This document shows, one piece after another, positions 1 through 64,000 of a stretch of DNA of 64,000 nt. The notes beneath the pieces were generated by a model. That model was not told the DNA's origin and searched no databases. It saw nothing but the letters and a program-made list of their open reading frames with translations. The DNA is taken from positions 39,516,985-39,580,984 of the forward strand of contig NC_081365.1 in assembly GCF_030684315.1 (NCBI RefSeq), in the 5' to 3' direction. The position numbers and the translations under genes are program-made. The stretch comes from Stegostoma tigrinum (taxonomy: Eukaryota). The first letter of the stretch is position 1. Every line of letters begins with the position of its first letter.

Positions 1-509
1 GCAAAGTGGGAACCCAAGCTTGTTTAAGAAGCGCTTAGAGCTTAATGCTAAGAAGCCTGTGATTTTGGAATTAGTCAGCAGAGTTTAGTCCCTCCACATC
101 TCTGTAATTGATGAATTCAAACCGAGGCTCAAGTCCTTCTGATGCTCCAGTCAGGAAACTAAACAGAAGGTTGTTAATGCCAAAAGAGCTGATTTTCTCA
201 CAATTAATGGCAAATAAAATATCTTAACATTTTAAGGATGTAAAACAAGCTTTACCTCAAAGCCAGAAAAGACTTTGTGCCAGTATTGGCTTAATTTCTA
301 TTGACAACATATTGAAGCAAAATTATTTGCCCTCATAACAGGTTCTCTCAGGCCTGTCTGCCTCATTTCAGTATGGCCCTAGCTTCTTCAACATACTCGT
401 CATCAGCATTAACCCATCAGATTCTCTCCTTCCCTGTGAGACATATGCTATCAGTCTTCTGCTCTTGTAGGTTGTCACCCAGTCATTGTGATAGGATGGG
501 CCAAGTACA

Positions 510-620
510 ACAAATCAGGAACAAAAACACAGTTGCTGGAAAAGCTCAGCAGGTCTGGCAGCATCTGTGGGAGAGAAAACAGAGTTAACATTTCGGGCTC
601 GGTGACCCTTGCTCAGAACT
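510..620 (-). mobile_element. Old short Penelope-terminal-repeat-like element (family 2) with decayed hammerhead
   Basis: gctggaaaagctcagcaggtctggcagcatc...gttaacatttcgggctcggtgacccttgctcagaact; related copies near 9480-9575, 14150-14335, 15650-15858, 49530-49640. Confidence 0.6.
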
Positions 621-675
621 AAAAGAGTTTTAAAACCAGGCAGGAAAACTCACTGACACTTCATCGGAGGCTGCT

Positions 676-709
676 CTGATGATGTTAGCAAGTGTGGTAA
701 CGAAACATC
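676..709 (+). ncRNA. Minimal hammerhead ribozyme motif (family 3)
   Basis: CTGATGA-t-GTTA gcaagtgtgg TAAC-GAAA-ca-TC; flanks homologous to the Penelope 3' end at 55470-55550. Confidence 0.55.
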
Positions 710-1402
710 TGTGGAACAACAAACCAGCTCGGTGAACGAATCTACCTCAATAGAAACATGACACATAGTTTATACACTTCTATTATACTTTATTTGCAGC
801 ATAGATTATTTTAAAAAAAACTTAAATTTAACTTAGCAGCAGACAGCCTTCTCACTTGCACCCTCAACTGACTACTTGGAGATCATGATGATACAGCAAA
901 TTTCTTGTATTTGATTGATATAATTTTTGTCAGTTTAACGAATCCAGTTCTTAAGGTACTGGTTAAAACAAAGTTTGTTGTACTGGTGCGGTAATGCTTA
1001 TGTTATCCCTTATAACGTTAGAAGCTGGCAGTGGATATTGTGGTATTGGAAAATCCAAAATTTGTTAGAGATAATTATCACACAAATGCTATGCTTCTCA
1101 GGCATCTAATTGTCTGGGCTAATATTAAGTTGATAGATCATAACATATCAGTATTGAATAGCTTCCAATAACACATCATGCTTCATGTGGTCCAGGAGGA
1201 GGAGTATGAAACTTATATACCTTTGGATCACATTTTACAATGCAGCAATGATATCGTAAAACCACTTTTGAAATTAATAGTGACAGATTGACCCTCATCA
1301 AAACACAGCAATACACTGTCCTATCCGCATTTTCCCCATCACTGTGACTCTCCCCCGTGTTGTAGCAGCCCATGGCTAAATTGACAAGATGGCCACCTGG
1401 GT

Positions 1403-2794
1403 TAACAAAGTATGAAGCTGGATGAACACAGAAGGCCAAGCAGCATCTCAGGAGCACAAGAGCTGATGTTTCGGGCCTAGACCCTTCATCAGAGAGGGGG
1501 ATGGGGTGAGGGTTCTGGAATAAATAGGGAGAGAGGGGGAGGCGGACTGAAGATGGAGAGAAAAGAAGATAGGTGGAGAGAGTATAGGTGGGGAGGTAGG
1601 GAGGGGATAGATCAGTCCAGGGAAGATGGACAGGTCAAGGAGGTGGGATCAGGTTAGTAGGTAGGAGATGGAGGTGCGGCTTGGCGTGGGAGGAAGGGAT
1701 GGGTGAGAGGAAGAACAGGTTAGGGAGGCAGAGACAGATACAACGCATCATCCTCCGACACTTTCGCCATCTACAATCTGACCCCACCACCCAAGACATT
1801 TTTCCATCCCCATCCCTGCCTGCTTTCCGAAGAGACCACTCTCTCCGTGACTCCCTTGTTCGCTCCACACTGACCTCCAACCCCACCACACCCGGCACCT
1901 TCCCCTGCAACCGCAGGAAATGCTACACTTGCCCCCACACCTCCCCCCTTACCCCTATCCAAGGCCCCAAGATGACATTCCACATTAAGCAGAGGTTCAC
2001 CTGCACATCTGCCAATGTGGTATACTGCATCCACTGTACCCGGTGCGGCTTCCTCTACATTGGGGAAACCAAGCGGAGGCTTGGAGACCGCTTTGCAGAA
2101 CACCTCCGCTCAGTTCGCAACAAACAACTGCACCTCCCAGTCGCAAACCATTTCCATTCCCCCTCCCATTCTCTAGATGACATGTCCATCATGGGCCTCC
2201 TGCACTGCCACAATGATGCCACCCAAAGATTGCAGGAACAGCAACTCATATTCCGCCTGGGAACCCTGCAGCCTAATGGTATCAATGTGGACTTCACCAG
2301 TTTCAAAATCTCCCCTTCCCCTACTGCATCCCTAAACCAGCCCAGTTCGTCCCCTCCCCCCACTGCACCACACAACCAGCCCAGCTCTTCCCCCCCACCC
2401 ACTGCATCCCAAAACCAGTCCAACCTGTCTCTGCCTCCCTAACCGGTTCTTCCTCTCACCCATCCCTTCCTCCCACCCCAAGCCGCACCCCCATCTACCT
2501 ACTAACCTCATCCCACCTCCTTGACCTGTCTGTCTTCCCTGGACTGACCTATCCCCTCCCTACCTCCCCACCTATACTCTCTCCACCTATCTTCTTTACT
2601 CTCCATCTTCGGTCCGCCTCCCCCTCTCTCCCTATTTATTCCAGTTCCCTCTCCCCATCCCCCTCTCTGATGAAGGGCCCAGGCCCAAAATGTCAGCTTT
2701 TGTGCTCCTGAGATGCTGCTTGGCCTGCTGTGTTCATCCAGCCTCACATTTTATTATCTTGGAATTCTCCAGCATCTGCAGTTCCCATTATCTC
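1403..2794 (+). mobile_element. Penelope-like element (Neptune-type), 5'-truncated GIY-YIG part + terminal repeat, preceded by an inverted terminal repeat (1403-1737)
   Basis: ORF 1681-2442: PCNRRKCYTC linker, NVVYCIHCTRCGFLYIGET...RFAEH...EQQLIFRLGTLQPNGIN; 1403-1737 is the reverse complement of the 3' repeat. Confidence 0.92.
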
Positions 2795-3413
2795 AGTTCT
2801 AAACACGTAAGCGTTTTCATAAAGGCATTTTCTAAAGGCTTAGTTTAGCCAAGCCCCGAGTTTGTTACTTAGTAAAAAAGTGAATGGAAAAGTACGATCT
2901 GGGCTCTGGGTAACTGTTATTGCATATTAAACTTACCCATATGAGTATTGTGAAATGCAATCCATAAGCAACCATGCAGAGATTTAGTTGAACTTTTATG
3001 AGAAGCCAATTGTAGACAGTAAAAAGAGGCCCCTTCAAGACAGGGAAGATGGAGCAACAAATGATGCAAACAGGCAGCCTCTAAAAGACCACCAGTGCAG
3101 AAGGGAGGCAAAACAAGGATGTAAAGAGAGGGGTTAGGACTGGGGAGAGATGAACATTTGAAGCGTAAATGTAGATGTAAATAATTTCAGCAAATTCTTA
3201 CATCCAAAGATAAGGGGGAAAATGACAGAGACAGAGTACAAAAAAAAGTGACGATGTGGTTATATCCCCAGTTATAAGTGGAATCTAAACAAGTTAATGA
3301 CTTGGTAAACTTGTAAAATGATTGAATTTCACCCTCAATAGTGAAATTCAAATATTCTAAAATTAGTAAAGTATTTAGAGTAGAGAAAGTAAAAGAATCA
3401 TTTATGAGCTAAA

Positions 3414-3557
3414 GATAACAAAGTGTGAATCTGGATTAACACAGCAGGCCAAGCAGCATCTCAGGAGCATGCTGCTTGGCCTTCTGTGTTCATCCAGCTT
3501 CACACTTTGTTATCTTGGATTCTCCAGCATCTGCAGTTCCCATTATCTCTGATCACA
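3414..3557. mobile_element. Fold-back mini Penelope terminal-repeat insertion
   Basis: Inverted arms; TSD atttatga(g/t)ctaaa at 3400-3413 and 3558-3571. Confidence 0.85.
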
Positions 3558-5001
3558 ATTTATGATCTAAACTTTGGTTTAAAACTCACTTACAATATGA
3601 GAATAGCAGAGATTTTAATTGCAACTGCTAGTCAGAAAGGCTGTTTGTTTTCTCTGTCAGGCTGAAGTAAGAGAGGGGTTGTTTCCAATTTGTCAGCTGT
3701 GCCACAGAATTGTAGTCACTTTATATTAGAGTTGATTTTAAAGACTTCATAACAATTGTTCAAAATTAATGTCCTTTCTAATGTTCTGTACTAAAGTCAC
3801 TGGAGAATTTGGAAGAGTTCTTAGTCATAAGCAAGGATTTAGGTTATTGGCAAATAACGTGATTCAGTTAGCAAATGTCTGGGAAGGAGTATAACTGTCA
3901 GAAGAATTGTAAGATCCTAAAAACAGATGATGGAGGTATCTGATAAATATCATGAGATTGTGGGAGGACCTTGGGCTGTCCATAGAGTTGTCCTTCATTG
4001 ATTGTGTCTTTACTGGATTGAATATATAGATTAGGAGGATATGGCTAGCAATGACATCTATGTTGCATGCACTTATTGTAATGAGAAAAATATTAAAATA
4101 CTGTATTCAGCTGGGGAACTCAGAATATCATTGACCTCTCCTCTGATCTGTGCCATATGTAATAGGGTAACTGGGCAACACGTGAGAGCCTGATTCGGAG
4201 CGGTCTCTGGCCTGTCTCACAAATGTGGTTAAAGAGCTCTGAATAAAGGGTTGCTTCACCTGTTGAATACAGAACTCAAGACTCATGTTTGATATTTCTC
4301 CCAAGAACACCTTGCAATTCCACTTCCTTTATCCATTCCCCAAGATCTTCCCAGTGCCTCTGGTAGCCACATCCTTTAAGTTCCATTCCCTACTATTCCA
4401 TTTGACACAACATACCTTTGACTGAGCCTCTTGAGTTGAGCACCGCCCCCCCACTTTGAGATACACCCTATTTGCCTGCCCCAAGCAGGTTTTTTGCATA
4501 AGCCACTCTGAGTCTAACACTTGGTAGACTTGTTATCCCAGTCAGCCCTTACACCTTACACTGTAAGCATTTAAGAACAATAAGTAAGACTGAATCCAAC
4601 TGAGACTTCTCATGAGCTGGCTGACACAGTGAGGTTTCATCACTTATACTGTTAAGCATTTGTGCATAAATGGGACAACATGACTATAAATGTGTCAAGT
4701 AACTGAACATGTTTGTACATAAGGAAAAAGTCTACAAGGCCAGGCACAACCATATATTTATAGTTGATTTTGTGACGCATTTGTTTCCCTTTTAGTTGAA
4801 CATGCTTGTGCATGTGAATCTAATTCCAGTAGACTGTTGTGTCAATAAATATTTATGGCATGAATGTAAAAGAGGTTCAAGACCATCACAGTCAGGGGGC
4901 TGCTTGAAATGTTCTGAGAACTTAGAGCAAAAACTGCCATCGGTAATCTGAATCTTTTCCTCCTGCCCAGTTAAACTCGGGCCAGTGTTGAAAGATTCCA
5001 C

Positions 5002-7954
5002 AGATAGCAGGAACTGCAGATGCTGGAGAATCTGAGATAACAAGGTGTAGAGCTGGGTGGACACAGCAGGCCAAGTGGGAACAGAAGAGAAGGAAAGCTG
5101 ATGTTTCGGGCTGAAATCCTTCCTAAGAAGTGGGGCAGGAGAACGGGATTCTGAAATAATTAGGGAGAGAGGGGGAGGTGGATAGAAGATGGATAAAGAA
5201 GCAGATAGATGGAGAGGAGACAGACAGATCAAAGAAGTGAGGTTGGATCCAGTAAAGGTGAGTGTAGGTGGGGAGTTGGGGGCGATAGATCAGTCCAGGG
5301 GGAATGGACAGATCAAGGGGATGAGGTGAGGTTAGTAGGTAGGAGATGGGGGTGGGGCTTGAGGTGAGAGGAGGGGATAGGTAGGAGGAAGGAGATGTTA
5401 GGGAGGCAGGGACAAGCTGGGCTGGTTTTGGGATTCAGTGGGGGAAGAGGAGATTTTGAAGCTTGATGTCCACCCAGACCTCCCCCTTACTGAGGACAAT
5501 TGGTTAGTCCTCAATAAAGGGCTCACCTTTGACCACCTCCACCCAAACATCAACGAATACCATTCATGCCAGGATATTGAAATGTTTTTCTGCCACTTCT
5601 GCCTCCACGCTTACTTCTTTAACTGTGAGCCTAACCCACCATCAAATGACCCCTTCTCCTGCCTCCAACACACCCTCTCCTCCTGGCCTTCTACCCTACC
5701 TCAACCTCTTCATCTCCAACTGCCATCAAAACATCAATCACCTCAACCTCTCACCCCTCTCACCCACTCCAACCTCTCCCCTGCATAACGTGCAGCCCTT
5801 CCGCTCCCTCCGCTCCAACCCCAACCTCAGCATTAAATCCGCGGACACGGGAGGCGAATTGTAGTGTGGTGCACTGACCTCTACATCACCGAGGCCAGGC
5901 GCCAACTTTCCGACACCTCCTCCTACCGCCCCCTTGATCATGACCCTACTCCCAACTACCAAACCATCATCTCCTAACCCATCCACAACTTCATCACTTC
6001 AGGTGACCTCCCACCCACAGCCTCCAACCTCATCATTCCCCAACCCTGCACCACGCATTTCTATCTCCTTTCCAAAATCCACAAACCTGACTGCCCTGGT
6101 CAACCCATTGTCTTCACCTGCTCCTGCCCCACCGAACGTATCTCCAATTATCTCGAATCTATTTTCTCCCCATTGGTCCAGGAACTCCCCACCTATGTCC
6201 ATGACACCACCCAAGCCCTCCACCTCCTCCAGAACTTCCGATTCCCTGGTCCCCAACACCTCATTTTTACTATGGATGTCCAGTTCCTATTCACCTGCAT
6301 TCCCCATGCAGATGGCCTAAAGGCCCTCCACTTCTTCCTGTCCCACAGGCCCAACCTGTCCCCCTCCACTGACACCCTCATCTGCTTAGTCAAACTCGTC
6401 CTCACCATTAACAACTTCCCTTTCAATTCCTCCCACTTCCTACAGACATGGGTACCCCGCATGGGCCCAAGCTATGCCTGCCTCTTTGTAGGTTATGTGG
6501 AACCATCCCTCTTCCGTACCTACACTGGCCCTAAACCTCACCTCTTCTCCGCTACATTGATGGCTGTATCGGCGCCACCTCGTGCTCCCACGAGGGGCTC
6601 GAACAGTTCATCCACTTCACCAACGCCTTCCACCCCAACCTTAAGTTTCCTGGACCATCTCTGATACCACTCTCCCCTTCCTGGACCTTTCTGTTTCCAT
6701 CTTTGGCAACCACCTGAAAACTGATATACATTTCAAGCCCTCCGACTCCCACAGCTACCTAGAATACACATCCTCTCACCTACCTTCCTTCCAAAATGCC
6801 ATCCCCTATTCCCAATTCCTTCACCTCCACCGCATCTGCTCCCAGGATGAGGCATTCCACTGCCGAACATTTCAAGTGTCCTTGTTTTTCAAGGACCGCA
6901 TCATTACCCCTGTCAGTGATCAAGAACGCCCTCGACCATGTCTCCCACATTTCCCACAATTCATCCCTCACACACCGTCCCTGAAATAACAACCAAAACA
7001 CAATCCTCCTCGTCATCACATACCACCCCACAAACCTCCGGATCCAACGCATCATGCTCCGACACTTCCGCCATCTGCAATCCGACCCCACTGCCAAAGA
7101 CATTTTTCTTCCCCACCCTTATCTGCTTTCTGAAGGGACCATACTCTCCGTGACTCCCTTGTCCGCTCCACACTCCCCTCCAACCCCACCTCACCCGGCA
7201 CTTTCCCCTGCAACCGCAGGAAGTGCTATACCTTCCTCCACACCTCCCTCCTCAACCCCATCCCAGGCCCCAAGAAGACCTTCCACATCAAGCAGATGTG
7301 CAGGCTTGGGGACTGCTTTGCAGAACACCTACGCTCGGTTTGCACTAAACAACTACACCTCCCAGTGGCGAACCTTTTCAACTCCCCATCTCATTCCTTG
7401 AACGACATGTCCATCCTTGGCCTCCTGCAGTGTCACAACGATGCCACTCGAAGGTGCAGGAACAGCAACTCATATTCCGCTTGGGAATCCTGCAGCCCAA
7501 TGGATTCAAAGTGCACTTCACAAGCATCAAAATCTCCCCTTCCCCCTACTGCATCACAAAACCAGCCTAGCTTGTCCCCACCTCCATAACTTGTCCTTCC
7601 TCCCACCTATCCTTTCCTCTCACTTCAAGCCGCACCCCCATTTCCTACGTACTAGCCTCATTCTGGCCCCTTGACCTGTCCGTCCTCCCTGGACTGACCT
7701 ATTTCCTCCCTAACTCCCCACCTACACTCACATTTATTGGCTCCATCCCCACCTCTTTGACCTGTCTGTCTCCTCTCCACCTATCTTCTCCTCTATCCAT
7801 CCTCTATCCGCCTCCACCTCTCTCCCTATTTATTTCAGAACATCCTTCCCCGCCCCCATTTCTGAAGAAGGGCCTAGGCCTGAAACGTCAGCTTTCCTGC
7901 TCCTCTGATGCTGCTTGGCCTGCTGTGTTCATCCAGCTCTAAACCTTGTTATCT
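5002..7954 (+). mobile_element. Older, frameshifted Penelope-like element (RT + GIY-YIG) with inverted 5' terminal repeat (5002-~5465)
   Basis: RT fragments (VLNKGLTF, IFTMDV, MGPSYACLF) and endonuclease fragments; TSD ttgaaaga(t/c)tccac at 4988-5001 and 7955-7968. Confidence 0.92.
7862..7889 (+). ncRNA. Minimal hammerhead ribozyme motif in Penelope terminal repeat
   Basis: CTGAAGA-a-gggcctaggcct-GAAA-cg-TC. Confidence 0.6.
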
Positions 7955-8137
7955 TTGAAAGACTCCACCTTAGCTTTCAATTCCAGAGTTATTCATTGAA
8001 GTAAGCTGCTTTAATGAAATTTGATGCTGTACCTCCAAAGCATTACCCCATCTCCAGATTATTAGCCCAGTGGCATTAACAGCTGCCTCTCCCCTTCAAG
8101 AAGGGATGTAAGGAAGCTGTCACTGATAATTGACAAG

Positions 8138-8483
8138 GTGGTGGCCTAATGGTATTTCTGGACTGTAATTCCAGAGACCTAGGTAATTTTCTGGGGACCT
8201 GGATTTGAATTCCACCACAACAGAACATACAATTTGAATTCAGTAAAAAACAGTCCGAGAATTAGGAGTCTAATGATGACTATGAACCCATTGTTGGCTG
8301 TTGGAAAAATCTGTCTGGTTCATTAATGCTGTTTTGGGGAGGAAACTGGCATCCTTACCTGGTCAGGCCTACACGTGACTCCAGACCCACCGCAATATGG
8401 TTGACTCTTAACTGACCTCTGGGCAATTAGGGATGGGCAATAAATGCTGCCTAGCTAGTGATGCCCTCATCCCATGAATGAAT
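8138..8483 (+). mobile_element. tRNA-derived shark SINE (SacSINE1/DeuSINE-like)
   Basis: A-box-like ggtggcctaatgg, B-box-like gatttgaattcc; 3' tail gggcaattagggatgggcaataaatgctg shared with the LINE end at ~44475-44515; further copies near 30555-30875 (-) and 46850-47100 (+). Confidence 0.65.
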
Positions 8484-9254
8484 TAGATTTCAAATTTGAC
8501 AGGAGCTTGTCAAAGATAGGTCTACAAGACTTTGGGATTTTTTTGAATGTGGCTTACTGGTAAGAATGTCAGATTAGTGAATTTGTCTCCTAGATAATTG
8601 TCAACTTCTCCATTCAGCACCATATTTTTATAGCACCCAGTCTCTTCCAGCATCAATACAATAGGCTGAATGGTCATCTTGTGTGCTGTTGTTGTTCTGT
8701 GGTTGTATGATTCTCTCCCTCCATTCGTGCCCTTTTTGTTACTACCCTCTAAGCAAATCTCTTGTGGAATTTGTACTCCTTACCACCTGCATGTCTGCTT
8801 TCAAGATTTCTACATGCACCTTTCTATCCAATGACCCCTTAGTTCTTCTCCAAATTATCCTTTATTTATGCATAGCTCTACTTTTTCTCTGTTTTCTATA
8901 ACAGTACTTTGAAGTCATAATCCACAAAAGAAGTTCATGTTTCAATGACTGAATTTCCCAATTTCAGTTGAAGTGTTTTGTCGAGTGAGCTTCACAGTGC
9001 CTGGTCCTCCATGGCTCATAGTGACTTTTCTGATACACTGTTCCACTCTTCTTTTAATCACATATGGAACCTGATCCTTCAGTGTCCTTCTCATGTAGCC
9101 AGAGAGGTGAGGGAGTTCACCACTGCATGAGCCTTGTTCATGCCACTGTCACCATATTTAAAGCTCATCTGTACACCACTTCAGGCATGACAAATCAAGA
9201 ATTTCTCCTCACATTATTACATTTGACCAGAATCACTGAAGATATTCTCCAGAA

Positions 9255-9455
9255 GGTAAAGCTTGCACCTCACTTTCACTGACGTGAGGCGCAAGTGGAT
9301 GGTGAGATAGAAAGGAGGCCATCCTTCATCCTGCTTTCTGGACCGGAGGTTCCGCCACTACCAACAGCCAGCCTCAAACAAGATAGTGACCTTGGTCAGT
9401 GCTCTGTCCAGAATGCCAGAAGTGCAGTTAGAAGCTCACTGATCTCCTGTGTTCC
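9255..9455 (+). mobile_element. Degenerate PIF/Harbinger Myb/SANT-like ORF relic
   Basis: Frameshifted KLAPHF/TD...VDGEIERR...IVTLVSALS...QKCS*KLTDLL, matching the APRFS...VA..VSA...QC.KK.NDL pattern. Confidence 0.4.
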
Positions 9456-11513
9456 TCAAGGATAGGGACCACCATCTTCTAAACCAGAAGTTGCTAGAGA
9501 AACTGAGCAAGTCTAGTAGCACCTGAGAAGAGCAAACAGAGATAAAATTTTGAGTCCAGTGACCTTTCTTCAAAACTCACCCAATATTCTTTGGGGAATG
9601 GACAGGCTAGATACAGAAAGGTAGATTCCCCTTGTGGGAGAGTCCAGGGCCAGACAGTATAATCTCAAAACATAGGGCCCCAAATCTGGGACAGAAGTAG
9701 TGAGGGTAGTGAGTCTGCAGGATTCAAGGGCTGTTAAGGCTGTCAAGGCTAAGTATGTTCAAGTCTCAGATAACCAGATTTTAAGCTGTTTTTACTGTGG
9801 TAACAGCACAACATTTAGGCTGAAGAATTTTGGAATACACTCAGAATTAGATTTCTGTCTATTGGTTCATTTTACTGTAAGTTTAATTGGGGTTGTATTT
9901 CAAACTCACCTGCCATTAGATATAAAACGCCACTGAATAACAAACTTTTTTTTATTATTTGCTTCAGGATTTATGTTGTTAATAAATATAGTGCAACAAT
10001 ATCTTTTGGTAGGACCTTTGGGTTTGGTGAAGTGGCATAATTGAGGGTAACTTTTACTCCCAGGAATAGATGTTAAAACTTTCAAACTTTCAAATGTCAT
10101 GCCAGCCTTACTTGAGCCGATGGATGTCCTCTGTTAATATGGGGTAGGATTTGGTGGACAAGCAAATACTTGGTCTCAGGAAGTTCCCAGTTAACACCAG
10201 CATTTAAAGAACTGAGTTGCTCCAATTTAACACATTTTAAAAAATCCATTTTAGCTAGGCTTCCTGGCCTCAAGAAACCCAGGATAGGCAGGGTGTTAGG
10301 AGGTACAGGATAGGAGGAGGGGTTGGAAAAGTCAGTGTGTATGGAATTGCTCAGTATGCCACTTACATTGTGGTCAAAACTTGTTTATCTTATATCAGTT
10401 GAAAAATATATCAAGAAAACAAAGGAATTTTATCTATTATCTTCATGTGAGAGTCTGGAAATCACATTGTGATAAATGTACATAATAAATACAATAGCTA
10501 AGATCTTTTACAGCATAGCATGTCAGCAAAAGTGAACAAGAGCATATCCCCAGGATCAACAATGTTAACTTCCATATATCCCAATTTCCTCCTGGTCTGC
10601 TTGACCTATCCACACCACTTATAAACTTTCTTCCCTTTCCTACAATATCTTCGCCTCAATACTGATCTGAAGATCTTGTTGCACAGAAATGCTCATGTCA
10701 CATATTAAAGTTAACTAATCAGCTGGTTTCATGTAACTGAGTTTTTAAAAAAAAAGATATTTTCTAATTAGCCTCTTCAGTTATGTTATACACACCTCTG
10801 AAGCAATTAGAATTGAACCCAGGACTCTCGGTACAGAAGTATTGGACATTACCATTCGAATACAAGATAGTCAGTTTTAACTGAGCAAGGAAATGCGGTT
10901 TACATTACAGTGGTTGCTCCAATTAGCATTCCTATGCAGTCTACATTCCATCTCATTACAATGGAGACGATGCATCTGTGGACACCCCACGGAGATGATA
11001 AACCCTTGAGGAGTATAAAAGATTGATTTCCTAAGCTATTAAGCAACCACTGAGACAAGAACCTGAAATTCCACTGGAATCATGGCATTAATAAATAATC
11101 ATTTAGGCATGAAACAATGGCTAAGGTATTTGTGCAGACAGGAGCTGACCAAGCCATCTCTCACAGTATATAATTAATTTTCGACTATTCCTGGCAATTT
11201 AAGCTGTGATAAGTCAATCACTTTGTGACTCTGAGCACAGACTTTGGCAGAAAAGAAAAAGAACAAGATTGAAGCCGGGCAAGGAGCTGCGCTCCACACC
11301 TGTCTCTCTCTGGATCTATGTCAGACTGTGCTCTATTTGCTATTTATCATGCCTCTATTTCCCATGCAGAGATTTCAATTTCCACAGCAGCAGCCCCCAA
11401 AGAAGAAAGTGGAACACAAAACAGTCCAGCATAGGAAAAGGCCCGTCAGGCCACCATGTCTGAATCAACCATGAAGCTATTCTAAATTAATCCTATCTTC
11501 CTGCACGTGGTCC

Positions 11514-12212
11514 AGTGGCAGGCCCCTGCGGAGTGTTGGCAAACAGAGAACCCTAGTGGTTCAGGTACATAGTCCACTGAAAGTTGCATCACAGGTAGAC
11601 AGAGTGGTAAAGAAGGCATTCGGAATGCTTGCCTTCATTGCTCAGGGAATTGACTACAGGAGTCAGGAAGTCATGTTGCAGGACATTGGTAGTACTGTGT
11701 GCAGTTCTGGTCACCTTATTGTAGGAAGGATATTATTAAATAGGACATAGCTCAGTAAAGGATATTACCGGGACTAGAGGGTTTGAGTTTTAAGGGGAGG
11801 TTGGATTGGCTGAGACTTTTTCACTGGGCTGTAGGAGTTTATGTGGTGACCTTTTAGAGGTTTATAAAATCATGAGGGGCATGGCTAAGACGAAAAACAA
11901 AGATCTTTTCCTTATGATAAGGGAGTCCAAAACTACAGGGAATAATTTTAAGTTGACAAGAGAAAGATTTACAAGTGACCCGACGGGCAACATTTTCATA
12001 CAGAGTGTTTTTTCTGTGTGTAATAACTACCAGGGGAAGTGATAGATGCAGGTAGTTACAACACTTAAAAGGCATTTGGACATGAACAGGAAAGGTTTAG
12101 AAGGATATGGGTCAAGCCAGCCAGGTGCGACTTGTTTAGTTTGGGATACTTGGTTGGCATGGACAAGTTGGATGGAAGGGTCTGTTTCCATGCTAGATGA
12201 CGCAGTGACTCT
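11514..12212 (+). mobile_element. CR1 LINE 3' fragment inserted into an opposite-strand CR1
   Basis: VQVHSPLKVASQVDRVVKKAFGMLAFI, GDLLEVYKIMRG; CR1 3' UTR. Confidence 0.85.
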
Positions 12213-12676
12213 ATTCTCTGCCTGTTCATGTGTTTGTCTAAATGGCTGTTAAACTTTGCAATCATACCTGCTTCTCCAACCTCCCATGGCAGTGCATTCC
12301 AGTCATCCACTACCGTCTGTACAAAAACGTTTTCTTGCACATCTTTTTAAACTTTCTCTCTCTCACCTTAAACCTATTCTAATTGTATCTGGCTTTCATG
12401 CCTGGGAAAAAGACTCCAACTATCAATCATATCCATGCCTTTCATAATTTTATATACTTCTATCAGATTGCCTCTCGGCCTCTGATGCGCTGATGATAAC
12501 AACCCAAGTTTGTTGAATCTCTCCTTATAGCTAATATACTCCAGTTAAGGCAACATCCTGGTAAACCTCTTCTGCACTCTATCCAAAGGTTCGACATTGC
12601 TCCCATAGTGCAGCAACCAGAACTGCGCACAGTACCCCAAATCTGACCTGACCGAAGTCTTATACAGTTGCAGCAT

Positions 12677-12802
12677 TTTCTGAAGAAGGATCTGTAACCG
12701 AAATATCAACTTTCCTGCTCCTCTGATGCTGGGGCCTGCTGTTTTCCTCCAGGTCCACACTGTCTTATCTCTGACTCCAGCATCGGCAGTGCTTACTATC
12801 TC
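12677..12802 (+). mobile_element. Solo Penelope terminus beginning just before the hammerhead motif
   Basis: tttCTGAAGAaggatctgtaaccGAAAtaTC...cttactatctc; TSD tgcagcat at 12669-12676 and 12803-12810. Confidence 0.75.
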
Positions 12803-13016
12803 TGCAGCATAACTTGCCAGCTTTTATACTCAATACCCTGATGTTGAAGGTAAAAATGTTTTATTTTCTTATCTTTTCATATCCACTTGTGTTGCCAATT
12901 TCAGGGAGCTATGGACTTGGATTCCAAGATCCTTCAGTATATCAATGCACCTAAGGGTCCAACCATTTACAATATACTTTCCTCTTGCATTTGACCTCCC
13001 AAAATGCATCACTTGT

Positions 13017-13572
13017 AGAGACCACTTTGTAGAGCACTGTGGTCTGTTCGCGACAAATGACAACACCTTCCAGTCGCGAACCATTTCAACTACGCACCCC
13101 CCCCCCCCCCCACTCCCTGGGTGACATGTCCATCCTGGGCCTCCTCCAGTGTCACAATGAAGATACCCACAAACTGGAGGACCAACACCTCAAATACTGC
13201 CTTGGGAGATTACAACCCAATGGTCTCAATGTGAACATTGCGAGTTTAAAATCTCCCCACCCTTGGCCTCATCCCATCACCAACCCTCCCTTTCATCCCT
13301 GCCTCTTTAACCTGACACAACCTGACACAACCTGTCCATCTTCTCTCTCACCTATCTGCCCCTCCCACTGACCAATCCCCACCACTGCCTAACCGCACTC
13401 ACCTATCATCATCCCATTTACCTTCCCCAGCCCCACCCCTCCTCTCTATTTATTTCAGAGCTCCCTTCCCCCTACCCCATTTCTGAAGAAGGGTCCTGAC
13501 CTGACATTTCAACTTTCCTGCTCCTTTGATGCTGCCTGGCCGGCTGTGCTCCTCCAGCTCCACACTGTGTAA
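13017..13572 (+). mobile_element. Old Penelope-like 3' fragment (GIY-YIG C-terminus + terminal repeat)
   Basis: HSLGDMSILGLLQCHNE...LQPNGLNV. Confidence 0.8.
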
Positions 13573-15231
13573 TCATTTCACATTTGTCCAGATTAAACCT
13601 GAACCCTATTGCCATTTCTCTGCCCAACATTTCAGCTGTTCTATATCCTGCTTCATCCTTTGGTATCCTTCCTCAGTCTTCACAACTCCACAGGTTTTCA
13701 TGCCTCACTAATCAAGCTTCCTAATCAGATCACTGACATTTGCATCCACATCATTTATATATATGTAAAATAAACAACAGAGATTCTAGTAGTGAATCTT
13801 AGCAACACCACTGATCACTGACCTCCTGTCAGAAACATTCCCCTTCACAATTAAACTTTGTCTTTTATGGCCAAGCAAATTTTGTATCCAAATTGCCAAC
13901 TCACCCCAGATTCCATACATTTTGATCTCCTGGACCAGCCTACCATGAGGGACCTCGTCAAATGCTTCAGTAAAGTCTATGTAAATAACATCCAGCGCCT
14001 TACCCTTATCAGCCATCTTTATCACTTACTCAAAAAACTCAATTAAGTTTGAGATTTTGCAGCAACAACATTCGATTGTTTTAGCTGAGAACAAAAGCCT
14101 TTGGATAACCACAGCCAAACAAACTATTTGCTACCAACCGGGACGTAAAGTACAACAAAGAATTGTAGATGCTGGAAATCTGAAACAAAAAAACCAGAAA
14201 TTACTGGAAGAGCTTAGCAGGTCTGGCATAATCTGTGGAAAGGGAGCTGAGTTCATGTTTTGAGCAGGGACTATGCTTCAGAATGTTCCAAAGAAAGGTT
14301 ACTGAACTCAAAATGTTAACTCTGCTTTCCCACCAACTGTGAACTGTTCCTTTTTATATCTTTTTAAAAGATGTAAGCCAAATATAGCCTCTACTGTTTA
14401 ATTTTTCTCATAACAATGTGAATGAGCATTGGTTGTTTACGGAAATAGAGACTTATTTTCACCTCTTAAAATTTTCACCTGTGTTGGATTTTAGTGTAAT
14501 AAACTAACCCCTTGTTAAACTCAAGAAAACTGGTCTGACTAGTTCTTTGTAATGATATGAAAGTGCACATAATTTCAAACACTGAACTGATAAGTGCAAT
14601 CTTATTAATTTTAAAGAATCTTGTTTGAAACCAGGATGAGACAAAGAGTGGAACAATTCAAGCCTTTCTTACCTGGCTCAATCTTCTACAGAAACAATTA
14701 AAAATAGAGGTATTATTCTGTTGAATGACGCTCAGTCTGATGAGAAGCATACTTAAATCCTGCAGATCTTCTAATTACTGTGTTTAAAAGACTGAGCTCC
14801 CAAAGTTAAAAAAAGAACAAATTATATCTTAAAACTATTAAGTCATTGATGTTTATTTTAGAAACACAGTGATAAAAAATGATTTGAAGGAAGTTTATTA
14901 TGATACTAGACATGTCTTAACCTGCTGCACAAACGTCCTCAAAACCTGCACATACAATTTACTTGTTTTAGAAATTTGAGCATATGTTAACAGTTGATGT
15001 TCACTGACAGAAGGAACTGTTTGGACCATTGAGCTCAATGTTAATTTATCAGCAGTTTCACAAAACTTGGGTGATATTTTGTGGGTAAAAACCAGACAAT
15101 GATTCAGACAGTCTGAATCTACTCACAACTCAATTGAACCAGTTCACATTGACGTCTGTGTTTGTGTTTCTGAGCTGTGCAGTGGGTGTGATTTGACTTG
15201 ATTCCACTCTAAAGGCACTCCACTCTAAAGG

Positions 15232-15498
15232 TAATAAAATGTGAGGCTGGATGAACACAGCAGGCCAAGCAGCATCTCAGGAGCACAAAAGCTGATGTTT
15301 CGGGCCTAGACCCTTCATCAGAGAGGGGGATGGGGGGAGGGAACTGGAATAAATAGGGAGAGAGGGGGAGGCGGACCGAAGATGGAGAGTAAAGAAGATA
15401 GGTGGAGAGGGTGTAGGTGGGGAGGTAGGGAGGGGATAGGTCAGTCCAGGGAAGACGGACAGGTCAAGGAGGTGGGATGAGGTTAGTAGGTAGCTGGG
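15232..15498 (-). mobile_element. Young Penelope terminal-repeat fragment
   Basis: Near-identical to 41757-42022. Confidence 0.88.
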
Positions 15499-15649
15499 TA
15501 GTTGATTTGAATGATGGAATCAGAGCAAGGGGAACACCCAGATTTGCTGCTTATTACAATTGCTACTTTGTTCAGTCAGGAACTGCAGATACATTTCCAG
15601 CAATGCTAGTTCCACCAAGGTATAGATAGAGGTATGGGAGTTGGTCAGC

Positions 15650-15858
15650 TCAAATGGAAATTGCTGATGAAATTCAGCAGGTCTGGCAGCATCAGTGGGG
15701 AGAAAGCAGAGTTAACATTTTGAGTCCAGTGATTTTTCATCAGAACTGGACTCGCAATGTTAGCTCTGCTTCTCCCCAAAGATATGCCAGACCTCCTGAG
15801 TTTTACTAGCAATTTCTGTTTTTGGTTCAAACCTCCAGCATCCAGAGTTCTTTGTTTT
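15650..15858. mobile_element. Old fold-back element (family 2)
   Basis: Inverted arms cagcaggtctggcagcatc / gatatgccagacctcctgag around a decayed hammerhead. Confidence 0.7.
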
Positions 15859-15974
15859 ATTGCAAGTGGTAGAGGCATGTAGAATTACAACATTTAAAAG
15901 ACATTTGGGTAAGTACATGAACAGAAATATTTAGAGGGATATGGGCCAAATCCAGGCAAATGGTACTGGACTTA

Positions 15975-16316
15975 AGATAACAAGGTGTAGAGCTGGATGA
16001 GCACAGCAGGCCAAGCAGCATCAGAGGAGCAGGAAAGCTGACGTTTCGGGCCTAGGCCCTTCTTCAGAAATGGGGGAAGGGAAGGAGGTTCTGAAGTAAA
16101 TAGGGAGAGAGGTGGAGGCGGATAGAGGATGGATAGAGGATGGATAGAGGAGAAGATAGGTGGAGAGGAGACAGACAGGTCAAAGAGGCGGGGATGGAGC
16201 CAATAAAGGTGAGTGTAGGTGGGGAGTTAGGGAGGAGATAGGTCAGCGCAGGGAGGACGGACAGGTCTACACCTTGTTATCTCAGATTCTCCAGCATCTG
16301 CAGTTCCTACTATCTC
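15975..16316. mobile_element. Fold-back Penelope terminal-repeat insertion inside a CR1 3' end
   Basis: Long inverted arm + short sense terminus; TSD tgg(t/c)actgga(c/t)tta at 15961-15974 and 16317-16330; intact minus-strand hammerhead at 16040-16067. Confidence 0.85.
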
Positions 16317-16984
16317 TGGCACTGGATTTAGTTTGGGAAAACTGGTCAGCAAAGATGAGTTGGACCAATGAGTGTCCTTCAGTGCTGTACGATTCTATGA
16401 CTCTATGGTTGGGTCAGTTGGCTGGATGGCTGGTGGGAGATGCCAATAGCATGGGTTGAAGTTCAATATCAGCTGGTGGTACCATGAAGGTGTCAATTTC
16501 ACCTCTTTCCTTAGATGTGTTGGTTAAACCACTACCAGTTGTCTCTTTCTAATGAGAGAGTGGGTCTATGGTGACCTTGTATTTTACTTGGAGGCGACTA
16601 AGCAGAGCACCAAACAGTTGATGTAGCAAGTGGATAATAACCTACCAAAGTCATTTACTAAACTAAATACAACTTTAGGTTTAAGCTCCAATTCTTTTCC
16701 AATAAACATTCTCCTGTATAACATACACTCAACTTTCAATGGCCCCCAGCCTTCAGCTGCTATGTACTTCATCATTTCTTCATTTAATTTGCTGCTATTC
16801 ATCCTGGTCCGAATGTAAAATGGCTATTTGACTTATACTTCGAGAGGATGAGCACTGGCCACAAATAGAAGAAGTGGAAAAAGATGCAAAGGAGGATACC
16901 TTGTAATATGTATTGTTGCATTGTCTATAGGGACCTAGGAAGTGATTAGCCAGGGACCAGTTGTTACATGTATGTACTGCTGGG

Positions 16985-17050
16985 AGCTTCATGCACATCT
17001 GTGCTAGAGATCCATGTGGCACATAGCATGACACTGGCCTAAAGCAGGCT
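16985..17050 (+). mobile_element. Possible Harbinger transposase relic
   Basis: FMHICARDPCGT*HDTGLKQ resembles the HARBI1-type V.ARxPGSxHD motif. Confidence 0.3.
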
Positions 17051-18047
17051 TCCTACAGTTATCGTGGCAAGTTGTATTAGAGGCAAAGAGTTCTAACTCT
17101 TCCAACTCTGAACTGTGGCTATTTCTGACTCATGAGAACTAACTGACATCAATGTATTGTCATTCCTCTGTATCTGCAAGGGTTCCACTCCTGAGTAACC
17201 CTGCAAATGATGAAATTTGCAAGTCCCGAACTCATTAAAAATAGGTTAGTAATTGCAGAGATGTGAGTTTTGCCCACAGATTTGATTTTTTTTGTTATTA
17301 CTAATTTTTTGATGTGGATAGGTGAATTCACGATTCATGATTTCACAGATGTAGAGGATTTACTGTGCCACTCATTTGGAGATAGAGATACAAGGAACTC
17401 ACCGATATCCATGGACAGAACAATAGTCACCTGTGCCACACACTTACTGATTTTATTTCACCAAGGGCCAAACAATGTGAAAACTGAGTTTGGCAATGAC
17501 CGGGCCACATGCAAATCAAGGACATGTAACCAGCAAGCAACCACAGGACATCCACAGGATGTGGATTCCCTTATTTTCCTAACCCTAACCTCTGCTAGTC
17601 AGTGAAAAGTATAGGCAGCAAACTAACGGTATATCTTCCAATATCTCATGCTAACCAGGAATGCTTCACAGCTAACCCATTATTTCTGAAGAGTAGACGT
17701 TGCTGTGAGGCAAGGAAACAAAACAGCTAAATTTCATACAAGGTCTCACACTGTAATGAAATATCTGCCAGTATTTATTGCCTTTTGAGAGTAAGCTGCT
17801 TTCTTGAACCACTGTTGTCTCTATATCAACATAAGAACAAAGAGCAGAAGTAAACCATTCAAACTTTCTCCTGCATTCAGTAAGATCACTCCTAATCTGA
17901 TTGTAACTTGAAATCTACGTTCCCATCCATTCCTGGTAACTTTCAATCCCTTGCTTAACAAAAACCTATTTACTTCTATCTTAGAAATATTCAAGGAATC
18001 AGCATCCATCATCTTTTGAGGAAAAGAGTTTCAAAGACTCACAATCA

Positions 18048-20103
18048 AAACATAGAACATAGAGCATAGAACAGTACAACACAGTACAGGCCCTTCAACC
18101 CTCGATGTTGTGCCGACCTATTATCCTACTCTAAGATCAAACTACCCTGCATACCCTAAAGTTACTATCATGCATGTGCCTATCCAAGAGTCGCTTAAAT
18201 TTCCCTAATGTATCTAACTCCGCTACCACCACTTGTAATATATTCCATGCTGTCGCCACTCTCAGTGTAAAGAACTTATCTCTGACATCTCCGCAATACC
18301 TTCCTCCAATCATCTTAAAATTATGTCCCCTCATAATTGTCATTTCTGCCCTGGGAAAAAGTCTCTGGCTAAGCACTCTATCTATGCCTCTCATCACTTT
18401 GTACACCTCTATCAAGTTACCTCCCATCCTTCTTTGCTCCAATGAGAAAAGCTAAGTTCCTTCAACCTTTCCCCATAAGACATGGTCTCCATTCCAGGCA
18501 GCATCCTTGTAAACATCCTCTGCACACTCTTTAGAACTTCTACATCCTTTCTATAATGAGGCGACCAGAACTGAACACAATATTCCAGATGTGGTCTCAT
18601 CAAGGCTTTTATTGAGCTGCAGCATTACCTCGCAGCACGTAAATTCAACTCCCTGGCCAAAGAAAGCCAACACACCATACACCTACTTAACAACCCAATC
18701 AACTTTGAGGGATCTATGGACATGGACTCCAAGATCCCTCTGTTCCTTCACACTGCCAAGAATCCTGCCATTAATCCTATATTCGGCATTCAAATTCAAC
18801 CCTCCAAAATAAATCACTTCACACTTTTTTGGGTTGAATTCTATCTGCCGCTTCTTTGCCCAGCTCTACATCCTGTCAATGTCCCATTGAAATCTACAAC
18901 AGCCCCCGACACTATCCATAACTCCACCAACTTTTGTGTCACTGGCAAACTTACTAAACTACCTTTCTACTTCTGCATCCAAATCATTTATGAAGATCAC
19001 AAAGAGCAGAGAACCCAGAATAGATCCCTGCGGAACACACTGGTCACCTAGCTCCAGAATAAATAGTTTCCATCTCCTACCATCCTCTGTCTTCTATTGG
19101 ACAGCCAATTCCAGACAGCCATGTTTCCCTGAATCCCATGCCTCCTTACTTTCCGAATGAACCTACCATGGGAAACCATATCAAATGTTTTCCAAAGATC
19201 CATATACACCACATCCACTGCTCTACCTTCATCAATATGTTTTGTCACATTCTCAAAGAATTCAAGAAGGCTTGTGAGGCATGACCTGCCCCTCACAAAG
19301 ACATGCTAACTATTTCTCATGAAACTGTGTTTTTCCAAATTATCGTAAATACTATCTCTCAGAATCCTCTCCAATAATTTGCCCACCACAGAAGTAAGGC
19401 TGATTGGTCTATAATTCCCAGGATTATCTCAATACCATTTCTTGAACAAGGGAATAATGTTTGCCACCCTCCAGTCATCCGAGTACTGTTCTAGTGGACA
19501 GTGAGGATGCAAAGATCATTGCCAAACATGCAGCAAGCTCTTCCCTCATTTCCAATAGTAACCTTGGGTATATCACATTTGGCCCAGGGGACTTACCTAC
19601 CCCCATGTTTTTCAAAATTTCTAGCACATCCTCCTTCCTAACATCAACTTGTTGGAACATATCAGCCTGTTTCACGCTGTCCTCACAAATGTCAAGTCCC
19701 TCTCACTGGTGAATTTTGAAGCAAAGTATTCACTAAGGACCTCCCCTACCTCTTGTGCCTTCAGGCACAAGTTCCCTTCACTATCTCTGATCAGCACCAC
19801 CCTCACTCTGGCCATCCTCTTTTTCCTCACTTAAGTATAGAACGCCTTGGGGTTTTCCTTAATCCTACCCACCAAGGCTTTTCCATGCCCCCTTCTAGCT
19901 CTCCTAAATCTAATTTTTACATCTTTCCTGGTAACCTTGTAACCCTCTAGAGCTCTGTCCGATCCTTGTTTCCTCAACCTTAAGTAAGCTTCCTTCTTCC
20001 TCATGCCTAGTTGTTCCACATATCTTGTCATCCAATGTTCCTTCACCTTACCATCTCTTCCTTGCCTCAGTGGGACAAATCTATTCAGCACTCATAGCAA
20101 CTG
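18048..20103 (-). mobile_element. 5'-truncated CR1 LINE (HER1-like) nested in an older CR1 (17826-18046 and 20104-~21250)
   Basis: RPHLEYCVQFWSPHYRKD, RGRSCLTSLLEFFE, IKENPKAFY fragments; 3' (gaacata)n tail; host CR1 sequence resumes after the insertion. Confidence 0.9.
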
Positions 20104-21661
20104 CTCTAAAAGAAAAAAAAGACTTATCACTGTTTTAAATGGACAACCTTTGACTTCTATACAGCAACCTGTATTGCTTGATTCTCCCAAGAAGGGGAAC
20201 ATCCTGTTAACATTTACTGTGTCACGATTCCTCAGGGTTTTATATGCTATAATCGAATTATCTCTTACTCTTTTAAATTCTAGCAAATATAAGTTTAGCC
20301 TATGCAACCTGATCTAATAGAACCACCTGCCAGTTTCGGGTATTAGTCTAATAAACCACTTCTGAACTGCTTCCAATGTGTTTATATCTTTCTTTAAATA
20401 AGGTGACCAATATTCTGCAGAGTGCTCCAGATGTGGTGTCACCAGTACCCTGGATAATGAAACATAACTTCCCTATGTTAGTATTCAACTCCACGCTCAA
20501 TAAATAATAACATTCTTTTGACTTTCTGAATTACTTCCTGTAGCTGCATATTAGCCTTTTGTGATTCAAGCATTAGGACCCAGATTCCTCTGCAGCTCTG
20601 AGCTTTGCTATCTCTCACCATTTAGGTAATATGCTTTTTTTTAATTCTGCCAGCCAAAATAGATAATTTCACATTTTCCCATATTCTATCTGCCTCATCT
20701 TTTTCCACTCAGTTAAAGTATCATATACCTTTTTTTAACCTCTTTATATCCTCTTCGTAACTTACTTTGCTATCAACGTAGGTTTCATTGGCAAATTTGG
20801 CAACTCTAACTTCCATCTCTTCATCCATGTGATTTCTGTAAATTGTAAACAATTGATGTGCCAGCACTGATCTCTGCAGCACATCTCTCATTATATCTTT
20901 CCATCTTGAAAAAGACCCTTTTATGCTAACTCTCGGCTTCCCATTAACCAGTCAATCCTTTATTCCCAACGATATTCTATCCTTGATAAGATGAGCTTTA
21001 ATTTTCCACAATAATTTTAAATATGGCACCTTATCAAATATCTTCTGGAAATCTAAGTACTGTATACACTACTGGCTAATCTTTAACCAAAGCACGTGTT
21101 GCCTCAAGGAATAGGTAAGTAAAACTTGATTTCCTTTTCACAAAATTATGTTGACTCTGACCAGTACCTCGAACTAATCTAAGTGTCCTTTAGTAACTTC
21201 TTTAGTGATAGCTTCTAACATTATCCCTATGTTAGAGGTTAATTTAGTAGACCATCATTTTGCCCTTTACGTCTCTTCTCTTCGAATTTTTTGGAGTAGC
21301 CTCAGAGTGAAGGGACAACCCTTTAGACCTGAGAGGAGGAGCAATTTATTGATCCAGAGTGTAGTTAGTTTTTGAAACTATTTGTTACAAAGAATTGTGG
21401 AGGCCAAGTTATTGAATGTCTTTAAGATAGAGATAGATAGGTTCTTGATTGGTAAGGAGATCAAATGCTCTGGGGAGAAGGCAGGAGAATGGGATTGAGA
21501 AACATGTCAGCCAAGATCAAATGGAACAGCAGACATGATGGGCTGATGGCCTGATTCTTCTCTGACATCTTATGGTCTTCTGGGATGTGGCTCTCTGTCT
21601 GTGCAGTACCTTATCTAGTTGGTATTCCAGGTCCTTGACTCCAAAGCAGGCTGCTAAATTC

Positions 21662-22860
21662 CGCACATCCCAGATGTCCAAGATCTTTAAGGACCGCAAC
21701 TTTCCCCCCACAGTGATCGAGAACGCCCTTGACCGCGTCTCCCGTATTTCCCGCAACACATCCCTCACACCCCGCCCCCGCCACAACCGCCCTAAGAGGA
21801 TCCCCCTCGTTCTCACACACCACCCTACCAACCTCCGGATACAACGCATCATCCTTCGACACTTTCGCCATTTACAATCCGACCCCACCACCCAAGACAT
21901 TTTTCCATCCCCACCCCTGTCTGCTTTCCGGAGAGACCACTCTCTCCGTGACTCCCTTGTTCGCTCCACACTGACCTCCAACCCCACCACACCCGGCACC
22001 TTCCCCTGCAACCGCAGGAAATGCTACACTTGCCCCCACACCTCCTCCCTCACCCCTATCCCAGGCCCCAAGATGACATTCCACATTAAGCAGAGGTTCA
22101 CCTGCACATCTGCCAATGTGGTATACTGCATCCGTTGTACCCGGTGCGGCTTCCTCTACATTGGGGAAACCAAGCGGAGGCTTGGAGACCGCTTTGCAGA
22201 ACACCTCCGCTCAGTTCGCAACAAACAACTGCACCTCCCAGTCGCAAACCATTTCCACTCCCCCTCCCATTCTTTAGATGACATGTCCATCATGGGCCTC
22301 CTGCACTGCCACAATGATGCCACCCGAAGGTTGCAGGAACAGCAACTCATATTCCGCCTGGGAACCCTGCAGCCTAATGGTATCAATGTGGACTTCACCA
22401 GTTTCAAAATCTCCCCTTCCCCAACTGCATCCCTAAACCAGCCCAGTTCGTCCCCTCCCCCCACTGCACCACACAACCAGCCCAGCTCTTCCCCCCCACC
22501 CACTGCATCCCAAAACCAGTCCAACCTGTCTCTGCCTCCCTAACCGGTTCTTCCTCTCACCCATCCCTTCCTCCCACCCCAAGCCGCACCCCCATCTACC
22601 TACTAACCTCATCCCACCTCCTTGACCTGTCCGTCTTCCCTGGACTGACCTATCCCCTCCATACCTCCCCACCTATACTCTCTCCACCTATCTTCTTTAC
22701 TCTCCATCTTCGGTCCGCCTCCCCCTCTCTCCCTATTTATTCCAGTTCCCTCTCCCCATCCCCCTCTCTGATGAAGGGTCTAGGCCTGAAACGTCAGCTT
22801 TTGTGCTCCTGAGATGCTGCTTGGCCTGCTGTGTTCATCCAGCCTCACATTTTACTATCT
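21662..22860 (+). mobile_element. Young 5'-truncated Penelope-like element
   Basis: Open RT-thumb/linker/GIY-YIG frame (ORF 21572-22543); perfect TSD tgctaaattc at 21652-21661 and 22861-22870. Confidence 0.95.
22768..22795 (+). ncRNA. Minimal hammerhead ribozyme motif
   Basis: CTGATGA-a-gggtctaggcct-GAAA-cg-TC. Confidence 0.6.
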
Positions 22861-23370
22861 TGCTAAATTCTCCTTGTTTGCCACGTTCAGGACAGATGGC
22901 AGGAACTATGCAGGGAAACTCTGGACTGCCAGCAACCATCCAGGTGCAAAACAGGCTTTTAAAGATGGTGCAAGGGCTGTGGTATTTTTGCAGATATTGA
23001 CCGAGTGGGAGGTTCTTCTGGGAATGACACATAGTATGATAGGCTAAAATCAGACAAGAGGAATGTCTTAGGGGTGGTTGGGTGATTAAAGAAATGTGGT
23101 AATGTTTGGGAGAAATTTCTCTGGGTCTCTAAGTAAGCATCCCTCTGAAGACCTCAATGCAATTTGCTCTCAGACGAGAAACAAAAAAAATTCAAAAGTA
23201 TTGCCAGTTGTTACTGTATGTTTTCAGCAGTTTCTATTTCTATTTCAAATTTCTCGAATCTGCAAAATTTTTTGAGCTATGTTTAGAAAAGTTAGGAATT
23301 GTCTTTTTGAAGTGTTAATGCAGGCCACCTTGTATTTTTTGTCATTTTCTCTGGGTTAATAAACTTATGC

Positions 23371-23978
23371 TGTGATGATCCTCTGTCTTAAAGAGATGTA
23401 TTTTGTCCTGTCTATTATTTCTGAAGAAAGGTTGAGGCAGAGGTATCGAGTGGTTGGCCAAAGCCAATAAACAGTTTGTAAGGCCTTTTTTTAAAAAATT
23501 TGAAACAATAGAAGCAACTTGATAGGTCGGTTCAAGTTTTCTCAGAACCAGGATTTTTAGTTTTAGCTTTCAACAGTTGCTTGAATCTTGAAGCTGAATG
23601 TGGAAGCTAAAAGCTGGGATTCTCTTCTTGCTGCCAGAGACAACCTATTTTACTGAGTTTGCCTTTTCGAAGGGTGTGTTTATGAATTGTTACTACATGA
23701 GAATTAATAGTAGTTTATATATATATTTGTATTATTTTGTTAAGCATTCGATAGAATTACAGTTAAGCTAAATCTTTTCTTTCATTTTTATTTCATCATT
23801 GTTTTAACTGTGGTAGTGTAGTGTAAAAATAAAGTGCATTTTGTTTAAAGTTGAGTAGTTTGACCAATCGAATTGCATCTGGAACACAATGCCTTATACT
23901 TACCTTTAAAATAAGAAAAAGTTAGGGTCTAGGCTATCTTCTAATATATTTTGAGATGGTTTGGTCTCGTCCACAACA
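23371..23978 (+). mobile_element. Probable solo LTR
   Basis: About 610 bp, bounded by TGT...ACA, internal AATAAA (~23828), no coding content; no clean TSD seen. Confidence 0.4.
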
Positions 23979-23999
23979 ACATACATTACCTGAACAATG

Positions 24000-24090
24000 A
24001 TAATGGGAACTGCAGATGCTGGAGAATCCAAGAGAATAAAATGTGAGGCTGGATGAACACAGCTGGCCCAGCAACATCTCAGGAGCACAA
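24000..24090 (-). mobile_element. 91-bp Penelope terminus insertion
   Basis: TSD tacctgaacaatg at 23987-23999 and 24091-24103. Confidence 0.9.
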
Positions 24091-24439
24091 TACCTGAACA
24101 ATGTGTTCCCTATTTAAACACATATTGCTCTGAATTTCCTCATGACTTGCATTTTTAAATAAATCTGTTGAAACCGCTACTGACCACCAGAGGGAGATAC
24201 ATAGCAGTTTCCTGGGTCCTGCTCCAGATATTTTCAAATCAACCTGTTCAGAAATGTGAGAACTCATCTCTGGAGCAGTAGGTACTTGAAGCTGGGGCTC
24301 CTGGCTCAGAGGTGGGGACACTATTGTTGCACCTGTCCTAATTGAATGTATAAATTTTGATTTTTTGGTCACAATTTATATGAAGAATCATTTTTTGAGC
24401 TTGTTTGTACAGTTCGCAACTGAATGATACCTATTAGAT

Positions 24440-24471
24440 ATAATGGGAACTGCAGATGCTGGAGATTCCAA
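24440..24471 (-). mobile_element. 32-bp Penelope tail-only insertion
   Basis: ataatgggaactgcagatgctggagattccaa between gatacctattagat repeats at 24426-24439 and 24472-24485. Confidence 0.88.
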
Positions 24472-25716
24472 GATACCTATTAGATGATATGTTTGTCTCT
24501 CATTCCCACTTAATTTAAAACATATATGATTCTTGGAGGACTTGACAGGGAAGATGCAAAAGGCATGTTTCCCCGTGACCACACGGCATAATCTCTGCAT
24601 GGGTGGTTGTATGTTTAAGACAGAAATGAGGTGGAATTTCTTCTCTCAGATGATAGTGGATCTGTGGAATTTTTTTTATCATAGAGGGCTGTCAAAGTTG
24701 TGAAATATATTCAAGGCTGTGATGGACATATTTTTAATCTGTAGGCAATCAACAGCTATGAGAAAAGAGCAGGAAAGCAGGGTTGAAGGTTATTAGATGA
24801 GCCGTGTTGTCTTTCAATGGCAGAGCAGATTTGATCAGCTGAATAGCCTATATCTGCTCTTAATTGAATCTTTTCAGCTTTCCCCAGTCTTTCCTCATTG
24901 TTTGATCATCCGATACTGAAGGGTAAAATTGGGTATTGTAGCAAAGCAGAACAGGAACATAATTCACCAGCATGCGGTTGCACTCAATTTTCTTGATTCC
25001 AATGTAAAATTAAATGTGGTGTGAAATTAGATATCAATGAATACCTGACCATTTTATATGACTCACAATGACTGTTTCAGCCTTAGTTATCATTCTTATT
25101 TGCAGTACTGCCTTAGAGTTTGAGTTAAAATTTCAATGAGCTTGATGGGCAAAGTACTCAGTGTGTGGTTTGACTGCACTTTGATTTGTGCTTTTTGCAG
25201 AACTTGAGCCCACTTTTGTTTCATTTCAGTTATTTTGGTATCATTTGTGAAGTAAATTTAGCACTCACTTGTCCCAAGTTATCTATGCATTTTTTAGTCC
25301 TCTACAAACTTGTACAGCCTTGGATTCTGTCAATGGAGAAAACCACTTACAGGTTCGTTCAAAGTTGCAGCATGTGCCAGCTAGCTGCTGTCAGAACAGA
25401 AAAGATATTTTACCTCCTACACAAATGAGTAAAATGATATGAGCTTCAGTGCTGGGGTGATTTCAGGTAAGTTTGCCCTATGACTCAACTCCTGGTGCAC
25501 TGTTTCAAACAATAGTCCCCACTAACCATTTACAGAGGATAGCATTATTAATTGTACTCAAGAGGCTGTGTTTGCCAGCTACAGAAAGTTTATCCACACT
25601 TAGTGTGATTAGAAATCATTTACTGAATAATCCAAACTGCACTAAAAATGAGAGAACTGAAGTTGTGAGGATAGATCGGAAAAAATCAGTCTGTTTTCCT
25701 CGGTGAGAGAATAATG

Positions 25717-27502
25717 AACATAGAACATAGAACAGTACAGCACAGAACAGACCCTTCAGCCCACAATGTTGTGCCGACCATTGATCCTCATGCATGCACC
25801 CTCAAATTTCTGTGACCATATACATGTCCAGCAGTCTCTTAAATGACCCCAATGACCTTGCTTCCACAACTGCTGCTGGCAACGCATTCCATGCTCTCAC
25901 AACTCTCTGCGTAAAGAACCTGCCTCTGACATCCCCTCTATACTTTCCACCAACCAGCTTAAAACTATGACCCCTCGTGCTAGCCATTTCTGCCCTGGGA
26001 AATAGTCTCTGGCTATCAACTTTATCTATGCCTCTCATTATCTTGTATACCTCAATTAGGTCCCCTCTCCTCCTCCTTTTCTCCAATGAAAAGAGACCGA
26101 GCTCAGTCAACCTCTCTTCAGAAGATAAGCCCTCCAGTCCAGGCAGCATCCTGGTAAACCTCCTCTGAACCCTCTCCAAAGCATCCACATCTTTCCTATA
26201 ATAGGGCGCCCAGAACTGGACGCAGTATTCCAAGTGCGGTCTAACCAAAGTTTTATAGAGCTGCAACAAGATCTCACGACTCTTAAACTCAATCCCCCGT
26301 TAATGAAAGCCAAAACACCATATGCTTTCTTAACAACCCTGTCCACTTGGGTGGCCATTTTAAGGGATCTATGTATCTGCACACCAAGATCCCTCTGTTC
26401 CTCCACGCTGCCAAGAATCCTATCCTTAATCCTGTACTCAGCTTTCAAATTCGACCTTCCAAAATGCATCACCTCGCATTTATCCAGGTTGAACTCCATC
26501 TGCCATCTCTCAGCCCATCTCTGCATCCTGTCAACGTCCCGCTGCAGCCTACAACAGCCCTCTACACTGTCAACGACACCTCCGACCTTTGTGTCGTCTG
26601 CAAACTTGCTGACCCATCCTTCAATCCCCTCGTCCAAGTCATTAATAAAAATTACAAACAGTAGAGGCCCAAGGACAGAGCCCTGTGGAACACCACTCAC
26701 CACTGACTTCCAGGCAGAATATTTTCCTTCTACTACCACTCGCTGTCTTCTGTTGGCCAGCCAATTCTGTATCCAAGCAGCTAAGTTCCCCTGTATCCCA
26801 TTCCTCCTGACCTTCTGAATGAGCCTACCATGGGGAACCTTATCAAATGCCTTACTGAAGTCCATATACACCACATCCACAGCTCGACCCTCATCAACTT
26901 TTCTAGTCACATCCTCAAAAAACTCGATAAGGTTTGTAAGGCATGACCTACCCCTCACAAAGCCGTGTTGACTGTATTTGATCAAGCCATGCTCTTCCAG
27001 ATGGTCATAAATCTTATCCCTCAGAATCCTTTCTAACACCTTGCAGACGACAGACGTGAGACTTACTGGTCTATAATTGCCGGGGATTTCCCTATTTCCT
27101 TTCTTGAAGAGAGGAATTACATTTGCCTCTCTCCAGTCCTCAGATACGACTCCAGTGGAGAGCGAGGATGCAAAGATCTTCGCAAGTGATGAAGCAATTG
27201 CATTTCTCGCTTCCCAAAGCAGCCGAGGACAAATCTGGTCCGGGCCTGGCGACTTGTCAATCTTAATGTTTGACAAAATTTTCAGCACATCAGCTTCCTC
27301 TATCTCTATCCATTCCAGCATGCACACCTGCTCTTCAAAGGTTTCATTCACTACAAAGTTTGTTTCTTTCGTAAAGACAGAAGCAAAAAACTCATTTAGG
27401 GCTTCCACTACCTCCCCAGGCTCCACACACAAGTTCCCTATGCTATCCCTGATCGGCCCTACTCTTTCTTTGACCATTCTCTTATTCCTCACATAAGTGT
27501 AA
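25717..27502 (-). mobile_element. Young 5'-truncated CR1 LINE (ORF2 RT domain, one frameshift ~26299)
   Basis: ORFs 26107-27492 and 25802-26269: GNYRPVSLTS, SQHGF, DFSKAFD, GVPQGSVLGP, FADD; 3' (gaacata)n tail. Confidence 0.96.
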
Positions 27503-28689
27503 AGAGAGGGGATTTACAGGGGTATTGAGATCCATGAGGAATATGGTCAGAATTGTTTAGAAGAAACAATGTCTACTTGTGAAAGCTCTTCGAATGGGAG
27601 GGCACAGATTTAAACTACTTGGCAAAAGATGCAAAAGTAGCAAGTAGAAAAATTTCATCATCAGAGTGGAATGCACTGCCTGAGTGTATCTTGAAGGTAG
27701 GTTCAATTGAGACATTCATGAGGGAATTAGGTAGTTATTTGAAAAGGGGCAATGTACATGGTTATGGGCAGAAAGTGGGAGAATTTTAATGGATGACTTG
27801 CTTATGCTGACAGACAGTGCAGCCACAAGGGGATGAATGGTCTTCTCCTGTGTTGGAATAATTCTTTGATTGTGTGATATTGCATGATTCTTTGAAATAG
27901 GAGTAATACTAGGATTTCTGGGCCAATGAGTTGTTAAAATATTGACTTGTTAAACACAACATTTGTGTTTGAAACAAATCTTCCCTTGATTTGTCACTTT
28001 AAGTTGTGCTTTTCCTTCTTCATTTTATATGTTGCTGAGGTCATTCAGTGATGTGTCATTAATAAATTAATCATACTGCTTGGTGTGCACTGCCTGATGC
28101 TTTTTCTCAGTATTGTGGTCACGGTTAAGAGCTACAATCACTTTTTCTTTATCCAACCTTGCTGCCTGGTGAAGAAATTGTACGATCATTAACTCCATCA
28201 CAATAAGCAGAGGCACAATTTCAGTCAAAGTCCAAATATTTTAAGAAAGGAGAAAATACACTATGAGAAAAAAAAATGTACACTATATGTACCACTGGGT
28301 CTGTGGAAAGACATTGCTAATGATGTTAATTGTGCCTTGCTTTCTGAATATTTATTTTCATCCTTCATAGAATTGAGTGCAGAAATACCCATCTATTCTG
28401 CTCATGTACTGTTTAGCTCATTACAGAATAGCTAAGAGTCAGCGCTTCATCTGAGCTGGAATTGGAAGCTGGGCTTTTTCAGATGAAATAGCTTGTGCTT
28501 TGTGAGCTAAAAGCTTGATATGACTCACTTGTGTCCTTATTTGAAGATCGCAACACACAGTTCCGACCTTGATGGATGGTGGTGAAGCAGACAGCACGCA
28601 AACTTTGCATTGCTTGATCATCCCCATGATTGTGGTATCGGTAGGGGCCAGTTTTCATGCAAGGTTAACGTGAATGCAGGCTTGCTTTA

Positions 28690-28940
28690 AAGCCAGTGAA
28701 GGAGCAGCAGCATCTGTGACTGTTTTTCACAATAAAGACCCTCATGCTATCTGAAAGAGCACTGGGATCCTTCATGAGAAAAAGTGAAGGTACGTGGCAA
28801 TTCTTTTTTCTGCAGAGGGGCTTAGCAGCTCAAGAAACATATAATCTGAAGGGAATGCAGATTGGCGCAGAGGCCAATGCAAGGAGAGTGGTGCAGAGAA
28901 TTTAGTTACAGGACCTGGTGGCCACAAGGTTTGCAGTATC
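28690..28940 (+). mobile_element. Possible Harbinger transposase C-terminal relic
   Basis: SVTVFHN ... LQDLVATRF resembles the xxLHN...R..LI..RF C-terminus; heavily decayed. Confidence 0.25.
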
Positions 28941-30888
28941 TGACACTGCTGAAACCATCCGGAATGACCGCAAATTCTTACTTTAGGCACCTTCTCAAAT
29001 TCCACTTCATTGTCAACCCACAGTCTCGTATAAATTACATGCTTCAGCAGTGGGACCATTTCACTTTATTTTTCAATATCACATCCTCTGACAAACCTTT
29101 TAATGTGCTTATGTGGGGGCAAAGTTTTTCATTTAAATACCAGTTCATCTGTGCATGTTTAAGATCTGGAGGTTCAGAATGGTGGTCTGACGCAACATAA
29201 CTAATAGACTCTGAATGAGAATGTGCCCTGCCATCATGCTTCCAGCACAAGTACAGGATGCCAACAGTGTGCCATCTTTTCGAACATGATGATTCATGTG
29301 TAATGTGCCAGAAGTCACTAGACACAGGCACCCAGTCATTGCCAGACTCCCGTAGTACTGAAACCCACAGCGTTGTGGAAACATAATTTGTAGTCTTTAC
29401 TGACTTTAAGGGATTTACTGATGGTTGATGGCATTTCAGCTTGCCATTGTTTAAACAAAGTACTTGAATATAGTCATTCTGCAAACTCAGTGAAATCTGC
29501 CTCATTTTACAAGGGAAAAGCACACTAAAAGTAGCTGTACCCAATCAGAGGATCAAAACTGGAATGATGCTCCATTTTGCTGATGTGTACCTTCTCACTT
29601 GCCATCCTCTCAAAAATCTGTGACAGAAATCAAACACCCTCTCATTTTCACTTTAACTTTGTAAGATAGAATTTTCAGCATTTATTCATAGAAAACATAA
29701 AGAACGTTTGTGAAATTTTAAATTATAAGCTGTACAAAATGGACCTATTAAGAATGAACTTGCCAGCGTAAGGCGGTTACTCAATATGCATATATAATAT
29801 ATAAAAAACAAATCTTAGGCATATAAAGCCAATCAAAAATGGCAACATCCAGAGATTATTTAATGACACATAATTCCCTAGATAGTAACTATTTTAATTT
29901 TCAATTTCTCCTGTCAACACTGTCCCTTGTGGACATGAAGGACTAACTTTAACTACCAGCAAAAAGTTTTGACCAATTTGAGACACGTACCTTAAATGGT
30001 TAATACCCTGTTAAAATTCACCAGTTCTAAGGGGACCAGGTCCAACTCTGCCCATTAGTACATAAAATTTTTAAATTGGGATTTGCTTAGTTGTGAAGGT
30101 AAAGTTGAGCCAGGTTAGGTCACAGCAACAATGGAGCTACTATCGCTTTCCCAATGGATAGACTAAGTCAAAATCTGTGCTCTATTTCAACTGTTGCAAC
30201 CCTCTGATATCTATTTGTTGTTGTTATTCTTTTGGAATGAACCAGGAAGACAAGTGTCAGCGGACTGCTTGACCAAAGGCATTGCAGTTATGTCTAATCT
30301 GTTTTTACCCACTGTGTACAGTGCTACAGGAAGAGCTGGAAACTGTAGATGTTTCCACTGCTAGATTGGAAAGGGACAGATGTAAAGGAACTGAGGGTGA
30401 TGTGATCTACACTACCATTAGTTATTTTGACTGGCTGTAGACATCTTCTATCAGATGGCATACCTTTGAAACTTTCTTTCTGGCAATTAGAAACCTGAAC
30501 AGATAGTGGTCCTTAGTTGTGCCATGTCCACAGATGGTTGTCCACACATTCTTTTTTTTTTCATTCTCTCAGGATGTTTACATCGCCGGCTAAGCCAGCA
30601 TTTATTTACCCTTTATAATTGCACAGAGGACACTTAAGAGTCAACTGTATTACGGTGGGTCTGGAGTTCAGACTAGACAAGAATGGCAGTTACCTTCCTC
30701 AAAAGACATTAGTGGAACAGATAGGTCATTCCAACAATTGATGGTTATACTTTTAATTCCATAATTTTCTTTTTTTTAAAATTCAAATTCCACCATCTGC
30801 AATGGTGTGATTTGATCCAACAATCCAGGTCATTTCCCAAATCTCTGGATTAATAGTCTGGCAATAAAACTAGTTGGCCTTTACTTCC

Positions 30889-31534
30889 GTGATAATGGGA
30901 ACTACAGATGCTGGAGAATCCAAGACAATAAAATGTGAGGCTGGGTGAACACAGCAGGCCCAGCAGCATCTCAGGAGCACAGGAGGGGACGAACTGGGCT
31001 GGTTTTGGGATGCGGTGGGGGAAGGGGAGATTTTGAAGCTGGTGAAGTCCACATTGATACCATTGGGCAACCCTGCAGCCCAATGGTATCAATGTGGACT
31101 TCACCAGCTTCAAAATCTCCCCTTCCCCCACCGCATCCCAAAACCAGCCCAGTTCGTCCCCTCCCCCCACTGCACCACACTGCATCCCAAAACCAGTCCA
31201 ACCTGTCTCTGCTTCCCTAACCTGTTCTTCCTCTCACCCATCCCTTCGTTCCACCCCAAGCCGCACCTCCATCTCCTACCTACTAACCTCATCCCACCTC
31301 GACCTGTCCGTCTTCCCTGGACTGACCTATCCCCTCCCTACCTTCCCACCTATACTTTCCTCTCCACCTATCTTCTTTTCTCTCCATCTTCGGTCCACCT
31401 CCCCCTCTCTCCTTATTTATTCCAGAACCCTCACCCCATCCCCCTCTCTGATGAAGGGTCTAGGCCCGAAACGTCAGCTTTTGTGCTCCTGAGATGCTGC
31501 TGGGCCTGCTGTGTTCATCCAGCCTCACATTTTA
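30889..31534. mobile_element. Young rearranged fold-back Penelope insertion
   Basis: Perfect TSD tggcctttacttcc at 30875-30888 and 31535-31548; 87-bp perfect inverted repeat inside. Confidence 0.93.
31448..31475 (+). ncRNA. Minimal hammerhead ribozyme motif (consensus copy)
   Basis: CTGATGA-a-gggtctaggccc-GAAA-cg-TC. Confidence 0.65.
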
Positions 31535-33209
31535 TGGCCTTTACTTCCCCTTAATGACTGCTGTTTGAACTTTAGCACTCTAATGCCAGCTCACATAGAC
31601 TTCCTTGACATGCCTTCTTTCATCTTAAAGCTCGACATTGTTCTTTGGAGTATTTAGAAAGCAATTGTCAATAATTTGTTTTGCATTGGTATGGAAGCTG
31701 GCAGAGGAGCCTGTAACCTTGCAACTGGTGTACTGCAACAAATGTTTCAAGCTCATTTTCCTACCCCATTGTCTAATCTTGTTTCGCTGAATTCTGGAGG
31801 CTGGTTGAAATTTACTTAAATGTTTGATCATTCTGCATGCAATATACCTGACTATGCACAAAAATTCCCCAATTGTAATAATACTAAACATTGCCAAAAA
31901 AGGTATAAACACTAAAAAGCTACTGAAAACAATGTAAACGAGAAAATAAAACTCTTCGATATCTCCCTTATGTCTGGTATAAACCTTAATAAAAATCAGA
32001 ATCCCTTCCTTATTACCATATTCCCCTAAAATAAGATTTATCTTTGAAAAATCTGCTTCCTCATGCATGGCAAAATAAATGCCATCAGAAAAGCTTAAAA
32101 AACATTCTGACTCCAACTGCACGCACATGCAAACTGTTACACGTAATACTGTCTCAGTAAAGGCTGGCTCTGAACTACAATTGCTTGAATAACTGAGCCA
32201 TCCTGCCCTTCATCACAACACATTTAAGGCCTTTAGCATGATGTATATTTTTAAAAAGTCTTGTCTCCTGCCATGTTCTGATAGTATCTTTCAGAAATAA
32301 ATTTTAAATTGCTTCTCTCCTATCTGCCAACAATATTAATATGCCTGAGGTCACAGGCTATATTCGACTGGTGAAAGTTATTTCACCCATGTCCAACAGT
32401 CTGCTTAGAGCCCGACGATCACCATTCCTTATTTCAGCATTAAACCAGCACTCTCAATTACATTACCAACATTGGCTATTTTTTGCATATAGAACTTCCA
32501 AATGTTTCTCTTCCCTATTGTTGTTGGCGTCGGTGAGATTTGAATGATGTGCTTCCATTGTACTTTTTCCCAGGCTTTTCACTCTCTTATATATTTGAAG
32601 AGGTGTTGTTTCAGCCACTTCATTTTAAGACTGAACGAATTAAAATGAATCTGGTTTCACACTGCAGTGAGAGTAAACAGCTCTGCATTATCTTCAAGGT
32701 TTGGACAAATACTTTGTATCCTAGTGACAAAACAACCGCTAAATATACAGTGTCCCCGACAATGCACTTTCCAGATACTGAATAACTAATTCTTCTCTGC
32801 TGATGCAGCAATTTAGTATAGCAGTTTTGACAAGTCCAATCCTGAGCACAAATTCTATGAAAGCATCGCATTGCTTTTCAGGGCTTGGTCTGTTAGGCTT
32901 TTAGAATATTACACTCTGCTTATTTCGTTATTTTTACACTTACAGGTACTCTAGATTTGGGGCATTGGCTGCAATAATTTCAACACATGGGAAGGGTTGA
33001 AAATGAAACCTTCATGAAAAAGTATTGATGTTCATCTTAAGTTTGAATTCAAGAACGGAAAATTACAAGAAGGTTCCTAAATCTTAAATGATTGCAATCA
33101 TGCAAAGAATGAAGTGAAGTTGTTTGAAGCAGAAGATAAGCTGGGCTTTCTCGCAAATTACTGCAAAACCAATGAAAACATATTTATACATTTCTTGTTC
33201 AAAGTTTAT

Positions 33210-33366
33210 CAATGACGTGGAGATGCCGGTGCCGTACTGCGATGGACAAAGTCAGAAGTCAAACAATATCAAGTTATAGTCCAACAGGTTTATTTGAAAT
33301 CAGAAGTTTTCAGAGCAGAGCCCCTTCTTCATCTGACGAAGGGACTATGCTATGGAAGCTTGTGAT
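33210..33366. mobile_element. Fold-back hammerhead-bearing element (family 4) in predicted CD101 3' UTR
   Basis: TSD ttcaaagtttat at 33198-33209 and 33367-33378; divergent decayed cores (CTGACGA...GAAgcTT on +; ATGAAGA...GAAAacTT on -). Confidence 0.7.
33289..33294 (-). promoter_or_regulatory. Candidate polyadenylation signal (AATAAA) for the CD101-like gene
   Basis: AATAAA on minus strand ~230 nt after the stop codon, inside the inserted element. Confidence 0.3.
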
Positions 33367-33525
33367 TTCAAAGTTTATAAAGTCTAGTTTATAGTAAAAT
33401 GAAAATTAATGTTCTGTTTGGTTGGCACCACTATGAATATTTCCCCACAAGTGATATCTTGCTGCCAATTAGGTCACAGTTCCCATAGCAACAATAGAGA
33501 GTTGCAAAGATAAAAAATTGAAGTG

Positions 33526-33743
33526 CTATTTTACATTTTCTTCTTCTTCACTCTTAGGATCGTCAATGAATGTTTCTATCGGTGTCCAAAAGCTCTTTTC
33601 ATTAATAGGTTTCTGTGGTTTCTTTGGCCTCAAATAAAAATAAAGTGCAACGATGATAAGAGCTATAATGACTATAAATGGATAGATAAATATGAAGTAG
33701 AAGAGAGAGGACGATGCACAAGCCTTTGAGTGAAGAGTAGCAC
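33526..33743 (-). CDS. CD101: CD101-like last coding exon: stalk, transmembrane helix, cytoplasmic tail
   Basis: tttctag|GT; GATLHSKACASSSLFYFIFIYPFIVIIALIIVALYFYLRPKKPQK...EEEENVK*; TAG at 33526-33528; LFYFxFxYPF-type TM start as in the EWI family. Confidence 0.92.
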
Positions 33744-33989
33744 CTAGAAAATAAAACAAAAACATGTTAGAAATGATAGTATTCTTTGAAACATTGGATA
33801 GTTTGAGCTCATATTTTCAATCTAAAAACGGAATCTGAACTTTAGGTAACTTTTTTCTAAGATAAGACCACAGCTCCAATCGGGCTTGGGGGGTACTGGA
33901 CTGGTGTGGGAAAGGGGGAAGAGAGTGTGGGGACGGCCTGGGGTGGAGTGGGACGAGGGTGGTGGAAGAAAGAAAGAACTAAAGAAAAA

Positions 33990-34356
33990 AGGGTGGTACT
34001 GGAGCTTAGTGGTTAGCACTGCTGCCTCACAGCACCAGGGACCCAGATTCAATTCCACCCTCGGGCCACTGTCTGTGTGGAGTTTGCACATTCTCCCCAT
34101 GTCGGTGTGGGTTTCTGCCAGGTGCTGTGGTTTCTTCCCACAATCCAAAGATGTGCAGATTAAGTAGAATGGCCATGCTAAATTGTCCATGGTGTGTGAA
34201 TTAGGTGGATTAGCCATGGGAAATGTAGGGTTACAGGGAAAGGTGAGGGTGGCGGGGGGGGGGGTGGTGGTTGGGCCTGGGTGGGATGCTCTTCAGAGGA
34301 GTGGTGTGGATTTTTTGGGCCAAATTGCCTGTTTCCAAACTGTAGGGATTCTATGA
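33990..34356 (+). mobile_element. HE1-type V-SINE
   Basis: tRNA head (agtggttagcactgctgcctcacagc...gattcaattcc), V-domain (tgtgtggagtttgcacattctcccc...tccaaagatgtgc), CR1-derived tail (cctgtttcc...ctgtagggattctatg). Confidence 0.9.
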
Positions 34357-37300
34357 TAACTTTAAGCTCCAATTCCAAGATTTTCAACTGTAGAGCAAAA
34401 AGCAATCAGAAAATAACTTGCATTAATAAGAAGAGTATGTGCCATTCAATGTGGGACTTATTCTAAAAATGAAGCCGGCTTTTCAGTTTAGTTGAAAGTC
34501 ATTCATGAAAATCCTCCTTGTCAGCAATCCCAAATAAGTATTTTGATAATACTGAAAATTTCGTATTCAAGTATTCAATTTATACACCATATTTTGTCTC
34601 CACATTCAGTTATGTCTCACACATACCATGTTCTAGTTTCATAACTAAACATTCTCATTAGTCTATGCATTTTAATCAATTACTAAATATTAAACATTAT
34701 TTCCATATTTCTATATTGAAATTTTCTTTAAGAATGCAAGTGTCTTTCTAACACTTTACCACATCCAAGTAATTATGTCTTTGAAGTTCCATTCCAGGAA
34801 TGGGAAGATGGGTGGCAGATCTCCTGATGTATTGTGTAAGAGGTACTAGTATTAGTGAGAGATTCCTAGATAACCCATAGCAGATGTGAGGCTAGATGTA
34901 TCAACTGAACAAGTGAATTGCTCCAGTTATTTCACATTCGTCGCTGGCCAGAAGAAGCCTTCGGCCTCCCCCAGCCCTAAATGCACTTCCAAACCTTCAG
35001 TCTCTAGTGACTATTGGCTTTGTCTGCAGACGACCCCAGTTGTGCCCTCTTGCCCCTTCTTTGTAGCTCCCTACTGTCAGACTATAAAAATAGGGAGTAT
35101 TGGGAAAACTATTAAAATGGGGGACTGTCATTAGGATCCACAAGGCGTTCATTTCTATATTTTCTTCATTTTTGCTGATCCTTGCTCAGGCTATAGCATA
35201 TTTGCTGATTGCCAAACCATCTAAAGGATCCTAAATGTTGCTGTGGGCTCTTTCAAGGGTGTCACAACAATAGTCAGAGCTCTATCAGTATGACCTTCAG
35301 GGACTGGTCATGTTGGTTGCTCATTGGAATCAATGACAGAGTAAGCACGAGCTCACAGCGGCTGCATGGTCCAACATGCTGAGAGAGTGCCAACAGCAAT
35401 ACCACTGCAGGGGTAAGTAGGTAAGAAGAAAATGCTTCTCAGGATGACTCATCATCTGCTACTAAACCACATCAGTCTAAAATCATAACCCAAGTGCAGC
35501 TATCATATATTATGACTTAAAGCTATTTGCATATGCAAAGTATGCATTTTTCATGTAGATTTGCTGCTTGAACTTTCCTTTGTTCTGTTGAATTTGCTTT
35601 GTGCTAAGGTCAAAGCTGCAAGGGAAGCTACGTATAAATACCGAAATGTATCAAAGTAATAAAGATCACAAAACAATCAACTGCACCAGGAAGGGAGTAT
35701 GATCTTCACTGTTTTAACCACAATGTAAAATCCAGCCATTGAATGATTAAAAAAAATATCTTCCTGATTTAAAATAACAGATGGGTAATAAATTGTTACA
35801 TCCATTCACTTCAGCTGAAATACACAGCAAATGTACTTTTCAAATACTGCTACCCTAAAAAAAATGACTTTATGGAGTTTTTGATATTCCATTACGTCCT
35901 ATTGAATTATATTTTCAGTAAAATCAGGACAGAGAGATAATTAAAGCAGACTGTGACTGCTCTAGTAATGATATATAGCATGTAATAAACAGCTCTTGGA
36001 ATCATTTTGTTCATTCCAGATGGTATTATGATAGAACAACTTAAATCATGAGGCAAAAGCCTACGAGAACAATAGACTATATGAGGTTTGTGTTATTAAA
36101 GCCCTGGTGCAACCTCAATGTTGACTACATTTCAATGTCTGTATATTATAAGTGATATATCACCAACAGGGTTATGTGGAGAGACCATTGTAGTGCAGTA
36201 GGTAGCAGCCCTGCCTCTGGACTCGTAGTTCAGGTTCAAATTCTTTTTCAGGACTTGATAGCCTAGTTTGGCAACTTCTAAGTTATTTTAATATGCTCCA
36301 GGCAGGTAGCAAGAGCAGGGCACACTCTTGCTCAGCTTGATGCTGGTGCTCCACAAGACCTAGTGTCTGGCAACAGGCCACTGGCCTATTCATGAAAATT
36401 CCAGCCATGGCAAGCATAAGTGAGCATGTGGTTTGTTTGCCTCATGTACCACTGCCAATGGAAAGAGTAAATAAGAATATGGCTACATACCAATGCAATC
36501 ACAATCAAATCCAGATGTAAACCAAGGAAAAGCTCACTTACTATTTTGCATTCATTTGAAAAGTTTATGATTTTGGTAAAATAAATTATTTTAAGGCTTT
36601 TTTTCAATTCAGAACTTTTACATGGAAATAGTAGTTATTTTTTAATCAGTATTTTAATTATTGTGTTAAAGAGTAAGACTATTGAAGAAAATGCTATGGC
36701 ATTCATGGAATTTGAGTTAAGTTTGAGGACTTTAACCCCAACAAAGAAATAATTTGTATAATTATTGCATTCTGCTTTATTTCAGAAGTTACTCAAAAAC
36801 TAATTAAATGCTTTAAGTTAGACATTGTTATTATTTAGGGACATTATTATTTAGGGACAGGACTTGTTTCAGTTTTTCAAGGACAATAAGAATGGGTAAT
36901 AACTGCTGACCTTGCCATTGATACTCCCATTCCATAAATAAATGAAAAAAAAAGAACAGTCCTGTACAAGCTTTAAAGTAACTCCATGTTTAACTTCTTA
37001 CATGAATGTTACCTAAGTACAGTACTGGAATAAAGCTCCGACCTGAGTCCACATCTCTTCATTGATTTCACCATTATCACTGGACTCAAATGAAATTCTA
37101 TTTTGTTGTTATTGCTGTGATTGACCCAAAAAAATCCCATTTCTTTTCCTCATGCAAAATCTTTATTTCCTTTCAATGATTCTCACATTCCTATAGGATT
37201 CTTTGATCAACCAAATTTGAATCCTGCCCCTCACCTGAAGTGACCTTAATAGCAACGCACCAGTGTTCGAGAGAGAATGTTAATTCTTGTCAGATAGGTG

Positions 37301-39230
37301 GTTCCACCTCTCATCTCAAGCTTCCAACCTTTATCTCTCTAATCAAATGTTCTTAATTGCAAGTATCAGTTATAAAGCAGACATCCTGCATTTCCTTCAT
37401 TTTCAGTTATGAAAGTACATTTTTTTGCTGGTGACAGTACTGATTGCTCTGCCAGTATTTTTATTTGTATTTTTCCAACGAAAGACAGTGAGTAAAGGAA
37501 AAGGAAAATGCATACATTTTAAAGACCTCGTTGCAGATCCTCTGAGCCGTAACCACATCGCAATAGCTCAACTGAGCCAGCGTATACTGACTAAACCCAG
37601 GAAGTCTGCAGCTGATTAGTTCATAACTGAGATTGAGCCAATTAGTTTTAAGTTTCTATGGGTAATTTTAGCTAAATGACCAACAGGAAACAGGCAGATT
37701 GATAGAAACAACCATTTCATTTAGAGTCATTGGGTTACATAGTAACACAGCATGGAAACAGGTCCTTCAGCTCAAACTGGTCCATGCTGACCATGGTGCC
37801 CACTCAGCTAGTTCCAATTGCCTGCATTTGATCCATATCCCTCTAAACTCTTCTCATCCACGTCCCTATCCAGATGTTTTTTAAAAGTCAATAAAAACTG
37901 TGGTGCTAAAGAAAGTAGCTACTGCAGCTTTCCCATCAGGAGAAGATAGTGGGAAGAGGAGTTGTGTCCACAAGAGTCCTGAACAGCTAGGATCTTTTTT
38001 TCCCTCACCTTTGTGGCCACGAGTAGCAGCAGTGCTCCTCTAGATTTCACAGAGAAAGTTTTTAGGCCTTTCCCTTCATGCAAGGTTCTCCCACCACCAA
38101 AACATTCCCTCACTTCCCAATTGTGGGATTCATTGTTGCAAAGTCCACAAGGCCAAATCTAGGTAATGGCAGGAACCTGGTATTGGTAGGACGTATTTGC
38201 TTTATTGTGTTTTCCATTGGCTTTCTGACAATTATTGGTGATAAGTCGGTAAGTGAAATTTATTAAAGACTCAGGAGTTCAAATAATCAGATTTCTGGGG
38301 TGAAATAAAATAAAAAAAAACTTCAAATCGCAGTGCTTCTCACCCATCCCAAATCAATTTCAAATCTTTTCATTCAGACTTATTATAGTCAGACGGAGTG
38401 TGTACCACACCTTATTCTGATTTCCATAGTGACTTTGGTCTGGCCTCCGGAAAGTACCTTCTACAACATAGTAAAACACACATTCTCTGCAGTCTGAGCA
38501 AGATCACTGAGTTAAAGCCAATTAACCACAAATTGAGAAACAGGAAAGAAAGTGGAGTTAAGACTACAACCTTATAAGCACTCACCTTATCAAATAGCAG
38601 CACAAGTACAAAGGGCCAAAATGACCTACTCATAGTTCTAATTTGTATGTGTGAAAAGTTCTGCACTTTGAGACCCCAGGCGTTTAGAACTGAACTGAGC
38701 CTGCCTGAATTGACTTCGTGTATGGCTTTTATATCCAGAAGATAGAGAAGTTTTTACCATTTAGAAATTGAACTAAATTAAAATCTAAATCCCTGAGATA
38801 AACGGCAGCTTCCTTCTACATTCCTCAATATATGTAGCATTGGTAATTATTAGAACAAGTTACTGTTGTCAATTTGCATTCTCTCTGAATCATATAGGCA
38901 TTTACTGCAGTGTTCTGGTCAAGTTTCAGAACGGAAACCTTCAGTTCCTTTCTACGTATTAGCTGTCTACTAGAATTAGAGAGATATAAAGATAATAGCT
39001 TCACACGCATCACCATAAGTAACTCATCTTTCTGATGATTGTGTTTGAGTCTAGTGTCAGTGGAGAGAAAGAAAGAAAGGTCAACATTTAATATACAATT
39101 AATCCAAAATCCCATTCTAATATTGGCATAACTTGCATCATTTCTATGCAGCCTGATTGAGAAACATATTCCAGGAGACATACTTCTGATCAAACAAGTT
39201 GGTTTCTGGTGAAATAGTTATATATATTAC

Positions 39231-39644
39231 CTGGTGTCTGAACTTGAAGAATTATTGATCCAGAGCGAGCATGTCCTTGTAGAACCCATTCATTCTGGGT
39301 GCCAGAGACCCATTCTTCCACATCACAGAAGTAAACACCATTGTCACTCTGCGCTGCCTTCTGTATTATCAATTTGTAGGTGTTACTGGAGGTCTTCACA
39401 CTTTGGAATTTCATCATTTTCTGAGGATCTACCTGCAGATCTCCAAAATATTGCAGGATATTATTTCGATCAGCTTTGAGAAGTGCTGTCTCCTTGGTGT
39501 TTGGATTATCATTTTGGAAGTACCATGTGACTGAAAATTGTGATTGTCTCTGTGTCTGGTTAATGATCTGGCATTCAAGTTCGACAGCAGTGTTCTCATT
39601 TATTGAGAGAGTTGAGTTATTGTTACTGATTTGTAGGTTTGCAT
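39231..39644 (-). CDS. CD101: CD101-like exon, IgV domain 7
   Basis: ctgcag|AT ... G|gtaata; 414 bp; ELECQII...FSVTWY...DNGVYFCDVEEW. Confidence 0.92.
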
Positions 39645-39753
39645 CTGCAGAAGCAATACAAGACAAAAAAATCATGAAACTTGCTTGGAAGTGAGGAAAA
39701 TCACAGTGCATTTTGGCGTTGAGCTCAGAGAAAATGTGCCAAGTAAATTGCAG

Positions 39754-39941
39754 GATAATAAAATGTGGGGCTGGATGAACACAGCAGGCCAAGCAGCATC
39801 TCAGGAGCACAAAAGCTGACGTTTCGGGCCTAGACCCAAGGGTCTTTTGTGCTCCTGAGATGCTGCTTGGCCTGCTGTGTTCATCCAGCCCCACATTTTA
39901 TTATCTTGGAATCTCCAGCATCTGCAGTTCCCATTATCCCC
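39754..39941. mobile_element. Young fold-back mini Penelope insertion
   Basis: Perfect TSD agtaaattgcag at 39742-39753 and 39942-39953; inverted arms. Confidence 0.93.
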
Positions 39942-41720
39942 AGTAAATTGCAGTATTGTTTTCTTCAGGGCTTAATTGTAAACTCTACCTTGAAGATCTG
40001 TAATCAAATCATCATTGCGCAAGTTTTACTTTCTCATTTTACTTTAATCAAGTAACCAGAGACACTAAAGTTATGGATAGCGTTGTATGTTCACCAGTTT
40101 GTTGCACTCTTTGTATGTCCGGTTTATCTCTGAGCAATGCAGAGATGACCCTAGTGCTAGGTCTGAACAGCTTTACTTACAGTGCTTTAAAATGGTTCCA
40201 CAATCATAGAAGCTCTACACAAATGTTCACAGCTTGAGTTTTTCAGGTCTTTCTGGAAGCATTTGTTCACTTTAGCATTCAGAGATTTCAGCCAGGCTCA
40301 TTTAAGTACAATGAATGTTAAGTCAATTAAATAAGCCCATGATAAAACTCAGAAGATTTAATCCATTGAACACTACAGAGAATAAATCTCCATTCACTAA
40401 AATAATGTTTTGTATCATAAATACTAGGGATATGGACATTTTCTCATCTATACTAAAAACTTTTTAAATTTCAATTTGATACAGACCTTCACTAACCATC
40501 ATTAGTCTAACAAATTCACTAACATTTAAAGATCACAAGTAAAATCTAGAATTCTGCCCTAATCTTACAAAAGCAACTAGTTTCTGTTGAATATGGGCAC
40601 ATGACATTAGGAGTACAACTTATATGTGACAGACTCACCAACATAGACCAAACTAAATTTTGAACTCTGTAAAAAAAGGTGCTTCAAGAGGAGGATAGAC
40701 CTATTGAGACTGAATGTTCAATTTTCCTGTTAATGCAAAGGCAAGAGTGGCTTGTAAGAGATCCTTCATATCTGGATGCATAGGAGTAAGAAACTTTTAT
40801 TATTTGTACTGCTCTATACCCCATCCCTTTATTATCACTACATAATCCCTACATAATATCGTCAGAGCTGCACCATCATTGCATTATTTCAAATGGTTCA
40901 AATGGTTCCACTACTATCGTTACAATGTAACAGGGGATGGATAATGCAGTTTTTTTTTAAAAAATGGATCAGATTTAAACAAATATTCAACAGAAATGTG
41001 GTTGAAAATTTCTGCAATTGAGCTTCTTCTGCGCTTTAAAATAATTTGTTCAAAAATGTCCATTACAGCAAGACAGGCATGTAAAATTTTCCTATCCTGC
41101 CAACCAGCACTGAGGTGGGTCAATTACTGCCCATCACTCTCTATGCAATCATTGATGAGGTGATGGAACGGGTCAACAGAGCTTCAAGTTGTTCTTGCTG
41201 AGCAACAACTTGATGTTCAACTTGGGGTCCATCCAGGTCATTCAGCTCATTGCAGCCTTGCTCCAAACATGGGCTAATGTGCTGAGCCCTAGAGGTGCAG
41301 TGAGAATTATTGCTTTTGCTATCAAGGTTACATTTGACTGAATATGGTGTCAAGTACTCCCAGGAAAATTAGGGTTAATAGGAGTCAGGGGAAAACACTA
41401 TGCTGGTTGGAGTCGTACCTAGATCAATAGAAGATGGTTATGATTTTTGGAGGACACAACTAGGGATGTTCACTGATGATTGAGCAATGTTCAACACCAT
41501 TCATGACTCCTCAGGTACTGAAACAGTCTGTTGTCCATATGTAGCAAGACCTAAACAGCATTGAGCTGATGAGTCGTGGGTACATTCATTCTTTACAATT
41601 CCTGGCAGTTATTATGTTCAGCAAGAACCATCACCCCTAGAGCATTCAATGGCATCACTATCACTGAATTCCCCACCGTCAACACCCTGGGGGCTTAACG
41701 TTGGCCAGAACTTGAACTGG

Positions 41721-43957
41721 AGATAATGGGAACTGCAGATGCTGGAGGTTCCAAGATAATAAAATGTGAGGCTGGATGAACACAGCAGGCCAAGCAGCAT
41801 CTCAGGAGCACAAAAGCTGACGTTTCGGGCCTAGACCCTTCATCAGAGAGGGGGATGGGGGGAGGGAACTGGAATAAATAGGGAGAGAGGGGGAGGCGGA
41901 CCGAAGATGGAGAGTAAAGAAGATAGGTGGAGAGAGTGTAGGTGGGGAGGTAGGGAGGGGATAGGTCAGTCCAGGGAAGACGGACAGGTCAAGGAGGTGG
42001 GATGAGGTTAGTAGGTAGCTGGGGGTGCGGCTTGGGGTGGGAGGAAGGGATGGGTGAGAGGAAGGACCGGTTAGGGAGGCAGAGACAGGTTGGACTAGTT
42101 TTGGGATGCAGTGGGTGGGGGGGAAGAGCTGGGCTGGTTGTGTGGTGCAGTGGGGGGAGGGGATGAACTGGGCTGGTTTAGGGATGCAGTAGGGGAAGGG
42201 GAGATTTTGAAACTGGTGAAGTCCACATTGATACCATATGGCTGCAGGGTTCCCAGGCGGAATATGAGTTGCTGTTCCTGCAACCTTCGGGTGGCATCAT
42301 TGTGGCAGTGCAGGAGGCCCATGATGGACATGTCATCTAAAGAATGGGAGGGGGAGTGGAAATGGTTTGCGACTGGGAGGTGCAGTTGTTTGTTGCGAAC
42401 TGAGCGGAGGTGTTCTGCAAAGCGGTCCCCAAGCCTCCGCTTGGTTTCCCCAATGTAGAGGAAGCCGCACCGGGTTCAGTGGATGCAGTATACCACATTG
42501 GCAGATGTGCAGGTGAACCTCTGCTTAATGTGGAATGTCATCTTGGGGCCTGGGATGGGGGTGAGGGAGGAGGTGTGGGGACAAGTGTAGCATTTCCTGC
42601 GGTTGCAGGGGAAGGTGCCGGGTGTGGTGGGGTTGGAGGGCAGTGTGGAGCGAACAAGGGAGTCACGGAGACAGTGGTCTCTCCGGAAAGCAGACAGGGG
42701 AGGGGATGGAAAAATGTCTTGGGTGGTGGGGTCGGATTGTAAATGGCGGAAGTGTCGGAGGATAATGCGTTGTATCTGGAGGTTGGTAGGGTGGCGTGTG
42801 AGAACGAGGGGGATCCTCTTGGGGCGGTTGTGGCGCGGGAAATGCGGGAGACGTGGTCAAGGGCGTTATCGATCACCGTGGGGGGAAAGTTGCGGTCCTT
42901 AAAGAACTTGGACATCTGGGATGTGCGGGAGTGGAATGTCTTATCGTGGGAGCAGATGCGGCGGAGGCGGAGGAATTGGGAATAGGGGATGGAATTTTTG
43001 CAGGAGGGTGGGTGGGAGGAGGTGTATTCTAGGTAGCTGTGGGAGTCGGTGGGCTTGAAATGGACATCAGTTACAAGCTGGTTGCCTGAGATGGAGACTG
43101 AGAGGTCCAGGAAGGTGAGGGATGTGCTGGAGATGGCCCAGGTGAACTGAAGGTTGGGGTGGAAGGTGTTGGTGAAGTGGATGAACTGTTCGAGCTCCTC
43201 TGGGGAGCAAGAGGCGGCGCCGATACAGTCATCAATGTACCGGAGGAAGAGGTGGGGTTTGGGGCCTGTGTAGGTGCGGAAGAGGGACTGTTCCACGTAA
43301 CCTACAAAGAGGCAGGCATAGCTGGGGCCCATGCGGGTGCCCATGGCCACCCCCTTAGTCTGTAGGAAGTGGGAGGAGTCAAAAGAGAAGTTGTTGAGTG
43401 TGAGGACGAGTTCAGCTAGGCGGATGAGAGTGTCGGTGGAGGGGGCCTGGTCGGGCCTGCGGGACAGGAAGAAGCGGAGGGCCTTGAGGCCATCTCCATG
43501 CGGAATGCAGGTGTACAGGGACTGGACGTCCATGGTGAATATGAGATGTTGGGGGCCAGGGAATTGGAAGTCCTGGAGGAGGTGGAGGGCGTGGGTGGTG
43601 TCACGGACGTAGGTGGGGAGTTCCTGGACCAAAGGGGAGAAAATGGAGTCCAGATAGGTGGAGATGAGTTCGGTGGGGCAGGAGCAGGCTGAGACGATGG
43701 GTCGACCAGGGCAGGCAGGTTTGTGGATTTTGGGAAGGAGATAGAAACGGGCCGTGCGGGGTTGGGGAACAATGAGGTTGGAGGCTGTGGGTGGGAGGTC
43801 CCCTGAGGTGATGAGGTCGTGAATGGTGTTGGAGATGATGGTTTGGTGCTCGGGTGTGGGGTCATGATCGAGGAGGCGGTAGGAGGTGGTGTCGGAGAGT
43901 TGGCGTCTGGCCTCGGCGATGTAGAGGTCAGTGCGCCATACTACCACTGCGCCACCC
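41721..43957 (-). mobile_element. Young Penelope-like element, longest young copy (RT + GIY-YIG), 5'-truncated, 25-bp internal deletion ~42835
   Basis: ORF 42538-43947: FYLLPKIHK, GRPIVS, FTMDVQSLYT, GVAMGTRMGP, LRYIDD, FLDL, FKPTD; endonuclease in shifted frame; possible 5-bp TSD ctgga. Confidence 0.96.
41819..41846 (-). ncRNA. Minimal hammerhead ribozyme motif, sense to CD101 pre-mRNA
   Basis: Minus strand CTGATGA-a-gggtctaggccc-GAAA-cg-TC. Confidence 0.65.
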
Positions 43958-45572
43958 TGGACTAGCTTTGTAAATGCAATGGCAATGACAGCAGTTCAGA
44001 TGCTGGGGGTTCTGTGGTAAATAACTTATCTGTTGTCCACTGTCTACAATGTACAAGTCAGGAGTCTGTAGGAACACTCTGCACTTGCCTGGAAGAGTGC
44101 AGCTCCAATAACACATGGTTGACACTATCCAGGACAATTCAGCCCACTTGATTGACACCCCATTTGCTGCCTTAAAGATTCACTCATTCCATCCATAGTG
44201 ACAACTGCGTATAATATTTACAAGATGCACTACTGCAACTCACCAAGGCTCCTTTGGCAGAACTTTTCAAATGAAGTTCTGTAACCTCTACTAACTGAGA
44301 CAGAGAAGGACAACAGATACATGGGAACATAACCTGCAATCTCTCCTCCAAGGATATCACCGCCACCCTCCAATCACTGGATCAAAATCCTGGAGCTCTC
44401 TTGCTAACAGACTTGTGGATGTGCTATTATCACACTGTAGCAATTTAAGAAGACAGGTTATCATGACCTTCTCAAAGGCAATTAGGAAATGACAATAAAT
44501 GCTGCTCTAGCCAATCTGTGAAGGAATTTGAAGAAAGGATTTAGCTTAGTAGGTGGAATCGCATAATTCAGGGTTAATATTCCCTCTAAAACCTGGACAG
44601 TGAATTAAAACCTTCAACATAACCCATGAAAATTAATATTCCACTATTCTTCTGTGTTATGCACTTTTTGTTATTTCTCCACATTGTATCAACAGTGACA
44701 GTGCTGAATCAGCAAACAACGCAGAACCTTTACAGTGTCCTATGCTACTTCCTTTGTTATGTTACATGTTTCTCAATCCTTCTAAACAACATAAATTAAT
44801 TTGCCTGTATCTACATTAGATTTTCTCCACAAATTGTGTAAGCAATTGCATACCAACTTGAAACCCTTCTTCTTTCATTCTTAAAGTTCTCTATATTTTA
44901 TATAATCTCAAAAATGAAAAACTGTTTTTGTATTCTGGCTAATAATGTCATAACAGCAACTACAGTGATATGGTCATCAACACTGTCTCCATCCAGTACC
45001 CCCAAACTCTGACCGTGTTTCCCATTTTATAAAAATTCAATTTCTTTTAGTCACATTCTCTTCTAGATTCCCATGACTTTTGTTTAATTTAACATATTCT
45101 TCCAAGTTGAAATTTATCAAAGTTCTTACGAAAAAGTGGAATTAATGATAATGACATTACAAAAATTTCACCATTTATTTGTAACATCATCAGGGAGGTT
45201 TAAAGGGGTTTTCATCACAGGAATGTTTCTTCCTAAATCCAGGATGACTTTAAAGTTATAATATACAAACTGACTTAGATATATATTGTCCTTTCACTGT
45301 CACAGTGTAAAAATCATAGAAATTCTCTTTGTAGCACTACATTGAAGGCACCATCACCACAAAGCAAGTGCTAATTCACAAAATTGACCTACTGCCACTT
45401 TGTCAATTACAAGTTGACAAAGCGTAAAATATTTGCCATTTCAGTGGACATTATTGTGTAGTATATATCCATGAATCTACTTTACAGTATCTTTGTCAAT
45501 ATTTTACTCAGCACCAACATAAGTCAGAATCATATTTCTCTCCCTTTTGAATCATATGCACAACATGTTGTT

Positions 45573-45590
45573 GTAAGTAAGTAAGTAAGT
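45573..45590. repeat. (GTAA)4.5 microsatellite flanked by an 11-bp direct repeat
   Basis: aacatgttgtt at 45562-45572 and 45591-45601. Confidence 0.8.
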
Positions 45591-47367
45591 AACATGTTGT
45601 TACTTCTAATCCTGTGTCACTTCTATAATACCCAGAAATCTTTCAACATTACACTCTGCTATTTTCCACCCTAGTCTCATTCTGCAACTGCTGTATGTCT
45701 GGCGGGATTTGTCTTTATTTCTTTTAACTCATCAAATAGTCCCACCTCTCACATTTCAAAATATTCTGCAAGGTACCACAGTTATTGAAAATCAAGAGGT
45801 TGCTGGTGAATACTTTAAGACGGTAGTGATAAAATAATCTTTAAGTTATTCCACCACTTTCATCTTTTAAGGACATAGGCTTGGATTAAGCAAAAAAAAA
45901 CAAGGACAACCAGGGTGAGTCTGTTGTCTGCCCTTCTTCTGTTGCAGTCACTGACCCACTTTCTGGAGCCAGAGATCATTATTTATGTAGGTCAGATTGA
46001 TGGAAGCCATGTCAGCAAGCAGGTATGTGCCCCTCAACAAGCAGTATTGGATCTTAAAATTTAAAGGAGCTGGAAGGATCCAAAGATAAAATTACAACTT
46101 TTCATGTAAACCATAAATTTGTCCGATTCTCTCATCGCTCAAATGATTGGAGCCTCAAAGAGGAATAGGTACTCATTATATGACCTCAACCATACTATGT
46201 ACCACTATCCAGCGTGGACCAGAAGGTTGGGTTCAAGTTCCACTTGCAGAGGTGTGTCATAACACATCCAATCTGGTTGATTTAAAAATAAGCGTCTGTA
46301 CAACTATCCCAGGCCTGTTGGTGCCTGAAGTCAGCCACAGTAGTGGCAAAAGAGAATTAAACAGAGTCCATCAAGTGCTGCAGCAATCTGGGATCAGACT
46401 GTATAATTCCTTGTGAGTCAATTGAGTAGCCACCTCATTTTATTTGTTGTTTTCCACGATTATATAGCCTGATTTTTGACAGAATAACAAAGGGAAAATC
46501 ATATCCTCCGTAGCCATTCTTTCTTGAAATATATGATAACAAAAATTCTACTCTAATTGATTTTTAAACTCAAAAGCCCATTGTTACTCATTCTTAGCAT
46601 TTTCTTACATTTCTTCTAATTCTCTTAGCTCACTTCGCCCCACGGATTTCATTTCCCAACATTATTTTCTTTTCTTAATGCACTTATCCATTGGGGAAAC
46701 TATTTAGTTTAACGACCATTCAGATTCATGACTTAGAAGTTATGCATTGTATGGGCTACAGCCTGCTAATTTCCAACAGGCCAGCAAATATGAAAAGTTA
46801 CTTCTTTAGTTAGCATCACATGTTTCCCATCATAAAAGTGATTGGAGAAGCAGATGGGATTTTCCCAACAATCAACAATTGATTCATGAATCATAAAGAG
46901 TCTAATGATGATCATGAATCCATTGTCAAAAAACCCCATCTGATTCACTAATGTCATTTGTCGAAGAAAACTGCCATCTTTAACTGGTCTAGCCTATATG
47001 TGACACCACACCCAAAGCAAATTTGTCGATTCTAAGCTGCTCTCAAGAATAGGCAAGAAATGCTGGCCTAGCTGGTGGCACCCTCATCACAAGTGAATTT
47101 GAAAAAAAAAAAATCAATCACCGCCAAATTATTATTCCTTAGTGTTTGTGCTACTGAGAGCTCCACACATGATTTTCACTTCAGCATTCCTGGTTGCAGG
47201 GTGCAGTTATGTAAGAACATATGAAATTGGAGCAGAAGAAGACCATTCAGCCCCTCAACCTGTGCCAGCATTCAAAACGTCATGATTGATCTGATTGCAC
47301 TTCAAATTCTGCAATCCCATCTACTGTGATTAGTTCTGGGTGTCTTGCCAAGCAAGGAAATATCTAA

Positions 47368-47577
47368 GAGATAGTAGGAACTGCAGCAGATGCTGGAGAG
47401 CTGGATGAACACAGCAGGCCAAGCAGCATCATAGGAGCAGGAAAGGTGACGTTTTGGGCCTAGACCCTTCTTCAGAAAAGGGGTCAGAAGAAGGGTCTGG
47501 GCCCGAAATGTCAGCTTTCCTGTTCCTATAATGCTGCTTGGCCTGCTGTGTTCATGTAGCCCTACACCTTGTTATCA
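47368..47577. mobile_element. Fold-back mini Penelope insertion with back-to-back decayed hammerheads, inside a CR1 3' remnant
   Basis: gacgttttgggcctagacccttcttcag / cagaagaagggtctgggcccgaaatgtc; inverted arms. Confidence 0.8.
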
Positions 47578-47674
47578 AGAATCTATCCTTGTCTTAGTTC
47601 ATTGTATTGGACAAAGAAATTGTCGTTTGTGCCGGTGCTACAATATTTATGAGAAATTTAGGAAATTTGTTTAC

Positions 47675-48091
47675 CTGCTGTACGCACTTGCACAATTGTC
47701 ATTGCTGATGTATCCTCTCCCACTTTATACCAGATGTTGTTGGGATCCAAGAGCCACTCTGTTACGTGACAGTAGTAATTTCCACTGTCATTTACATCAG
47801 TTTTCTGTATCATCAACTTGTACACATCACTGGAGGGCTTCTCATCCTGAAATTTCATTTTCTTCTGAGAATTAGTAAGCAATTCTCCATAGTACTGGAC
47901 AATACTGTTGCGATCAACGTTCAGAAGATTTTCCCCTTTCACGTTTGGTCCATGTGGCTTACTGAAGAGCCACATGACTGAGAATTGGGAATCGTTTTGA
48001 GTTCGAGCTAAAATTTTACATTCAAGTTCAGTGATGTCATTGATTCTTTTATATATCGTGGTAACTTGCTTAGTAAGCTGTAAGAGACAAG
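47675..48091 (-). CDS. CD101: CD101-like exon, IgV domain 6
   Basis: tttgtag|CT ... G|gtaaac; 417 bp; extends ORF 47658-47975 upstream in frame: ACLLQLTKQV...ELECKIL...FSVMW...DSGNYYCHVTEW. Confidence 0.9.
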
Positions 48092-49698
48092 CTACAAAAA
48101 TAGAAAAGACAGCCTGTCAAAATAATTTCACAGTATTTCTTTGCAGCATTTAGTTTCAACATGATGTACCATGGAAATCAGTCAATGACTAACTACTATT
48201 TTCCTTATATAAAACTTATCCATGTTTAATAATCTAACAGCACCAAAGATGCTGCAATTATGAACTTATGGCACTAATGATCTTGTTGTCTTTGCATTCT
48301 TTTTATTGTAAATTATTTTTTATCCCATTCTTTCATGTAACTGTCAAAATTCTAGACATCAGTGAGTTAAAAGAACTGGTTACCTACTCTTGGTTAGTTC
48401 TGTCATTGCTCAATTAATGCTGTTTATTTCCCAGAAGGTATGGAAGTACAGCAAATTCAAGGGATAAATTGCAGATTTTCCAAGACAATATGAACAACTT
48501 AACTCTGTTTTAGTGCTGTCAGGTTCAGTGTAATGTTTCATAGCAGAATATATACAGAGAATCAATATATATTAAAATACGGATTTTCTTTGAATGCATC
48601 AAAACTGCATTTTAGCAATAAGTTGACATTGTATTACTGGCATAATACAGCCCCTCGAATGTTTTGTTTGACTGCAGTACCTTAGATAAGTACAAACAAT
48701 CTCATTTTGCCAAGAATCTATTTAATTAGGAAGGAGGTCAAAAAAGAATAGGCTATCCAGTCCCTCGCGCTTGCCCTGCCATTCTAGATCATGTCCCATC
48801 ACCTTCCTTAATACAATTTCCCCACCTATTTCCAGACCCCTTTTGATATCATTAGTATCTAGAAATCTATTGACATCCATCTTGATCAATGAGTGAACTT
48901 CCACAGCCCACTAGGGTAAAGAATGAGATTACCTCTCATTCTTCAAAAACTAAAATATCCCTTCAATTTTTCCTCGTAGCTTAGACCTGCTATTCCAGGA
49001 ATCATTCTGGTGAATCCCTGCTGCACTGCCTTTTTGGAAGGAATGTGTCTTTCCTTATGCAAGTTGATTACAGGTGATTGAACAATACTAAAACACAATG
49101 GTGGAATTATAATTATCTTATTGATGATTTTTAATATTGAATTATAACTGTCATGACCATAGGTCAGAGCTCTGAAGGACAAAAGAGAAGTACAGCACAG
49201 GAAAAGCCTGCTCAGCCCTACAGGCCTGTGCTGATCATCATGCCCTGACTAAACTAAAAAAAACAAACCTTCTCCCCTATGGACAATTAAGGACATTCGG
49301 GACTGGTAATCCAAAAAAAGTGTTTTTTTTAAAAAGAGGGCTGATGCACAAAAAGAGTCGCTGTAAATTAAGTGGCTGTCTGTAGAGAGAGAGAACCATG
49401 GAATTTCACACTTAGCGATGCAAAGGAATTTCTAACAAAGAGCAAAAGAGGCGAACAGGCAGTCAAGGCAGACTGGACTGTGATCTCTTGTGACTACAAA
49501 TGTAACAAGGTTACCTAAATAAAAATTGAAATAACTGCAAATCAGAAACAAAAACATAAAGTTGCTAAAATAACTCAGCAAATCTGGCAGCATCTGTAGC
49601 GAGAAATCAGAGTTACCATTTTGGTTCTAGTAACTCTTCCTTGGAACCCTCAGTTTCACTTTGATGCTGTAAATATGAAAAGTAGTCTGTCACCTTAC

Positions 49699-50100
49699 CT
49701 GGGGGTCCAACCTTTACTTCCAGGATGTTTGATGTTGCACTGGCTTTTTTGACCCATTTGTTTGGATTATGCCTTCCCCATAATTCTGCAATACATAGAA
49801 ACTTCCCAGCTTCCAATTTACTGGCCCTTGAAACACTCAACCGGACAGCATTGGACACAGATTTCACTACAATCATCTTTCCTTTGAAGTTCTCTGCTAT
49901 GTTCCCCCACTTAATCGCGGTATCATGGGTGAAAGTTACAAGGTTGTAACTGTCATTAGAATTGGCTGGTTGGAATTTCCAGGATACAGATGCTGGCACA
50001 TGGGTAATATTTATCGGCCTAATGATACACTGGAGTTCAAATGTACCATAGTATTTCACAGTTGGTGTCCGGGTGATTGCCGTAACCTTAAAGTTGCTTT
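49699..50100 (-). CDS. CD101: CD101-like exon, IgV domain 5
   Basis: ttgcag|AA ... G|gtaagg; 402 bp; TFELQC...VSWKFQPA...EAGKFLCIAELW. Confidence 0.92.
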
Positions 50101-51420
50101 CTGCAAACACAAAAAAAGAGAAAAAGTTAAAGACTGTCAACAAACTCTTCTGAGACTTTCTAGTACAGATAATTGAATCCCAAACTATAAAATCAGTTTA
50201 ATTAAAACAAAAAAGAGAGTATTCCCATAGGGTGTAAACATTGTTTGCAATATTGTGATGTCAATTCCCATTTCAATATTTTAGAAACAGGACAATTCTG
50301 GGTTTACAGGATGAGAACACTGCTCTTTTGTTCAATTCAATTAATCTTTGATTAGTGAGACCATGTTTTTCTCGATAGCCAGATTCCAATAGGCAGCTTG
50401 TCAGAAAGTGGATGTTGCTCTTTAGAAATTCTAAAGCTTTCCTCTGGAGAACCACAAAAAGCAGAGGTAGATCATACCGAAGACCCACCCTGCTAGTTAC
50501 CCGCTAGTCATAGGCTGTTATGTAGTAGCTGGTTCTGTGCCTCTTTATATCTCTTTCAGGTCAATAAGTGGACTAGTAGCAGTAACATGGGGCCTGCAGG
50601 TTAAAATTGCTATGGCCCACTGCTACTTCTGTCTTTTGGGAAACCAAATCACTGAAATGGTTTCTGTCATCAACTTGTTCAGAGTTAAAATACAAACCTG
50701 CAAAGAGGTGTTGTACAGTAAGATAGGACTGGGTCAGTAGGGCCATTAAAGCTGCTCTGACATTTGGTCAGATCAAGGCGGTTCTAACTGTGACCTAACT
50801 CTCTGCCTTAAAAATATTCAAAGACTCCTAGGGAACAGAATTCTGTAGCTCATGACTGACAGAGGAAAAGAAAATCTCATTTTTAAAATTCATTTGAGCT
50901 TTTATAGATTCGTTGACCACTAAGGTCAACCATGGATTTTCAGCATTTTTTTTCCAATTGTTTGATATGCAAGAAAACTACTTACCCCTCATCTCTCTCA
51001 AATATTCTCCCTCACCTCTTCAGCAATTAATCACAAGTCACTCACTCGTTTATTCAGAGTGGCGTGATGGTAGGAGACACTGAAAAAAGCCTACTTTTCT
51101 GTTCACCAGTTTTCAGTGAAAGTATGAATTTTCTGTGCGCAATGTTTTTCATTAAACTGATGGCAAAATGCAACGTAATCAGTGAATATAGAACATAGAA
51201 CAATACAGCACAAGAACTTGCCCTTTGGCCCATCATGTCTGTTTTGACCATGACCATGAAGGCAATGGAAATTCCAGCTTTCAATGCAGTATGCTGTGAC
51301 TTGATTTTGTAAGATAGAACAGGGGCCATCCTTTAAAAAAAAATCTTGATTTAATGTCTAATTGAGAACCCTGCAATTATTTAAATGAAATACAATAATA
51401 TTTCACAGTGAATTGCTTAC

Positions 51421-51825
51421 CAAGGGATTTGATAGTTACTGCCCTCTTGTCACTAACATATTCTCCAATTAGGTGCCAGTTTCCATCAGATTCTATTTCC
51501 CATTCCATCACTTTGCAAGCATAGTGTCCTTGATCTGAAGTCTGGGCATTATAAATGCCCAATGTGAAGGTATTTGATTTCACTCGTGCCATTCTGATGT
51601 CACTGTTGATTACACGCTCCTGGTAAGGCTGGGAAGTAACCTGAATACCATCTCGGTTCATTCCAATTATGTCACTGTGTTGGCTCTGGTTGTTTATGAT
51701 TTGCCAAGTAATAGAGAGCTGTCCATAGGCTGCACTTGCTGAATGAATATCACAGGCAAACTGAACTAAATCACCTTCCAAAACTTCAGTCACACTACTG
51801 TTGATTAACACTTTGAGGTTGGCTT
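51421..51825 (-). CDS. CD101: CD101-like exon, IgV domain 4
   Basis: tcacag|AA ... G|gtaagc; 405 bp; VQFACDI...LSITWQ...DQGHYACKVMEW. Confidence 0.92.
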
Positions 51826-52539
51826 CTGTGAAATGACAAAAACCGGTATAACGTGAGAGATACACGGGGGCCACATTTGGAAAAGTGGAAGTTCTGGGTT
51901 TATTCAAAGATGCTAGCTAATATAATAAAGACCAAGAGGTTTGTGAATATCAGCAGATAATAATAGCTTACATTTAGATAGCACACCTAACAGAGAAAAA
52001 GCATTTCAAGGCACTTAACAAGAACCTTGGACTTCTTTTGACATTAAGCCACATGGTGGGAAATCGGGAAAGATAACCAAAGCATTTGATCAATTAGACT
52101 GTTTCAATAACCATCTTAACAAAAAAGAGAGAGACAGAAAAATGGTGCATTTTGTGGAAAACATTCTAGCCTATGCCAAGAACTGCATAAATAATTAAGT
52201 GAAGAATTATGTGAAGATCATCCATCAAAGATCACACTGAAGATCATCTGTCAAGATTGCAATGTGGTTCACTTACACTTGCTAAAAACAGCACATTTAC
52301 ATGCAGGGGGCTGCCTTTGCAAGCAAAAGGACATCTCTACGTATAACACCTTTTCTATCAAATCAAAAGCTTGGGGGACAATGCTATCCTGGTGCGTTCC
52401 CTATTGGTTGCAACCAATCAGAGTCAACTTGCCTTTTCTAAATTCCAGTCAGCACCCCATTTCTCCTTTTGTGTAAGTGATTATTCCTTTTGAAGTTCGA
52501 TATATCTGCATCTTTGCTGCATGAAAAAGCTTTCAGAGA

Positions 52540-52636
52540 TTTCTGAAGAAGGATCCAGACCCGAAATGTCAGCTTTCCTGTTCCTCTAATGCTGCTTGGC
52601 CTGCTGCATTCATCCAGCTCTACACCTGGTTATCTT
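52540..52636 (+). mobile_element. Solo Penelope terminus with hammerhead motif
   Basis: tttCTGAAGAaggatccagacccGAAAtgTCagctttcc...gttatct. Confidence 0.75.
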
Positions 52637-52761
52637 TTTAAGACTGCCTTTTTATTTCCAGCCTGTTTTCTTCCTATGCCTAAGATGGGTGTGTCTCTCA
52701 TTTTGTATCTAGAATGTTCATAATTCCTGGAAACCAACCAACCTCCCAGATAGGAATATAG

Positions 52762-53209
52762 GAACTAGGAAACAGGAGCGTGCTCTGCAATTCAACTACA
52801 TCATGGTTGATCTTTTTACCTCAACACCATTTTCCAGTGCTATCCCATATCCCTGATATCTTTAATATCTAGAAATCTATAAATTTCCACCTTGAATGAC
52901 TGAACATCTACAACTCTCGAGGGTAGAGAATTCTAAATTTTCCTCCTCACCTCAGTCCTAAACAGCCAGCCTTTTATTCTGAGACTTTGACCCCTCGTGC
53001 TGGACACCCCAACCAAGGGAAACATCCTTCCTGCAGCATTCCACTATCAATCTTTGGAAGAGTTTTGTTTGTTTCAGTGAGATTACCTCACATTCTTCTA
53101 AATGCCAGAAAATATAGACACCATCTCCCTAATCTCTTCTCAGGGAACAATCCCAGGAATCCAGCTGATGATTCTTTGTTGTATTTCCTCTATGGCAACA
53201 ATATCCTTT
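52762..53209 (-). mobile_element. Old CR1 3' fragment
   Basis: Similar to the other CR1 3' ends in the window (e.g. 17826-18046, 48728-49040). Confidence 0.65.
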
Positions 53210-53291
53210 AATTAGGTAAGGATACCATGATATAATACAACTGTTAAATTACAAGCAGAAAATAGAATACATTTATTTGCATGTTTCTTAC

Positions 53292-53672
53292 GTGGTCGTT
53301 GAACAGTGATTGTGATCTCGTTGGATTTATTAGTTGAGAATGCTGCAGATGATACTTTCTCATTCTCCTCCACTTGGCAGTGATATGTACCACCATCTTC
53401 CACTTGAATCTGATATATTTTCAGAACATAAACCCTGTCACTTTTCTTATGGACCATCACTTTTCCCAAGCTCTCTCTCATTTTATATTCCCCGTGAAAG
53501 GATGGTACCGCATTTGATCCAAAACGGATTATTTCTCTATTGTTTAAGAACCAGGCAACGGAGAAGAAACGATCTGGGAAATTCTGAGCTTCAATTGTGC
53601 AGATTATCTCCAATGTGCCACCTACATTAATGTTGACTTCAGTGGCTTTAATCAGTGCGAGAAACTGGTTAC
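53292..53672 (-). CDS. CD101: CD101-like exon, IgV domain 3
   Basis: atgcag|GT ... C|gtaaga; 381 bp; LEIICTI...FSVAWF...DGGTYHC. Confidence 0.92.
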
Positions 53673-55242
53673 CTGCATGAAGTAAAATGAATATCATTAC
53701 TGTGTCAGGCAGTGAACGGAGTTTAACAAAAAAACAAAGTCAGCAAATTTGTCAAACTTTAGCTTGATAGAAGACCTCTATTTCAATTCTGACCTTAATG
53801 TAGTATAGAGAAAACAAACGCTTGCAAAGATTAGCTGGAAATATGCATTGCCTTGCACTGAATCTGCTTTGATGGAGCGAATGCCAGAGAAAATTTCTGT
53901 GGATTGTATAGGTATCCTGATGGCTCAGGGAGATACTTGCAGCATAATTACTTGCTTCCTTTTTTTAAAAAAAAGGATGTATTAAATTTTTCAATGTTTT
54001 CAACTGTTACTTAACTAAAATGGATCTAAATCATCTTTCCTATTTGCTTCCATATCCCAAGGGCTTCGAGCAACATACCTTCATCACTGGAGAAGGGTAA
54101 TGAAATGTGCATGGAGATTAAGGGATCAAAATGAGATGGAAGCAATTGCATGTAAAATTCAGGCTCTGTAATGCCTCCTTAGCAATATTCAGAGGCTGTC
54201 ACCAGCTCACTACTGGCAGTTATCCAAAATGAGTCAACTTATTCCATCTGCCTTTAAGTGGTGCAACCTGGACCTTGGAGGTTACTTTTAAATTGTAAAA
54301 TGCGCTATTTGGTGTAAACTGAAAAGTGCCATTGAAGCTGAAACTGATCACATCAGCATTTGAAGCCTCTTGAAGGTTAAGGGCAGTGATTCACTCCGTG
54401 CATTAAAACAATACTGCCGTTCATCAAAAGGTCAGTGATTCAAACTTCAACAAAAGCCCTTCAGTTTATACATCTCCAGACTGCTTTTGCTATAATTAAC
54501 CTGTCTGGTACATTGTTGTTTCTTATGATCTCCTGTCACTGCCACTTAGATCAAGGCCTAGCAAACTGCTCAGTGGTTGTCATCAAAAGAAACAATACAG
54601 CCGAGAGCTGCATGAAATAGGAACATTTTGAATATGTTTAAACATACATAATATATTATGTCTATATATGTTTTTTATGTATATATATGTAATGCAAAGG
54701 CACCAAAAAGCGAGGCTCGAAAATAACTGGCTATAGCATCTGCAATTTTTTCACACAAACAATATTAATTACACACATGAACGTCTACTTATGCTGAATT
54801 TGAACAACCAAAGACTAAAATTTGATTCTGTTCAATTGAACTGCAAAATCCAAATGTGCTCAGGTCTTTTACCTAACTCTCTGTTTTATTACAGATGCAA
54901 GATACTTTTTGAGCCAGCTGCCAGTGCATGTAACCATACCTAAAGTTTCCAAATGGTTTAATCTGAAAATAAAAGGGCGCATGGTTAAATAAGTAATCCG
55001 TCTTTTGACTCCTCAAAGCCTGTCCATCATCTGCAAGGCACAAGTCAGGACGCAATACTCTCCTCCTTCCTAGATGAGTGCAGCTCCTACAACACTTAAA
55101 AAAAAAACACGACATCTAGGACAAAGCAGTTCACTTAATTGGCACCGCATCTATCACCTTCAACATTCACTCCTTACTGACTGAAACATAGTGGTAGCAG
55201 TACCATCTACAAGATGCACTGCAACAACTCATGAAAAGCTCC

Positions 55243-55580
55243 ATTCGATTGGGACAACACCCGGATCATAGGACACGTCAGACAGAGACAAACAAGGGAA
55301 TTCCTGGAGGTCTGGTTCTCCACCAAGAAGGCCATCAACAAACACCGAACTAGACACGATATATATATACACACACACCATTGCAAAGGAAAACCGGAAA
55401 TGAGGTAATCAAATCCAGTGGACCCCAGAATTTATATACTAAGTGGGAAAACACAGCAGTCCTTCATGGGAAGCTGCACTGATGATGTTACCCAGCAGAG
55501 TAACACAACTTCTGTGAACTAACGAATCAGCTCAGTGAGCGAACCAACCACCTCACCCATAACCCAAGCTCCAAATCTAC
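55243..55580 (+). mobile_element. 3' fragment of a second Penelope lineage (Poseidon/Penelope-type GIY-YIG end) with decayed hammerhead
   Basis: FDWDNTRIIGHVRQRQTREFLEVWFSTKKAINKH; downstream gcaCTGATGAtGTTAC...GTAAC. Confidence 0.65.
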
Positions 55581-57826
55581 TCAAGAACTATAGAGACTAA
55601 GAAGGAGTCTACCATTATAAACCTTTTTGCAAGGCTGCAGATGGGTTGATAATGGATTCCTTTACCCAAGACATCATCGACAACATACTGCTCAATATAA
55701 TTGTCAATGAATACAATTAATTTTTGATGTTCAGAAAGGAAACATTTATAAAAAATAATTGAGAGGACTAATTTTGGTGTTGTGATATTGTGGTCAGAAC
55801 TGAAGCATTCAAGATACTGGAAATGGTGTGTAGTTTTAACTATCAGGGATTGATCATACACTGAGCTAATGGAAGATTAAGCAATGTTAGTTAACATCCT
55901 TACTCACTGCCTCCAGATCTGTGGTATCTTGTCCATGGGATTCTCATTTGCAAGCTCTGTTATATTGTTGAATGTTTATTCAAGGTGTTTGTTCTCAGGT
56001 TTAGCTTCTCAGAGCACTCCTGTGAGTCAGCTTTGTGCCTTTTAACCAAAACGTGCTTTTACTTGATCATCAGTTAAGTCTCTTTTAGCCAACCAAGAGC
56101 TGGACAGAAAATCCTCAATATTATTTTTTGGCTCCACAGTTATATTTCAGGCTTCTGGTGAAGTTTCTTAATTTTGTGATACAGCAGAATGATCAGTCCT
56201 AGATCAAACTGTTTAATAGATTTAACACAGATTTATTGAATGGCACCAAGGACTCACTACAAAGTAACCACTGTCCTCATTCTCAATATTAAATTTTACA
56301 TGTTTTATTGTTCCTGGTGCTTTTCTGACAAATGCGTCACCTTTTTGCTTTTATTGCTTTCTCATGTCTTGAAATGGATCACAGACTTTGAACAAAACCA
56401 GATGAGAAATAACTTGTTGCAAGTTTGCTTGGGACATATAAATGTTAACATTTATCTCAACTCAAAGAAGGCTGCCCATCACATGTACATATTCACATAT
56501 ATAATTACATATATAAACAAATCCAAAAGATGCTTGTATTTGAAGTACATATCTTCTCTCCTGGACAACAGAAGCAATTTGACAAGTCATTTTTCTGATT
56601 GGATAGAACCCCACCAGAAATTCACTTGAAAAATTACCGTCAACCTGTGTCAAGCTCTGATCTTCTGAAGTAGGTCTCATTTAAATTATTTGGGCAATTC
56701 CTGGTGGATTTTTATCTCCATCAAGGGTGTGAGAATGGGAAACCATTAAACAAGACCTATTTCCTTTGAGGTGACTGAAGACAGAATAACTCCTGTCAAT
56801 TCTGCAATTAACTTGGTAGAGATTATAATTGTTACTCTGCTTCCTCAAAAGAATTTAAAATGTTAAATCTCTCTCCTCTCTCCGTTGTAGTTTATATTGC
56901 ACTTTGCTTTATTTTCTACACAAATGACAAGAAATATTCGTATGATACATTGATGTGCCACATGAATAGACACAACCAGAATTAAACGGACATATTCTGC
57001 TGTATCTGTTGAAGAATAATTTTGGAAAGCAATTCAGTCTAGCAGGAGCCAGTTGCACAATTCATGTCTTGAATTTTCATCCTATAGTGTCCCAGATGCA
57101 TCCAAAATAAGCATGTACACAAGCTGAAAGTCCAATTTGTATTCTGAATATTTTTCTAGATTTTGGGTATTAAAATGAATTGGACCTTTGTGATACTTCA
57201 GTGAAAAATATATGCTCCTTTTATACCATACTACCTTACAATCTAAGCACCTTTGTGATCATTTGGTGTCGTTGCCCCTCAGACAGAACCAACATCTGTG
57301 TCAAGCACCATCTAAAACACTGGGTATCTCCTGTGTTGTTACATTTTCCCCCAGGTATCCAGAACCTCTTAAGCAATTTATAATCTTGAAAAGCTAATGA
57401 AAACTGCAAACTTGCAACCCTGCATCAGCGGCCAATTTCTTGAATTGTTATGGACCAAAGCCCCTATCAGGCAATAGCAATGCCAGAAGTCCGGCATTAT
57501 TACATTGTTGAAGCTGGTCACAGAATTACAACAGGAGTCTGTTCTCACTTGACCTGACTTTAGTTCAAGCTTACACCCAATTTCACAGTCTTTTCCTTTC
57601 AGTCTATCTTGCCTTTTCTACAAATAAAACTTATGTTCATGCACATAAAATGGGTAGTAAATATTCAATTTCCAGCCTTTCTCAACTTCGCCACAAACTA
57701 TGACATTGTGTGCAGGAAATTCAGCGCTGTTTTGTGTGTGATTCTCTAACTACAATGGTTGAAGCAGTCACACTATGAAACAATAGCTGTATAAAGGAGA
57801 TAGTTTTCTGTACTTATGAATCTTAC

Positions 57827-58234
57827 CTATGCTCTTAACATTCACTGTGGTATTTTCAGTATTTTTACTAGACAGGCCATACCAGGATTTGTCTATGTCT
57901 TGAATCCACTCTGCACCTTCACAATAATAATTTCCTTGATCTGACAGCTGTAGTTTGGAGATGGTGAGTTTGAATGAAGTCACACCAATCTTATCCAGTT
58001 GTACATCTCCTGCCGCCTCTTTCTGCTTATACGAATCTCCAGAACGTATGATGAAATCTCTTGTCAGAGAGATGACCATGAGTTTCTGATCTCCCTTCTG
58101 TATGTACCATGTGACAGCCACGTGTGTGTGCTGTGATGTTTCTTTAGATACTTCACAGATCAATTCCAGGGAGTCACCTTCAACTTTATCCAGGGTTTGG
58201 GGTGCCAATGTTGCACTAAGCGTATCTGGAACAA
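57827..58234 (-). CDS. CD101: CD101-like exon, IgV domain 2 with EWI motif
   Basis: tcttag|TT ... G|gtaaga; 408 bp; VVPDTLSATL...DQGNYYCEGAEWIQD. Confidence 0.95.
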
Positions 58235-59846
58235 CTAAGAATATATGTTTTTTGATATGTTTTTTGTGATGTATGAAAGAAAAATCATATTCTGTATACA
58301 ATAATGCAATACTTCCACAATCTTACTAGTGTTAAGGGTACCTTAACACAATCAATATCACCCATACATACCAATGTCATTCTTAGTATGACAGGAATAA
58401 AAACATGGAGTAGTAAAGTACAGATCTAATACTTTACAGAACCCAGTTGCTATAATGAATTAGAGATCTCCCAGCCATTCATTATTTTCCCCAGTGTCCA
58501 AATCCAGCTGGGATATAACTAAAGAGAGATTTTGAATACTGTAGCCTAATGTATTAAAATACTCTATTTTCTGGGCATCCTCAATGGATCAATGAATTAG
58601 ACAGCTGTATTAGATGCTATTACACTGCACACGACCAGATGGAATTAGACACCGATTCCTCAGCAATCTTTGACTAGGATGGGAGTAGCCAGAAAAGAAT
58701 CCTGTTCCCAAACACAGTGTTATCCCTGCTGGCAAATGTATAGTTTTCGGTTAAGAATTAGCTTGAGCTTGAACTCACCATAAACTTGGGTAGTCTGCCA
58801 ACACTGCTGATCCAACATATTCACCGATGTCCTTTAGAGGCTAAAGGAGGCTAATTGAATATCTCTTTCAAAGAGTGTAGAGCCAAACATATTCCCTCTG
58901 TGCTATGACATTCAATGATTCTATAAACTGAACCTATGATCTCTAGGGCTCAGTACCACAGGAGGAATTTCCATCACAAACTAGGCCAAGGGATTTTGGA
59001 ATCAAAAAGCATTTTGAATATTATAAACAATGAAACTCAATATTGCTCCTGAACCACATGAGCAGACTGCTTATCTAATTCAGTTGACAATGAATGCGCT
59101 TTCTCTTTGATTCACTTCCCAGCAAATCACAAAGAAATGTGTTCACCTATAAATAAAGCAAACTGCACATACAGTAAAACTATATGATTCATTTCTTCGT
59201 GCTAAATAGGACTTTTAAAAAAGCAAATCTGTATGTTCAACAAAACATGTTTTAAAAAAATGGTATACTTCAGGGTGCTACATGTTTGCAATGTGCACTC
59301 AATAAAATTCTATATTTGAAATTCCTTTCCTCAAAAGATGAATGAAAATGTTTGAAATTTTTTAAGGTAGAGGTAGAAAGATTCTTGATTACTAAGGGAA
59401 TGAAGGACTAATGGGGTTATGCAGGCCTGTAGAGTTGATGTTAAAATCAGAAGAGCCTTGACTGTATTGAATGGCACAACAGGCTTGAAGTTCTGAGGAA
59501 TCTGTCTTTCTTCATGTACCATATGCTCATATGTTGTACTTGCCCTTCCATATCTGTATAAATCAACCAGATTTCCTAATAGCGCATTAATCTAAATCCT
59601 CAAAGATGTTCAATTCTGCATTGGTTTGAATGTGATCAGATTCATAACGGTTTATTGAGATTTAGACAAGATTAGTTGTATTTACTGCTGCGTTTTCAAT
59701 AAATTGCAATTATAAACAACAGCACATTTAATTGGGTGCAGCCATCTTTCTGATTGAAACGATCAGAACTATGAAGTTGATAATGAAAAGATAAAGTAAA
59801 ATCCTGACAAAAAAAAATAAGAAAGAAGAATGCTTTAAATACCCAC

Positions 59847-60224
59847 CTGTCAAGTTCATCATGGCACTATAGGATCCCCAGTATGCATTGTCTGTGCTGG
59901 GAGTGGCACACTCATACATCCCTTCATCACTTTTCTGCAGCTTTGTAATGTGTAACAACACAGAGTCTCCTTTAATCCTTTCGATGTAGATGTCATTCTT
60001 TTGCACTCTTTCTCCAAACACAGCATAAGGGAACTCAGGATCATTTGAGCTGATAATCTGGATTTTCAGTGTAGGCTTATCTGGACGAAAGACGGACCAC
60101 TCAAAGTTCTGCTCTGATGATCCCTGATACCCGCTCACATCACATTGAATTGTGATGTGGTGACCCTCAGCCCGGACTAGGGGCCCTTCTTGTAATTTCA
60201 CTTGTCTTTGAGCAGTGCATGAAT
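59847..60224 (-). CDS. CD101: CD101-like exon, end of signal peptide + IgV domain 1 (SCTAQRQVKLQEGPLVRAEG...YECATPSTD...MMNLT)
   Basis: Acceptor ctatag|AT, donor G|gtgggt; 378 bp; canonical Cys...W...DxGxYxC; typical EWI N-terminus QRQVxxQEGPL. Confidence 0.93.
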
Positions 60225-63200
60225 CTATAGCAAGACATAAAAGAGAAGAGACATTTCAGTTTATTTTTCTTGAAGTGACAATATATTATGAACAAGCTAA
60301 TCTGAATGTTATCCTGAAGACAGGAAATTACAAATCTAATATTTTTATAGAGATCACATTGACAGATGAGGACAGGAAACTGTACTAATGGAAACTAATG
60401 AACACTTATTAGCTACTCACACTATTGTCAGACATCTGGTTGAGCAGGACATTACAACCTTCTTCCTAGGTCTTCAGAGGTCAGTGGCGGCATGGCTAGT
60501 TTGTAAAAACAGTGCAAAGCTGACTGTATGGGCTCAATCCCTATACCAGCTGAGTTTAGCATGAGGGATTCTCTTCTCAGCTGGAGGTGTGGTCATCCTC
60601 AGGTTAAACCACTACGAGTAGGACTATGGTGACTTTATCTTTATCAGGTCATCTGAAGATGCAGTCTATCTATTAGCATAACAGCTATTAACTCCGTATA
60701 ATATAGTATTCAACTGGGGCAGTAATATTGAAACACAGGAGTACCCATTAAAAAGCTCACAGAAGTCCACTGCAATCACCCGGTGGACAGTCTATAAAGC
60801 AATCATTTTATCCTTGGTGATTAAACATTTGCCTCATGTGGAATACTATGGGTGAACAAAGCCAAAAAAGCAACCTTAAGCAAGAATGAATAAGTAATGG
60901 TTTCTTATACATTTAAACTGATTAATCTGGCCTAAGAGCTAGAAAAACAAACTGAGGGAAACCTTTTACACAATAAATACTAGGATTAGGAACACACTGT
61001 TTGGTAGGATACAGCTTCAACAATAGCTTTCAAAAGGCATTTGGATAGATACATGGAGATAGATTTGTGGAGATAGGGAGAAAGAGTCAGAAAGTAGAAA
61101 TAATCGAATTGCTCATTAGAAGAGTCTGCCAATTGTCTTCCTTCTGTAAATAACAGACTTTTAATCTTTTGTGCTATGTTAACTTGTTTATTTTTTTGAA
61201 AAGATGTGATAACTGCTAAAATAATGCATGAGAAACTTCAAGATCCTCACCATTAGATGTGGAAGCTGCAGACTGACATGGAGAACAACGTATGTTTGCA
61301 CCTATGCAACCTGCTTGTAGATGCAAAGGGCTGCTTTAAATAACTCAGAGAGTGGCTGTGTGGATGATGGTGTGCATACTCAATGATGCAGGCAGTGTGC
61401 ATACCTTATGCTGTCTTCTAATCATAATGATTGTGATGTGTTACTCCCAGCATTGAACACAACCTTGGCTGACTGTTCACCACAGATCTGTTACAATGGA
61501 GTGGTAAAGTAGAGATTTGTCAAACATTTGGGATTTGGAAGTTTATTCATGGGATTTGTAGTCAAATACTGAGCTCACAGGCAACTTGCCTGGAATTGTA
61601 TTGTACCAGTTGTCTCCTGCCTTTCTTTCCCTTGTTTCACTTTTTCTTCCTCTTCCTCTTGAGCTTGTTGTTGAACCCTGGTAGTAAGAGGTGTGACCTC
61701 ATGATCGCCACGATGTTAAAGATTCATTGGAGCTCCAGGAATGGGAATACTTACTGCAGCAACTACTGGTGAGCTCCTGTAGGCGGCAGTATCACTGCTT
61801 CAGTCATATGGTCTACCTGATGGTGTCCTCATATTGGTTTGATTGTCACTAGGTTGCATGCTGGTTAAGTGTGGTTGGATAATAGAGAGTAGTCATTGTA
61901 GAGTGACCAACCCTTGTCAGAAAGCAGCCACAAAATGACATGTTGGTTGAAAGGTTGCTGGAACAATGGGGAAGTGCAGGCCAAATGAACCACGGCTGCA
62001 AAGGTAGCAGACAATCACCAGCATGACATTCTGAATGTAGTCACATGACAACATTTGGAAATTGGTATTTTTAAAAACAGTTCTGGTGCAATTCAGCATT
62101 GTGATATGGCCCCTGCAAATGTGTCTTGTTATGGTGACAAGGAGTAAAAAAATTCCTTAATTTCAGCCTCTGTGATTAGTCAGAACAAAGCTTTCTGTTC
62201 TTTTTAATATCAGGCTATACATTTCTCAAGGTAAGGGGAATGTTGCAGCATTCTTTTACCGATAAATATAATGTGGTGATCAGCAGTGAACATTATTGAA
62301 TATTGCAAGGCACAAGGGCATAAAGTTCTGTTCTACCTCTGGGCTGAAACTTCCAGAAACCATGTAAGTGTACAGCTTTAAAGTTTTTGTAGCTTTGAGA
62401 ATTACACTCAGCAGCTGTCAGAATTTGAACAAGCAAGTGCTGAGCAGGAACTCAAGTAAAGACCAACAAGAAAGAAATGGCACTTCACTTTAGGTTAAAG
62501 CCATTATGTCTGTCCTGGTTAGATGCACAGATTAAAGTGTGTGGGTGCGAAATCTTAATGACTAATCACATCTGACAGTTACAAATTCCATCAGAAAGCA
62601 TTCTCAGTTAGGAAGCAAATACATTGGAACTTCAAAAGTAAAGTTAAAAATCCCAATAGGGCAATTGGAGAAACTTTAAATTAATGGCACAAAAATCAAA
62701 CAGGGTAAGAGGGCTAGAAGTTAAAGTAATGAGTACTTATGGCTCACATTGAATGTTATAGTGAACACGCACCAAGAGACGCAGCTACAATAGTGGAAAC
62801 AGGGGCCACAAGAGTATTTTGTGCTTAGGGCTCAGTGTTGAAAGCATCAGAAATCAGCGTTATGGTGACAAAAGAGACAATTTCCAAGCTAAAGCAGACA
62901 GATTTCAAAGGAAGAACCCATTTGAGACTACAGTGTTGAATAGATTGCAATGGTTCAAGAAGGTAGTTCACCACCATCATTTCAAGGACTTCTAGAGATT
63001 GGGAATAAATACTTGGCCAGTCAGTGACAAATACTTTCCAATAGTGATTTTATAAATACATTGAAAGATTAATAATTTAACAGTGGTTCTGGGCAGAAGC
63101 GTGCAGGTGCAAGACTGTATTTGGAAAGGTTGTGAATCAGGTTGTGAAAGGCGGGAACGTATCCATTTTGCCTGTGGAAAATCAAGAAATGTCCATGTTG

Positions 63201-63361
63201 CCTGCAGAATGTAGGAAACCTCTATTTTTGATCAGTGATATGGAAAGCCCACCAGTATACAGTTATTTACCATTATTTAGTCTAAACAATAACAGATGTT
63301 CAAGAGGAATATTTCAAAAAAGGAAACAAATATAGCATTGGAATTCTGAACTGTTTGAAAG

Positions 63362-63655
63362 CTTAAAGAGTAAGAAGAACTGGAGAGCACAGGTTTAAGA
63401 TAAGTGGGGAAAGATTTAAAAAGGACCTAAGGGTAACTTTTACATGCAGAGGGTGGTACATGTAATGAATGAGCTTCCAGAGGAAGTGGTACAATTACAC
63501 CATTTAATGGGCACCTGGATGGGTACATGAGTAGGAAGGGATTAGAGGGATATGGGCCAAATGCAACTAGATTTATTTAGATTATATGTTCAGCGTGGAT
63601 GAGTTAGACAGAAGAGTCTGTTTCCATGCTGTACCACTTTATGACTCTATGACTC
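63362..63655 (+). mobile_element. CR1 3' end
   Basis: aggtttaagataagtggggaaagattt...gagggatatgggccaaatgc...tctgtttccatgctgta...atgactctatgactct. Confidence 0.8.
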
Positions 63656-64000
63656 TGTAAGATAAAACATAATTGCTGTTACAGAAGTACAAGTCTTCAA
63701 GTGAAGCAAAATTGACAGTATGATAGAGATATGGTCGAATGTAAAATATAAAGTGACAAGAATAAATAATCACAGTATGAAGACGCAGCAAGAGAAATAA
63801 TACTGAATTTGAGATTTACCTTTGTTTGCTCACAGGATTGGACATCTTAGAAAAAAAGAGATCTTAAGGTACAAAACTGTTTCAAACTTAACATTAAATC
63901 ATATGCTGAACAAGTAAATATACGGTTGTATTTACTAGTACCTACTGCTGATATTATAAATTAACAAAACACTAAAAAGGCATAGGTAGTTCTGATGAAG

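Follow-up and report, generated by a model that had tools for sequence, protein, structure and literature searches.

Short insertions of a Penelope-like element in Stegostoma tigrinum: a likely capped RNA start and a likely, but minor, ribozyme-cut end

Described Penelope-like elements and the element of the window

Penelope-like elements (PLEs) bearing an endonuclease, as described in the passages of PMC8557442 and PMC3846280 considered here, share with the element of this report a reverse transcriptase (RT) followed by a GIY-YIG domain, a terminal repeat with a hammerhead, partial tandems, an inverted arm, a tail on one arm only (32 nt in the present case) and short target duplications. Unlike in the present analysis, the 5' breakpoints are not mapped to RNA ends in those passages, and the junction palindromes of PMC3846280 receive a different reading there, namely self-priming on an antisense template. 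With regard to the weak minimal hammerheads of animal PLEs, the excerpts of PMC4209133 (Cervera and De la Peña 2014) and PMC11167929 (Frangieh 2024) describe an activity that is low in vitro, a lack of evidence from in vivo work (a statement made for PLE hammerheads in the former) and one dispensable cut. The latter excerpt deals with PAc, a Poseidon-type PLE of the green anole, whose ribozyme proved dispensable in vitro, no RNA-seq reads of the element beginning at the cut; it also describes two internal reverse-transcription start sites bounding the tail, extension of both target strands and a protein-assisted hammerhead. Among the papers listed by literature searches, in which subscription journals are thinly covered, none was found to map PLE junctions to the hammerhead cut or to a capped start.

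The window analysed here is a 64,000-nucleotide stretch of the S. tigrinum genome. Judged from sequence, four stubs in it, singled out by a first-pass annotation, belong to a very abundant endonuclease-bearing PLE with a minimal hammerhead. Two window copies, overlapping along the reference, together give an RT and then a C-terminal GIY-YIG domain in one frame, with an RVT_1 match under the Pfam curated cut-off (E 1.9e-5, first copy below) and a GIY-YIG match just under it (E 1.5e-4, second copy). All positions are numbered on the first of these natural copies, with C17 of GUC as 0 and the first base past the cut as +1.

41719..43960, minus strand: long 5'-truncated reference copy with RT region, GIY-YIG region and terminal repeat; its hammerhead core occupies 41846-41819, the cut is predicted to fall between 41819 and 41818, and position -31 lies at 41850
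21661..22862, plus strand: copy without the tail; it has the GIY-YIG domain, the CxxxxCxxC linker and, at 22768-22795, a hammerhead core

The linker between RT and endonuclease reads CNRRKCYTC, that is, CxxxxCxxC. It has the CX2-5CxxC form of the Neptune clade and fits Nematis as well, linkers of this type being tied to both Neptune and Nematis in the part of PMC8557442 considered. PAc is of Poseidon type, unlike the window PLE with its Neptune-type linker, which is placed by motif alone. The long reading frame of a further copy, L198, begins about 45 nt past the tail. Inverted arms and partial tandems are both present, as in a pseudo-LTR (partial tandem or inverted, with a one-sided 30-40-bp tail). 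In a random sample of 1.6 Mb, comprising eight 200-kb blocks of the assembly, the 3' ends of arms lie at +64-68 and +97-100, and 62 of 64 inversions combine one tailed and one tail-less arm; both features match the two internal start sites of the anole element as given in the PMC11167929 excerpt.

Non-LTR retrozymes (10.64898/2026.07.22.740005, as far as the available part goes) are alike in being non-coding, hammerhead-bearing derivatives of PLE terminal repeats. They differ from the four loci, none of which consists of two or more units in tandem that each contain a complete hammerhead: all four are single stubs, three of them lacking a whole core on the arm concerned. Tandem arrays of retrozyme layout do exist elsewhere in the S. 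tigrinum genome (L028, L205-L210). A mini family that copies itself was also considered and found no support, as the junctions vary from locus to locus, which points to separate events from the parent element.

The terminal repeat holds CUGAUGA-A-GGGU(CUAG)GCCC-GAAA-CG-UC, in agreement with the minimal-hammerhead description in the part of PMC4209133 considered. As in a minimal type I hammerhead, CUGANGA, GAAA and UH are present, and the further points in common with that description are the absence of loop 3, the palindromic 15.2-16.2, the extra base ahead of helix II and G10.1-C11.1. Helix II differs in having 4 bp instead of the usual 7-8 bp, while helix I, with 2 bp, is like the D. virilis variant of the same source, in which it otherwise has 4-5 bp. 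The motif GAAACGTC^AGCTTTTGTGCTCC is found in natural copies. In the 1.6-Mb sample helix I has 2 bp in the window family and 4-5 bp with changed pairs in two rarer families, and since its flanks co-vary between these hammerhead families, the cut is placed at GUH^. The predicted minimum-energy fold pairs CUGAUG (-27..-22) with CGUCAG (-3..+2), an inactive form, so that, with a helix I of only 2 bp, the cut is predicted to be inefficient. An Rfam scan of the window returned no hammerhead match at E<=1, its only hits being of miRNA type, on palindromes.

The dominant edge near position -31

BLAST returned 345 arms in the 1.6-Mb sample, one of which was dropped because of its closeness to a block edge, and 258 were kept, these having at least 85% identity and extending on their 3' side to +55 or further. 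Their 5' ends are distributed, from upstream to downstream, as 65 beyond -300, 18 at -300..-35, 65 at -34..-28, 49 at -27..-14, 22 at -13..0, seven at +1, 12 at +2..+10, nine at +11..+30 and 11 further on. The breakpoints are not uniform, as the first-pass annotation had required of its histogram check, although microhomology, which it had named as a competing cause, does shape many junctions. The main signal is not the cluster 2-8 nt past the cut which that annotation had proposed. The dominant pile-up lies at -34..-14, with 114 of the 258 arms against 19 at +1..+10, and the density at +2..+10 (1.3 per nt) is not above that at -13..0 (1.6 per nt). That cut RNA should be the main template, with breakpoints clustering 2-8 nt past the cut, is therefore very improbable: it could draw on the four loci themselves and on the excess of +8 over -4 starts genome-wide (1482 against 236), but it is contradicted by this histogram, and by the upstream sequence present in two of the four loci.

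Within the pile-up there is a hard edge near -31 (-33..-28), with an excess of G just before it. Genome-wide counts refer to exact patterns, 21 matching bases after three non-matching ones, in the whole 3.2-Gb assembly, and cover seven start positions (-31, -4, +1, +2, +3, +8 and +28); other positions rest on the small numbers of the 1.6-Mb sample. Loci were examined one by one for 50 starts at -31 and 48 at +1, the latter made up of 30 unselected loci and 18 chosen as non-palindromic, the remaining positions being pattern counts. Flank shares are taken from the first 100 hits listed, in contig order and not as random draws, and the passage of flanks through the exclusion filters differs between patterns, perhaps twofold by a hand estimate.

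Starts exactly at -31 amount to 8050 arms. The base before them is G in 83 of the 100 hits listed (40 GAG, 10 AGG and 33 other G, with 17 not G; hand count), but GAG and AGG flanks can derive from the partner arm, for many of the G's at -32 the partner arm or the target can serve as template, and G is frequent before other positions too, at about 45% by eye. Among the 50 loci examined, nine of 15 solo copies have a G before the start (p=0.006), three of these G's lying clearly outside the duplication, four being common with the target and two ambiguous. WGS contigs have loose ends at -28, and also joints in which a G is interposed ahead of -31.

Three stubs of an older subfamily in the window belong to the same main class:

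12679..12802, plus strand: stub starting at -28, with an 8-nt duplication
47400..47576: palindromic stub with arm ends at -35 and -28
52542..52636, plus strand: stub starting at -28

Near-full-length copies behave differently. Of those that reach -14 in their upstream repeat, none of nine stops at -34..-14, compared with 114 of 197 first-pass arms of the 1.6-Mb sample (p=4e-4), which argues that the edge is not a simple sequence barrier. Eleven such copies were considered in all; nine have ends that range from -194 to beyond -1375, and the other two stop at +8 and +19. That the upstream repeat regularly begins at -31 was rejected, as it does so in none of the eleven. A mismatch between subfamilies was rejected as the source of the edge, the flanks being inverted arms or unique DNA with duplications.

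Taken together, the -31 edge likely represents a capped RNA start. In the young subfamily position -31 is compatible with a TCT-type start, in the older one with an initiator A. Such an RNA would carry the whole hammerhead, and since most short insertions run to about -31, they come from RNA with the ribozyme still on board. Against the reading it counts that, with an RNA start at -31, full-length copies with longer upstream repeats would need another template. In the passages considered of PMC4859970 and PMC4729875, an extra 5' G in L1 and SVA is read as cap copying, and the likeness to the present case extends to inversions by priming on both strands. The difference is that run-off here occurs about 100-130 nt past an internal start, so that stubs, and not full copies, mark the start of the RNA. 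An internal promoter is described for the D. virilis element in the part of PMC2377424 considered.

Starts at the predicted cut and their possible sources

Genome-wide, 3201 arms start at +1, compared with 407 at +2, 489 at +3 and 621 at +28, tandem arrays making up roughly one third of the +28 hits listed, and one recurring junction about 30 of 100 listed +8 hits. The flank forms a perfect palindrome centred on AG|CT in 65 of 100 +1 hits listed (about 2080 arms). At the two other 4-bp palindromic sites the corresponding shares are 27 of 100 listed at ACGT (-4; about 64 arms) and 10 of 100 listed at GGCC (+28; about 62 arms), all three being hand counts, which leaves AGCT with roughly 30-fold more; the count at ACGT is some 25% smaller than it would be without CpG decay (73 versus 98 exact copies). 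Without the palindromes and a recurrent AGG junction, about 800 starts at +1 are left by hand estimate, around twice those at +2 or +3 and fewer than at +8, so that the single-base spike is mostly palindrome. In the 1.6-Mb sample the seven +1 arms represent six loci, one of which is an internal deletion, and the excess, taken as five events, has p=0.018; perfect palindromes number one at AGCT and none at ten other sites, figures too small for testing. Internal indels account for five of the 48 examined +1 loci, and AGC or AG microhomology is seen at many +1 junctions.

If both cDNAs of an inversion were copied from cut RNA, neither arm could hold sequence from upstream of the cut. Among the 64 unbiased inversions of the sample, the partner lies at or past +1 in none of 12 with an arm at -13..0, and in five of eight with an arm at +1..+10 (p=0.0036); with an arm beyond +10 it does so in two of seven, upstream partners returning in the other five. 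The background for downstream partners is 20 of 128 arms overall. Both arms fall within +1..+13 in five of the 64 inversions where 0.66 would be expected (p=6e-4), that is, about 8% with a 95% range of 2.6-17%. Among the loci examined individually, non-palindromic +1 inversions have a downstream partner in 17 of 19 cases, versus three of 31 for the -31 loci.

The base before the start points in the same direction, but only modestly. With recurrent trimers removed, G precedes eight of 25 starts at +1 and 33 of 50 at -31 (p=0.007), a contrast that becomes weaker when fewer trimers are removed (18 of 35 versus 43 of 60, p=0.075), and the lower share at +1 modestly favours an uncapped end. Pieces ending 3' at the cut showed no enrichment (60 at 0 versus 49 at +3), a null that may be uninformative because copying starts internally.

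It is probable, on balance, that the stubs are pieces of the terminal repeat made by twin-primed run-off, the RNA end in question being, for most of them, likely the capped one near -31 and, for a small share, likely the ribozyme-cut one at +1. The PLE enzyme would copy the front of its own RNA from the two internal sites (+64-68 and +97-100) onto both strands of the cut target, reverse transcription would run off the 5' end of the RNA, mostly at the putative cap near -31 and in a small share at the putative ribozyme-cut end, and the two cDNAs would then be end-joined with the loss of a few bases. From cut RNA, cDNAs ending in the self-complementary AGCT would result, which would account for the perfect palindromes, while trimming of +1 ends would yield part of the ends at +2..+10.

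Other sources of the +1 class have to be weighed against this reading. A second polymerase II start could coincide with the hammerhead cut, in which case the ribozyme need not act at all. Transcription starts most often at the dinucleotide C|A, and the TCAGCT of the +1 site is initiator-like; moreover, such a start forecasts the same coupling of partners and the same null at 3' ends. It is nevertheless unlikely, since G is not raised before +1 as it is before -31, clean AG|CT palindromes suit an end without an extra cap-derived base, and its agreement with a cut site that is fixed by structure would have to be put down to chance. A little less probable again is a stall of the RT at the base of the predicted CUGAUG/CGUCAG hairpin, with +3 as the last base copied, although the minimum-energy fold provides such a hairpin, and blunt joining of these ends would give an identical palindrome, so that palindromes cannot separate +1 from +3 ends. 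The separation comes from the other junctions: at -31, where ends coincide too, at most 40 of 100 listed hits are of palindrome type, and a stall should by that measure leave thousands of non-palindromic starts at +3, where only 489 starts were counted, a good many of which are deletions of a single base or join the arm to an upstream partner. Fold-back of the cDNA via TCAG/CTGA was considered as well and rejected, fold-back junctions at -1/0 being zero in an exact-match scan of the sample, a result which also counts against the stall.

No more probable than the stall is an origin of all stubs from uncut RNA, the +1 class arising at the DNA level through trimming and joining by AGCT or AGC microhomology, or through later loss of palindrome centres. 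The microhomology at +1 junctions and the smooth fall of counts downstream from -31 agree with such events, and loci 39844 and 30981 (see below) are of this type. What speaks against them as the general source is that other palindromes of the same 4 bp, at -4 and +28, serve as junctions so much less often, and that the coupling of partners switches across the cut, with mostly upstream partners again beyond +10. The proposal that ribozyme-cut RNA has left a genomic record is supported in part under the run-off reading: the exact +1 spike, the AG|CT palindromes, the partner arms without upstream sequence and the lack of a marked G excess before +1 speak for it, but the class is a minor one, its mark lies at +1 and not at +2..+8, and two of the four loci that gave rise to it need uncut RNA.

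The four loci and their meaning

All four junctions are real, with 2, 5, 6 and 8 nt lost past the cut as originally described (arm starts at +3, +6, +7 and +9 for 39844, 24090, 30981 and 3469, respectively), except that the fourth had been placed at 3479 and lies at 3469/3470. The target duplications claimed for them were found in every case and measure 12-13 bp.

3412..3557: palindromic stub in which the inverted arm (+66..+9) meets the tailed arm (+19/20..+99) at 3469/3470; duplication 3400-3412 / 3558-3570 (13 nt, 1 mismatch)
24000..24090, minus strand: simple 5'-truncated stub, +6..+97, without inverted arm; duplication 23987-23999 / 24091-24103 (13 nt)
30891..30981, minus strand: tailed arm +7..+97, joined straight to element position -337; duplication of the locus 30876-30888 / 31536-31548 (13 nt)
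30982..31063, minus strand: upstream piece -418..-337 of the 30981 arm
31066..31535, plus strand: inverted partner arm of the 30981 locus, -435..+60, with a whole core at 31448-31475
39754..39837, minus strand: inverted arm of the 39844 locus, reaching -19, upstream of the cut; duplication of the locus 39742-39753 / 39942-39953 (12 nt)
39838..39939, plus strand: tailed arm of the 39844 locus, -21..-14 (AAGGGTCT), then a jump via shared CT into +3..+98

Two of these loci, 24090 and 3469, fit a cut template. The 24090 stub could derive either from cut RNA that lost 5 nt or from truncation of the ordinary kind, and neither arm of 3469 extends upstream of the cut. By contrast, 39844 and 30981 contain upstream sequence and need uncut RNA: the AAGGGT that precedes the 39844 arm makes up, with the shared CT, element positions -21..-14, and the join at 30981 is an internal deletion or jump and not a free 5' end.

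As a wider reading, for which the case is evenly balanced, thousands of insertions in this one vertebrate genome would record both ends of PLE RNA at the level of the single base, namely a capped start 4 bases before the core and the hammerhead cut. The coupled arms would then mean that one cut RNA, or a pool of cut RNA, serves both primers, and the minimal PLE hammerhead would be active in the germ line, cutting a few percent of the templates, with the cut RNA still being copied. Independently of this reading, the junctions show that uncut RNA is the source of most stubs, so that insertion does not depend on cutting. The junctions predict capped ends at -31/-29, 5'-OH ends at +1 (AGCUUUUG) and an origin from cut RNA for about 3-17% of inversions, and, if the reading is true, they amount to genomic evidence for germ-line cutting by a minimal PLE hammerhead. 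Unlike these S. tigrinum junctions, no genomic junctions at the cut are reported for PAc in the part of PMC11167929 considered.

In the window, which holds 22 arms by hand tally, four start at +1..+10, compared with the sampled 19 of 258 (p=0.074). The window itself is intronic, the gene in question having several Ig V-set exons.

Copies and junctions at the predicted cut

When numbered from C17 of the GUC triplet (position 0), so that +1 is the first base past the predicted hammerhead cut, two of the 11 near-full-length copies of the Penelope-like element, L213 and L214, start just beyond that cut, at +19 and +8, and none of the 11 starts near the main 5' edge at -31. This pattern hints that monomer RNA, once cut, can serve as a template over its full length. 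Direct junctions at +1 and at -31 also occur, and these look like template jumps following run-off:

L239, L244, L246, L247, L318; L286, L294: tail or frame-start sequence joined to +1, or upstream pieces joined to -31

Arrays of the element's repeat

Arrays that carry the element's repeat lie on several contigs of the assembly:

G000:C6, ~41.053-41.058 Mb: loci L028/L029/L191-L197
G000:C4, ~126.926-126.931 Mb: loci L205-L210
G000:C2, 58.043-58.045 Mb, and C1, 187.87 and 188.28 Mb: pieces of the repeat, arrayed at intervals of 208 bp and 46 bp

The C6 and C4 arrays, which are tandem arrays with unit lengths of 420 bp and 654 bp, carry a complete hammerhead plus the reading-frame start in each unit, and resemble retrozymes in their layout.

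Other features of the window

Further hammerhead families, with a longer helix I (flanks CAGUU/AACU and AACAC/GUGUU), occur at window 15743 (-) and in the sampled 200-kb blocks of the genome. The remaining features are as follows:

15657-15816: palindrome from another repeat, carrying a different hammerhead core
33293-33372: palindrome from another repeat
24440-24471: tail-only stub of ~32 nt, flanked by a 14-nt duplication (24426-24439 / 24472-24485)
26107-27513 (-): RT frame, to which a copy at 18055-19839 is related
39190-60255 (-): reading frames the size of exons, which code for the Ig V-set domains of a host gene with multiple Ig domains

By its appearance, the RT frame is a candidate CR1/L2-like LINE, distinct from the Penelope-like element, and the host gene may resemble the IGSF3/EWI family. 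The tail-only stub lies 350 bp from the simple 5'-truncated stub at 24000-24090 (-).
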